Shown here: positions 1-64,000 of the stretch, in pieces
How positions within the stretch are numbered: position 1 is the first letter of the stretch
Layout of the letters: each line of letters starts with the position of its first letter
From: Takakia lepidozioides
Lineage: Eukaryota; Plantae; Bryophyta
Reading direction: 5' to 3'
Assembly: GCA_030704615.1 (NCBI GenBank)
Contig: CM060732.1
Span: 30,442,001 to 30,506,000, forward strand
Length of the DNA: 64,000 nt
Program-made: the position numbers and the translations under genes
Notes under the pieces: generated by a model
What the model was told of the DNA's origin: nothing
The model's input: the letters and a program-made list of their open reading frames with translations, nothing else
Database searches by the model: none

Positions 1-480
1 TCCATGGCGATTATATAATCTCCTTTTCCTCTCTGCACCTTGTGGTCCTCGCCCATGTAACAGACTGGAAACAAGTTCAGGGAAGTTTTATGCCAACCTT
101 CATTTTCATCGGACAGTCTTGAGGCATCTGACATGGCATTAGACACTGCAACCTCCAGGTCAGCTTCATCTAGCAACTTCTGGGCTAATATTCAGATGCT
201 TGAAAATCTTCTACCTTTTTCCACCTGGACTTCTGTTTGACAGGACGTTCTTGCTTCCAAGAAATATAGTTGATTATCTTAGGCTATCTGGTATTAGTCA
301 TAAGATTCAACTGGCTCCACCAATCTGACCTTGAATTCATCACGTCGAGAGCTTAAGGTAGGTATGCCAAACTTGCCTTCACCAGCAACGTTAGCTGTTC
401 CAGAGCATGCTGACATGCTCTCTTTGAGCAACCTGAATGGATGGCCAATGTTCAGCAGGGAACACCACGAGTACATTCTA
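1..480 (-). mobile_element. Degenerate LINE fragment (family A, RTEX-like ORF2 C-terminal region)
   Basis: Reverse complement resembles the young LINE at 45567-47765; ORF 294..545 has [36 protein letters not shown] vs [36 protein letters not shown]. Confidence 0.85.
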
Positions 481-619
481 TCGTTCTTGTCATGAGCTCT
501 TAAGCTTTCCACAGATGCAATAGATTCTTTTCTGGCTTTGTGCAATGTTTGGGATTTGATCTGCTATTTGGTTCAAGTGGTTCTAGTGTGTCCCTCTGGG
601 CGTCTCTCTCCCTCTCTCT

Positions 620-1540
620 CCCTGTAAAACAGGCTAAGTACTGGCGGAAGAGGGTAGAAGAGATTCTCAAGGATTTGAATGTAAGTCCGCAAGTCTTGAC
701 CCTGCTGGATAAATCTGACTAGGCTGTAGTGTCCAAAGCCATGTCTATGGCCAGGAAATTGTCTGATGAAAAAGTTAGGCAGAAAACTTCCCTGAACTTG
801 TTTCCACTCTACGACCTGGGGAAGGCCATAATGGATGATCTCAAGGGTTTACCCACTCTCAGCACTAGACTGAAATTTAAACTCATGGCAGGAAGCCTAC
901 CTTTGAACAGCAAACAGAAGCATGGAAAACTTGGATCAACTGTCTGTTCCAAGGTAAGGCAGACTACCGGCGTCAGCCCCTGACAAAGGTAGTTTCTGTC
1001 CCTTTGTGTTCAGCTCAAACTGGGCATGGGGTCAATGTCCACAAGGGTATGGCAACAAACATCTTATGAGTACATTCTCTCTCTCTCTCCTCTCTCTCTT
1101 GTTCCGCCCAGACTGGGCGCAGGGTCTATGACCACAAGGCTATGGTAAACAACGTCTTATGATTACATTCTCTCTCTCTCTTTCTATTCGTGGCCACAGT
1201 TAACCAATGTCTATGAGTATATTCACTCTCCTCTGTGAGGGGCATTCTTAGCAGAGACTGACCCTCTTCAAGTGCATCAAGAACATAGTTCCTGCACCTC
1301 TGTTCACCAACTTTGAAAATCTTGAGGCTGAGCCTAAAGCCTGGCCCTGTTCGGGTCTAATTACTGGGCAGCTCACACACAGCAGATTGAATGCTTGTGT
1401 GAAGGGCTTTCTAGAGGATATCTGGAAAGCCAGAACTAATTGTTTACAACCAGCTTAGTCCGCCCCGGCAGTGTCTGTTCCCTCTTGCTCTGGCCAAACT
1501 GGGTGTGGGGTCTATGGCCACAAGGCTACGGCAACGTCCT
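620..1540 (+). mobile_element. Stack of degenerate family-A LINE 3' fragments ending in (CT)n
   Basis: [19 protein letters not shown] and [24 protein letters not shown] match family A; terminal motif ...CTTATGAGTACATTCTCTCTC recurs near 1063-1100, 1155-1182 and (degenerate) 1210-1230. Confidence 0.85.
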
Positions 1541-1833
1541 CGATCTTTGCAGCTGCGGGGAAATAAATTTGTACGTGCAACTGAGTTGCGGGGATAAGCT
1601 AAACCCTCGTGGGTGGGAACCCCACAAAAGGCTCTGGAAGGGTTAGTTTCCGGTATTTCTCTCTCTCTCATTTGACTTTGTCCCATGGACCGGTTGGGGC
1701 CGATGTATTATAAAGTTCAGTTCTTTCTCTCTATTTTCCGCTCTCCATCTAGTCATTGAAGGATTACAGAGGCCGATGTGTCACCTCTCTCACATAGTCA
1801 TGGAATGTGTTTTGTGCTTTGTTTGTTGTGCAG

Positions 1834-4554
1834 ATCCGGGAGAAGCTCCGCAGTTGTGGGAAAAATCAGACGTAAGAATTACGGTTATGCTCCAGACCAT
1901 GATGACCCATACAGAGGGAGTGAGTAGCTGTTTTGTAAGACATGGATGAGGTTGTCTTGTGGGCATGTTACTCCACTATTGCCATCTCCCAACTGTTGAT
2001 GCAAGAATCATCATAAAATTTCATCAAGTGATGCCAAGAAGTCATCTTCGGAGGTAACATTGCAGGGTTATGCTTTGTGTGCAGTGGTGCAACCAAGGAT
2101 AAAATCCGTAGCGCAATGAAGGTAGTATGGGAATTAAAGCGGACATCCAAAGTATTCCAAGACACCTGTGTCAGGGAATGGAAGGAGGAGGTTGCAGAGG
2201 CTGCAAGACTTGGAGGGCTGGAAGATGAAGAGTTGGAATGGAGCACATTTATGAAACTCAAGCAGCAACTTCGGCAGGAGGCCATGGCTGCAGCAAAAGA
2301 AGCAAGACTGAAACAACTAGAACTACAGAAGAAAGCAGTGAAGGCTAGAAGAGCTGCTGGATGTTCAGAGGAGCATCGCAAGAAGATATCGGATGCTATT
2401 AGAGCCAAGTGGGAAGATCCGGTATATCCTTAACATCTCTCCTGTCTAGGTCTCTCTTTTGAGCAACTGCATAGAGCAGATGTGCTGTCAAGTACATCAA
2501 GGTCTTCGTAGGTCCCCTGATAATCATGTTACTCTTTTGGCTGTTCTACCTGTGACTAGTTCTTTCCACTTCTCATGGGGGACAGAGTGAAAGAAGAAGA
2601 TGAAGAAAATATTAAAAATTCATCCCATCCATGTTTTGCCCAGAGGGTCCATGGGACACAGTCAAACAATACAGTAGAACCACTAAACCCAGTAGCAAAT
2701 CAACACCCCAAATGAAGGCAGAGAAAGAAAGGCAGAAATTTTGTGAGAAATTGAAGTTGATAACAGTTGTCCAAATCCAGGAATATCGAAGTAGGGTGTT
2801 TGAAGGCATGCACAGAAACCCAGAGAGGAGACGTCGGCCCCAACCCCAAAAAATAGCCACGTCCACATCCACAGCAAATATTGATAACGATTTCATCGTC
2901 GAAGTTTTGGCAGAGGAGAATTTGGCAATGGAGAGAAAGGCACGCTTTGCAGCAGCCCATTTAAATGGGCATGCCAGAGTAACCCTGGCTAGACCTGGGA
3001 TAAGCGAAGGGACCCAACCTGTTTCTTCTAACTCCCAGAGGCGGACTTTACTAGACAGAAGCACACCTCTGGCCGAGAGCCAGCCAGTACTAGAGAAAAA
3101 GAGTGTGCTGCCTGAACTCATACCTGAGGAAGACGGGGGTTTCTCTGCAGCTCCTAACACTAGAAGTCTCCCCCAAGAAGCTGCCCAGCCGAGCAAAGGG
3201 ACTCGTGCCTTGTATGTTGACCCATTGGCCAGTGAGAAGCTAGAGAAGATAAAGCGGCTTCGAGAGGGTAGGCTGGTGATGGAGTTGAAACGAAGGGAGG
3301 CTGCAGAACGAGCACGGTAAGTGGTTGGGTCAATCAAACCTTTTTGTCTCTGGGACATTGTTCTTTTGAGCCATAGTGGGAATAGCAGTATGTTGTGCCT
3401 CTCACAGTTTAGCCTCTCAAGTCTCAAGTTGGCTGCTGTTCTGGAGCAGATGGTAGATAAGATTTCAATCGTACACCCGTCCACTGAAGAGCCCATCTAA
3501 TTCCACATTTTAAGGTGGGTCTTTAGTGTTGAAAGATGCACAATCACTCATAAGAGAGAGCAAACTTAAGTGGGTGGGACGTCCTTTCGATAACAGAAGA
3601 GATCTACTAGAAAGAGAAGAAGCCTTTATCTAAAGCATATGTAGTGAGAACCGCCTTGACTGCTCGTGTCAGCAAGCTGTTATAAAAGTAGACCTTCACA
3701 AGCTTTACTACTAACTTACAATGATTTACTTCTCTGTGCAATTGTCAGGAGAGTATTCCAAGTCTCAAATCAAGTTGTGGGGATAATGGAGTAGTCACAA
3801 GAATTGCTGGATCAAGTTCCCATGGTCAAAAGCTAGCTAAATAGTGTATCGCTGTGTCTTGTGTGGTGGCAGGATGCTTATGGCGGAGGCCGAAAGAGCT
3901 GCTAGTGCGTTGGAAGTAGCAGCTGGCACAGATAAGATGGCTATAGCTTCTCTCAATGAGACCCGTCGTCTCTTGGCTGAAGCTGCTCGCTCTATTCAGA
4001 CTGCAGAACTGGGAAAGGTTGACGAGTCCCTCTTACCGGTTCGAAATTCTGAACATGGGTATGGTGCCTCAACCAGGGGAGCATATACCCGCACCTTGAC
4101 CTCCATGGTGGCTGCACCGAATGGGTCTCCTGTATTTTGCCCACCTCTTGCAAGAAGTACGATGAACACCGGATGCACATTGGAGAGTGAGCTTTACACC
4201 ACCACAAGCAGTAGGAGCAAACCCAGTGGCACTTCCTGGTACACGAGACAGGGAGTAATGGGAGGTCACAAACCAAATAGCCAGGGGACTAGCCCTTTTC
4301 ATCCAAATGAAGAAGAGGGAAGTCAAGTGGATCTGAGCTTTGCACGTAGGGACCAGGTGGGAGAGAGTCATGTGCCCTCATTGGCTAGCAGTTCCAGTAG
4401 AGAAGGAATAGAACGGTGTGCAATGGGTCGAGTGAATGGGAGGCCACAAAAGAGTGTCACAGATGTTGAACAGACTCCTACTGGAAATAGGTCAGTGATA
4501 AGAAGATGGCATCGCGGGCGGTTGATCACAGTGGAGAGCAATGAAAATAGTTGA
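1834..4554 (+). CDS. NUMOD3 (nuclease-associated modular domain 3) plant protein, AT1G53800-like; 3' exons only, 5' exons not identified
   Basis: Exons with GT-AG borders at 1834-1871, 2085-2421, 2781-3316, 3873-4554 join in frame. Motifs SEEHRKKISDAIRAKWEDP|EYRSRV and LMAEAERAASALEVAA...ASLNETRRLLAEA match this plant family as recalled. Confidence 0.8.
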
Positions 4555-5389
4555 TTGCTATGTGTCTTCTGATTTTAGCCCTTGTATATGCTGTTCAATC
4601 GCACATTTATCACGTGTAAAGCATAAAGCACCGCAGAGAGATTCTCCTCATTCAGACTGTTTGCTATAGCCTTTACACTGTAGATGTTATACACTTTGGA
4701 TGGAGAGGATGGTGTGCATGAGTGAGGGGGCCAAATAGATTGGAAGAGCTTTGCACATAAGCTTTTTATTATCCCTGACATTAGGAAGACTCGCCACAAA
4801 ATTCAATACTGGCCTGCTGCTACTATACCTGCATGGGTTTGTTTTGCAGCAAATCAACCAAGGAGGGCACACTCTCTTACTGGCAAAGTGAGATTTCGAT
4901 GAGGTGATTTCATTGCAAAGTGCAAAGTCTTTATTCTCAAATGCTTGATGGGCATGACATTGTCGTCGTCGGCTCCACCAAGGGCACCAGAACGACCACA
5001 AATTCAAATGGTAGTTGTTTCTGTAAATTAACAGGATGCAGTTTTCCCCTGCTGGCAGAGAGGGTACTGCATCTCAGAGGAAAAATGGTCCAGGTCTGCA
5101 GGAATATAATTTTGTGATAAATATGTTGGATGCCTTTTTCACAAAGACCATATGGTGGTGATGGATAAATTTATTTTTTCATCTCTCCTATGACTTGCTG
5201 AAGCTGGGGACTTTTGGAACAAAGATAATTGGGTGGGATTTTCATCATCTTTAATACTAGGTCATAAGCATCGAGTGATTCACTGCCGCACAAGGCTGCC
5301 TTGAAAGTGATTGTGGGTTCACAGCCGCATGGGTGTATGTTGGATTTCACCCATTAGAGAGAGACAATGCCAACCCAAGTGATTGTAAG

Positions 5390-5970
5390 TAAGAGCCTCT
5401 TCTCCTTGCAGGTACAGCCCCTTGCCACCCATGATGGCCGGCCCAACTCTCAAAAAGTAGGAAACTGGGTCAACGGGTTCTTAAGTACTTGGGAACTTTC
5501 CACGCCTTGGGGAGGATTGGGCAACTTGCCTACTTAGAGCACCCCCAACGCAGGTATGCTATGCCATTTCCAACGCCATTTTGTTGGGCCGTTCTCGGAT
5601 CGGGACCCACCGCACCCCGCCAACACTATATACCGAGGGACCTACCCCAAGGTCATGGGGTACACCACTGGCATGTTTAACATATTTGCCGTACCTCGCC
5701 AGACCTCCGCCAAGCACTTGGGAGCAAGTCCGATGGGAATGAAGAACGCGCTCTGGCTTTTGGGGATAGGAATAGCAGGTGCGGCACAGCGTGGAGCCAC
5801 CATGTGGCATCCACAGACTGGCCAGCCCAACTTGGTGCTGGATTTAGCGTGACTCTGGTGGACGTGCTTCCGCCAGTCTCATGTACCGAGACTCAAATCC
5901 ACGCCAAACTCCATGCCACGATGAGCAGCTTGACGGCCCCGATGGCGGGACACCGTTGGAGATGCTCTTA
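5390..5970. mobile_element. Possible PIF/Harbinger (Tourist-like) MITE remnant
   Basis: Right end TTGGAGATGCTC+TTA (5956-5970) is a typical GAGCATCTCCAA-type TIR with a TTA flank; left end TAAGAGCCTCT (5390) is only a partial match. Confidence 0.3.
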
Positions 5971-6264
5971 GGGCATAACCAGCAATCGCTCAGAACCCTC
6001 CATCACTCACTGGACGTTAAAGAAACTTTACTTTTATGTTTATCTTAGTTAGGCGTATGGTGAGCCACTCAAGGTAGATAATGTGTGGGCTGGCAAGAGC
6101 CCAACAGCAACCCACCATAATCCACCATATCCATAATAGAGTAATAGTAGAATAATGGTGCGAGAATGAGGGTACTGTTGGCCCCGCCACTCGTCATTAC
6201 ATACAAGGCTGAGCAGCGGATCCTGTGGTAGTGCGGGAGAATGTCACACTCCAACGCGTTGGAG

Positions 6265-6435
6265 AAAAAAAGTATGACGCCTCCAAAGGGAGCGTAACTT
6301 ATGGTGTCACTTCACCACAAGGGCTACTACCTTCTAGCTGAAAGGTGGACACCTTCATGACACACCAAAACGTGGTTTGAACCCACAACCACATCCGACG
6401 TGGTATGTGCCCCTTTCCAACGGTACCAAGCACTA
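6265..6435 (-). mobile_element. tRNA-derived SINE copy 1 (head diverged)
   Basis: Reverse complement of copies 2 and 3 from the poly(T) tail through the B box (GGTTTGAACC on +). Confidence 0.75.
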
Positions 6436-6692
6436 GGGCTGGGCCGCGGTTTGGGACATCTCAATGTTACAAAACAAAACAAAACAAGTCGCAAACCGCG
6501 AGAGGCTCTGTCCATTGAAGCTACCACGTGGTTTTTACTTAAGAGCAATTTTAGACCAATCATATTCTTGACATGTGTACGGTCCATTGACCACATTTTC
6601 TCCATTGACTTCAACAAATGATGCAAAGTCTCTGCCCTGAAGGGACAGAGCCAACAAACAAACAATCTTGCTTCATATATTGATGTTTGGAA

Positions 6693-6871
6693 GACAACCA
6701 GCATGTAGCCCAGTGGTAATGGGCACATATCACGTTGGATGTGGTTGTGGATTCAAACCACGGTCTGGTGTGTCGTGAAGGTGTCCACCTTTCAACTGGA
6801 AGGCAGTAGCCCTTGTGGTGAAGAGACACCATAAGTTACGCTCCCTTCGGGAGGCGTCATACTTTTTTTTT
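6693..6871 (+). mobile_element. tRNA-derived SINE copy 2
   Basis: A box TAGCCCAGTGG, B box GATTCAAACC, 3' hairpin CTCCCTTCGGGAG, T-run tail, 11-bp TSD GATGTTTGGAA (6682-6692 and 6873-6883). Confidence 0.8.
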
Positions 6872-7119
6872 GGATGTTTGGAAAATAAATATCTTCTTAT
6901 GGCCGTAAGAGCATGCCCAACAGGCGGGTTTTCTGGCGCGCTATCTTCAAAATAGTGTGGCCGCCAATTTTAGACGGGATCGCGCGTCCCCAGCAGCACA
7001 TTCTCGCACTTCAAAATGGTGACCCTCTCCAAATTTCATCCCACTCCCATAATGCACCCGTACAACCCGGTATGATCACCGGAGTTAGCTGGAGATGCAC
7101 GGTCAAATCCCCACCCTCT

Positions 7120-7465
7120 CCAGTCCAACGCTTCCTGTTCTTCACGTCCTTTCCCAGGTCCCACACTCCACTTCATGTTCCCTGGCCCTTGTTCCCTTGT
7201 TCCCGCTGCTACACTCCCTCGTTCCCCGTTCCACTATGATTGCTCCAAGCTATGTTACTGTTGCCTAGCTACGGCTCCCCTATTCTCGCTCCCATGATCC
7301 CTCCTTCTGGGGAGTAGTAACACAAGAGAGTCGGGGAGCAGTAACAGGGGAGCACGAATACGGGGAACAAAAGTAGTGACAGGAAACGGGGAGCAGTATT
7401 GAGGGGAGCGGAAGCACTAAAAATGGAGCATATATATGTGGGGATGGGAACAAGGGAGCGGAGAT
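7120..7465. repeat. Imperfect fold-back repeat (pyrimidine-rich left arm, purine-rich right arm)
   Basis: TTCCC/CTCCC units on the left mirror GGGGA(A/G)C units on the right; GTTCCCTTGTTCCC (7191) pairs with GGGAACAAGGGAGC (~7446). Confidence 0.5.
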
Positions 7466-7996
7466 CCACTTCAAAGACTTGGAATTATTTTGGAGATACA
7501 AACTATTGATATTAACTTCTTTGAATCATTGAGTGTATTAGTTGTATTGCACCTTGACCAGGGTTTGAACCCCACACCTTAGCAATACTAATCATCGTAT
7601 GCAGGCATCAAGCTACTCACTACTATTGGGGGATGGATATGGCGTGAGCACAAAAAAAACGTCGCATGAGCAGGATCCACGGTTTATGGGGGTGATATGT
7701 ATGCCAGCGGAAATACATATAATAGATGGACATAGGGTCTTTCTGCGTTAATAGGGTCTAAATAGTGTCTAAATATTATCTTAAACATATAGAAGGAGCT
7801 TGAAAGGGAGATACCTATCTATATTTTTTATTAAAATAAAAAATAAAAAAAATCCAATTTCGCCGACGAAACCCAAGTTTCGTTGGCAAAAAACCCAAGA
7901 TGCTTTTGCGTTTCGTTGACGAAGTCCATTTTTTGGGTGGTTCTTGGGGATGTTCTACACAATGCTTTACCAAACGCCACATTGTTTACGTTTGCT

Positions 7997-8160
7997 GACA
8001 ACCATAGTGTAGCCAAGTGGTGATGGGCACATACCACTTTGGATGTGGTTGTGGGTTCAAACCACGGTCTGGTGTGTCCTTTCAGCTGGAAGGCAGTAGC
8101 CCTTGTAGTGAAGAGACACCATAAGTTACGCTCCCGTCGGGAGGCGTCATACTTTTTTTT
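7997..8160 (+). mobile_element. tRNA-derived SINE copy 3
   Basis: A box TAGCCAAGTGG, B box GGTTCAAACC, same body and T tail as copy 2; flanked by near-identical CGTT(T/C)GCTGAC direct repeats. Confidence 0.8.
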
Positions 8161-8499
8161 CGTTCGCTGACCTTTGAGTTCTGGAAGATATTTTTATGGG
8201 TCTTTGTGCTCACGTGAGTTAAGCTTTGGACGATTCGTAAGTTTTTTTTTTTTTCGTGAGCACTATCTCCAGATTGTTTCGTATTTTTTATCGCATGAGC
8301 ACATTTTGGTTTCGCACTCGCATGTTCTCTTGATTATTGGGGAATATGCAGAATATGCCTCTGTGCTCACACGCGCGCTGGCGTGAGCATGCTCACATGC
8401 TACCCAACCTCCTCCTCTTGTGTCCCGGAGACAGGACACCATTGTCTCCGGCGAGCCCCGGTGCCCGTATCGGTTAGCTCTTACGCGCGCATTTAACTC

Positions 8500-8740
8500 C
8501 CATCATATGTCTAGTGTGTTCCAGAGATGTCGAATTTCAAGTTTGGTCGTTGGAAATTTGTGAAAAAATAGCATAGTGGGCTTTCCTAGGACAATGATTG
8601 GATACATCAATATATGAAGCCTCCATAGGAGACGCACTTGGCTATATAGGAGATTGCACTTGGACTTAGATGGCATTGGACACTTCGGCCAATGACCCAC
8701 TGACTTGGTTTCACAAAAGTTGGACCTACGGGCCAAGAAT
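8500..8740 (+). repeat. Dispersed repeat shared with 33860-34170
   Basis: Shared blocks GAGATGTCGAATTTCAAGT, ATAGGAGACGCACTTGG, GAGATTGCACTTGG and GACTTAGATG.CATTGGACACTT. Confidence 0.6.
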
Positions 8741-9022
8741 TATAGAAATATGTAGAGCAGTTTCATTCGGGCCCTAATTCTACGGTGGTCCAGGAATTAC
8801 TGTGGCTCAGGAATTAGAGTGGGGCGCTTATGTAAGAAGGCCACGTGTATTAAGAAATGAGATGAGGGGGTCCAAAAAAAGAAGGGAGGAATGGGCCAAA
8901 TTTAGAATAGGGAGTCTTGTAGGGTTGACATGTGTCCAGGGCCTTCTAGAAGGGTCCCGGGGTCGGCGGGCTTCTAGAAAGATCCCACCGCTTGAGAGTA
9001 TATAAGGGAGGCGCCCCCCCCC

Positions 9023-9232
9023 CTTACTACCTACTAACTTATTACTTACTAAATTAGTAAATAGTGGGCTCTGCAAAGGCAGGGCCCCCCAAAAAGAAAC
9101 AGCAAACATGAATCAATTAATTAATAGGAATATGCTTGTAAAGTTCTTACTACCTACTAACTTACTACTTACTAAATTAGTAAATATTGAAGGCAGAATC
9201 AATTAATTAATAGAAATATGCTTGTAAAGTAC
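9023..9232 (+). repeat. Local AT-rich tandem duplication (2 copies, second internally deleted)
   Basis: CTTACTACCTACTAACTTA.TACTTACTAAATTAGTAAATA...GAATCAATTAATTAATAG.AATATGCTTGTAAAGT occurs twice. Confidence 0.8.
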
Positions 9233-10982
9233 TTGGAGGCTCATTTATCCCCTTTGATTTCATATATAGAACAACCCTTGGCAAATTTTGGATTGTGGGT
9301 ATGTAATTTGGTGGCAGTATCCGACGATAAAACAATCCTGAAATTTTGTGGCAGGGGCATGTGGTAGGTAGGACCATAACTATAAGCTTCAAGTCTGTGG
9401 ATGTTTTGGCGATAAACATTGGTGGGGGTGGCCCACCAATAGATAGCTGGTCCCGGGGGTCTTAATGTTTTAATTTCTGGTGTAAAATTTAGGTTTCAAT
9501 TGAGATCTCTATTGGTTGATTTCGATGTATTGTGAGTACATTACGATATTTCTAAGAGCGACAAGTGAATGAACCCCATCTCTCTCTATACAGCTCAAAT
9601 TAGCTCCGTGGTTTTAGTACTCTCTTCTCCACATCTGATAAACACCAGCTAATAAGCAACTAAGAATGTGCCGGCTTTCTTTATTGCACATTTATGACTG
9701 ATCCAGGCCAACTGGTAAGCCACTTCCCAATTCCGATTCTGAAAGTCGCCTCACTGTTCACACCAAAAATTATCTACTGTCGTTTCCAGCCACCTTCATA
9801 CTTCATAACTTACTTCATACCAGGCTCCCCACTGATCAGACTCGTAGCAGGTGAGTTGTTGAGAGTTGAGAAGAAGCAGCATCAATTTGTCCTGCAGGTA
9901 TAGAACCAATAGCTAATGTAGACTGCTGTTCACAGTCAAGAATATATGCCTTATTAGGAACTATGTGCGCCTGTCTGGAACTACCCACACCGATCTCACT
10001 TGCCAAAACAAGACATCTTCATTCATGTAAGTATTCTCTCTCTCCACAAGGCTACGATCTGTCTCTCTACATTCACAGCTCTTGCTACCCCAAGTATAAG
10101 CAGCTAGACTCCAAAGCAGCTACAGTATGTAGACTCCACAACGCTCTCAGTTGACAAAGCACGTGCGCAAGTGCAGTAACGCTTGTACTAATAATTGCAG
10201 TCAGGCTACGGTGCACGACAAAGCCCTTTGCAGCGCACTGGTCGGCCCAGTCACACTCTCTGCACCAAGTCGGTGCAACTTCAACATAAATGACAACGGC
10301 GCCTACCCTGCCACATCAGCTGCTCCAGTGTCCGTCAGCTGCGTTCATCACCTCGTCTTGCTGACGTGGGTGTATGTAAGTAGTGTACTGTGCCGGACGG
10401 GACCTGGATTCAGGGCAGAGAGATATGGGGAGGGTGGAACTATGGGGTGGGCCCTGGGGCCTCCGTGCAGTGTCTGTCTGGCTCTGCTTTTCTGTTCTTC
10501 TTGGGATGGGGGCCTAGTGTTTGGCAGCTGTTGGTCGGTAATGATGCACTGCTTTTGTTTGCATGTTTTATGAGACTCTTTCGTCATGTCTTTGCCGCTC
10601 AGCGGAGCTAAAAGTGATGTTTGGCTCCTCCGTGTGAGTACACACTCTTACACCTCAGTCAATCACAGAGCTGAAGGATCGTAGTGTAGCGCAGTACGCA
10701 ACGGTCACCGCATTGTCTTGATGGACCGGGGAAACAATGGCTGCCAAGGACTATACTTGATCTTCATAGTCAGCTTAGAAACGCATAGGAGACAGTGCCT
10801 TCTCTCTCAGCCTCAGATGGACACCTTAAAGTGAAGGCTATGAAGTTTTACTTGCAAGACACTGAAAACTTGGTATATAGAGAAGTGATTACTCGTCGTG
10901 AAGAGTGGTATCAGATGCCAAGGAGGCCATAGCACCATCTTCAAGAAACTTAAGAAGTAAATATAGGAGTGACTGCGATAGA

Positions 10983-13900
10983 ATGCCAAGGAGTGCGAGG
11001 CTTGCGGTGTTGCTGGTGCTGGCATTGTGCCTGGAACATGGAGCAGGGCAGGCCAATGTATCAACCTACACACTTGGATTCATGTCGCCATCAGCAGACT
11101 CCTCCATCCCTGCCAGCCTCGCCACCGCATGGTGAGAGATCTGTCCTGGAAAACCTGAAACTCTTCTTGCTCAATTTGTACCTGATGATAGAAACTGGCG
11201 TTTCATAGAGTTGAACAGGCAACCAAGAGGACGAAAATGACGAAGTGAAACTTGAGTGCAAGAATCGGTGATGACTTTTGTAAGTCACTGCTTTGAAGAG
11301 GTGAATAGTGGACTGTATTCTGATGTTGTAAGTGGTGTTCTTTCCTAGAGTGTTGTGCCAAAAAAAGATGATGATCATGCGCAGCAGGACTCGATACTCC
11401 GAAGCAAATTCGAGAGACATCCATATTCTCCCTCTCCTCCCTCCCTACTTTCCTTTTTTGATACGTTTTGACGTGGTATTCATGACTTCAAGGGTACTTA
11501 CCTTAAGCACAGATACCATTTGATTGGGAATCGGATTTCATGAGAATGGCAGTGGAAGATTGTGCTCCCTTGAGTGGCAGGTCTCCGTCATAGGAGTGTG
11601 AACTGTATTTGCATTTTTTGGTACCTTGCCAATTGGCATCTTTAACAATCTCTTGCATTTAATTCAAAGTCAACAGGAAAATCGTCATTAAGGCAGTATC
11701 ATATGGAAGCCATATACTGCTAGAAATCTTCTGATCAAGTATCCCGCTCTGGCTTTTCCTGCTTTGTTGTGGGGCTGCGAAAATCTGTATTTTTTCCGCC
11801 GGGATTGCCTGACTCACAATCCCGACCAAAGGCTGTAATAGATATATCAAGCCGGTTTCATTACCCTCACAACTTGGGGTTGAACATCCACGTCCCGTAA
11901 TGGATTATGAAAAATCATGTATAGAAAAGAGAGAGCAAAAGAATCAAAATTTTTGGTCTAGCTTTTTTATTTATCCTTCGTAATACTAACGACGGAAATT
12001 CCCGTCGTACCTCCGGCTTTCGAAGATTCGAGTGCTTGGGGGGCGCTTTTTTGTCTAAAGCCCGAATCTCTTGTTTCCAAGCTTCAGCCCCCCCACCGTA
12101 TTTAACAACAAGTACCAGGTACGAAAATCTAGAAAAAGATTCTATGTTCGGTGGTCAGTATATGCCAATAATAACTCCAGCCTTGGCATTGACATGTTCA
12201 TAATCCATATATGTGGGACCTGGGTTACTTAAAACTAAATTTTGACCTTACGGGTATCATAATTATGTGAGGAGCTGGTCACGTGGCTTTTTCTCTCCAA
12301 AGTTTGCAATCTGAAAGCCTCGGTTTTTAAGTAAACATGGAATTATATCCACCAAAGGTGTGTAAAGGTTTTCTGAAGTGTCTGTTCTAATCCTAGGCCT
12401 CCTTGCTACAGTCAGTTACTTTCTTCCACACTGTCTCTCAGACAAGCTAAACGGCGGAGACTACCCACCTTTTATTCAGTTTCTAACAGCTTTTCTCCCT
12501 CACATCATGGAGTATGGTTGGTTGATGAATTTTGCATTGCATGTGGGAATGGTGTCAGGCAATCAGCTTTTCGGGTGGCTCTGGAGGTACTGAACTCTGA
12601 GGGCCGCACCTACAGACTTGAAGGTCTATCAAAAGAAAGCGAATGTGATTGGCAAGCTGCCCAAAGAGGGGCAGAGGCCATGGTGGCCACAGGTGTGGAG
12701 CCCCCGCTGATTGGTGCTGTTGGGCCAGCCTGCAGTGGGGCAGCCATGGCATGTGCACGAGTTTTCAGGGAACATAATATCCCTCTTGTTTCATTTGCTG
12801 CAACAGCGGAGCCCCTCTCTGCCAGAGCTTACTTCCCCACATTTTTCCGCACTGTGTAAGTCCACAGTGTCTATATGTGGATGTACATAACCATGATCAT
12901 TTAAGTTCCATCCTCTCAATTGTAGTTTTGAAGTGTTCCGCATTGGTAATTGCACTAGCTGAAGTTGAACAAGTGCTGGCGCATGCTGAGAACCCGGGGT
13001 CTAGGTCGTCTTGAGAAAGAGAAATAGGAGGAGGAGGAAAAGGCAGATGAGGCAGCAAAGGTCTGAGGTTCCTGTCTTTTGGCAGCCTTTTTTCAGGAGT
13101 GTTCCTTATCTGCAATATCTGGATTGAGTGGCATCACATACCTTCTTGTTTGGGGCTCTCTTGCAGGTATAGTGATACTCTTCAGGCAGCAGCTGTAGCA
13201 GCCAGTGTAGGTGCTCGACACACGTCCCTTCCCTGTGAAATTTTCCTTGTTGGATGTCAGCTGTAGATATTGGCCCTTATTCCTCTGCAATCCTAGTCAT
13301 ACATGAACGTGGTCGAGGCATGTGACATATGCCTAGTCTCTGTCCTGTCCACATCTGCTGCAATCCCTTGGTCATACAGTCAATGATTTAAAGCAAAAGA
13401 CAGGACTACAGTAAATTGGCGGGGATATTTCAAACCCTTCAATCTTTGAACTTGTTGCAGATTGCGAAGCTGAACATGACTAAAGTCACAATGCTATCCA
13501 CAAAGGATTATTACAGCGAAAACTTGGCCCAAGACATCAATGCGGTTTGCTCATTTCCCTTCCTTCTATATGCAGTATGTGAACAACCACCCTAATTCAG
13601 ATTATAGCACTTGTTTTCATTCTCTCTCCACCATAAGACTAGGCTATACAGGTATGCAACACACATTCCACGATTGCAAAATGTACATATGCCATCTCTG
13701 ATGATCTTGACTTGTCTGGTGCGTATGATTGGAGTCATCGGATTGCCAAAGTACTCGAGAATTGGTTAAAATCTGATGTCAGCGGAGCCCATTGGGTGCA
13801 TTTGAGAATTGTCTCCACTTGGATGCCACATGAAAAGACAAAGGGCAAGCCTACAATCTGTGGGCTCTTTATGGTGGTCCTACTATCTTTAACTGTGGCT

Positions 13901-16900
13901 GTCACTTGATAAGTGCACTACCATGTTGCTATGGCAAACATTTATCTTTGTCTGAGATCATTGACGTTTCGGGCCTTCTGGATATCCAATGTAACAGTTG
14001 ATGGTAATGTTGGATGTGCAGACAGTGGGTGGATCAATTGACATACGGTCAGTGTTGCTAGAGTTTGGGGTAAACACAACAATTGACACTGTCCAGCTTG
14101 GCAATGTCCTTGACAAGGTCGAGACTGATGAATTTGTGATCATGGCTGTGCTACCTCTTCAAGCCCGTGACATCTGGCAGGCGGCCTTTCGCATGGTAAT
14201 AGCACAAGTAATATCACCGCTGCTAGCTCTTCCAGCAGTCTGTCACCCACATGTCCTTGCCAGGGAAAAAAAAAAATACTGGCCACAGACAGAAACCTCG
14301 ATGTCTCCTTGACCAGCTGGTTCTGTGAGAAAGTGGCAATAATGGTCATCTACTCTAAAGTGAACCTGTGTTTGAGGTGAGGAGTCCTCCCACAAGAAAG
14401 GTAGGGCCACCTACTGTATGGGTACAGTAGTATATCGACTTGCCTATCTGTGTAATCTAGAAAGCAATGTTGATCAATGGGGCAGAGACAACGGGATGTA
14501 ACCAATTCAATTTGCACCACACAGGTTGAAGTCAAGAAGGTGGAATGGTCCACTGAGACATGAAGAAGCCTAGTGCCAAATTGGTTTAGGAGGCAAGACA
14601 ATGAAGCATGGACTGCACCAGAGGATCTTGCATGCGGCAGAGTTGGTGAAGTAGGGGTATCTCTCCTTGGGAGGTTTTTGGAGGTTGTCATTCTTAAATA
14701 TTTCAGTCTTCCTTGTGCAGAGAAAGACTGAATTTCCTAATTGGTACTTCGGCACTGATGGAGCAACTGCGTTTGATCCTGCTGATGAAAACTCAACAGG
14801 TAACAGGCCTGCCTGGTTGATTTTACTCTCTTTGCTTGCATGACAGTTGCTCCTATTGGGTTACAACTCATAGCAACGGTTTGTCTGTGTTGGGTGCAAT
14901 CTTCATGAGATCCTTTGGGAGGTGTATTATAGTATCTCGCAGGAACTTCCCTTGAGCTATGTCATAGTCAACATGATCAAATGACATCTTTCTCTCAACT
15001 TTCTGCTGAAATGTGCCTGATGATTATTCAGCAGACCCTGAGCTGGTGAATACACTGGTGGGAGAGATTGGGCTATCCCCCTTCAGTAAGTGACATTCTT
15101 ACCCTCCAGTTTGTCACTGAGGGATCCTGTTGCACTCCTGCTTTTTAAGCCATTGTGCAAACTGCATGTTTGCAGAGGGTGAGAAGTGAAAGAAGAAAAC
15201 AAGAAAAGACAAGACATACCTGTTGACAGATCCCTGTGAACATTGGAGATAACATACCCTTATGGGCAGCGTCATGACACAAGTCCTCGAGTAGCCAGTT
15301 GTGCAGTTTCTGCCCACAGGGGTCTATGTCTGAGATCAACACGGGTCTTGCACACATGAATGATAATCAGGTTCCACTTAATTAGGGCATATGAGCCTGT
15401 TAGACATAATGCTAGGGAAGACCATGCTTTGCCCCTCAATCAGCCACAGATATGGCACTGCCTGGCACTCTTACGTCTACAACAGGTAGAAATAATATTT
15501 TCTAAAATTCGCAGGAAGCTCAAAAGAGGGGCCCTTCACAAGCAGCCCAAAAACAAATATTGCTCGAGGGATTGTCTAAGAGCCATGCCTCATGCAGATA
15601 TGCAGCTAAGCATTTCTGATCCTCATATGGAAGACATCTGTGAGAGATCATAGTAGGAAGGACAGTGAAATGTTCTTCACTTTGGATTTCCCTCCTGTTG
15701 TCCCTGACGCAAGTGGGGAACAGGTGGTCCTCACACTGCAGGAAAGAAAGGAAGAAATGGCCTTTATAGAAAGACGTAATCTACTACTTGAAACAAATAC
15801 AGTTATAACAGCTGCACATGTAGTTTTTGACAGCAAACTTGTTACGTAATGTACTCTTGAAGGCATAGCTCTGTGGGCTTCCGATTACAGGGAGCTGCTT
15901 TTGGTTTAACGCAGCAGGCTCTGAAACTTGGCCTGACATTGTGATAGTGCTCACACACAGCTAAGATTAATTTGCTGAAAGGGAAGTTTTAGAGAGACCA
16001 TCAAGCCCTCAAGTTGTACTCAGGGCATCCTTCCATGGCTCAGTTCTATCTTCTCCTTTTATCAGTTGTTTGTCATGGCAGTAAATGGATGTATTTCATC
16101 CCAATGGTGCAGGTGGTGACTTCTCAGCCAACTCCCCCTGTTCCAAATTCTACTCCTACTGGCAGAAGGCTAATTACCCTGGGTTTCCATCAGAAGGGCA
16201 AAACAAGACGCGTTCATATGTGCCGCATCTATTTGATGCAGTAACAACATATTTTGAGATCATTGACAACCTTATCAAGAACAGCATGGAAATCAACTCT
16301 GAGAACGTGTTGCTGGCACTCAACGGGTCAGGACCTGGGAATCTGAATTTCCTTGGATGTACTGGAATGGTTGCATTCGACCAAGAGACTGGTAGTCGGA
16401 GTACTGTGGCACAAGTCCCTACTTTTGACTTTGTTTCTCTCACTCCAAGCTATTGGGAGGTGCGTTTTTGGCAAATCAGGTCCTTATAAATTACTGAAGT
16501 TCAATCTGTTTTTCCAGGAAAAATATGCACTGGGTTTAATGCTTCCATATGTCAGCCGGCTAGCAATGGCAAGTGAAGTGTACAGATGGCTAATTAACTT
16601 GGAGGTAGGACTGCTTCCCTGAATATTCTGTTGGTCATATGTGGCCATACTTATTTGATGTTTAAATCTGCATAAGCCTATGGTGGGAACCTACCTTCTG
16701 CAGTGAGTCGATCCAGCTGCAAGTATCATAGAGATCTTTATAATCACCCAGGGTGCCCCGAGTCCCACTTGTGGCTACATCCCTCAAGGTGGCAAGACTA
16801 AGCAAGTGCACAGCAAGTGGTGTTTGATCATTTTGGAATTTTCCCGTCCTTGGAAGAGGCCCTCAGCTATATGGAACCACAATGTTTGTGTCTCTATGCA

Positions 16901-17765
16901 TGAAGAATCATTCAGGGCTTTGGATGTGTTTTGGTTCTCTTGTTTCCCATGGGGCTTTTGTGGAGGTGACGAAGTTCTTTCTTCATTTGTTCTCCCTGGG
17001 TGGAGCTGCAGATCAAAGGCCAGATACAAAATGGAACCTTTCTGAACCTACAACCATTGTCGAGGCCAGGTGGTCAATTCTCACCGGATTCGGTACTACC
17101 AACATTTCCTGTTGTTCCTTGCTTCTTGAAGCTAAATGTGCATGCCTATCTCTAGAGTGATCATTGTAGACAATGCTTGTGATTCTGAGATTTTCTTAAT
17201 CGTTTTTTCACAGAAAGAATGAGATCTATGTATTTATCAATCATTTCCTGAGGTGCTGTCATGCAGTGAAGGTAGAGGTTCACTTGGGAGCTGAAGTTGC
17301 TATGAAACCAGCAGTCATAAAGTCAATTTGAGCTCTGCTAATATGTGGCTCTAGCTGCAAGCAGATGGCCGTCTATTTGATGGCCTTCTAAGGGATCATA
17401 CCAAATTTTCCCACCCCAACACCTTTGAACCCAACACTTGAACCCGTACTACTAACTTGCTAGAGTCAACCTGCCCAGTCATTCTCACCTCTGATTGACA
17501 GCATATTGTAATGTATTTTTCAGCTCCTGTGTCATGTGAATTAATATATTCTAAACATGTTCTCAATCCAATTGCTGTTATTTGGCAGACTTACATCGGA
17601 CCCAATCCCAACGGCACCCCACGGAAAGGGAAAGCTGGCGTAGTAGTTGGGACTCTTTTTGGAGTTATTGTAGTGCTGGCTCTGGTGGGAGGTGCTGCGA
17701 TCTTTTATCTGCACAAGAGGAAACGATTCTCCAAATCAGCACCATTTGTCAGGATATTTCATTGA
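10983..17765 (+). CDS. Single-pass membrane protein with extracellular Venus-flytrap / periplasmic-binding type 1 (ANF_receptor-like) domain, ~492 aa
   Basis: Ten GT-AG exons (10983-11131, 12559-12855, 13167-13206, 13461-13544, 14022-14195, 14721-14799, 15035-15085, 16113-16459, 17012-17092, 17589-17765) sum to 1479 nt in frame. Signal peptide LAVLLVLALCL; VFT motifs IGAVGPACSGAA, IPLVSFAATAEPLS..YFPTFFRTVYSD, FDAV, FLGCTGMVAFD; TM VVVGTLFGVIVVLALVGGAAIFYL followed by HKRKR. Confidence 0.85.
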
Positions 17766-18389
17766 GCCAAGTAGGATGCATAGTGGTTGGTTTGCCTTGT
17801 GGATCAGCAGAAACTTGCATCGACTCAATCACAGTGGCAAACTGGCCCAACCCAATCATCCCTTTGCATTCAACCTCTGATCCTCATACAATATTGTGAT
17901 TCTTCATAATATATAATAATATATAATATAAAATGCAGTTCCTGTGAACTGCATTTTCTCCCACAGGATATTCAATGACATCTGTGCTTCGATCTTCTAC
18001 CGGACAATCTACGAAATTCTCACATGGACATTTAGAAATTTCGGTCGAATAGTCTCTATTTCCTGTATGTGTCCATCTCCCGATTTTCTGTATTTCTCCA
18101 TCCCTCCAATTTAAGACCCTCACTGGACTGTCGTGGCAAATGCTCACATTCATCTGTCATTTCATGTATTCATCCACATACCCATATTCATCCATCCATC
18201 TGTTTTTTTCTTTAGCTCATCCAACCTCCGCTGTATAGTGGAGGTTCTAGAATTGGACTCCTTGACATTACATGCTTTCGGACTAAGCAAAACTCCATTT
18301 CCTAGGAAATAGTTAGTTTTGATATATTGACATTTGGGATTGACCCAAATATCAATTCAGGGGCCAATATATGTTTGGGCACCTGGCGT

Positions 18390-18612
18390 TGTTATCTTCA
18401 CGACAGACCGCGGTGGGCTCATCTTTCTCAAGTTGAGCCTCACCGCGTCTAGCTATAACGCCGTAGTGTGGATTCCCCAAGGCGTGGGTGGCACTTGGCT
18501 CGACTTAATATATGAGTGATGTTTTCATATGCAAGTGACAGACTCGAGTTGATCTTTATCGAGTGATAAGGAAAGAAATGATACAAGCACACAAACACTA
18601 AGCTCTCTCAAA
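18390..18612 (-). repeat. Possible LTR remnant adjoining the inverted DNMT fragment
   Basis: Non-coding; ends ...GATAACA on the minus strand like an LTR terminus; no partner copy in the window. Confidence 0.25.
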
Positions 18613-18614
18613 CT

Positions 18615-19267
18615 CCAAATCATGCGCCCCCAGCAACGAAATGTCTGCTAGCAAGGCCTGCTGATATCCACGAACCGCAGACACCGGCAACAACGCAGGG
18701 TACTGCTGCACCAACTGAGCAACATGGTGTAGGGAGACGCGTCGTGCAGTCTGATCCCTCTCCACATAGAGGTAATGCCAAACTCGTACACCTGTCTATA
18801 GAACAACAACCAATGCGGTGCTGATCCCGCCAAACAAGTCCAAAAGGCAAATGTCTTCATCCGGATACTGCCACACAATCGGTATGGTATCCAATGGTGA
18901 CAACTGAGGTGGACCTGGTGCAATCCCCGCAATCCTCTCGACGGTACAAACGCCTCTTCCCAGGCTTGTTGCACCCGTCGATCAGCAACCCGCTGCAAAT
19001 CCTTGCTCGAGCCCCACAATAGAGTGTGAGTAACCATGGCAGGCAACTCCGCCATACCATGCATGTCATCATGCTCTTCCGGAGGTGACACATCCTCTGA
19101 ATGAGTCATCCAACAACTCTCCAGGCCAAGTCACTGCAGCTATGAATGCTGCCAGTGTCGGCATCTTGCCTCGTTGGGCAACCGCAACTCCCCCTATGAA
19201 CGTCACAGGGAGCTGCACACGCCGGGCCTCCCCTGACTGCCATCCAGTCCTATAGGAAGCTGACTCC
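18615..19267 (-). pseudogene. Diverged inverted fragment of the Gypsy protease-tail to DNMT region (methyltransferase motifs I-III)
   Basis: Minus-strand translation ESASYRTGWQSGEARRVQLPVTFIGG...PPQLSPLDTIPIVWQYPDEDICLLDLFGGISTALV...YLYVERDQTARRVS...ADISLLGAHDL aligns with the plus-strand 20955-21620 peptide. Confidence 0.85.
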
Positions 19268-19515
19268 TATAGGTGTGGTATCACGGGGCAACCCGTGGCC
19301 AACGAGCGCCTAGGGCGGGCCGTAAGGAGTCGTGGCGGTTAGAGCCACGGAAGGCCGCGAACAGGCAGAGTGAAAAAATAAAATAAAATAAAATTCACTC
19401 GTTTCGTGGGACCTTGATGGGGAGGCTGGGCTCTAAAGAACAATGGTTTTGAGCTAGCTGATCCGGCAGAAAAGCAACTACGACGTCCACCCAAACTACT
19501 GTTGCACCAGCACCA

Positions 19516-20190
19516 GTGGCGGTGCCTGCCTTCAACCCTGTTGTGGAGTTCTTCGAAGAGTTGAGAAGGAACTACCAAGGGATAAGGCTAGAGAAGTTGA
19601 GGAGTTTGCAAGAGTTCCAGAGGAAGCCTACTGAGAGTTTGAGGGAGGCTTTCACTCGCATGAGGCGCTTGATTAATGTAACCCAAGGGGTTACGGAAGC
19701 TCAGGCAGTCCAATTCTGGTACGGAATATTGGACAAGGAGCTGAGGAGAAGGGTGCGGGATGCAACTCTCCTACAAGCGGCCCAACCCACCTTAGCAAAT
19801 GTGTTTTTACTGGCAGAGCGGATAGAGCTCAACATGGTGGAGGAACAAGTGGTCATGGTGGGATTTGCTAAGGAGGCACCACGGGGTAGTGGTACTCCTA
19901 GCCAGCCACTACCTCTACGTGCTCAAGGCAACAAGGGGGCTCAGGTGAAGCCCAGGGAAGGGCAGAGAGGACCTTAGATGCAGGGGTCTCTCCCTTCATT
20001 TGCAAGCCAACAACGGGCGGATGTGGTGTGCTGGACATGTGGAGGACCCCATGTCAAGAAGGATTGCCCAGAAGGAGGCAATGGTTTGGCACCGGCACAG
20101 CCTACACAGTTGCAGTGTAGGCATTGTGGCAAGTACGGGCATGGAGAGGCCCAGTGCTATGGTTTGCATCCTGAGCTGTGCCCAGGCTAG
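19516..20190 (+). pseudogene. gag: Gypsy gag with two zinc-knuckle-like motifs
   Basis: LRSLQEFQRKPTESLREAFTRMRRL (gag MHR-like), CWTCGGPHVKKDC, CRHCGKYGHGEAQC; in-frame stop at 19975-19977. Confidence 0.85.
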
Positions 20191-21380
20191 TTCCAATGGA
20201 ACAATGGTGGCCGGGTGCGAGGTGGAGCAGCCCAGAGAGGACGAGGTGGCCAGGCACGAGGTGCAGGCCAAGGGCAAGCTCAACATGGCCAAGGACGCGG
20301 AGGTCAGGGTGTTGACCAAGGCATGGCCGACCGGCTTCAGCAGCTAGAGCAGAGGCTCGCTGCCATGGCCACAGCTCAGGTGATACCGGCTCCAAGGCCG
20401 GATGGTCCACCTACTGCTCCTGAGGGAGGAGACTTGGGAGGCATGGGATTCATGTGTCGGGCAGCACTACCACTACCACTATGGGTGGGGCACCACTACC
20501 ATTGGTGAGGGGTGCCACTACCACTACCACTGTGGGTGGGGCACCAGCATGAGTTCCTGAGCCACAGGGTGCGGAGGTGGAGTTGGATCCAAAGCGTGGG
20601 GAGGCAAGCCGTTAGGCCAGGCTTCCTCAGTCATTCACATTGGCAAAGACAGAATTGACGCCGTCCATGGCACCTAGTTCTCGCCCGACTGTTACCGAGG
20701 CGGAGGTTACTATGCCATTGGGGAGAGCTACACGGGCAGCACCACTACCTAGTGTTGCCAAGGCTACAGCAGCTAGTATGCTGCTAGGGGCGGCCACATC
20801 TGTGTGTCAGGCTCCATTGTTCTCGGCTACCATGATTACGAAGCCGGGGGTAAGACCAGCTGAGATGTTCAGGCTGACAACTACACTCTGAGAGAGTGGG
20901 AAGTTACTTCATCTTCAGTTATACCCGATGGGCTTTATTTTGGACTTTTGGGAGGAAACGGCATCCTACAGGCCGGAATGGCAGTCAGGGGATGGTCGGC
21001 GTGCACTGCTCCCAGTGCGGTTTATTGGGAATGTAGCGGTGGATCATAGGAACATGATGCCCACATTGGCTGCATTCTCAGGGGTGGTGGCTTGGGGTGG
21101 TGAGCTCTTGGAGGGCAATAGCCATGCAAATGATAGGCCACCACCTAATGAGGACAAACAATTGGCATACAAGGCTGATTTGCTTCCTCATGTGTCTGTT
21201 CATATTCCACTGTGGGGTACAGTTAGGAATTTGCATCGAGTAGCAGGCGAGTGTGTGCACCAAGCATGGCAGGAGGCATATCCATTGGTGAGTAAGGGGA
21301 GTTCAGTGATATCACCTGGACTTCCTCAGTTAGCTCCTTTGGATACAGTGCCCATTACCTGGCAACCACCTGATTCAGGG

Positions 21381-22330
21381 ATTTGTTTGCTAGACTTGTT
21401 TGGAGGCATGAGCACTGGGCTTGTAGGAGTGTTGCAAGCTGGGATCAAAGTACGCAAGTACTTGTATATGGAGAAGGATGAGATAGCTCGGCGTATTTCT
21501 ATGCGCCACGTTGCCTTGTTCACACACCGGTACCCTGAGTTGTTGCCTCTCTCAGCAATTCAAGGGTATCAAAAGGCCTTGCCAGCAGACATTACCTTGC
21601 TGGGGGCGGATGATTTGGACCGGCATGGTGCCATTGACTTGGTGATAGCTGGATGGCCTTGCCAAGGACACTCTCCCGCAGGTCATAGGAACGGCTTGCA
21701 TGATGCATGATCGCATTTGTTTTGGAAGATGTTGAGAGTGTTGCGTAACTTGCAGACGAGGCAAGTGCAACCTCTAGCCTATATCTTGGAGAATGTTCCT
21801 CTTATGGGGGACTCTCGGGCCACGGTTATGGCTAGTGTGCATCAGGTGCGGTCTTGGATTGGATCGGCGGTGCTATTGGATGCAGCAGCGATGGGATCAC
21901 GACCGCATCGACCTCGATTGTGGTGGACCAATCTTGCACCACCAGAGCTGCTCAAGAGAGCATACGATTCCATTCAACGGCCACCCAATCTCACAGTTGA
22001 GGGCTTTTTGGACCAAGGGAGGCAACAACAGAGGGTGTGACATGATGACCGTCCACCTTTAGCAGTGGTAAATCGAGTGGGGCAGCCACGTGCGGCCTTG
22101 CCTATGCTCATGAGCTTTCCCTCGTCTCATGTTTTTCAAGACAATGGTCTTGGGTTGATTTGGGACAGTGTGCTACAGCAATTGGTAGAGCCCAATGCAG
22201 ATGAGCGAGAGCGGGCAATGGGATTTGCCACGGGCACTACAGCTGTGCCAGCTCTGTCAAAGGCATCACGCCGACATGTGTTGGGTCAAGCAATGGATCG
22301 AAATTGCTTGACATGGGTTATTGGCTTGTG
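21381..22330 (+). pseudogene. C5 cytosine DNA methyltransferase domain (DNMT3-like) inside the Gypsy pol
   Basis: One reading frame broken only by TGA at 21708 and 22038. Motif I LLDLFGGMSTG, II YMEKD, III ADITLL, IV DLVIAGWPCQGHS (PC 21657-21662), VI YILENVP (21789-21797), VIII DAAAMGSRPHRPRLWWTNL, IX ERERAMGF..GTT, X RRHVLGQAM. Confidence 0.92.
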
Positions 22331-22799
22331 CATGGCTGAGCAACGGAGGTTGCAAACAGTGGTGGCTACTTCTGCACTCCCATTTGGTATTGTATCCCCT
22401 CTGCCAACCGAGACAGTTAAGGCAGTGAATAGGGGCAAGCACAGGATCATGGGGTGCAAACACCCATGGCAAATGTGGGATGAGATGCGGAAAGAGAGAG
22501 TCTTTGGATCTCTCAAGCAGCAATATGAGGAGTAAGAAGAGCCATACACTGAGGATCAATTGGAGGCCAAGGTGGCCAATGTTTTTGAAGAGGTTGAGAA
22601 TGTTTCTTTCCCAGAGGATGTTCTCAAGGTGGTTATGGCAGAGCAAGTGGAGGCTACGCCACAGTCAGATTGGGCGGACAAGGCCCAAGAGGTTGCTATC
22701 TAGCAACCAAAAGATTCGTCTCCTACCTCCAAGCCTGATGTACCCAAGGTTACCGTCACTGAGGACAATTGGGAAAGTCACCGGAGGAGAGAGACGGAG

Positions 22800-24180
22800 G
22801 GTCCAGCAATTTCGAAGGGCTTATAGAAATTGCTTTGCTTTCGGTTTGAAGGATTTGGGGAGTTTGAAGGGTCAAGAGATTCGTATTGATTTGGCAAGTG
22901 ACACCCCAATCTTTCGAAGGCCCTACCGGTATAGTGACATGGAGAGGTCATTGAGAGTTGTTCGAAGCTGGATTGGTGGAGTTGTCAAGCGGGGAGTATG
23001 CCTCGGCAATGGTGATGCCAGCTAAGAAGGATATCTATGGCAATTGGACAGAAAGAAGGATGTGTGGGGACTATCGTCCTATGAACCGTCAGACTAAGTC
23101 CGATAGATATGCCATGCCAACTCTAGAGGAAATTTTTGATGCCATTGGGCATGCAAAGGTGTTAAGCACATTGGACTTGCGATCCGGTTACCACCATCTG
23201 CCAATCAAAGAGGCTGACAAGCAAAAGACGACATTCTGGGGGATTCATCAACATGGGAAGGATTGCTTGTACCAATGGCGGTTCCTACCGTTTGGGTTGA
23301 AGAATGCTCCCGCAGAATTTCAGAGGGTCATGGAAATGATTCTTGTAGAGCTAGACTTCACCCGATGCTACATTGATGACATCATCATCTTTAGTGCTAC
23401 GATTGAAGAGCACAAGAGACACCTTCAGATGGTGTTTGAGCGCTTGAGAGCGCATGGGTTGAAATTGCACCCTGGGAAGTGCAAGTTCTTCCACAACCAG
23501 ATTGAGTATCTGGGCCACATGATATATCCTGGAGGACTGGGTGTTCAAAAGACGAAGGTGGAGGCCATTGCACGCATTCCACGCCCCATCGATGTTAGCA
23601 GGGTTCGTGCTTTCATGGGGTTGGCAAACTACTATCGACGGTTTGTCAAGGGATTTAGCAGCATTGCAAAGGCTCTTACCAAGTTGACCAAGGTGGGTCA
23701 GGAGTGCCCCGGAAGGAGGAGCAGGAGGAAGTCTTTGAGGAACTCAAGGCTCGATTGACTTCTGCACCTATTCTGAGGCGGCCTATTCGGGGGCGGTCTT
23801 TCCAGCTACATATGGATTGGAGTATGCTGGGAATTGGAGCAGTGCTCACACAGGTGGATGACGAGGGAAGAGAGTTCGTAGTGGCATATGTCAGCCACTT
23901 GAACAATGATGCCGAGGCGAAGTATAGCTCATATGAAGGGGAGTGTCTAGCTGCGGTATGGGCAGTGGCACATTTCAGATGCTACATCTATGGCAACCTC
24001 TTCACCCTTGTCACGGATCACCAACCATTGAAGTGGTTGATGGAGTCAGACAAGCTTACAGGGAAGCTTGCACGGTGGACACTTATGCTTCAAGAGTACG
24101 ACTTCCAGGTGGTGCATCGAGCCGGTATAGTCAACCAAGATGCGGATGGATTGAGTCGCAATCCATGCACAAGTGAGCTT
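22800..24180 (+). pseudogene. pol: Gypsy reverse transcriptase and RNase H (frameshifted)
   Basis: PIFRRPYRYS, RMCGDYRPMN, LDLRSGYHH, LPFGLKNAPAEFQR, YIDD, FMGLANYYRRFV; RH DWSMLGIGAVL, YEGECLA, LVTDHQPL, ADGLSR. Confidence 0.95.
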
Positions 24181-24539
24181 GATGATACAAGAGCTCGTTG
24201 GCATGGTGAGACGGACAAGGAGATGGTGCCAGGATGGCACGCATCTGCCTTTTTATGCATTCTAGCAATGGGAGCTCAAGCTGGTCCATCCCATGTGATT
24301 GGTCATAGAGATAGTGTGCATGACGATCCAGAGATCAGTGAGGAGCTTGGTGGTGCTAAGGATGTACATGAAGATGTAGTAGTGTTGGCCTACCTTCGTA
24401 CTAGAGAGACAACAGCCAGTGTGATTGCTAAGGAGAGAGATCGGATCCTACAACGAGCCAAAAGGTTCAAGTGGGAGGGGACTCACCTACTCCGAGTATG
24501 GGAGGATGGACGAGTGAGGATTGTGCCTCATCCAACACA

Positions 24540-25799
24540 ACGAGCGCGATTGGTATGCCATGCCCATGAGGAGTTGGGACATTTTGGGGTGCGACGCACT
24601 CATAGTTTGCTGCAAGAACAGTACTGGTGGCGGGGCATGCACACGGATGTGCAACAGTTAGTGGCAAGGTACATGGTGTGTGATAGAGTGCGAGCTTCTT
24701 TCAATGCACCTACTCCACAATTGCATCCTTTACCCATTATGGGTTTGGGCTATCGTTGGAGTCTTGACTTTGCAGGCCCATTGTCACTAACAATTCGCCA
24801 TAACAATTATGTGCTGGTGATGGTGGAACATTTCTCCAAGTGGATTGAACTGGTGGCATTGCCCGACAAGGCAAGTGAGGGAGCTGCGTATACATTCTTA
24901 GATCGAGTGCTTGGCCAATTTGGTGCTCCAGCTGAGGTACTCACGGACCAGGGGAGAGAGTTCTTGAGGGAGTTTTAGGCTTTGTGTGAGCAAGCCTTGA
25001 TAGATCACCGCACTACTTCTCGGGATCATCCCAAGGCTGATGGCCTAGCAGAGAGGGTTGTACAAACAGTCAAGCGAGGCTTGTGCAAGTATGACTTACA
25101 GAAGGGACACTTAGGAGATTGGGACCTTCAGCTACATTGGTTGGCCATGGGCTACAGGTTTAGCAAACAAGCATCACTTGCCTTGTTCTCGCCTTATTTC
25201 CTTCTCTTTGGCCGAGAGCCAGATTTGCCTGCATCTATTCGCAGGGAGACTGCAGTAGTTATCAACCTTGATGATCCGGATGTGTGGACATAAGCATGTG
25301 CCCAGCGGGCAGAGTTGTTCAAGAGAGTCATGCCTATGGCTTTTGAGAACCTTGCTATTGCCCATTGAGGTACGTCACTATACGTGGAGGCGGATATCGG
25401 CCAGGTGTTCGGTGTTTCCACCCTAGGGACTATGTGTATCTGCAACAGACAACGCCTACGACTTTGGATGTCACAGCAGGGCGTGTGATTCTAAGGGTCC
25501 GGGAGGTGTTGCCTTCAGGAGTGTTGATTATGGAGGGTCGAGATGGCATGGTATGGAAGGACCATGTGCGCAATTGTGCGCCATGTCACCTTCCATATGT
25601 GGATGGGAGGATAGATCCTAACCTTGCAGTGGTACCTGTAGGGTTGTGTTGCATGCTATGTGGGCATGCTGGTGGTGCCGCGACCATGTTGGTGTGTGAC
25701 AAATGCTCAAGGGGGTGGCACATGGGATGCTTGACACCGCCACTTGAGGAGGTTCATAGTGGAGAATGGTTGTGTCCACAATGCCTTGGACATAGGTAG
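24540..25799 (+). pseudogene. Gypsy integrase with C-terminal PHD finger (25650-25784)
   Basis: HEELGHFG zinc finger, SLDFAGP, LTDQGREF, AERVVQTVKR, SPYFLLFGR; PHD C4HC3 CMLC-x11-CDKC-x4-H-x2-C-x14-CPQC including the EWLC motif. Confidence 0.92.
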
Positions 25800-26584
25800 T
25801 GGGCATGACAATGGTGGAATTGACAAGTGATCCAAGGTCTAGCTGATGGGAGCTCAACGCCATGGATACTTAATTGAAGATCATGGATTGCAGGAAGGCG
25901 AGTAACGATGGGGCTACTTTTACACCCGGCCTCTTGATCTATTGACTTTAGATACTGGGACATGTGCGATTGAAGACCAAGCGTTGATTTATTGAGATGG
26001 ATACTTGTCAGCTATCCGGTATTAGATGGACCTAGTCACCAGCTAGGGGGGTGATTGTGGCATAGTTTTCTAGGATTGTGTGCTTAGAATGTATGGTGGA
26101 CAGCAATGTATGTTGTGGCACAATGCTTAGGTGCACGACAGATATGTATGCGCACGACAATGGGTTTAGAGACGGTCAAAGAGTGTTTCTTTCTCTTCCC
26201 GGGTCTACATCTCTTGTTGCCACTGGGGATCGCCTTAATGTCTCGGGGGTTGGGACCTGTCATAGACACCAATTATCTTCCTCAACCATTTCAGTGATTT
26301 TCATCTCCTGTGATGAAGCATACGCATTACGTCATTTGCCTTATAGACATATGGATGCGGACACCTTGAAAGAGGCCATTGGGGACACCGGTGGTATGGA
26401 ATATTGGCAAAGTTCATCAGCAGAATGACGAGTATCTAGGGCATAACATGAATCTTGAGTTTACATCGAAGGCACAGGAGAATGTCGAAAATCCCGACGT
26501 GCAGGAGGATGAATCAAACAACAGATCATCGCAGAGTTTGGAGAATCTGTGTGTAGGACTTGGGAGAAACAATTGGAGAAACTT

Positions 26585-29420
26585 GTAGTGCGTGCTATTG
26601 GGTGATGATGGGGGTGCACTGTTCGAGGGCAGGATTCAAGCTTGCATTCCCGACGAGGTGATTCTCAATGACAAATTGGGAGAGGACGACGTTGGAGTTC
26701 TTGTCACCAGAATACTTGATGGAGGATCTGGCTCTCTGATGTCCCTTGTTAAATGACCTTAAATAATAAAAACAAAACTTTTGGAAAGTGGGCGACTACT
26801 CTCAAATGATCTGGAGAATTTCATCAGATCTTCGGACAGTATCGAATATGAAGATCACAAGACAAAGCGGCATATAGCATCTTTATGAGGAAGAAGATGG
26901 ATCAAAATTTGGAACACTCCAAAAAATATATGAAAAATCTTACTCTGGAGGAAGTCAGATCCGTGAGCAGCAAACCTTGCTGCAGACTTCACTGCTGTCA
27001 ATATTTTGACCGGAGAAAAACCTTAGATATCCGTACTTCGTTTTGGGGATCCACTTTCGATGAGAGGAGAGAACATGGACTAAATGTTTCTAAACGACTT
27101 CACATGCTGGAAGGGACCTCTCGCAGGGCTTACGTTACGATTGAGGGTGTAGATGTTTGTGAGACTGCATGGTGGACAATTCCACCTACATGGAGTACAA
27201 GAAGTTGAGTAAACAGGGTTGGTTGTCAAGTCTTCATGGGAACCGAGGAGTGAAGCGGCCACGACCTCGGACGCTGCAGGCAAAAGATAACATTATGTCT
27301 ATTATCAACGGAAATACTGACCTCATGCCTCATAAGACAAGGTGCATTGGGGAGGGAAGGTGGGATACTTTGAGAGTCTTACCACCTGAAATGAACTGGA
27401 AGAGAATACGAGAATAGTCCAACGAGGTAAGAAATCTCCCTCTTTCACTTTCCTTCCTGGAAGTATTTTCTGACTTCAATGTGGACGGTTCTCTGGGAAT
27501 GTGTCTCTTTTCCACTGTGGTGCTAGTTTCATGAACCCTCCACTGTCCAGTGGAAGTTCCTTTTCTGACCCTTTCTGATTGTCTCAGACGAACAGACTTT
27601 TTGGGTTGAAAGGAGTTTCACAGTCGGCTGTTAGCCGCATCCGGAGTCGGATATTTCCTAACGTGGAGGTTCGATAAACTGGGAGCACATTTACGAAGTG
27701 CACGGAATGCGAGATGTTAAAGGACCTGATCAAAAAGTCTGTCAAGAGGAGTGCGGAACAGATGACACACAAACGAACGCTTGATAAACATTTGAGGCAC
27801 CAAGAGTCGTGCAGAAGACTGTACCATAGCTGGAGGAATGAATCTATTATGATTCTGGAGGAGTTTTTCTGTATCATTCACGACAAAATGGATCATAGGA
27901 AACAACTATTCATGGGCTACAGACTCCAAACAAGATGATTTCGGGATTGGGTTAGCTGCCAGTCTCACTAACGGGAATGGTCACGCACGGACACGGTGAT
28001 AGAGCTTACGGTCAGTTCTCTCTTGAGTTCTGGAAGGGAAATTCAAACTTTACAATTGGGTCTTTGGCTCGTTGCCTACGCCAGCTGGAGAAGCCAACCT
28101 GTCGCGAGTCTAGGAACATTTTCGATTATGAACTTCAAAATGAGTTTTTCAAATCGCTCTTAAGAGGTAAATCGAGATGTTTGGATGCTCTTAAACCCTG
28201 TAGGTCGGAAGACAGACGGGGTGCTCTTCCACTTCCCAAAAGACTCTACTTACAAACGAACAACTCCGCGAAGGACAATAAGAACGGATGGATGCTTGCT
28301 TTTCTATCCCTCCTCACTACCAAAGATATTTTTGAAGAGATCCAGCTAGGGTTTCTCATGGTCGGCCACACCCATGAGGATATCGACGGATTCTTCAGCT
28401 ACCTTTCGAAGAAGCTAAAGGAACGCAACACCTACATTCTTCCATTTGATGAGGTCATTCATGACCTCGCAAGATCTGCAGTTCATTCCACAGATTATTC
28501 AAGAGGTTCTAGACTTCAAGAAGTTTATAAAGGGCTGTATTCTGGATGGAAAGGAGGCGTTGGTCAGGATTTCAGAGATGCACTGTTCCGCTTTTTCAAG
28601 GATGCGGAGGGTTGGCCCGTCATGAAGTACAAGAAGTCAGCTACTGATTCGGATTGGCTTCCAAAAAACACTAGCATGAAGATGTGGAAGTCGAATCCCG
28701 ACGGGACTCCAAAGCTCCCTGAAGAGACCTAAACGCCGTTCCAAGAAGAACGGCCTGGGGAGTTGGAGACGACTCCTCCGAAAAACAGTCATTAACAAAA
28801 AATGGAATTAAAACATACAAGGATTTTTGGACAAAATGAATGTTGCTTGACGATCATTACAGAGGTCTAATGGAACAATACGACCAATACCGGAAACTCC
28901 GGAACATATTCATCTGCTTGAGGGATTCTGGCCGAAAACAAAATGGTCAACGAATCATCGGAGAGATGACATCCAACCACAGATAGTGCATGATATGGAA
29001 GAAGAGGATGAAATCCCAGAACCTTACTGTGGCCCGAGGTGTGAGCGTCCAAGGATACCCTTGAATCCGTTCAAGGATATTGAGAAAGGTTTTTTTGTGC
29101 TCGTTCGCCCTCATGACCCAAGGACGTGCCCAGTCTGGATGGGGGTGGCAATATCTGATGTGATCCGAGAAATGAAGAATCCTAATTTTAAGAAGGTGAA
29201 GGTGGAGTGGTGTAGACTGAAAAAAAGAGGTAACCCATCAGACTTGGAAAGGTACAGGGACTATTGGTCAAAACTTTGGGAGTATAACTCGTCAGATCCT
29301 GCTCAATGGATCCACGTGAACAATGTCATGTGGACAATGCCACCACGAAAAAATACAACAAAGAATATCACTAAGAGAATTACAGCCGCGGAAGCAGTGA
29401 AGGCGCGCGCGAATTAGGAG
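26585..29420 (+). mobile_element. Degenerate Sola-like (DUF7869-type) DNA transposon transposase region
   Basis: KPCCRLHCC, VCETAWW, HGNRG, KCTEC, IIHDKMDH, GMVTHGHG, LYLQTNNSAKDNKN (D>N at the usual DN), FLMVGHTHEDIDGFFS; several stops and frameshifts; TIRs not identified. Confidence 0.75.
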
Positions 29421-29879
29421 GAGGCGAATCTTCAGTCAGAAAGTGAGTCTTGCGAACGAGTTGCAGTCCAAGGCCGACAAAATGTTGAGGTCAATTCCGG
29501 TACTTCGATTTAAGAAATAAATTTTTTCTTCTCTATATGGCCCTTCTTGTTTGCATTGGGGGCTCATTTTTGTTATCTTCTTCTGTCGCACTCAACCTCG
29601 AATGTCCAGTAGATGTTCTCGATCTTTGTTCCCGGTGTGCTGGATTCTGGCCTGCTGTACATTCTGTTCAACGAAAAAAAAATCTTGTGGGGGAGTCTGT
29701 CCTATAAAACATACAGTTCACAAAAACAAAAAAGGCGGGCACGATCACTGGAGTCTTCCGCTTCACATTCGGTTAAAGTGGTTTTTAACAACCAAAAAAA
29801 TTAGACCAATTCGAGTTTTTCTCTCAATGACTGCGCATGTCAATCCAAAACAAAAGAGAAAACTAGCGCCAAAATGAAG

Positions 29880-30610
29880 GGAGAAGACATTTGGATAACC
29901 ATAATGGTTATGGTTATGTTATGGATAGTTCATTCCCATTTGTATGGGAAGGGTAAGGGTTTAGACGTAATAATGGCTCAAGGGCAAAGGTTTAGGATTT
30001 ACGGTGAAGGTTTAGGGAAAAGGTTTACGGTTTGGATTAATGTGAGGTACAAATGGTGAACAAACTTGGAAGACTCGCACTCGCTCTATACTTAGTGTTG
30101 TATCTTAATACCAGGTTCCAAGGACAAGTCTTCAATTTAAATACTTGTCCGTCCCAATGACTCTTCCATAATATTTGTTTATCCATTTTTATTTTTATTT
30201 TTTATCCTACTAACACACACCAAGTTCTAACGAGTGTGAGTCTTCCATATTTGTTTGTCCATTTGTACCTTAAACCCAAACCGAAAACCCCTACTTTTAC
30301 CATCACTCCTAAATCATTACTCTTACCATAAATCAAAAACCTTAGTGTACTACTCTAGTTACACTCTAAACCTTATTGTACTACCATTACCTTTTCTCAA
30401 TGTTTCATGCTCTTTTAATATTTGCTTTTGTTGGATAAGTTATGATAGAATGATTACAGGGATATCATTAATTATACCGAGTGTGAGTCCATCATATTTG
30501 TTTGTCCATTTGTACCCTAAATCCAAACCCTAAACCCTTACCCTTACCGTAAACCCAAACTTTATTGCACCTCTCTCTAGTTACACCCCAAACCTTGTGT
30601 AGCCTAGTAC
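29880..30610. repeat. Inverted and tandem ~250-bp repeats rich in degenerate AAACCC(T) units
   Basis: GTACAAATGGTGAACAAACTTGGAAGACTCGCACTC (~30047) is the inverse of GAGTGTGAGTCTTCCATATTTGTTTGTCCATTTGTAC (30232), which is repeated at ~30479. Confidence 0.65.
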
Positions 30611-31139
30611 CTCTTCCTAATGTTTCATGTTATTTTAATTTTTTACTGCCCTTGTCATATCCAAAACATCATTCCAATGGCGTCGTATGTGAACATTGTG
30701 CTTGACATGAAGATTCAATTAATAAAATTATTAGCAAGTTGTATCGAGTATGGTAGAGTAGGAGTTTGCCCCATGTTTGATGCGACCCATTTGTTTATTG
30801 TGATTACATAATGTAATATTACATCATTCGACTTCTAAGTGGACGTTCAATGAATTGCTTAGTACTGCTACTTCACAAGCGCTTCAATATCAAATGGACC
30901 TCTTGTATGACACATTTTGAAACAAGTATGACATCACCTGTAATTTCACAAAATTCAATCACACATTACACCATGATATTATTAATAATTCAATTAATTT
31001 TAATTCAAATATATATTAAGTTTGGTCCGAATTTAAGCCAAAAGTCCAGTATTAGTTAAAATAGGGTTTCAGAGGAAGGCTCGTTCACGGATCCTTGCTC
31101 GTCCGTAGAGAGGATGCATGGCACTGACTAAAGAACGCA

Positions 31140-33650
31140 TCTTCTATGAGCCCAAATGTCGTTATGCATAGGTAGCGTGGAGAACAAAGTCAAAAAAATA
31201 CTCAGCCGCAATGGCAGCCATTTTCCTAGGGCAGATTTGCACCCAGTTCAATCTATCCCGGAGAGAACAGATAGAAGTTGCCACTTGTCTTTGCTTAGTT
31301 CTCTGGAAGAAATAAGCATTCATTTTCTCACCTTTCAGGGACCAATTAATTCCCGCTCTTCTTTTGAGATTGAGCTCTTTGTTGGCCCGCAACTCCGAGA
31401 GATTTTTCCTGGCTGCATTGTAGGAATGGAGAGTAATAGGGCCAATTAGGTTGGACTCCATGAGCCATTGGCAATGTGCAAATGCACTTCAGAAGAGCTT
31501 TTTCCTTCCTAGGGCGTTCAAGGGCCTTGGTCCTAGAAATAGATTGCAAAGCAGCTAATTTGTGGAGAAATCTAATCGTAGGAGTGACAAAATTGTTGGC
31601 CGAATCTTTCCACATGGAGCCCAGACATGAGATTATGTCTGGAGTGCGAAGAAGAGATGGATTAAGTTTAAAATAACTTCTACCCTTAACTTCTACCCCC
31701 GGTGGTTTGAATACCAGAGAGACCATGGTATGGTCGAAATCCGGGAGAATAGGAGGGCTCCAGGGGAACCGAGCAGGCCCAGGTAGCAGCCAACGGGGAA
31801 CAATAAATTGTGTCTAATCTAGCCATACTAAGGTGGGGAGGGACTCCTATCATTGGACCAGGTGAATCTGAGGGACGAGGGAAGGGGCAGGAAGGAGTTC
31901 GAGAAGCCTACAGCAAAACAAAGACTGTCCCAAGCTGACTGTTCATCCGCAGAAAGGAACTGAGTAGCTAAACCCAGCCTATCCTGGGAAGATTCTACCA
32001 TATTAAGATCCCCCGCAAGGATCCAGTTTGAGACCTGAGAGTTTTCTAAAATTTTCGAGCGGAGCAGGAACCAAAAATGTATTCTGTCTGAGGAAGAATT
32101 CGGGATAGATGTTTGTGAAAGCAGAGGACCTGAAGATGGACGAAGGAGATGTAAAAGCACACTGAACCTTTGCGAAAGATTTCAATTGCATGCAGAAGGA
32201 AGCCAGGCTGGTCGTCCCAATTGGGGGAAATAAGGGGAAGACCGCAGGAATATCCTCTGCGTTGTACTTCGCCCCTTGGGACGGTGAAGAGGGAAGGTAC
32301 ACCCTGGAACGGATGGGCGCAGAAGGAGATAACTCTGGTCGGATCCTCTTAGCAAGGGGGAGAGTAGGAGGAGTGGATACGGCTCTTTTCCTGGAGATGT
32401 TAGCGTCCTAGACCCGCGGACCCAGCACAACCCCATCACCGTTAGAAGAGGAAGATCGTTCCTAGCCTTGAAAAGAACCGGACAGTCCACCTTGACGTGG
32501 CCTTCTGCATGGCAACGGTGGCAGATTATGGCTAGGATCACTTCCTGAACCTTAACAGTGACGAAGGAGTTATCCAACGTAGGTAACATGACAGCGATAG
32601 TGCCTAGTTCTGGCATCATTACCACAAGCTGAGGCACCCCTCCATTCCTATGAGCTTCATAAGCCAAAATGTCATTGTCTACACTCCGGGCATCGAGCTC
32701 CACTTTCTCGTAGACATTCATTGCCCCGATGTAAACCCCGGAGTGGGCGCCAATCTCTGGCCGGGAGCGGAGATAGTTCCCTGGAAGGAAGGGAAGAGCC
32801 AACACCATATGCTTGCAAATAACGCCACCTCTGTGACCCCAGTCTGTCGACCATGGAAAAATACAGACTCTACATCTACAGAGAGCTACATTAAAACTGA
32901 GAGCTTTAGACGCTGCCGCTTGAGAGCTGAACATTATAGAATAGAAGCCTCTCCCAAAAGTAAGACAAAAATGGGAGGTAAGACCCCCGTCCGGACCAAA
33001 ATGATCCAGGGCCCTGTTCCTCGCAAAAACCCTGTACCTGATTTCACCAGGGAAATGGAGAAGCACTCCTTGCTCAGAGAGCAACTGGGAGTGTTCCTTG
33101 ACCAGATCCATATTGAGCTTAAGAACAAACTGGGAGGCCCCAGGAGAAGCAGCTTCTTCGCTCCAAAACATAGGTGGCCTTCTAGGAGAGAGAGGGAAAC
33201 TCGGGGTCGCACCCAAAACACCAGTACCCGAGGAGGAGGGGGGGGCTTCTATTGCTATTGTGGTTTCTGGATCTGTTCGATCTTCTAAAGTCACCTTTCT
33301 AAGAAGGACCCGCGATGGCCGTAGGCACATACGCCACGAGAAGGAAGAAGGAGGGGAAGGAAGCCTCCGACAAAGCAGGAGGAGAGAGCCACCCAGAAAG
33401 CCGAAAGAGCTGACCACCAGGGAGTATAGATGACACCGAAGGAACTGAGACGCGCAAAAACAAGGCACGAAAATGGAGCAGAACTCTAGGAAATGCACCC
33501 CTCCAAGAGGTGCAGAGCGTGAGAGAAACGTAGCCTAGCAACTGCAACCAGAGGTTCCCGCTTAGCACCATAAACGCCACTATGAAGAGCGCCGCAAATA
33601 CCATAAGGGAGAAGGTGTGAGACAAAGAGAGACCCAGGCGCACTTAACTC
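31140..33650 (-). mobile_element. L1-clade LINE fragment: ORF1 plus ORF2 APE endonuclease, truncated before RT
   Basis: ORF1 32182..33498 with GFYSIMF and zinc knuckle CHRCHAEGHVKVDC; endonuclease WILAGDLNMV, FTWSN, RLD, DH; linker YFKLNPSLL and GEKMNAYFF. Confidence 0.85.
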
Positions 33651-33859
33651 AATAGGGCACAAAGATCAACAAAAAGCGTAAAAAAGGAATGATGAATGTG
33701 TGAGAAAAGAGGGGAAGTAGAGGAGAGGATAGAGGAGAGGATGAAGAGACAGGCAGGGGCTAGTGGGGAGCTGTGTGCAAGTAGATGGAAGTACCGTTGG
33801 AAAGCCCTGGATGAGGAGGGGTGCACGGGCTTGGTCTCATGATTTTTGGACCTGCGGTG

Positions 33860-34170
33860 TGGGAGATGTCGAATTTCAAGTACTTTTGGTCGCTGAAAAT
33901 TCGCAAAAAACAGGAAAGTAATCTTTCCTGGCACATAGATCGGAGCCTTGACAGGAGAGATATCAAGGCAAAGGTCTCCGGTTCAAATCAATCGTAGATT
34001 TCGTGGAAAAAAAATGATTAGACTTGGAGGACTTAGATGACATTGGACACTTGGGCCAACGGCACAGGCTACCCTGGAGGTCATACTTGGGCCTAGATAG
34101 GAGACGCACTTGGAGATTGCACTTGGGCTTACATGACCCTGGACACTTGGGCCAACGGCACAGGCTACCC
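33860..34170 (+). repeat. Dispersed repeat shared with 8500-8740, with internal duplication
   Basis: TGGACACTTGGGCCAACGGCACAGGCTACCCT occurs twice (~34044 and ~34140). Confidence 0.6.
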
Positions 34171-34845
34171 TAGCCTCGTCTCCTTTCTTACAAAAAAGAA
34201 AAAAAGAAAAAAGAAAAACTAGGTAATCCGTGTGTGGAAAACTCACTTCATGTAAAGAGGTCATGGATGAAACGAGCACCTTCACAGATGAAACAAGCGT
34301 CTTCCTGGATGAAACAAACGACCCCCTAGATGATGCACAACGATTACAATGGTTACTGCGTCATAACCGCGGCTCCAGACACGATCCTGACCCTTTGAAA
34401 AAGGTCACATTTGTCCTCTCGGAAGTGAAAAAACAAATTGCTTGTCTTGTTGGTTAACATTTTGTACACCTATTCCATTTAATGATGTGGATGCAATGTT
34501 CTTTGCAATGCTGCTTCTTACTTAGAATCCAGTTTTGTCCTAGAAGGGCATGAAACATGAAGTATTCAGTATCAGACTGTCAAGTACAAGTTATGCAGGT
34601 TAGCTCTGCTAAGCAAAAATAATTTCATAAAAAAGCTGGCTAGCCATGGAATGAGACAGTACAAACCAACAGCTGCATATGGTAATCAAACACTTGACTC
34701 GAGCTGTATTTCAAAGGCCACAGTTTTTCCTGACCATCTCAAAGGGCAGGTTCAAAGTGAAAACTCATGGGATCATCAGAATCACCCTGCGCTCAGATAT
34801 TAGCCATAAGCCCAACGCTGGCGAACGTCCACAAAGAAAAGGGCC

Positions 34846-37800
34846 TTAAAAAGCTAGACCAGTGAAGAGACCAACCCCTCGATTGATCCATTTTGCTTGA
34901 GGCTTGTCAGATGGGAGTTCCATGTACATCACAAAGTTTGTAGAATGTCCGGTGGTTGAGAGTGTTCCTGGGCCAATGCAAAATATTGCTGAAAAATTTA
35001 GAATGGATCCAGATGTTCCCGAGTAAAGCAATTCTGCTAGAATTTAGTCACTTGTAGTGCTTCCTTGTACCGGTACAGTTTATCCCTGCCCCTTAACAGC
35101 TGGTATGCTAGGCTCCCAAACATCTAACCTGGGCCTATGTGGCTTGGGACCCAGGACCACCTTCAGTGTTTCCGGGTTCCTCTACACTAGTCCAAATAGT
35201 GATGCTCATCCGGGTCCTTGCCCTTTTGTACAGAAGGCAAGAAAAAGGTTGGATTGGGCATACTTATTGACCATTCCTTACCCAAGAGACATTACCAGCG
35301 GGACTTTGTTTGATGTACCTGTGGTCTTACACCTCTAGCCCAGTTTGGATGGAGTTTCCCCAAGACTGTCCACACGAGGCCTGAAGGACCTATGGGACTA
35401 AAACAGAGAGACAGCAAGAGAAGTGCAGGCAAGAAAGAGAGAAATACAGCAAGTTGTAATGTCCACAGGGAAGCCATAGCTCTATATGTGTCTTACCGGC
35501 TCGAACAAGAGTTTTGTAGACAGGACAATTGTAAAAGCCTCCTGTGGGAGCCTCCCTGAATTGCAAAGGTTTGAGCCACATTATTGGCAGATCTGTGTAA
35601 AGCTCTTTGGGCCGTGATTCTGCCAGCACATGTGTCGTGTAGTCCCACCGTGCTCCCTCCAAGAAGAGACCTCGTATATAGCAGCCATTTTCGGGTGCTT
35701 TGGTGAGTGTATTAACTGTTTGGTCATCCACTGCCACGAAATCGAAGTTGACTGTGTCAATTGGCATTCTATTCTTACGTGCAAAATTCTGAAGCGTGCC
35801 TGTCAGAAAAGCCTGCACCCACAAGAAACAGTTCTTAGCATACAGTTTACCCTGTTCGAACTTCTAGCAACCCTATTTTCTGCCTTTTCCTATATTATCC
35901 CTCAGCTGCTCAATGAAAAACCAGCGGTGATATTTGTTGGCATTGTCCCTAAGCTTTTAGGTTGACTCTTCACGCTTAGCTACTTGCCAATGAGATATTC
36001 CCCAGGCTTGACACAAGCAGAGGTAGGACAAACGATAGTGCCCCCTTCTGCCCTAAGGGTTACTGCCTTGTATTAAGATGTGAGGAGCCAGGATCCAATA
36101 CTGAGGCCCATGCATAATAACAATAGCCAATTTTGCTGACAACTCCATGTTCTATTAGGCTACTTTTGAGCTACAGTTTAAGCAGTTCAGACTAATAGAT
36201 ATGGGAACAGAATGTAGAACTGGACCTGTGGAAAGAAAAAGCCAGAGATCCAAAAAGTACTTGGTGCTCCCTCGTCAATCCACTTTATTATGAACTTAGT
36301 ACGTTCTAGCAGATCTTGCACCCATGTCGACAGTGGTTTCAAAGAAGGATACGCTTTGCCTTGCCACATCTCTGGAACCTGAGGAAAACTCTCATGTCAT
36401 CAAATACCATTTACTACAAGACAGGAAGAGACAGATACTGTTTTCCAATCATAGTCCCCCTTGAATGACATCTTTAGCATACCCAAACTTAGTTAGGCAT
36501 TACAGCAAGATACCACCCCTAGGGGCTGAACCCACGAGGGTGGAAGATAGGTCAAGATTGCAATAAGAACTTGGGTGCAATCGATGAGGACTAAACATTT
36601 TTAGTTCCCCTCTTGACCCCCCATATCTTGGCACGATTGACAGAACCCAGGTTTTATTACCTTGTCTCTTCAGGTGGAGATCGAGACCGAGGAGTTTTTT
36701 TTTTTTGCTGCACTCTCTACCATGTAATTTTAGGCTGCTAATTTTGCCCATTTTCGATACCTGAGAGAGGGTTTAAATTCCCAGGATCAGAGATACCTTG
36801 CCACATATTTACATGTGGCTCTCCACTTTACAGAACAATCAATATTGAAGTGTAGTTTTATGGTTGGGGTGGCTGGTTGTTGGGGCCCCACTTCTCTATC
36901 CCGTTTTTCTCTTCTCCTTGCCCTTTTCCTGCTCTTTGAGTATCCCCTGGACGTTACGAAGTTTCTTTCTTTGGGAGATTCCACTGTTTATTCAGTGGAA
37001 CCCAAACTCTCACTGATGTCTTCCACTATGAGGATCAAAAATGCTTGGCAGCCTACCTGCACGAGGCCTTCACCCTTCGACATTCGCTAGAACATTAATT
37101 GTGGTTTCTGGACTTTCTCTCATGTTTCCATTTTGTCCCATAAGCTCTATGAGCTTTCCGCGGACGTTATGAAGTACCATTTCATTTCCTTTCTAAAATG
37201 AAATGAAATGGTGCTTTATAACGAAAGACTGCAACAGATGCATCAGATGGAGCTGATGGAACTTCATGTCAGGTGAACCTGGAAACTGGCCAATCTGACA
37301 ACAACTACTGCAGTTCTATCGGGATAGATTCTTGGTCCTCTGTGATGATTGAATCTTGCAGCAGCCCAACTACCTGTCTGCAGCTCTATCTCACTCTCTT
37401 CTAAGGGCATTGGGGAGGTTTAGGGTGGGCTCCAACAGTCCGCAGATAGAGACGGGCAGGTGCAACAACCTACAGCGTAATGACCAACTGGGCCCTGCTT
37501 GTGCAGGGGATAACAGGAGGTTAACCATGGGGAACTCCCCTGTGGTGACGCATACGAAGATATAAGTGAAGAACATTTCTTCTTTAACTGTCTCTTCAAC
37601 TATGAGATCCATAGGAGATACTATTGTCTATTCTGAGATAGCCAATCTCTCACAGAGGTGTTCTATTACGAGGATCAGAAATGTTTTGCAGCATATCAGC
37701 ATGAGGCGTTGACTCTTAGACAATCCCTTGATCGATAGTTATTTCAGGCTGCTTGTGGACGGTCCCACTCTCTTTCTTGTTTCATGTCCCATAACATATC

Positions 37801-40800
37801 TGGAAACCCAGGTGTACCTCGACTCTAACTTGAGACCATTCCGTGGTTAGTCTTACTTTCAAGGGACAAATGTTTATGATTTTCAGGCACCCTGTCTCCT
37901 CTATCCAATCCAACCAGTACCACCACCTGACCTTAGATAAAGGTAGATTTGAAATCAAGGCATAACCTAACGTAACCTCTCTTAGCCGTAAGAGAGGTAA
38001 ACTCTTGTCCACACTAGTGGTTCTGGAGCAATCTGTAGTTGATTTGTCTACGGGTACAGCACCAAGCTGTATTGACTTGCGGCTATCCCTTGGTTGGAAG
38101 TTCCAACAAACAGTGGATTGATACTCTATGGCCTGGGACCCACTTGTCTCTGCCCCCATGCCCCACCTAAAATGCCTGAAAGTCTCATGTGGCCCTCGGG
38201 AGTCAAGAGTCTGCAGGTTTGCCCCTGAGCCTCCAACACCATTTAGTTGAAAGACAGGAAACAACATGAATCTTGTCACTGAGAGGTCAGTCCCACTGGA
38301 GCGGAAGAAGTTGGATAGCGTTAACAATATCCTCCTGCATGGACTTGATAGGTTCAGAGAAAACTAATCAGGACCAAAATACAACTCACAAGGCAGATAA
38401 AATAGAAAAAAGGAAGGGGGAGGGGGTTGAAAGAGCACATAAGATAAGCATGTCATGTTACAAATCAAATCGCTTGATAAAGATGATCTCGTAGGGCACC
38501 TGATTGTTGAATACACTGGTGCAAAGCATTTCGAGCTCATTCGACATGACCACCAACCCTTTGAGTGCCTTCAAAGAATCTCTGAGTGAAATTTTCATGA
38601 TATTGAGCAGGCCGTTGTACCGTATGCACTCCTGGGTTAGCACGGTATTCATACTCTCGCTATACATAGTGGGGTATTTTGTCAGAACCAGATCCACATC
38701 AAATAAAGGAGGTGTCTTGTCCAAAATCTCAGTACATGATTTCTCAATAACATCCTCCCTTGACATGCCTCCTCCTTTGGTTTGCTCACGAGGCTGCAGA
38801 GATAAGACGGTGGTGAAAAGCTCATATGACTCATTCTGGTCACAAGTTATATCAGCATTTTCATGAAGACCGAAAATTTCAGGGCGGGGTGCCAAGGGGA
38901 GCTCTCGGATGTACGCCAAATAGGCATTCACATTGCTAGCTTCGGGCACTCTAAAGATGCCCGACTCACTAAAGTTGTAGCCTGTTGTCTCGCAAACCTG
39001 CCATAACAGATTCCCGATCATTGATCGACTTAGACAACAGTTTTTTCCTGTTAATAGTAGAGCACTAACCTGAATACTGAGCCTCACCATAGATAGACAG
39101 ATTGAGAATCTCCTACAGTTTGCCTGCAAGAGGGGCTTTGTTGCAATGCTTTCATAAGAAAAAAGCTTAGTTAATGATTAGCGACTGACTAGTTGCCTGC
39201 CTGCCTGACTAGTTGCATGGAAGGGTTTGCTTTCAGGTTTAATATTTGGTATACTTGAAGGCTGCCAAGATGGAGGTGAAGTGATATAGGTTGACATGCT
39301 GTTTGTCTGCCAGCATTATTGCTGGAGCCATGCTATGCTCTCCATGGGACTCAGGGTTATTCATTGACTGTAGATTTTGCTTATGCATGGAGAAGGGGAA
39401 AGGACAAGAAGAAGTAAGAAGCAAAGATTTTTTTTTTGTGTCCACTGCCCAAATGTTCAAGGGAGCCTAGTAAAACCACAGAAACCGACAAAGCTGGGAG
39501 GGAGAGAGAGACCTCGTTTTTAATGAATGTAAGCAGGAGAGTGTTCATAAGCCTCCTGTCTTTGTCATCTGTCACTCGTCCCCCATAATTAATTTCCCCC
39601 CACAAAAATCGAATCACCTGGATCTCACCACCAAGCATATTAGCATAAAATCACGGGATAGTAATTAGCATTTATGTCTGTTACTTAATGATGAGGGGTG
39701 CACGAACTTTGTATGGAATGTCCTCGTAGTCGTTGAGGAACATGCGGACTTGGACCTGGCACACACTCAGATCACCATCAGTGAAATCATAGCGGATATT
39801 CCAACCGAGAGGCCCAAATTTACGGCGCTCCTGGATCACAGCATGGAATAGGCAGGTGGCAAAAACCAGTCGTTTCCAGTCTTCTGGCTTGTTACAGTCA
39901 TTGAGGATTTTGTCAGTGAATCGGAGGTATGCGCGCACAAGATTTGCCCGCAGACCCTTCGGCGGCTCGAGGGTCATCTTCACCCCATTCTGAAGAATAG
40001 AGACGGGGAAGTCAGGACTGGGCATGCTTGTTAGCCACAGACGGAAATCCTTGTGGACCTGCCATTGCCCCGACATGTCCTAGTTAGTACAATAGTAATG
40101 GTCGATTGAAGCAGCACATTGTATCTGATCTGATGGTTATCTTACTGAGTGGCTGCAAGATTAGATTGGTGCTGATCAGTACACCATCAACCTAGCCACA
40201 TGAAATTTATCCATCTTACCGTTGAAGCCTGGAAACCCTATAAAGGGAGAGATTGAAATGAAGGATCAAAACAACCATACAATGGAATTAACAAGGAGAA
40301 GTCCTGTGAAAGACCCAGGACAGAGGAAAACGGTGGAAGGTTACCTTTTCAGGATCAATGGTGTCTACGATTCGGTCCAAAACGGGCATCCACGATTGTG
40401 ACAGATGGCAGTTCTGCAAGCAGACCCACATGCCACGCTCCATGCCTTGTGCCAACAGCTTCTCAGCTTTGGGGCCTTGGCCTTGCCCCAGTGATACCTG
40501 TCCATTGCCCTCTCCGGTTAGCTCCATTTGACAAGTCTTCACAGGCTCCATTTGACTTTCTTAATGAGATCACAACTGTGGCTCATCTATTACTGCCAGA
40601 CAAGCATATCTTGAGAAAACTTCACAGGGTCGAACAATTGCTGGTATTAAATAACATCATATAGCCATGCAGGTGAAATTCACAGAATGATTTACAAGAA
40701 GCCATATCTGAAGGTATTTATTTGGGTCAAAATTGTAGCTTACACTATCAAGTATATGATTTACTCTCTATTTGACACACACCAGGTTCTTTCTTAGTAC

Positions 40801-43800
40801 GCGGGGGAAAGTGAAACTTGGACTTCCTAATAATCATTGTTCATGAAGAGGATTTACCAACCTTTTCAAACTTTTTCGTGAATCGGAATTCTTCAGCAAG
40901 CTTCAGCAGGTCTGCCATGGGATCTGCTCCGGAGGACAGCACAAAGATGAGGGGAGATGATGGAGATCCATCTTTGTAGCAGGCATTGAGATCAAATGCT
41001 GGAGGCTCAATGAACTGCTGTCCAATGACTGCAGATACAAAATCCTGTGCAACAGAAAAGATATTCAAAACCTCCACCACATACCATTAACCAATCATGA
41101 CCCTGGAGTATAATGGTGATTCTCCACATGGGAAGGAAAACATCTCTCTCCTTAAAACTATTTATTGGGGCTGAAAGGTTAATAACATGACAGGCTGTAC
41201 TGGAGACTTTGCGATACCGGATGATTCTGGCAGGACTGCACATTGGATGTGTAAGTCCGAGAAAACATCCAAAAAGGAAGAAGAAATGGAATGAGTTGCC
41301 AGAAAGGATAAGAAAGAATTGCAATAAAATGGTACTTTATAACGTCCGTGGAAAGCTCCAAGAGCTGATGGGACAATAGGGAAAAGCAAGAAAGAAGAGA
41401 CTAAACCACAGCCAAAAGCAGCCCAAAAGCAACTACTGCTCAAGGGACTGCCTAAGGGTCAAGGCCTCATGCAGATAAGCTGCCAAGCATTTCTGATCCC
41501 ATAATGGAAGACAAGAAATAAAAGAAAAGAAATGAAATGGTACTTTATAACGTCCGGGGAAAGCTCAAAGAGCTTATGGGACAAATGGAAAAAAAACAAT
41601 AGAGAGGAGACAAAACCAGAGCCAAAAAGCAGCCCAGAAGCAACTACTGCTCAAGGGATTGCCTAAGGGTCAAGGCCTCGTGCAGGAAAGCTGCCAAGCA
41701 TTTCTGATCCTCATAATGGAAGACTTCAGTGAGAGATTGAGTTCCACGGAATAGACAGTGGAATCTCCCCGTGGAACAGACAGTGGAATCTTCCACGGAT
41801 GTCATAATACAGAGGGCAATAAAAGAAGGAAGTGGTGCAAGCTGGGGTAGGAAATGAAATGAAATCACACATGCATGTTTACGCCACCCTGCTCTGAAGT
41901 GCGATCCTCTTTTAGGGAGTTGCCCGGGTGGAAATTTACAACGACCATTATGAGGGCTATTTAATATTGTCCCTTCCTCCTTTTCTTCCTTTCAAACTTT
42001 TTTCGTACTTCTTTCCCAAATGTAATAAATTTCTTTCCTGACATAGTTCTTTGTTTGTTATGCTGTGTCCATGGGTTCTTCTGGTCTTCTGTGGACGTTA
42101 TATAGTTTCTATAAGCTCTTTGAGCTTCCTGCGGACGTACCATTTCATTTCATTTCGTTTCATTTCCTGCCAGTAATTCTCTGAATGGAGCATTAAGCAC
42201 TTACTGCAGTAGCAAGGAGAGCCTTATCAACACGTATACAGCGGAGAAAAAGCATCTTCTGAAACTGATTCAATTTTGTGTCCCACTCTCCAGCCATTGG
42301 CTCACGGTGTGCATCAGAGGAGTCGAAAAACTTGCGGTAGTGCGGAAGGTTCTGTGCCACGTGCATATCAATGCCTTTGAAGTTCTCAAGCCGACCAAGG
42401 TTGAGAAGCTCAGTCCAACACTGACAACATTCACAAGATCACATTGTTAAAAAATGTGTTTTCTTGAAGCAAATTAGGGCAATAAGCATGGTTTAGATAT
42501 CTATGCATGTCTATCTCCTTCTGGTGGTGATAACAGGATGAGCCCTATGGAGAGAACCAAAGGGAAAAAGGTCTCATGGACTTTCTTTGAGCTTTCAACA
42601 TTTCATTTCATGCTTGAAGATTATTTCTTTATGCAAGAATGAGAAGCAAAAGTATTCCATGGTTGGGGTATATATTTAGATCCAGGGAGGGGTGGAGATT
42701 GAATACCTTCTCATTGATCCAATCAGGCGAGGGATTTGCCATGGTAAAGCTTGTTGATGTACCCCCTTGTAGTAAAAATCTCCACTCCAATCCATCAACC
42801 TTCCCATATCCCTGTGACAGAGCTACTACAAAAGCATGGTTTAGAGATCATGTTTCCAATTACAAAACCTTATATTTATGCTGAAGTGAAACAGTCATCA
42901 CTAGTTGACTAAGGAGTTCATATGTCCCTGACGACACCTGCCAGGCTCCCTCTTGGACGTGCACATCATTGTGCAGCTTGCAAGTGCTGGTTTTCTGGCA
43001 TGAGATTCTACAATTTGACCGGTTCAAGGCAATTCTTGTGCTTTCCAACAAAAAGGTGGGTAGATTCTCCTCACTGCTTACAATGCCTGCATGCTGTGGT
43101 GGGGTTGGAGATTCCACCTTAACTACCAAGTTTAGACGTATTTACTCCGACCATACCCTGCAATTGTTGGCTTTGCTATACCCCTAGAATAATACCCTGT
43201 TATCTTCATAAGCTGGCGATGGTGGGTTTATTCACAGTACATCACTACTTAGTGTAGAAAATTTCCTTCTCCTTGAGTGCTCAAATGCCAAATTCATGGA
43301 CATTGTGGAGTGTAGTCACGTTCTGTGATCTGTATTGATTAACCAGATTGTTGCCTGCCCAATCCTATTCCACTCCCAAACCCTGCAATTACTGTCACTC
43401 TAGGTGACCAAGGAACCACCTGGAGAATCTTGATGCAGAGCATTAGTGAGAACATCAGCTTGTGCTTCTCAAACAGGGACCGGCACACGTTCACATACAG
43501 AGAGTACGTGAAAAAATCATTCAAATTTTCAATCCGTTGATCTATGGTGGGAGCCTGTGCAGCACTGTCGATGGCACGAACAAAAAGAAAGATGAACCAT
43601 GCGAGGCTGTACTGATACATGGGGTCAACCACGGCTAAGTCGGATATGCAAAAGAAGAGAATTGAGGCCCTTGTTGCCACCTTGCGATACACCTACAATT
43701 CCCAACACAACCGTGAGGCACCACAGCACTAGCAAAACTACCCATTGAATTGCAACATACCCAAACCCATTAGCATGGAGAGGGTGGCTTCCACATCTTT

Positions 43801-46800
43801 ATTTTTGAGGTACATCCAAACTCACTGGTTTCCAAACCTGCAAGATAAATGACATTTGTACAGATTCACTGGCTTGCTTACCTCACGGGTCTCATCAATG
43901 GCCACCTCTGTCTTCTCAGCTTCAGCGACCTTGATTTTAATTTCATCAGAAGTGATTTTTGATTGTGCCAATGTGTTGATGAGAGTTTCATCATCCAGAA
44001 TGTTACCCTACACCCACAACTGACCACCATTTGTCTCTCTGCATGCAGTTTGCTCAACAGTTGTAGAGACGTGAGGTGACAAAGGGGCAATGTTTTCCTT
44101 TAGAAACTAGATAGACAGAAAGAGAAGGTATACAATATTCACAGGGCCCTGTGGGCCTATGGGATGAAGTACACATAAGAATACATTAAAAGTCACCCAA
44201 AGACTAAGTGTCTCATGCATGTAAGCAGCCAGATGCTTCGCGTTCTCAAAGCTGAAGGCCTGTACCAAAGACTGGGGGACTCTCACGACACGATAGTGTG
44301 TGCCTCTCCTGAAGGAGAACAAGGAAGATGAATAATAACAAGATGTGTTACATCCACAGGAGCCCTATCACACACAGTAGAACTACTGAAACCAAATAGC
44401 AAATCAAACCCCAAATGTTGCCTCGAGAGGGACTGCCTCATGTAGGTAAGCTGCTAAGTACTATCTTCATCAGTGACGGCTTCTAGTAATAAGTAGACAA
44501 AGAAATGAAATGGTAATTACAATGTCCGCGGGAAGCTTGAAGAGCTTATGGGACAAGAGGAAGAAATGGAAATGGAAATGGTACTTTATAACGTCTGCGG
44601 AAAGCTCAAAGCCTTATGGGACAACAGAAAAAACAACAGAGAGGAAACAAAACCAGAGCCAAAAAACAGCCCAAAAGAAGAAAGAAACAAGAAAGAAAAA
44701 CGAAATGAAATGGTATTTTATGACGTCCGCGGAAAGCTCACAGAGCTTATGGGACAAAATGGAAAAAAAACATGAGAGAGGAACAAAACCAGAGCCAAAA
44801 ATAAAACTATTGCTCGAGGGATTGTCTACTAAGGGTGAAGGCCTTGTGCAGGTAGGCTTGCAATCCTCATAGTGGAAGCCTTCAGTGAGAGATTGAGTTC
44901 CGCGGAATAGACAGTGGAATCTCCCACGGATCTCGTAGTACAGAGGGCAATAGAAGAAGAAGTGTTCTTCAGTTTCAACTTCCCGGTTGCGCCCTGTGCA
45001 AGCTGGACATAGGCGGTCCTACCGTTGCAGGTTTTCCCATCTGCCAGTCTCTATCCTAGATTGTGGGAGCCCACCCTGAACCACCCCAATGCCCTCAGGA
45101 GGGAAGGAGATAAAGGTGCCAAAAGGGAATTGGGGCCAAAAACAGCCCAAAAGCAACTAATCTGAATGTATTGTCTAAGAGTCAATGCTTCATGCAGGTA
45201 ACTACCAAGCATTTTTGATCCTCGTAATGGACAACCTCCGCGAGAGATTGGGTATCCTAGGACGAAACCACCCAAAGAGAGAGCCAAAAGCAGCCCAAAT
45301 GCAACTACAGTTCAAGGAATTGCCTAGGGTCAAGGCCTCTTGCAGATAAGCTGCCAAGCATTTCTGATCCTCACAATGGAAGACTTCTGTGAGAGATTGG
45401 TTCCACGGAATAGACAGTTGAATCTCCCACGGATCTCATAGAAGAGAGGGCAATAAAAGAAGGAGTGTTCTTCAGTTTCGATTTCCTGGTTGCGCCCAGT
45501 GCATGTTGGGCAGAGGCGGTCCTCCCGTTGCAGGTTTTCCCATCTACCAGTCTCTATCCGTACATTCTAGGTCAGTGAGGGGTCTTCTGCTGAATGGAGG
45601 GACACAGTTGGAAAAACTGTTCCTATGATTCAAAACAGCCCTGATGAACTGGAGTATGTTTCAATGGCTTATAATGCTCCCATTAGTTCTTCTGAGATTG
45701 TGGAAGCAATTGAACATTTAAATGGATATAAAGCTGGTGGACCTGATGGTATTGTCAACGAGCTTATCAAGCACGGTGGCGATCCCATGATAGAGGCCCT
45801 AGTTCTCCTCTTTAACCTTATCTGGAAGACTGAAATGATCCCCTTTCGCTGGCGACAGGGGGTCATTGTCAATCTATACAAGAAGGGTGACAGAGAAGAA
45901 CCGGGGAACTACCGTGGCATCACGCTCCTCAATGCTGTTGGCAAGACATTCTGCAGAGTTATAAGTACTCGTCTCGAGGTTGATCTGGAGTCCAGAGGTT
46001 GTTTCCACGAAGGCCAAGCTGGCTTTCGACGAAACAGGGGCTGTGTGGATCATATCTTCACTCTAAGCCAGATTATCCAGGGAAGGAAAAAAGAAGGGAA
46101 ACCCACTTATGTCTTTTTCCTGGATGTCAAAAAGGGTTATGACACAGTGTGGAGGGATGGCCTATGGTTCCGCCTCTGGTCTTGTGGGATCAAGGGAAAG
46201 ATGTGGAGAGTTGTCCACAACTTGTATGCTCACACCAAAAGCTGTGTCACTGTTAATGGACAGAAGTCCAACTTCTTTGACATAGACCAAGGTGTAGCTC
46301 AAGGATGTACTCTCTCCCCTCTGCTCTTCAATGTTTTCATCAATCAACTCCTCGAGGATGTGGAAAGTGAGGGATTTGGGTTAAGGGTGGGTGATACCAC
46401 CATACCAGCCCTTATGTTTGCGGATGACTTCGCAGGCATAGGGGAGACTCCAACCAATCTCCAGGAGTTGATTGATTGCGCGAAGAGATACTTTGATCTT
46501 TGGGGCTAGAGGCTAATGTCAGCAAATGTGCAGTGGTAGCATTCAACGACAGAGGAGAGGGAGGAAGTGATCTTAAGTGGCAGTGGGGTAGCCAAGAGAT
46601 CCCGGTCCTCCCTTCCTACACTTACCTGGGCGTTGAGTTCTCCTCCAATTGTAATTGGGATGCACATATCCGGAAAGTTGTTCAAACTGGCAAGGGCAAA
46701 GCTCTGGGGCTCACTAAATTTTTCCACTGCAGAGGGGTCAACTCTGAGGTTAAGAAAACCATGCTTTGTCGCGTTATTAGACCTGCCTTGGAGTACGGAT

Positions 46801-49800
46801 CTGCTATATGGGTTGATAACTCCAACCAGGCTAAGTCTCTAGAATCCATTCAAGTGGGGGTGCTTAAGGAGTGTATGTCAGCATGCTCCAAAACAGCCAA
46901 TGTGGCTGTTCGGGGTGAGTTTGGCATTCCGTCCTTAAGCTCCCGACGAGATGAATTCAAGGTCAGATGGTGGGGTCAGCTGCAACATATGCCCAACACC
47001 AGATATCCTAAATTAATCAACTCTATATCTTGGAAACAGGACCGCCCTGTCAAACAGGCTAAGTCCTGGCAGAAGAGAGTAGAAGAGATCCTCAAGGACC
47101 TGGACCTGGATCCGCAAATCTTGACCCTGCTGGATAAATCTGACTTAGAGGCTGTAGTGTCCTCAGCCATGTCTGTTGCCATGAGATTGTCTGATGAAAA
47201 TGAAGTTAGGCAGAAAACTTCCCTGAACTTGTTTCCAGTCTGTGACATGGGGGAGGACATCTTGGATGACCTCAAGGGTCTACCCACTCTCGGCACTAGA
47301 CTGAAATTTAAACTCAGGGCAGGAAGCCTACCTTTGAACAGCAAACAGAAGCAGAGAGGAAAGGGAGAGTGCAATTGCCCGTTGTGTGGGCAATCTGAAG
47401 ACAGTATTCATTTTCTCATACACTGTCCGGGGTTCTCTCACCAAAGAGACGCTCTCTTCAAATCTATTAAGGGAATTGTGCCTGTACCCCTGTTTACCAA
47501 CTTTGAAAGTCTCGAGGCTGAGCCAAAAGCCCAGGCCCTCCTGAGGCCTAGTTTTTGGGCAAATCACACACAGCAGATTGATGCTTGTGTGAAGGGATTT
47601 CTAGAGGATATCTGGAAAACCCGGATTAATTCTTTATATGGAGGTAAGTCTTACTACCAACGTCAGCCCCTGACAGAGGTAGGTTCTGTCCCTTTTGTTC
47701 CCGCTCAAACTGGGCGCGGGGTCAATGGCCACAAGGCTACGGCAAACAACGTCTTATGAGTACAATCTATCCGTACATTGTGGGAGCCCACCCTGAACCG
47801 CCCAATGCCCTCAGGAGGGAGGAGATAAAGGTGCCGAAAGGTAATTGGGCTGCAAGATTCTATCGTCATGGGAGAGAAAGTCGATGGAAATGGAGTTTTG
47901 TTGTTAGAGTGGGTGGCTTCCATGTTTGCCTGACATGGAGTTACATAAGTACTCTTCTGATGAGTCTGTTACGATCCTATTTGGATGTGATTTCCACCCC
48001 TTCTGTATTTTGTGGCAGTAGGGAAGCAACATAGAGTTCATTCCAGTAAAAAATACTGCACACGCAAGCATACCAGGAGGGCTTGAAACGTGCAGTTTTG
48101 AGCCTAATAGATGTTGTGAGGGCTCTTGCCGTGAGCCATTTGGGTGGAAGGGCTTGTAACCTTTTAAGAAAGATTGTAAGCCGGAAGAGGGCCTCGGTTT
48201 GAAGTGGCACAAATGCAAACTCCGCACATAGAATGTGTGATGGAGTTGTGCCTCTAGTGCCAAGTTTGCATTTGGTGTGAAGGCAGATAGAGAGTTGAAT
48301 CTCCCAAGGTATAAAGGGCAGTGAATGAAGATTTTCCCACCAGGAAACTGGGACACCAGGTTCCCAGAACTCACAGCCATAAGTGGCGGCAGGGATGACA
48401 ACAGAGTCGAAGAGCCACTTTTCGGTGTATTTGTTATTTAGCCTGAAGGCCCATGGAGGCAGGCTTCAATCTGTCCATAGATTTGGGTGAGTGGATAGCC
48501 AGCCCCAGGTATGGATATAATTTCATGACCTCAAGCTCTTGCTGGTTGAAGAGGAACCCCTCCGATCTGCACGGCCATCGAAAACCACGATCTTAGTTTT
48601 GCGTAGGTTGACCTGCAACGAGTAGTCTTTGGAGAAGTCTTCAAGGATGCAAACAAAAGAAATGAGAAACGAAATGGTACTTTATAACGTCCATGGAAAG
48701 CTCAAAGAGCTTATGGGACAAAAGGGAGAAACCACAAAGAAGAGACAAACCCACAGCGAGGCAGCCCAGAAGCCCAGAAGCCCAGAAAGAAAAGAACGAA
48801 AACGAATGAAATGAAATGGTACTTTATAACGTCCGTGGAAAGCTCAAAGAGCTTATGGGACAAAACGGAAAAAAACAAGAGAGAGGAGACAAAACCAGAG
48901 CCAAAAAGCAGCACAAAAGCAAAGAACTTCCTTATGTCCGATGGGAGGTCCATTGGACAAAGTAGAGAATGAATGAAAGGTAATGGAACTTTATAACGTC
49001 TGCAGAAGCTGAATGAAAGAAATGAAATGAAATGAAATGGTACTTTATAGAAATGAAATGAAATGGTGCTTTATAACGTCCGCGGAAAGCTCGTAGAGCT
49101 TATGGGACAAAATGGAAGAAAACATGAGAGAGGAATAGAGAAATGACATGAAATGAAATGGTGCTTTATAACGTCCGCAGAAAGCTCATAGAGCTTATGG
49201 AAAGAAAACATGAGAGAGGAAACAGAAAACCAGAGCCAGAGATAAGAACTATTGTTCGAGTGATTGTCTAAGGGTGAGGGCCTCGTGCAGGTAAGCTGCC
49301 AAGCATTTCTGATCTTCATAGTGAAAGACTTCAGTGAGAGATTGGGTTCCAGGGAATAGACAGTGGAATCTCCCACGGATCTCATAGTATAGAGGGCAAT
49401 AGAAGAAGAAGTGTTCTTCAGTTTCAATTTCCTGGTTGCGCCCTGTGCAAGCTGGACATAGGCGGTCCTCCCACTGCAGGTTTTCCCATCTGCCAGTCTC
49501 TATCCGTAGTGTCGCGTTATTAGACCTGCCTTGGAGTACGGATCTGCTATATGGGTTGATAACTCCAACCAGGCTAAGTCTCTAGAATCCATTCAAGTGG
49601 GGGTGCTTAAGGAGTGTATGTCAGCATGCTCCAAAACAGCCAATGTGGATGTTCGGGGTGAGTTTGGCATTCCGTCCTTAAGCTCCCGACGAGATGAATT
49701 CAAGGTCAGATGGTGGGGTCAGCTGCAACATATGCCCAACACCAGATATCCTAAGTTAATCGACTCTATATCTTGGAAACAGGACCGCCCTGTCAAACAG

Positions 49801-52800
49801 GCTAAGTCCTGGCAGAAGAGAGTAGAAGAGATCCTCAAGGACCTGGACCTGGATCCGCAAGTCTTGACCCTGCTAATCTGACTTAGAGGCTGTAGTGTCC
49901 TCAGCCATGTCTGTTGCCATGAGATTGTCTGATGAAAATGAAGTTAGGCAGAAAACTTCCCTGAACTTGTTTCCAGTCTGTGACATGGGGGAGGACATCT
50001 TGGATGACCTCAAGGGTCTACCCACTCTCGGCACTAGACTGAAATTTAAACTCAGGGCAGGAAGCCTACCTTTGAACAGCAAACAGAAGCAGAGAGGAAA
50101 GGGAGAGTGCAATTGCCCGTTGTGTGGGCAATCTGAAGACAGTATTCATTTTCTCATACACTGTCCGGGGTTCTATCACCAAAGAGACGCTCTCTTCAAA
50201 TCTATTAAGGGAATTGTGCCTGTACCCCTGTTTACCAACTTTGAAAGTCTCGAGGCTGAGCCAAAAGCCCAGGCCCTCCTGAGGCCTAGTTTTTGGGCAA
50301 ATCACACACAGCAGATTGATGCTTGTGTGAAGGGATTTCTAGAGGATATCTGGAAAACCCGGATTAATTCTTTATATGGAGGTAAGTCTGAAGGCTACGG
50401 CAAACAACTTCTTATTGTTGGAAACTAGACCTGTCCTCTACCTCCTAGAGATATTGACAGATAGCTTCTAGCACAAGCAGCAGTACAAAAACTGACAGCC
50501 TAAACCAACCAAAGAGTTAGTATTAACAAGAAGTGTCAGTCCTAACAAGAATGCTCCTTACTGCAAAAGAAAGAACTTACAAAAGTAGATGCTGGACTTC
50601 TCCTCCTCCTCTCTCTGCAATCTACTAGGATAGCACATCCAAAATGCTAGAAGAAGTGCTGGGCATTGCCTCAGCCTTTCCCTTAAATCCTACATGAGTT
50701 CTCTAGAAACTTCTGGTGGCTGGAACCTTCTGGTAGAACTATCCCTAGCCGTCAAAAAACCCTAACAGAACCCTAGCTAACTAAATCTGAGCTGACTTCT
50801 AACACTCCCACTCAGCGAGGATTGAGGCTTAACCCAATCAGTTCCATGCATCTAGAATGCTTTTCTTTGGATAGAGCCTTTGTGAGTGCATCAGCTGCCA
50901 TGTCCTCAGTCCTACAGTAAACCAACACAATCTCCAAACCAATCATTTCTCTAATGAAATGATGTTTGATATCTATGTGCTTGGTCCGGGCATGATGAAC
51001 AGGATTCTTGCTCAGCTCAATGCTGCTCCTGTTATCAGCATGCACTTTCGTTGGCTGTTCTTGACTGAAGCCAAGTTCACCAAGAAGCCTTCGAATCCAA
51101 ATGGCTTCTTTAGCTGCATGAGTCAGAGCCATATACTCTGACTCAGTCGAGGATAGAGCAGTGGTCTGCTGTCTTTTGCTGCTCCAGCTCACAGCACCTC
51201 CACTCATTACAAAGCAGTAGGCAGATATGGATCTCCTCTCATCTGTGTCTCCTGCCCAATCTGCATCACTGTATCCTTCTAGTGATGCTCCAGTGTCCTG
51301 CTTGTTGTAAGTTAGACATGTATCCGCAGTCCCTTTCAAATATCTAATCACCCTCTTGAGTGCTTTCCAATGCTGAGGTCCTGGGTTGTGCATGAACTTA
51401 CTAAGCATTCCCACTGCATAGGCAATGTCTGGCCTGGTGCCAATCATTGCATACATCAGAGATCCCATGGCTTGCTGATATGGAACCTTAGCCATTTCCT
51501 CAATCTCACTTGGAGATTTTGGCTCCATTTCCTTACTCAGCTTGCAGCCGGTTTCCAATGGTGTTGGTGCTGGTTTGCAGTTCTGCATACCAAACTTCAC
51601 AACAACATTCCTGACATACCTCTCTTGGCTCAACTTTATAGTTCTCGCCTTCCTGTCCCTCAGAATCTGAATTCCAAGTAGGTAGTTCACGGCTCCAAGA
51701 TCAACCATCTCAAAGGTTTCACTCAAATCATGCTTCTGCCTGCGCATGGTATCCTTGTTGTCGCTGATCAGTAGCAGATCATCCACATAGAGTGCTATTA
51801 TCATGACACCTGATGTCATGTAGTAAATGCTCTGATCAGCTGTACTCCTTACAAAACCTTGGCCTGCAATGGCAGCTCTAGTCACAAACATGAGATCAAA
51901 GCTGGTAGTTTTGGTAAGGAATCAATTCCAACATTGGCCTCCTCCCGAGTTCCAGATGTACTCAAAAGCTTGTAGAGTCTCTGCTCCTTCACTCCATAGC
52001 AGAGTTCCTCGTTGCCCTTCTGGATGCTGCAAGCATTGTTTCTGAAAATGACATCATACCCAAGCTCATCCAAGGTACTAACAGAGATCAGATTCTTTGC
52101 CAAGTCTGGCACATATAGGACTTTCTGAAGGGTACAACGGGTAACCTTACTCTCTTTTTTGATAAAGTTGACAGGGATTTCTCCCATCATCGTACTTACA
52201 GAAAACGTCTTGTTGCCCATCTTTACGCTCCTAGGCTGAATGGGTTTCAAGTTGTGAAACAACTCCTTCCTCCCACACATGTGGTTAGTAGCTCCAGAGT
52301 CCAAATACCACTCATCTCCACAGTGTTCTCCTTCAGTAGTCAGCAGGTAGTCTTCATCACGACTGTAAGCTGCATCTGCCATAAACAGGTGAACTTCACT
52401 GTCGTTGCCCATGTCAGCGACATGTGCATGTATAGACTTCCCTTTCCTTGGTCTCCACTTGTCCGTCTTGGACTTGTCAATCTTCACCTTGCAGTCCTTC
52501 TGGAAATGCCCAAATTTGCCGCATCGGAAACATGCTCCATCTTTCTTGATGGAAGTAGCCGTCAGGGCATTGTCCATACTTGAGCTACCCCTAGTCAGCT
52601 TGCTTTCTTCCATGATGAGTTGTGAAGTGACATACTTCCAACTCAGTCTACTCTTACCATGAGTAGCCAATGCAGTTTCCACCATGTCATAACTCTTTGG
52701 CAAGGTGCCAAACAAGGTCATGATCTGAAGTGATTCAGTCATGGGTTCTCCCGCATCAACTATCTCCAGACACATGGCTTTAACAGTGGCAATGTGAATG

Positions 52801-55800
52801 GCTACACTCTCACCTTCTCTCATTCTCAAGTCCATGAGCTGTTTCCATAGGACATATGCTTTCCCCATCGCATCTGCCTCATACACCTCACTTAAGGTCT
52901 GCCAGACCTCATGAGCAGTTGTAAGATTCCTTACCAAAACTACCAGCTTTGATCTCATGTTTGTGACTAGAGCTACCATTGCAAGCTCATTCTTTTGGAT
53001 CCATCTCTCCTCCTTCAGGTTATCCTCTGAAGGCTTTTTAGCCACTATTGACCATAGGCTCTTTGAAGAGAGCAGGAGCTGCATCGTGTAGATCCAACTC
53101 TTATAGTTGTTGCCATCCAATGGCTCAACTGTCCAAGTAGTTGTAATGTCTTGTGGGCCCATAACCTGTTGGAAACTAGACCTGTCCTCTACCTCCTAGA
53201 GATATTGACAGATAGCTTCTAGCACAAGCAGCAGTACAAAAACTGACAGCCTAAACCAACCAAATAGTTAGTACTAACAAGAAGTGTCAGTCCTAACAAG
53301 AATGCTCCTTACTGCAAAAGAAAGAACTTACAAAAGTAGATGCTGGACTTCTCCTCCTCTCTCTGCAATCTACTAGGATAGCACATCCAAAATGCTAGAA
53401 GAAGTGCTGGGCATTGCCTCAGCCTTTCCCTTAAATCCTACATGAGTTCTCTAGAAACTTCTGGTGGCTGGAACCTTCTGGTAGAACTATCCCTAGCCGT
53501 CAAAAAACCCTAACAGAACCCTAGCTAACTAAATCTGAGCTGACTTCTAACACTTATGAGTACAATCTATCCGTAGGTTGTGGGAGCCCACCCTGAATCG
53601 CCCCAATGCCCTCAGGAGAGAAGGAGATAAAGATGCCGAAAGGTAATTGGGCCGCAAGATTCTATCATCTCGGAGAACCAGCAATGTTTCTCGATAGAAA
53701 TGGAGCTTTGTCATGAGGTTGGGTAATTTCCAAGTTCTCCTGACATGAAGTTCCATGAGCTCCTTTCTAATGAGTCTGTTGCGGTCATGCTTGGATGTGA
53801 TGTCCACCCCTTCTGGATTCACTGGCAATAGTGAAGCAATAGATAGTCCATGGCGTTCAAAAAAGGTACGGACGCGAGCATACCAGGATTGTTTGAAACA
53901 TGCATTTTTGAGCCTAATAGATTGTACTCATAAGACGTTGTTTGCCGTAGCCTTGTGGCCATTGACCCCGCGCCCAGTTTGAGCGGGAACAAAAGGGACA
54001 GAACCTACCTCTGTCAGGGGCTGACGTTGGTAGTAAGACTTACCTCCATATAAAGAATTAATCCGGGTTTTCCAGATATCCTCTAGAAATCCCTTCACAC
54101 AAGCATCAATCTGCTGTGTGTGATTTGCCCAAAAACTAGGCCTCAGGAGGGCCTGGGCTTTTGGCTCAGCCTCGAGACTTTCAAAGTTGGTAAACAGGGG
54201 TACAGGCACAATTCCCTTTTTGAGCCTAATAGATTGTACTCATAAGACGTTGTTTGCCGTAGCCTTGTGGCCATTGACCCCGCGCCCAGTTTGAGCGGGA
54301 ACAAAAGGGACAGAACCTACCTCTGTCAGGGGCTGACGTTGGTAGTAAGACTTACCTCCATATAAAGAATTAATCCGGGTTTTCCAGATATCCTCTAGAA
54401 ATCCCTTCACACAAGCATCAATCTGCTGTGTGTGATTTGCCCAAAAACTAGGCCTCAGGAGGGCCTGGGCTTTTGGCTCAGCCTCGAGACTTTCAAAGTT
54501 GGTAAACAGGGGTACAGGCACAATTCCCTTAATAGATTTGAAGAGAGCGTCTCTTTGGTGAGAGAACCCCGGACAGTGTATGAGAAAATGAATACTGTCT
54601 TCAGATTGCCCACACAACGGGCAATTGCACTCTCCCTTTCCTCTCTGCTTCTGTTTGCTGTTCAAAGGTAGGCTTCCTGCCCTGAGTTTAAATTTCAGTC
54701 TAGTGCCGAGAGTGGGTAGACCCTTGAGGTCATCCAAGATGTCCTCCCCCACGTCACAGACTGGAAACAAGTTCAGGGAAGTTTTCTGCCTAACTTCATT
54801 TTCATCAGACAATCTCACGGCAACAGACATGGCTGAGGACACGACAGCCTCTAAGTCAGATTTATCCAGCAGGGTCAAGACTTGCGGATCCAGGTCCAGG
54901 TCCTTGAGGATCTCTTCTACTCTCTTCTGCCAGGACTTAGCCTGTTTGACAGGGCGGTCCTGTTTCCAAGATATAGAGTCGATTAACTTAGGATATCTGG
55001 TGTTGGGCATATGTTGCAGCTGACCCCACCATCTGACCTTGAATTCATCTCGTCGGGAGCTTAAGGACGGAATGCCAAACTCACCCCGAACAGCCACATT
55101 GGCTGTTTTGGAGCATGCTGACATACACTCCTTAAGCACCCCCACTTGAATGGATTCTAGAGACTTAGCCTGGTTGGAGTTATCAACCCATATAGCAGAT
55201 CCGTACTCCAAGGCAGGTCTAATAACGCGACAAAGCATGGTTTTCTTGACCTCAGAGTTGACCCCTCTGCAGTGGAAAAATTTAGTGAGCCCCAGAGCTT
55301 TGCCCTTGCCAGTTTGAACAACTTTCCGGATATGTGCATCCCAATTACAATTGGAGGAGAACTCAACGCCCAGTAAGTGTAGGAAGGGAGGACCGGGATC
55401 TCTTGGCTACCCCACTGCCACTTAAGATCACTTCCTCCCTCTCCTCTGTCGTTGAATGCTACCACTGCACATTTGCTGACATTAGCCTCTAGCCCCCAAA
55501 GATCAAAGTATCTCTTCGCGCAATCAATCAACTCCTGGAGATTGGTTGGAGTCTCCCCTATGCCTGCGAAGTCATCCGCAAACATAAGGGCTGGTATGGT
55601 GGTATCACCCACCCTTAACCCAAATCCCTCACTTTCCACATCCTCGAGGAGTTGATTGATGAAAACATTGAAGAGCAGAGGGGAGAGAGTACATCCTTGA
55701 GCTACACCTTGGTCTATGTCAAAGAAGTTGGACTTCTGTCCGTTAACAGTGACACAGCTTTTGGTGTGAGCATACAAGTTGTGGACAACTCTCCACATCT

Positions 55801-58800
55801 TTCCCTTGATCCCACAAGACCAGAGGCGTAACCATAGGCCATCTCTCCACACTGTGTCATAAGCCTTTTTGACATCCAGGAAAAAGACATAAGTGGGTTT
55901 CCCTTCTTTTTTCCTTCCCTGGATAATCTGGCTTAGAGTGAAGATATGATCCACACAGCCCCTGTTTTGAGCCTAATAGAAATGAAATGGTGCTTTATAA
56001 CGTCCGCGGAAAGCTCGTAGAGCTTATGGGACAAAATGGAAGAAAACATGAGAGAGGAACAAATCCAGAAACCACAATTAATGAGCCTAATAGAGAAATG
56101 AAATGAAATGAAATGGTGAGAATAGAGAGAAAGAAAGTATAAAACATCTGCAAGGAGTCCTTCGGGAAACCTCTTCAGGAAATATCAAGCTACACCCTGA
56201 AGCCGAAGCGTCTGCCAGATCCTCAAAGCTGAAAGATTCTGCCAGAGATTGGGTTTCTCTTATAGTCTTTGGATCTCAGAGTATGGTGGACAGGAGAAGA
56301 AATGATACTCTGTCCTTACTTCCTGGGTGGCACAGGCAGGACAGATTCTAGCCTTGTCTGAACTGGTGCTCCTGCACCCTGTCTTGTTCTGCTATGTGAG
56401 GACAGACTATGATGGCACCCAAGGCCTAAGGTGCCCACCTGTGCCTATAAGCAGGATACACCATACAACCATCTGACATGCTCACCAAAAGGACGTATGC
56501 CCTACTACCTGCCAACCCAACTGAAGACTAAATGGAGGCCAGAACCCAGGCACATACCTGGGCATTAGAAAGGAGGTAAAGGATTTTTGATTCAAGTTCT
56601 TTAAGCTGAGCACGCATGCTGGCATTGGAGAGAGTTAGTTGAATTTTCATTTCGGCAAGATCAGGTCTCTCTTTAGCAACCACGTTCCCGAGCAGCTGGT
56701 CCTCCAAGCCTTCCAGAGTCACAAAGAAGTTGAGCAGTGTCACCTTCACACAGACCTGTACAACACCAATGCATTGCTCTAAGACTCTGGTAGGAAAATT
56801 GTGAAAGGAAAAGGCAACATTGATATAACTTCCTTGACAAAATAAAACTGCACATCATGTAACATAAGAACTTCACCTCAATGCCTCAATGTATGGCTCA
56901 TCCACTTGCGAACAGAACGGAGTTCCATCTGAATGGAAGTCCTAGCATGTCTAGATCTAGAGGTTTAGTTACCACTCTAGAAGTAAAAGGTCAGTGCTTA
57001 AAGAAACGTCACCTCCGGGGGGTAGTGCGGATTTCGAAGCTTGGTGGTCAAGTAGAATCTAAAATCTTTATGATAAGGAATTATATTGTCACCAATTTTG
57101 ATCACTTCTTGTCCACCTTGCTTGAATGTCTGCTGTAAGAGAAGGGGCTCCAAGGCCGGGTCCAATACTTCCAGGATGTTCTCCAGTAGCACTGTCCGCC
57201 CAAAGCGGACTCCGTTCTCAAGCGTCCGCAGATAGTCCTTCTCTGAAAGCTTGATGACGTCAACACCAATGTCCTTGTACATGTTCTTTATCCACTTGTT
57301 TGCTTGGCCCTGCAATTTCCAAAAAAACAGGGACTCACTGAGGTAGGGAATCACACGCAAGATTGAAAGATTGCATTAAATTTACTACGTCTGGGGGAGA
57401 CCCAAAGGACCCAAGGGAAACAAATAGAGGGATTTACCCACAAAACATGTCAAGCTTAATTCATCTTGGTGGTGTCATTTGACACCAAATGTAAAGGTTG
57501 GCCATGAGTTTTGAAGACTTCCTCACTATAGCAGAGCCTGTCTTGGCTATTAGGGTACCTGCGGGTCGATCATGAGGGACCAGCGACGTGCTTTAGATAC
57601 AATTATGCCGTTGTCCTCACTAAGAGAATCACTTGGCAGACCAGCAATATTCCATGCACGCATCTTGACAGGATCTTTCAAACATAATTGCAAGTTGGTG
57701 TCTTTTGTATGTGGCACCTGCACAAGCCATCAATTGGAAATGAGCTAACAGATTTGACCATACTTGGTGTTATAGCCCTTTCTGCCAGCATAATAGCGGG
57801 GAGATTAGTAACTGGAGTAGCTACTCAGAAAACCTTCAAGACTCAATCACCCAGAGAACAGGGTATTTGGTGGACTGATCACATACCTTCAGTTCTATTA
57901 AAAGGTTGAGCCACTGAACATTCAGACTGAGCCTGTATGGGGGGGTGAAAGGTCCAGTGTAGGCAATATGACCTCCTGCCACCGTCACATCCCCAATCAC
58001 ATTCTTCAAGTCAATTTCAAGGCTAGCTATGTTGGCAATCCAGCGGGTCCTCTCTCCTCCAAGTCCACCAATGAGCTTCCCAGCTCGTTCCAGCTTGACC
58101 TCGCAGTCCCGGGCTTGTTGGGCCAGTGCTTCTTTCTTCCCCATAGCCTCATTGAGCTGTTCCTCAAGCACTGCTAACTTGGACTCCACCTGCATTGTTG
58201 TGAAGTCAATGACCACATCCCATTCCCCCTGGCCATTATCCTTCCCTCTCCACCCCCCCCTTTTTCCCTTCTCCTTTTCTTCGCTTGTTTTTCCATTGTC
58301 TCTTAAGAGGAAAGGACGAGCACAGAAGTTTCCATCTTGGAGACGATGAAACAGGTTCATATCAAACAACCAATTCTACAAAGACAACTTCCTTGACCAT
58401 ATGCACAATCACGTCATCAAGCTTTTCTGTTTGATGTTCCACGTCCTGCATGCAGGCTTGTGTTGAGAGTTAGTGGGCAGCTTGTGCCCTTGCAGCATCT
58501 AGAGGGTTCTAGAAGTACCGGTTACTTGAGGAAGTTAGGCTTGTAACTTCCCATCACCTACTCAAGGGAGGTGTGCATCCAATTTTGAGGTGCTTAGGTT
58601 AGAGGAAGCTACTTTCAAAGCTTCCTAGGTAACTTTTTGATCATTTCTACTCTTAACATGAGCAGTTAAAGGGGCTGCATTCCCTTTCCCAGAAGCTCTC
58701 CTTTCTAACTCTTGTATAGCTCTATGTCTCTCTCTTACCTTGCTTACTGTTCCGCTCAAACTGGGCACTGGGCACAGGGAGTACATTCTTACCTTGCACA

Positions 58801-61800
58801 CATGTAATCAAGACAAAGTGTGGTGCAAGTGTGATGCAAAGCGTAGTGAGCATATTATTGGGGCGTGGAAGAGTGTTACAAGAGGTACAAGGTGCAGCAT
58901 CTGTCAGAATTCAGTTAGTCTTCATTATTCTTTTAGTATCTCTCTTCCCTGTCCAATGATTATGGCTACATTCAAAAGACTAGCTGTTGGAAGGTTTGAT
59001 GGATAGGATTTGAATGGATTGAAGTATGAACTAAAGAGGATGAGTCACTTGAGACTGCAAGAGTACAAAGAGAAAAGCCAAGGTAGTTAAGAAGAGAAGC
59101 TGAAAGTAGAAGTGAAAGAATTGTCTGCTTGTACAACATATTTATATAAAGAATGCTGTAAAGCTAAACAGGCATGGGATGCCTTAGTTGAGACGAGTCT
59201 TAGAAATGTCATTCACCTAAAAAGACGTTCTTTTCTACTAAACTGTCAAAGAACGATTAATCATCCATTCGGACTTAAGCAAACCCATTTGATATTAGAG
59301 AGACCAAGTGTTTGATGCTAGAGCGACCAAGAGTTTGATGCACTTCTATTGTCATTTTGGGGAGCAACTGACTTCATCTTATTGATGTAGACTCGCACAT
59401 GCTCATATGCCCATATACCAAGGAGAAGAAATATGGTACTTTACCAAGGAGAAGAGGAAGACACTTGACCTGAAGTCAGAGAAGTGTATGTGCCTAGAGT
59501 ATACAAACAATGGCACAATAGCAGAGAGGAAAGTATGATCAAGATGATCAAGATGTCATTTTCAACAAGACAATACTGAGAGTAGATAATGGTTCACAAG
59601 TGGTACCACTCCAACAAGATGATGAGGAATGTGATGTATTGAGCCAGACAGAGAGTGCGAACTATCAGAGGAGACCTTAAGGTTTCTTCTGAGATTTCTT
59701 CAACAGGGGAGAGGGAAGAGAACTTCCCAATAATCAAGGTCAAGGAAGAGGTTCGAGAACTTGACGAGCTAGTACATGAAAAATTTGTATCAGGGACGAC
59801 CCCTACAATCTTGATTATGAGAGGACGAAGATTAGACCTCAAGGACAATTCAAGACATGTGGGGCACCAATCAGTTGGAATGGCAAGAAGCAGTCAACGC
59901 ACTCGCTACAGCAGGCAGAATACATGGCAACACAAGAAGCTGTTTGGTTACATGGACTACTTCAGGACTTCAGGGATCAGAAACAAGGTTGTTTGAAGGT
60001 GCATAGCAATCACGAAGAGTTCAAAGAATCCAAATCACATAGATATAAAATTCCATTCCATTAAGGAAAAGTGGAGTGCAAAGATATATATTATCCTACA
60101 AATGGTAGGATAGCCAATTTCTCATGATCTATCCCTAGGATTTGATTTGAACACTCAAGAGCCTCATGAGTTGTAGACACAGGGCACTACAGTAAGTGAG
60201 TGTGTTGAGTGGGTGGCTTGTGTCCTTGGTCACCATCTATAAGGTTCTAAGACTAACACCTACTTCAGGAAGTAAAGCCCTTAATTTCCTATGACCTACT
60301 CAAGAGGGGCGCACATTCAGTGTTGAGGTGCTTAGGTTGGAGGAAGCTGCTCTTGAAGCTTCCTAGGTCACTTGGATCTTTCTCTTGCTTGTATGTTTGC
60401 TCATCCTTTCGAAAATTGCGTCTGTAAGTATAGGCTAAGCATACTCAACACTATTGGTAACCCGAGATGGTTCCTATGCTCTCGAGACTGAAACAAGAGG
60501 ATGGAATTACACACTTCCTGTTAGGATATGCCCAATTTGCACCTACCACGAAGTGGAGACATAGCAACAGTTCTTCTGCCCTTTGTACAATGACCAAGAT
60601 ACCCATGCGTTTCTTGGGGTTTTCTAAGTCCTTGGCAGAAGCCTTCAGCTATGAGGCTTAGCAGTTTACGTGCATGAGGCACTACAGCTTTGTGCAATGC
60701 TTGAGCTTTGACTGTTCTTTGGTTGCTGTGGTTCAATGGACTCTCAATTACTTCACTATTGCCAGAGAATCCAGAAGGGGTGGAAATCACATCCAAACAA
60801 GATCGCAACAGACACATTAAAAGAGAATTAAACTACATGTCAGGAGAACTTGGAAGGTACCCAATCTCACAACAAAGCTCCATTCTATCAAGAGACATTC
60901 TTGGTTCTCCGAGATGATAGAATCTTGCGGCCCAATTACCTTTCGGCACCCTTATCTCCTTCCCTCCTGAGGGCATTGGTGTGGTTCAGGGTGGGCTCCC
61001 ACAATCTACAAATAGAGACTGGCAGATGGGAAAACCTGCAACGGGAGGACTGTCTATGTCCAGCTTGCACAGGGCGCAATCGGGAAATTGAAACTGAAGG
61101 ACACTTCTTCTATTGCCCTCTCTACTATGAGATCCGTGGGAGATTCCACTGTCTATTCCGCAGAACTCAATCTCTCACTGAATTCTTCCACTATGAGGAT
61201 CAGTTGGCAGCTTACCTGCACGAGGCCTTCACCCTTAGACAATCCCGCAAGCAATAGTTTTTTTGTGGCTCTGGTTTTGCTTCCTCTCTCATGTTTTTTT
61301 CCATTAAGCTCTATGAGCTTTCTGCGGACGCTATAGAGTACCATTTCATTTCATTTCATGTCATTTCATTTCTTTTTTTTCCCTTTTGTCCCATAGGCTC
61401 TTTGAGCTTTCTGCGGATGTTATGAAGTACCATTTCATTGCATTTCATTCCATTCATTTCATTTCTTGTTTCTTGCTTTCCTATAGTCCCATAAGCTCTT
61501 TGAGCTTTCTGCAGACGTTATGAGGTTCCATTTCATTTCACTTCTTTCATGGAACACTTCTTTTATTGCCCTCTATATTACGAGATCCGTGGCAGATTCC
61601 ACTGTCTATTCCGCGGAACTCAATCTCTCACTGAAGTCTTCCACTATGAGGATCAGAAATGCTTGGCAGCTTACCTGCACCAGGCCTTCACCCTTAGACA
61701 ATCCCTCGAGCAAAAGTTTTATTTTTGGCTCTGGTTTTGTTTCCTCTCTCATGTTTTTTTCGATTTTGTCCCATAAGCTCTTCGAGCTTTCCGCGGACGT

Positions 61801-63615
61801 TATAAAGTACCATACCATTTCATTTCATTTCATGTCCTGCATATGTAGAGATCGAGGCAGATACAATTTTGTACTCAATGTAGTGTACTCTAGTTAATTT
61901 GTGGAAGAGACTTTCTTTTGAGGACTTCAAGTGTCTTATACCCTACCTGCATGAGGCACTTCACCTTCAGATAATCTTTGATGTTTTCTGAAGAGGCTCT
62001 CCAACCTAGAGAATCACTTTGTGAGTAGTAGTATGGTGGTGTGATGTGAACGGGCTCATGGCTGGGGGAATGGGAGAGTTAGGCAAAGGGTGGGAGCCCA
62101 AAGCTTTATGTCTAAATGGAAGCCACATGATGCCAGGAGCCTTCCTTTATGTGAAGTCTGTGTAGCTTATGCTGAACTAGCAGGCAAGGTGGAGCCACCT
62201 CCCATAGGGCCTCTGAATAAACATGGACTATGGCTGACCAAACAGAGAGGTCAACATTGGCTGGCGTTGGGAGGGCCAGGCACAGACAAAATATAAGCAT
62301 ACCTTAAGTAACGATACCTTGTCGAAGGTATCTGGGCTACGGTACCCCACATAGATGGGGTGTACCTTGATTCGGGTACACTATCAAATAAGGTACATCC
62401 CAAAACGCTTGATGGTTAGCATGTCACCAGATCTGATCCCAGCGCTGTTCACTTCCTGTAAGTAGAGTAAACGGTCAGACTACGGTTTCTGGCACAACCT
62501 GTTTTCTGACTTGTATTTGTCCAGAAGTCTGGTAACCAACCTGCTTGTCCAGTAGGAGCTACTAATAGGGGACCATATTGTTTTGGTCAGCCATAGCTAA
62601 CTTTTATCCTCAGGAAGGTGCATTGTGACGAGTCTTCCAGAAAAATGAAGGGAAAGCCATCACCTCAATTTATGCTTCAGGATGGTTGTTGGGGGGCCAA
62701 GTATTCTATGCCTTTCATTTTTCTTTGTCCAAGAAGCTCTCTGCTTCCTAAGGACATTTTAAACTTCCTTTTTTTCTTCTTCCTTTCTCATTTGGAACTT
62801 TGTTTGGTCCCATATGCTCTTTTGGCCCCCAAAGGACATATGATACTTCTTCTGCTTTATCTCCATCTTCAGAACTTCTGTAAGAATGCGAACTTAAGAA
62901 ACAAGACGTTAATTGTACATATGTTCTATGCGTTACATTTAAAACTTCCAGTGACTCACCAGGCCTCCTCACTGTTAGGGGCATACCTCTTTCAGCTTGG
63001 CTCGGGCACCATTCAGCTCAATCATGACTTCATCCAGCTGGGCTTGAGCATCTGCCAACATTGCTCGCTTGGGGGCTACCTCTTTGCACACCAGATAGTA
63101 CGAGTGCATGGCCCTAGCCCACATGCAAATGGATGTGCATGCTTTTGATACTCTTGCTACCTGCACAAACAACACTGCTGATATGACCATTTCAAGTCGA
63201 CTCTATACTGGCAATCTGTCAGCGAATCGGTGCAACTGAACATGAACTCCATCAACATGACAAGTAGACCACACATGTATACTCTGTGAAACATATTTCA
63301 TATTTGTCTTTCAATCAATCAGCTCTTTCAAAACCTCCTCGCCTGATTGGCACCATGAAGAGATAAAAAAAGGGCGGACATGGTGACTTGACAACTGAAT
63401 GTGCATTTCAACTTTACTCTCATGTGGCAACAGCCAGGACATTGTATGACCTGTTCTGGAGTGAACGATTCCATCGCAATGTATGGTTCAATCTTGGTAA
63501 TAACTGCTTCAGGTATATTTTCCTTGTCAAAATTCAGTAAGGAATCCAGGAACACCGTTGGGTCCGTCAGCATCTTTGTGCTTGCATCCCAGTAATCAGG
63601 GATTTTCTTCCCCAT
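34846..63615 (-). CDS. Axonemal inner-arm dynein heavy chain (DNAH1-like): stalk, AAA5, AAA6 and C-terminus; 5' part beyond the window
   Basis: 18 GT-AG exons: 63451-63615, 62987-63160, 57887-58189, 57559-57717, 57013-57309, 56558-56755, 43882-44007, 43420-43692, 42707-42811, 42205-42420, 40862-41044, 40345-40497, 39708-40058, 39513-39617, 38500-38997, 36226-36378, 35497-35812, 34846-34967. Motifs [103 protein letters not shown]. Confidence 0.97.
36955..37760 (+). mobile_element. Family-B LINE (RTEX-like) 3' fragments in a dynein intron
   Basis: [30 protein letters not shown]; terminal CCCATAAGCTCTATGAGCTTTCCGCGGACGTTATGAAGTACCATTTCATTT. Confidence 0.8.
41270..42170. mobile_element. Stacked family-B LINE 3' ends (mostly minus; one plus at ~42040-42170)
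   Basis: Repeated (AAATG)n-GTACTTTATAACGTCC...AAGCTC..AGAGCTTATGGGAC units and [27 protein letters not shown] peptide. Confidence 0.85.
44440..49509 (-). mobile_element. Stacked family-B LINE 3' fragments, interrupted by LINE A copy 1
   Basis: Many B termini with (CATTT)n tails and [21 protein letters not shown]...HFFFYCPLY coding remnants. Confidence 0.85.
45567..47765 (+). mobile_element. Family-A LINE copy 1 (5'-truncated; RT + C-terminal CCHC), RTEX-like
   Basis: [59 protein letters not shown]...ED..HFLIHC; 1-bp frameshift at ~46505; 14-bp TSD TCTATCCGTACATT (45553-45566, 47766-47779). Confidence 0.95.
50812..51891 (-). pseudogene. pol: Copia RT C-half and RNase H
   Basis: [71 protein letters not shown]. 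Confidence 0.93.
51882..53162 (-). CDS. gag: Copia gag-protease (truncated before integrase)
   Basis: [12 protein letters not shown]2-like region, [39 protein letters not shown]. Confidence 0.93.
   Translation of the reverse strand: MGPQDITTTWTVEPLDGNNYKSWIYTMQLLLSSKSLWSIVAKKPSEDNLKEERWIQKNELAMVALVTNMRSKLVVLVRNLTTAHEVWQTLSEVYEADAMGKAYVLWKQLMDLRMREGESVAIHIATVKAMCLEIVDAGEPMTESLQIMTLFGTLPKSYDMVETALATHGKSRLSWKYVTSQLIMEESKLTRGSSSMDNALTATSIKKDGACFRCGKFGHFQKDCKVKIDKSKTDKWRPRKGKSIHAHVADMGNDSEVHLFMADAAYSRDEDYLLTTEGEHCGDEWYLDSGATNHMCGRKELFHNLKPIQPRSVKMGNKTFSVSTMMGEIPVNFIKKESKVTRCTLQKVLYVPDLAKNLISVSTLDELGYDVIFRNNACSIQKGNEELCYGVKEQRLYKLLSTSGTREEANVGIDSLPKLPALISCL
53577..53921 (-). mobile_element. Family-B LINE fragment (continuation of the copy split at 49509)
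   Basis: [32 protein letters not shown] resumes directly after the TSD. Confidence 0.85.
53922..54216 (-). mobile_element. Family-A LINE copy 4 (short 3' end)
   Basis: Matches the 3' 295 bp of copy 3; flanked by TTTTTGAGCCTAATAGA on both sides. Confidence 0.92.
54234..55964 (-). mobile_element. Family-A LINE copy 3 (5'-truncated within RT)
   Basis: Near-identical to copy 1 with its own 1-bp frameshift (~55372); TSD TTTTGAGCCTAATAGA (54218-54233, 55965-55980). Confidence 0.95.
55981..56081 (-). mobile_element. Family-B LINE 3' end (about 100 bp) in the same target site
   Basis: B terminus flanked by TGAGCCTAATAGA (55968-55980 and 56082-56094). Confidence 0.85.
58461..60450 (+). mobile_element. 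Old, heavily deleted Copia element
   Basis: Diverged LTR-like pair starting TGTTGAG (58461, 60203) sharing ACCTACTCAAG and TTGAGGTGCTTAGGTT.GAGGAAGCT...AGCTTCCTAGGT; remnants [20 protein letters not shown] and HIDIKFH; second LTR ends CTCAACA. Confidence 0.65.
60650..61835 (+). mobile_element. Stacked family-B LINE 3' fragments with (CATTT)n tails
   Basis: ORF 60850..61257 [27 protein letters not shown]...HFFYCPLY; four B termini ending near 61340, 61430, 61530 and 61810. Confidence 0.88.
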
Positions 63616-64000
63616 CTGCTTTTGATCATAAAACACAGGCATCCAGTTTATGTCAGACCCAAACCAACACAAAGACTTCCCATCCCTGTTAGTGTAGTAC
63701 TCTCTTTCTATATTCATCCCTCACGCCCTAGCTAGCTCTTCAGCTGTCTGCTTGTTGCCTGGTCGTGCTTGGAATTTCTTGTGGCTTTGCATAGATGGAT
63801 TGAAGCATATTTACACAAGGCTTACCACCTTAGATAATCAATTTGAAGTTGTATTGAAGTTTTATGGTTGTGGTAGCTGGTCATTTGGGGGCCCACTTTT
63901 CTGCCCTTTTGATTTCACTTTCCCCCAAAAGGTCTCTGAGTTTCCGTGGATGTTAAAGTTCCACATCCGGTTCAAAACCTGAACTCAATATCCCAGCCCT

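Follow-up and report, generated by a model that had tools for sequence, protein, structure and literature searches.

A decayed Ty3/Gypsy element with a DNMT3-like cytosine methyltransferase domain in Takakia lepidozioides, and its relatives among green plants

Retrotransposons carrying their own cytosine methyltransferase were reported in 2018 from dinoflagellates and the charophyte Klebsormidium, and the accessible text of that report (PMC5890265) agrees with the account given in the original prediction for the present locus. According to that text, the dinoflagellate DNMT3s methylate CG in yeast, and the Klebsormidium domain gave no methylation there, a result that its authors called inconclusive. 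What such retrotransposon-borne enzymes do has been an open question ever since, owing to the experimental difficulty of their known hosts. In the literature searched, which left most subscription papers and Repbase outside, elements of the Klebsormidium type are described from one alga only, and Gypsy-DNMT3 elements are named in just two papers. A 2025 paper (PMC12344493) and a 2026 preprint (bioRxiv 10.64898/2026.05.21.726589) word the hosts as 'streptophytes' in their accessible parts, and the supplements to these papers and to the 2018 report may list land-plant copies. The words 'PHD' and 'methyltransferase' have no occurrence in the REXdb text.

We analysed a window of 64,000 nucleotides of Takakia lepidozioides DNA (contig CM060732.1, positions 30,442,001 to 30,506,000). 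Our preferred reading, to which we give a probability of roughly 60%, is that it contains a degenerate copy from a Ty3/Gypsy lineage of green plants in which a DNMT3-like domain closes the Gag-protease frame. This domain would enter the particle in amounts like those of Gag and likely methylates the new DNA copy, with predicted integration from a circle. The domain, its fixed place within the family, purifying selection, the conserved stop, A-genes-B-A-B ends and 4-bp target duplications are the demonstrated foundations of this reading.

The element and its DNMT3-like domain

The window element is a decayed Ty3/Gypsy copy with an intronless, non-permuted DNMT3-like domain (Table 1). That the domain is integral to a Gypsy element, as predicted, is borne out by PF00145, which matches the stop-masked frame (E 1.6e-12), together with RT, RNase H (RH), integrase zinc finger and rve matches. 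The domain order PR-RT-RH-INT with a DDE integrase is that of Gypsy elements, the protease core being deleted in the window copy and present in relatives. An rve integrase and 4-bp duplications separate the family from DIRS elements, which have a tyrosine recombinase and lack the DDE target duplication. A domain search found no chromodomain at the integrase C-terminus of the window element or its relatives, where a PHD finger lies instead; by this defining feature the element is not a chromovirus.

Table 1. Features of the window copy
Feature	Position	Strand	Basis or remark
High-copy segment, left end	18302..18613	+	cut at 18302; possibly remnant of repeat A or leader
Inverted sister-subfamily fragment: linker and first 80 DNMT residues (motifs I-II)	18614..19268	-	66% DNA identity to 20953-21619; tblastn
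gag C-terminal part, two zinc knuckles (20029, 20116)	19500..20376	+	PF03732 E 4e-4, under its cut-off
gag-protease spacer, protease-core deletion, protease tail, linker	20559..21380	+	homologues carry VLLDSGAQP there; PF13650
DNMT3-like C5 cytosine methyltransferase, motifs I-X in order, two TGA stops	21381..22352	+	PF00145, motifs, PDB matches, predicted fold of homologue
Conserved in-frame stop TAG then CAA CCA (CARYYA), predicted readthrough site	22701..22709	+	comparison of family loci
Reverse transcriptase, YIDD at 23369	22768..23704	+	PF00078 E 2e-33; frameshifts near start and at end
RNase H, integrase zinc finger (24565-24690), DDE integrase core (24760-25060), with stops	23743..25365	+	PF17917, PF17921, PF00665
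PHD finger, integrase C-terminus	25650..25793	+	PF00628 E 5.5e-11
Polypurine tract	26040..26054	+	sequence inspection; aligns with L038 tract
Terminal repeat B (26056-26140, TG...CACGACA) and 19-bp extra copy of a B end	26056..26159	+	no A2-B2 downstream in window copy

The Takakia copy is dead, as had been proposed, with two TGA stops in the DNMT (21708-21710 and 22038-22040), frameshifts and the protease-core deletion. Its gag lacks the first ~125 residues, contains stops and a frame change, and is 51-62% identical to residues 135-415 of the Marchantia protein P0001. The gag/protease-like tail predicted upstream of the DNMT is present, but the protease core is not: relative to the Marchantia homologue, about 155 residues have been lost between about 20891 and 20919, downstream of which the window picks up at P0001 residue 723, and one contig of set X8 matches only from 20918, with 119 different bases upstream. 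At the boundary of the left-end segment, summed contig depth passes from about 60-130 to over 2e5; 36 contigs of set X1 diverge upstream of 18302, and two of set X5 continue beyond 18613. Alignment of this segment with repeat A of locus L038 was not significant (score 30; shuffles 23 +/- 3.5, max 36).

The DNMT motifs stand in the predicted canonical order, in one frame and without an intron, save for the two TGA codons: I (LDLFGG) at 21390, II at 21468, IV (GWPCQG) ending at 21668, VI (ILENV) at 21783, VIII at 21879-21935, IX (ERERAMGF) at 22203 and X at 22269-22295. The best PDB matches were DNMT3A (3e-11), DNMT3B (4e-8), DRM (7e-5), HaeIII (2e-4) and HhaI (3e-3), with no DNMT1 or CMT among 49 matches. 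Profile comparison gave DNMT3A (2e-25), DRM (3e-14) and HhaI (3e-9), and a structure predicted for an uninterrupted homologue resembles DNMT3A in fold (Foldseek E 2e-16, TM 0.78 by target). The domain is not permuted, because its N-terminus matches the C-terminal part of DRM. By motif order and by closeness of sequence and fold it is DNMT3-like, in keeping with the prediction of DNMT3 rather than DNMT1/CMT or a permuted DRM.

The DNMT domain of the family is under purifying selection. The dN/dS check proposed with the original prediction gave 0.13 for L027/L028, the sole pair of uninterrupted copies that is not saturated; three pairs close to saturation gave 0.15-0.17 (dS between subfamilies is mostly saturated), and pairs of decayed copies 0.38-0.88. 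In a redundant set of aligned domains, the catalytic Cys is kept in 275/277 and the Glu of ENV in 280/285; the residue preceding the catalytic Cys is Glu instead of Pro in 115 of 276 domains. Live copies probably encode an active enzyme. CpG o/e is 0.46 in the window element, 0.45 and 0.38 in its flanks, 0.22 in a neighbouring Copia and 0.36 in a LINE; as depletion in the element is no stronger than in these, composition carries no sign of self-methylation. Across the DNMT, summed contig depth falls below its level at gag and at RT; depth does not equal copy number, and we claim no domain loss.

Two features were absent from the original prediction, the PHD finger and the split terminal repeats. 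The best PDB matches of the PHD finger are CHD4, KDM5A, KDM5B and ATXR5, and the position two before the His is Gly or a small residue, never Trp, in all 146 family PHD matches. This integrase-terminal finger, new here, resembles readers of unmodified H3K4 and may steer the complex to H3K4-unmethylated chromatin.

Terminal repeats, the conserved stop and proposed replication

Termini were read in metagenome loci and window-family contigs, the Marchantia, Calypogeia and Sphagnum members being known as proteins. Paired LTRs had been expected; no LTR pair was found within the window, and in the family the repeats are split as direct repeats, A-genes-B-A-B, instead of forming two whole LTRs around the genes. 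A complete A-B-A-B set is present in L038, and TG...CA termini with 4-bp target duplications occur in 3/3 related insertions with both ends, the left end of the window copy being cut. At 26140/26141, contigs continue into GC-TGTCATG (16, 14, 2 and 1 contigs in sets X1, X3, X5 and X6) or into dissimilar flanks (36 in X1 and 23 in X3, agreement 0.37-0.38). The B|A junction is common to the window's own family, L028 and the chlorophyte-type loci L056 and L064, with B1...B2 in L066; 7 of 10 chlorophyte-type loci had no clear terminal features. Split direct repeats with 4-bp duplications and a palindromic junction are new here.

The split repeats meet at a palindrome, CA-GC-TG, which suggests that the DDE integrase inserts a circular form; for this route we see even odds. 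Reverse transcription would be self-primed, ~22 bases after A1 pairing with the middle of A, and with the polypurine tract would yield a linear BA-genes-BA. The ends of this molecule would then join, and integrase would open the internal palindrome CA[C/T]GACA-GC-TGTCATG and drop its middle two bases, so that the insert would read A-genes-B-A-B. It is also possible, though rather unlikely, that a full-length A1...B2 RNA serves as the template for the repeats, as has been proposed for the split repeats of PAT/Ngaro-type DIRS elements, or that a linear molecule has its ends trimmed, with no end-to-end ligation of LTR-type cDNA. Both junction types retain CA-NN-TG, the layout matches that of DIRS elements (accessible text of PMC5890265), and B precedes A in 0/12 distinct left ends, although a symmetric circle should also yield A-B-A-genes-B; each of these observations suits copying or trimming. 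Neither sits as well with the polypurine tract adjoining B1 and the self-complementary primer site adjoining A1, as in ordinary LTR priming (self-priming match 18-21 of 21-22 bases in 5/5 loci tested, all of one subfamily), with the equal divergence of the A and B pairs in L038 (92%, 94%), or with one A|B junction (L031/L033) that retains letters of the primer site, a trace that ligation into a circle could leave.

The DNMT had been placed 'inside pol'. It does lie upstream of RT, but in the strict sense it is not within pol: the TAG at 22701-22703 is a stop conserved in the family and not decay, so the DNMT ends the gag-PR frame, which in L028 runs uninterrupted for 1369 codons. Among 54 loci surveyed, 43 have TAG/TAA-CARYY and 2 more a stop followed by a second stop; the others were too short (4), chlorophyte-type (2) or had lost the site by insertion or deletion (3). 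Perfect CARYYA is present in 5/7 subfamilies, and the largest subfamily, which supplies most of the 43 loci, has CAACCC, one base from consensus. Some other branches (P0101, P0382) have a single frame with no stop between DNMT and RT/RH. CAR YYA is described as a readthrough context in the accessible text of PMC2754532, and readthrough at TAG-CARYYA is predicted here with high likelihood. This conserved readthrough-type stop, which places the DNMT at the end of the gag-PR frame, is new here. With ribosomes mostly stopping there, Gag-PR-DNMT would be abundant and Gag-PR-DNMT-RT-RH-INT-PHD scarce, and the protease would release the DNMT within the particle.

The DNMT would then methylate the family's cDNA, likely at CG, so that each copy would arrive marked as host-like DNA; whether cDNA is its main target we regard as evenly poised. 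The same enzyme, in the same lineage, might instead act mainly after integration or in trans on the inserted copy or its promoter, restraining transposition, an option raised in the 2018 discussion (PMC5890265, accessible text) that we consider improbable. Such restraint could draw on Gag-level expression, which we infer from the stop to give far more DNMT than integrase, and targeting to chromatin would fit a PHD finger of the kind that reads unmodified H3K4. However, fusion to Gag-PR predicts packaging, the chlorophyte-type DNMT, lying between RH and INT, travels with the cDNA-handling enzymes, and summed contig depth (not copy number) points to a very abundant window family.

Family spread and ancestry

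The order gag-PR-DNMT-RT-RH-INT-PHD is repeated in Marchantia, Calypogeia, Sphagnum and Closterium, and L003, L013, L015, L028, L038 and L053 are among the metagenome loci with the full order; chlorophyte relatives have the DNMT between RH and INT. All 70 protein matches carry the DNMT domain, and mapped homologues have gag/PR upstream of the DNMT, or RT-RH upstream and INT downstream. The named Marchantia, Calypogeia and Sphagnum proteins support the suggested extension to embryophytes. An RT-RH tree placed 62 rows in one clade (100/100) against 9 outgroup rows, three further outgroup rows without paired RT-RH being left out. The clade includes Klebsormidium GAQ93234.1, Closterium, Coleochaete, Calypogeia, Marchantia, Cymbomonas, Scenedesmus and Haematococcus. 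It departs from the host tree in that Coleochaete is closer to bryophytes than Closterium; FastTree nests the chlorophyte type, and IQ-TREE leaves the base unresolved. The DNMT tree joins the window to rows from liverworts and Sphagnum (SH-aLRT 99) and unites the RT-RH-DNMT-INT type in one group (99). Its outgroups were bacterial and phage only, with host DNMT3 and KnitGypsy DNMT sequences outside the trees; 17 weak methyltransferases of phage or giant-virus type, found in viral contigs, served as outgroups only.

The K. nitens protein in the RT clade is partial (RT-RH-INT, without DNMT), so that the comparison involves no KnitGypsy DNMT. As one RT clade includes the Klebsormidium element, the lineage is most likely that of KnitGypsy-Dnmt3 (de Mendoza 2018), and membership of the window element in a green-plant Ty3/Gypsy DNMT3-like lineage is very probable. 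That a bryophyte Gypsy element captured a host DNMT3 independently, converging on the Klebsormidium case, had been offered as an option and is very unlikely. Such a capture would fit the stop between DNMT and RT, against the single frame reported for Klebsormidium in the accessible text, and host plant DNMT3 has no placement in the tree; but the window DNMT is 33-45% identical to algal-type retroelement DNMTs (E 1e-39 to 1e-66), against a weak DNMT3A match, the DNMT tree mirrors the RT tree, and termini are shared, L056 and the window's family agreeing letter for letter at the junction. A nested insertion or captured mRNA peculiar to the window copy, named at the outset as one refuting outcome, is itself refuted: the protease deletion and inverted fragment do show a rearranged copy, but dozens of proteins and loci share this placement of the domain, and L028 has the intact frame.

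Since the family has members in Marchantia polymorpha, the role of these enzymes can be addressed in a genetic model for which mutants and methylomes exist. Annotations of bryophytes and algae count too many DNMTs because of the family. Annotation by LTR pairs would fail on its split ends, and these ends imply an integration route undescribed for Gypsy elements in the literature searched. A joint reading, which we put forward only tentatively, is of an unrecognised Gypsy-type lineage as old as green plants (prasinophytes to bryophytes) that would replicate unlike any described LTR element: a DDE integrase would cut a palindrome within the LTR and in this way insert a circular cDNA, a Gag-level DNMT3 would pre-methylate that cDNA, and a paired reader of unmodified H3K4 would rebuild the animal DNMT3-ADD logic. 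If so, LTR-pair finders would miss the lineage.

Comparison with known systems

The closest described element is KnitGypsy-Dnmt3 of Klebsormidium nitens (PMC5890265), which shares the Gypsy enzymes, an intronless non-permuted DNMT3-like domain under purifying selection and DIRS-like A1-ORFs-B1-A2-B2 repeats matching those of the window family. Its DNMT is in frame with RT and RH, whereas a conserved stop separates them in the window family, at 22701 and in 45 loci. A PHD finger, a target duplication, a junction palindrome and hosts beyond Klebsormidium go unmentioned in the accessible text of its description. Troyka (accessible text of PMC12440569) was considered and is unrelated to the window family. 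SymbioDIRS-Dnmt3 (PMC5890265) and EpiLTRs (bioRxiv 10.64898/2026.05.21.726589) likewise carry their own cytosine methyltransferase, according to the accessible texts. The former has split repeats and methylates CG de novo, but uses a DIRS tyrosine recombinase in place of the DDE integrase; in the latter the methyltransferase domain is DNMT4-related and accompanied by DAM and a chromodomain, in contrast to the DNMT3-like domain and PHD finger here.

The Tcn1/Tf1-type chromoviruses and REM1 have ordinary paired LTRs. As in the window family, the former replace the tRNA primer site by self-priming (PMC6317226) and REM1 bears a PHD finger as a chromatin-reader domain (PMC6673714), but neither has a methyltransferase in the accessible descriptions. 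Foamy virus integrase acting on 2-LTR circles (accessible text of PMC1180852) provides a DDE integrase that cuts a palindromic CA-NN-TG-type junction in a circle. There, the LTR-LTR junction is cut and normal ends are restored, whereas in the window family the cut would fall inside the LTR-equivalent and permute it.

The methyltransferase domain and its family

The original prediction of a DNMT3-like domain, with canonical motif order and two TGA stops, inside a dead Ty3/Gypsy copy is borne out. The frame matches PF00145, and a search of solved structures with the window domain found DNMT3A nearest (3e-11), followed by DNMT3B, DRM and bacterial enzymes. A family profile searched against the structures gave 2e-25 for DNMT3A, 3e-14 for DRM and 3e-9 for HhaI, a greater separation than with the single domain. 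Structure prediction for an uninterrupted homologue yields a fold that matches DNMT3A. The downstream frames encode RT, RNase H, an integrase zinc finger, rve and a PHD finger. The gag N-terminus and protease core are absent, and stops and frameshifts occur throughout.

Features in and around the element
Feature	Position	Strand	Detail
ANF-receptor ligand-binding exon	12377-12859		E 1.5e-13
PF00145 match (stops masked as X)	20892-22535		E 1.6e-12
Motifs I, II, IV, VI, VIII, IX, X, in order	21390-22295		
TGA stops interrupting the domain	21708, 22038		
Second repeated element	26164-29417		summed depth 1e3-1e4; CpG o/e 0.74
DUF7869 protein, within second element	27956-28732		E 2e-35
Dynein heavy chain exons (Dynein_C, AAA lid, stalk)	35390-58375	minus	domain matches
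Dispersed ~60-200 bp repeat with GAAAT runs	37000-62000	both	at least 12 copies
Near-identical LINE copies flanking a Copia element	45571-55972	both	99%
Copia repeats	~50416-50806, 53167-53554		99-100% identical

The second repeated element begins directly after repeat B, has a CpG ratio above that of the rest of the window and is possibly a DNA transposon. LINE and Copia copies are interspersed among the dynein exons, and the near-identity of the LINE copies and Copia repeats at 45571-55972 points to recent activity; the dynein gene itself fits a plant or alga having flagellated cells.

The DNMT domain is a feature of the whole family and not of the window copy alone. A domain search returned 70 proteins, headed by Marchantia polymorpha (69%), Calypogeia fissa and Sphagnum, and 229 clusters (50% identity) match down to E 1e-30. 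No DNMT-bearing match from a named vascular plant was among the database matches, which is weak evidence of absence. Two architectures were found: DNMT before RT, in liverworts, Sphagnum, Closterium and further relatives, and RT-RH-DNMT-INT-PHD (chlorophyte-type), in Scenedesmus, Hariotina, Chromochloris, Haematococcus, Chlamydomonas eustigma and Cymbomonas. Of 79 metagenome loci, about 55 have the first order and 14 the second, the remainder being weak, mostly bacterial matches. Host contigs over 18302-26140 reach a summed depth about a thousandfold that of single-copy flank, which is not a copy number but indicates a large family in this host. Among 276 domains (proteins P0001-P0401), 115 have Glu-Cys rather than Pro-Cys at motif IV, with examples in both architectures, and PF01585 is also present in some chlorophyte-type polyproteins. 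One family member (P0330) carries a cyanobacterial label in NCBI, likely a binning error.

Origin of the domain

An RT-RH tree built with IQ-TREE from 71 rows, including a thin outgroup (9 rows, none from REXdb), groups 62 rows of both architectures at 100/100. This clade includes the Klebsormidium nitens protein GAQ93234.1 and Coleochaete, and the window element adjoins Calypogeia and Marchantia. The DNMT tree (82 rows, without host DNMT3) mirrors it. These trees are most simply read as a single old DNMT capture, after which the domain changed its place in the element once. As the RT-RH tree is at odds with host phylogeny, paralogy or horizontal transfer is also needed.

Predicted expression and use of the enzyme

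In one locus (L028) a single in-frame TAG is all that divides two unbroken frames, one of 1369 codons for gag-PR-DNMT and one of 1047 for RT-RH-INT-PHD. TAG or TAA followed by CARYY was observed at the DNMT-RT boundary in 43 of 54 scored loci, most being copies of one subfamily; the others comprise two with the stop and a second stop, four too short, two chlorophyte-type and three with the site lost. Perfect CARYYA occurs in five of seven subfamilies, the window's among them. CAR YYA after UAG is described as promoting readthrough in plants (PMC2754532). Because this readthrough-type stop lies after gag-PR-DNMT, we infer that the DNMT would be produced at the level of Gag.

The dN/dS of the DNMT is 0.13-0.17 among uninterrupted or distant copies, indicating purifying selection, and the catalytic residues are near-invariant across the family; together these speak for use of the enzyme by live copies. 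Its fusion to Gag-PR points to cDNA as the target. The PHD finger is nearest to those of CHD4, KDM5A/B, ATXR5, PHF21A and UHRF1, and the cage tryptophan is absent from all 146 matches examined. Absence of this residue and likeness to such fingers mark readers of unmodified H3K4. CpG content gave no support for self-methylation of the element. De Mendoza et al. describe the Klebsormidium domain as inactive in yeast, an inconclusive result (PMC5890265).

Termini and integration

The split terminal direct repeats, A and B, are complete in one locus (L038), which reads A1 (339 bp)-genes-PPT-B1 (112 bp)-A2-B2. Target duplications of 4 bp flank all three insertions with both ends (L038, L015 and L031). 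The B|A junction is a palindrome, CA[C/T]GACA-GC-TGTCATG. At position 26140, contigs of the window's family run into GC-TGTCATG or into unrelated flanks, and the junction or a B...B repeat was seen in 3 of 10 chlorophyte-type loci. The window copy retains a single B, a short form that can arise by B1-B2 recombination, since L015 and L053 share one insertion site, with A-genes-B in one and B-A-B in the other.

The order A-genes-B-A-B can be reached by circularly permuting the usual BA-genes-BA product. This suggests that cDNA ends join and that integrase then cuts inside the first repeat. The mirror product was found at none of 12 distinct left ends, which counts against a symmetric circle route. 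We give roughly one chance in three that the circle route and cDNA methylation both hold.

The kind of element is already known; our additions are the host range, the readthrough stop, the target duplications and the junction palindrome. In the literature searched, two sources alone name this type: PMC5890265 and a preprint from 2026. The preprint and a 2025 paper (PMC12344493) give the hosts as "streptophytes", and the supplements of these three sources may hold land-plant copies. "Marchantia" does not occur in three supplementary text files of PMC5890265, the species list included, and its absence from those files may explain why land plants were missed. The Klebsormidium element, KnitGypsy-Dnmt3, is described there as having DIRS-like repeats. 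The likeness to foamy virus lies in the integrase, for which a palindromic circle junction is reported as a substrate that is cut (PMC1180852).

Follow-up and report, generated by a model that had tools for sequence, protein, structure and literature searches.

A PHD finger closes the integrase of a decayed Gypsy element with a DNMT3-like domain in Takakia lepidozioides

The 64,000-nucleotide stretch of DNA that was analysed (the window) contained a decayed, highly repeated Gypsy copy. As read from its sequence, the element is of the KnitGypsy-Dnmt3 kind, with the order gag, protease (PR), DNMT3-like methyltransferase, reverse transcriptase (RT), RNase H (RH), integrase (INT) and PHD finger. 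The element carried both reader and writer, and this pairing is old and widely distributed. Among relatives, the PHD finger stayed with the integrase, and the DNMT moved and was sometimes lost. The evidence favours separate roles, the PHD finger serving the integrase and the DNMT the particle. It is judged rather probable that the PHD finger tethers integration to nucleosomes via the H3 N-terminus and that the DNMT, whose coding sequence precedes a conserved stop, is produced at the level of Gag and acts separately by methylating the cDNA of the element. The observed basis of this reading comprises the arrangement of the domains, the stop with its surrounding sequence, conservation across the clade, and split repeats with 4-bp duplications in relatives.

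An earlier sequence-only reading had placed a full C4HC3 PHD finger at the end of the integrase, where chromoviruses carry a chromodomain. Reading frame, Pfam match and fold bore this out, and the finger was conserved under purifying selection. All eight C4HC3 ligands shared one frame from the first Cys (25650) to the last Cys (25784), and the stop closing this frame (25797-25799) lay 13 bases past the finger. The Pfam profile search of the window ORFs, which had been proposed as a check, gave 42.8 bits for PF00628 (E 5.5e-11) against a cut-off of 24. The stretch is a genuine PHD finger. A structure model of the integrase C-terminus and the PHD, built from a 28-row alignment, consisted of a small barrel (strands 29-79) followed by the PHD finger, which was predicted with confidence (pLDDT block means of 85-93 for residues 101-150). 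In the structure comparison, the PHD model matched the PHD of ATXR5 (5vab) with Z 9.2 and rmsd 1.5 over 52 residues; other fold matches were DPF2 (Z 8.6) and ORC1b (Z 8.2). The barrel N-terminal to the PHD resembled SH3/Tudor/KOW folds, including the foamy-virus integrase C-terminus 4bac (Z 6.3, rmsd 5.7, 70 aligned), and is, according to the model, an SH3/Tudor-like integrase C-terminal domain. A chance Cys pattern was ruled out by the PF00628 score and the fold match. A host PHD gene adjoining the element was ruled out by the same PHD linkage in 61/66 scorable loci.

The sequence matches of the finger in the PDB (best 60 of 88) comprised CHD4, KDM5A/B PHD1, ATXR5, KMT2D, DPF, PHF21A, UHRF1 and BAZ2. 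H3-contact residues described for KDM5B (PMC4225485) were surveyed, in KDM5B numbering, in 73 matched post-integrase PHDs; nine fingers did not fit the pattern. The R2-binding Asp (D328) was kept in 65/73, the pocket Trp (W351) and the pocket Pro (P347) in 70/73 each, and the L325 position held Leu, Ile or Val in 72/73. At the position of the family's pocket Pro, the window copy had a His (25755-25757). Two residues before the His ligand, presumably the alignment position of the cage Trp, Trp occurred in 0/73 and Gly in 65/73. Recognition of H3K4me3 by PHDs needs an aromatic cage with an invariant Trp (PMC3241642), and the cage Trp of this ING/BPTF class was absent in 73/73. The A1 pocket and R2-binding Asp of the unmodified-H3K4 class (BHC80/KDM5-PHD1) were present in 65-72 of the 73 at the four positions, with His for Pro in the window, and the K4-contacting acid of this class before the first Cys was found in 8 (Asp or Glu at the D308 position). 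An acidic patch at this position is typical of unmodified-K4 readers (PMC3241642), and K4 discrimination is therefore doubtful. The finger is predicted to bind the H3 N-terminus (A1 and R2) with no K4me3 preference and weak K4 discrimination. The lack of an acidic patch before the first Cys in 65/73 would also suit a PHD that is no chromatin reader and instead a structural or non-histone integrase module (stability, DNA or host-protein binding), and H3 binding is lacking in some PHD-like domains of plants (PMC9640981). This is considered improbable: the A1 pocket and the R2-binding Asp were kept in 65-72/73 highly diverged proteins, and the solved structures nearest to the PHD model, 5vab and 5hh7, are H3-tail complexes. 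At the codon level, the PHD is under purifying selection between subfamilies, with dN 0.068 and dS 1.30 over 47 codons between the loci L017 and L024, and dN 0.28 and dS 1.50 between the window and L047. Within the decayed family, PHD dN/dS ratios were near 1.

The window copy was dead, with premature stops, at least three frame changes and the protease core gone. DNMT, RT, RNase H and integrase lay upstream of the PHD, arranged as in intact relatives, of which L017 served as reference. Domain boundaries were taken from alignments, and the features were as follows.

18614..19268, minus strand: inverted sister-family fragment (protease end and DNMT N-terminus), outside the sense copy; 66% identical to 20953-21619 (blastn/tblastn)
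19462..20184, plus strand: gag, stop-broken; PF03732 E 3.8e-4, below cut-off; aligns to L017 ORF1 aa 227-438
20919..21100, plus strand: C-terminal remnant of the aspartic protease; the L017 ORF1 alignment resumes at aa 799
21375..22349, plus strand: DNMT3-like C5 cytosine methyltransferase domain; catalytic motifs IV, VI and VIII retained; two premature stops
22701..22709, plus strand: conserved in-frame TAG (22701-22703) and CAR-YYA hexamer; putative signal for readthrough from gag-PR-DNMT into RT-RH-INT-PHD
22768..23730, plus strand: reverse transcriptase, frameshifted; PF00078 E 2.2e-33
23743..24160, plus strand: RNase H; PF17917 E 3e-33
24547..25365, plus strand: integrase zinc-binding and core domains; PF17921 and PF00665; two premature stops, frameshift near 25365
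25365..25640, plus strand: integrase C-terminal SH3/Tudor-like barrel and linker; model strands 29-79 and barrel fold matches
25650..25784, plus strand: PHD finger, predicted H3 N-terminus-reader type; PF00628, ligand pattern, fold and alignment
26045..26159, plus strand: polypurine tract (26045-26051) and single B terminal repeat (26052-26159); complete relatives carry B-A-B here

The element was apparently 5'-truncated upstream of gag. The catalytic part of the protease, located at aa 708-763 in L017, was absent from the window copy. The DNMT3-like domain, which the sequence-only reading had assigned to the same element, was confirmed by the intact L017 homologue, whose best PDB matches were DNMT3A/C/B (E 7.5e-8). 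Ty3/Gypsy affiliation was shown by the PR-RT-RH-INT order and the Ty3-like RT, with Ty3-G Gag-Pol as the best PDB match (E 2.9e-143). Four complete loci (L006, L033, L058 and L074) had A..B-A-B split repeats, TG...CA ends, a polypurine tract and, judged by eye, 4-bp target duplications in 4/4. Of these terminal features, the window copy retained only the polypurine tract and one B repeat. In L006, the repeats were located at 1672-2013 and 10234-10801. The internal B-A junction of all four loci resembled the element's right end, two bases and the left end. The polypurine tract and 4-bp duplications together with split repeats correspond to a DIRS/Ngaro-like layout used with a DDE integrase. No Rfam match was present within 18000-27000, no relative of the element was found in viral contigs, and protein atlas matches to the element were all under 0.9. 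Summed contig depth in the best-matching run was 1e5 to 8e5 over about 18300-26500, compared with 61 for the single-copy DNA on its flanks. These depths do not translate into a copy number, but the pile-up marks a very abundant family. Contigs of two presumed-RNA runs aligned to the element in places, with numerous differences, and did not span the conserved stop.

Several other features were present in the window. The sister DNMT-Gypsy fragment at 18614-19268 was positioned head to head with the sense copy, and a second repeated sequence directly followed the element (26500-30000), with DUF7869 at 27956-28732. The pieces 16113-16457 and 17588-17963 were joined in contigs of the two presumed-RNA runs, as expected of a host gene that is spliced here and ends some 340 bp short of the repeat block. 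A receptor ligand-binding exon was located at 12377-12859, and a neighbouring receptor exon was 54-58% identical to proteins of Ceratodon, Marchantia and Riccia. Dynein heavy-chain exons were found at 38458-39177 and 57836-58375. Together with the receptor exon, whose closest matches are moss and liverwort proteins, they point to a host among the non-seed land plants. The dynein introns (45571-55972) held two near-identical inverted RT elements, a Copia element and dispersed repeats.

The C-terminal 150 residues matched 28 proteins, some named from Marchantia, Calypogeia and Sphagnum, and separately one Coleochaete transcript. An RNase H-integrase query, neutral to DNMT and PHD, returned 79 metagenome loci and 150 representative proteins, of which 47 were left out as tandem or unrelated Gypsy proteins. 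The loci and the window formed 71 groups at 97% identity and 10 at 80%, hence they are non-independent. PHD was present in 61 of the 66 scorable loci, DNMT in 28/29, and both in 22/25. DNMT was carried by 63 representatives; 52 of these were scorable at the C-terminus and 51 had the PHD. Of the PHD-only proteins, 14/18 begin too near the RT for DNMT scoring. The DNMT slot varied, either before the RT or between RNase H and integrase, and 45 representatives had the DNMT relocated next to the integrase; the PHD always adjoined the integrase. P0032 was a single 2811-aa ORF comprising protease, DNMT, RT, RNase H, integrase and PHD, and P0019 also held DNMT and PHD in one ORF. The claim that one polyprotein encodes both reader and writer was correct for these two proteins; for the window it would apply only if the stop at 22701-22703 is read through.

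In an RT-RNase H tree of 90 rows from a quick IQ-TREE run, in which the outgroup did not separate cleanly, one clade of 73 rows (SH-aLRT 98) held every DNMT-bearing and every post-integrase-PHD row. The RH-DNMT-INT arrangement formed a nested clade of 48 rows (SH-aLRT 99). The poorly resolved DNMT tree played no part in ordering the events. As all these rows fall into one clade, the co-occurrence reflects shared ancestry and counts as one event. Within the clade, P0136 and P0143 lacked DNMT in both slots and P0141 and P0144 had degenerate DNMT remnants; the PHD was kept in 4/4, four proteins only. P0186 was rejected as a case of PHD loss: its finger begins and the frame then apparently shifts. 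L035 carried the PHD but lacked the DNMT region between the protease end and the RT, which was probably lost by internal deletion. Outside the DNMT clade, 10/150 representatives were RH-PHD-INT proteins with no DNMT seen, three of them visible from protease to integrase. Accessory domains were found in several relatives. Among the RH-PHD-INT proteins, P0205 and P0213 had Dam (PF05869) before the RT, and P0227 and P0232 a deoxynucleoside kinase (PF01712) between RNase H and PHD. P0154 had a G-patch between DNMT and integrase (aa 1184-1223) and P0162 had CCCH zinc fingers in gag (aa 347-410). In P0027, P0030, P0031, P0123, P0154, P0165 and others, the PHD was followed by a tail of about 150 aa with a Rossmann methyltransferase fold and amino-methyltransferase-like motifs, assigned from PF02086 (E 0.044 in P0031) and weak Foldseek matches to SAM methyltransferases.

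These distributions bear on a coupled reader-writer, in which DNMT and integrase-PHD would sit together in the pre-integration complex, the PHD picking the site and the DNMT methylating the insertion and its flanks. PHD in 51/52 scorable DNMT proteins, both domains in 22/25 scorable loci and the single ORFs P0019 and P0032 agree with it. The derived clade (48 rows, SH-aLRT 99) places the DNMT directly before the integrase, as coupling predicts; a readthrough product would still contain both domains, and one particle can carry both even after cleavage. Nevertheless, the co-occurrence amounts to one event in one clade (73 rows, SH-aLRT 98), the PHD outlives DNMT loss or decay in 4/4, the domains of the window branch lie about 1,100 codons apart with a stop between them, and the finger sequence is not ADD-like. 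Such a complex is considered unlikely. A test of co-occurrence across Gypsy lineages had been proposed; here DNMT-bearing proteins had the PHD (51/52), but PHD was also found in DNMT-less relatives. Tight DNMT-PHD coupling is not supported despite the broad shared clade; PHD retention by DNMT-less relatives is, on small numbers, the first half of what the earlier reading had itself named as counter-evidence. Its analogy to animal DNMT3, where an adjacent ADD couples to catalysis, was not supported either. The catalytic domains are alike, but instead of GATA-like and PHD-like fingers beside the DNMT, the element has a single canonical PHD of the KDM5-PHD1/ATXR5/DPF type far off on the integrase, about 1,100 codons downstream and past the conserved stop. 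No DNMT3 or ATRX ADD was among the best 60 of 88 PDB matches to the finger.

The stop separates the two halves of the element. In L017, a gag-PR-DNMT ORF of 1369 aa and an RT-RH-INT-PHD ORF of 1047 aa lay in the same frame with one TAG as the sole break, and the window TAG at 22701 was at the equivalent position. The stop search was designed after L017 had been seen. It covered 44 rows with enough DNA before the RT, of which 34 were anchored on a pre-RT motif and 10 could not be. A stop was present at the site in 30/34 anchored copies, followed by CAR-YY in 27 of the 30 and by the full CAR-YYA in eight, namely the window, L017 and six more rows. It occurred in 5/10 subfamilies (80% identity). 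After decay stops, the CAR-YY context was found in 3/869. In host-species contigs (X1 and X2 being one sample), the window stop at 22533 read Trp in 98-99% of the depth and is private to the window copy; among the changes listed, none of at least 5% fell within 22701-22709. Decay as the origin of the stop at 22701 was rejected on the basis of the L017 TAG, the host-contig depth and the decay-stop context. The stop was not universal. P0019 and P0032 lacked it, so it is a branch feature; L075 and L076, both unanchored, showed none in the linker.

CAR-YYA after UAG is the readthrough signal of TMV and works in plants (PMC2754532), and the window had this type I arrangement of in-frame stop and hexamer. 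From this motif it is inferred that the stop is read through and that the DNMT is made in Gag-like excess over integrase-PHD. The largest subfamily had CAR-YYC or CAR-YYT and usually an ATG three codons past the stop, a context that allows reinitiation instead of readthrough. ORF2 (RT-RH-INT-PHD) might then be made separately, by reinitiation or from spliced or subgenomic RNA, and DNMT and PHD would never form one chain in the window branch. The ATG in most copies of that subfamily fits this, as does the Coleochaete transcript protein P0012, labelled from a Met just before the RT. However, the first Met of L017 ORF2 is inside the RT, at about residue 117, and the CAR-YY context persists across subfamilies with saturated synonymous sites; separate production of ORF2 is held to be very improbable.

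In the preferred reading, the leaky stop would let most ribosomes yield Gag-PR-DNMT and a minority add RT-RH-INT-PHD. Integrase is released by the protease in other Gypsy polyproteins, and the protease of this element would likewise free integrase-PHD from the remaining polyprotein. The PHD would bind H3 A1 and R2, disfavouring or ignoring K4 methylation, and would bias insertion away from H3K4me3 promoters or merely onto nucleosomes. The DNMT would act on cDNA in the particle, by analogy with the proposal that other retrotransposon DNMTs act on cDNA (PMC5890265). Reader and writer would serve one life cycle and not act as an ADD-DNMT3 module. A wider scenario is more tentative and regarded as possible but doubtful. 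In it, DNMT3 and integrase-PHD form the core of an ancient Gypsy clade that is widespread and plentiful among non-seed land plants; the leaky stop gives a Gag-like excess of DNMT, cDNA leaves the particle pre-methylated, and the PHD directs it to H3K4-unmethylated nucleosomes. In a derived branch, the DNMT, relocated beside the integrase, would give one writer-integrase-reader protein, often with a second, amino-methyltransferase-like tail.

The closest described system was KnitGypsy-Dnmt3 of Klebsormidium nitens (de Mendoza 2018, PMC5890265), compared by description only. It shares the Gypsy domain set, the Dnmt3-like coding domain and the DIRS-like split repeats. An intronless Dnmt3-like domain in a Gypsy element was present in the window, and A..B-A-B repeats were found in L006, L033, L058 and L074, those of the window being incomplete. 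In KnitGypsy-Dnmt3, the DNMT is described within the Pol ORF, whereas in the window branch a stop separates DNMT from RT and the PHD closes the integrase. The main text of PMC5890265 has no occurrence of 'PHD'; its Fig. 4c may already show one. In contrast to that algal element, relatives of the window element were named from Marchantia, Calypogeia, Sphagnum and Coleochaete, and no protein labelled K. nitens was among the relatives returned.

PHD fingers are called widespread in retrotransposons (PMC6673714, PMC8557442, 10.1101/2021.11.30.470311). Gypsy-7a_cRei of Chlamydomonas (PMC9940879) is also a Gypsy Gag-Pol with a PHD, and targeted insertion has been suggested for it from intergenic insertions at 2.6 times expectation. 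Its legend gives the PHD before INT and names no DNMT, the order of the RH-PHD-INT group outside the DNMT clade. No further information on a PHD was found in the part of PMC12344493 covered. EpiLTRs of Cymbomonas and Euglena (bioRxiv 10.64898/2026.05.21.726589) likewise combine a chromatin reader and a C5 methyltransferase in one LTR element, but carry a chromodomain, DAM and a DNMT4-sister enzyme where the window element has a PHD and a DNMT3-like domain; they are called distinct from streptophyte Gypsy-DNMT3 in that source. Chromodomain and DAM were absent from the window element and L017 in the domain scan. The combination of DNMT, PHD and methyltransferase-fold tail recalls EpiLTRs, and the tail occurred only in other clade members, not in the window element or L017. 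Chromoviruses such as MAGGY (10.1101/2021.11.30.470311, PMC6673714) similarly carry a reader after the integrase barrel that is proposed or shown to steer insertion; theirs is a chromodomain for H3K9me, that of the window element a PHD with predicted H3 N-terminus binding. A chromodomain was absent from the window ORFs, L017 and the scanned clade members and was found only in the outgroup protein P0238. ATXR5, KDM5A/B PHD1, DPF2/3 PHD2, ORC1b and UHRF1, the top sequence or fold matches, share the A1 pocket and R2-binding Asp with the element PHDs, which are mostly without the K4-contacting acid of H3 N-terminus readers. PHD-Gypsy, DNMT-Gypsy and chromodomain plus DNMT elements have already been published separately. 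In the full-text literature covered, which took in neither subscription journals nor Repbase, and neither figures nor the main PMC5890265 supplement, no Gypsy element with DNMT3 and PHD, no land-plant or bryophyte spread of such elements and no conserved stop was found.

The stop is a testable handle on the role of retrotransposon DNMTs, an open question in PMC5890265, as an enzyme made at Gag level would point to the particle and its cDNA. PHD steering of integration has been proposed for many elements and was not demonstrated in the literature covered; with DNMT before the RT, beside the integrase or lost, the clade gives natural controls for it. An opinion paper describes DNMT-bearing Gypsy elements as absent from land plants such as tracheophytes (PMC6338049). 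The present finding would extend these elements from one alga to high-copy families of non-seed land plants.
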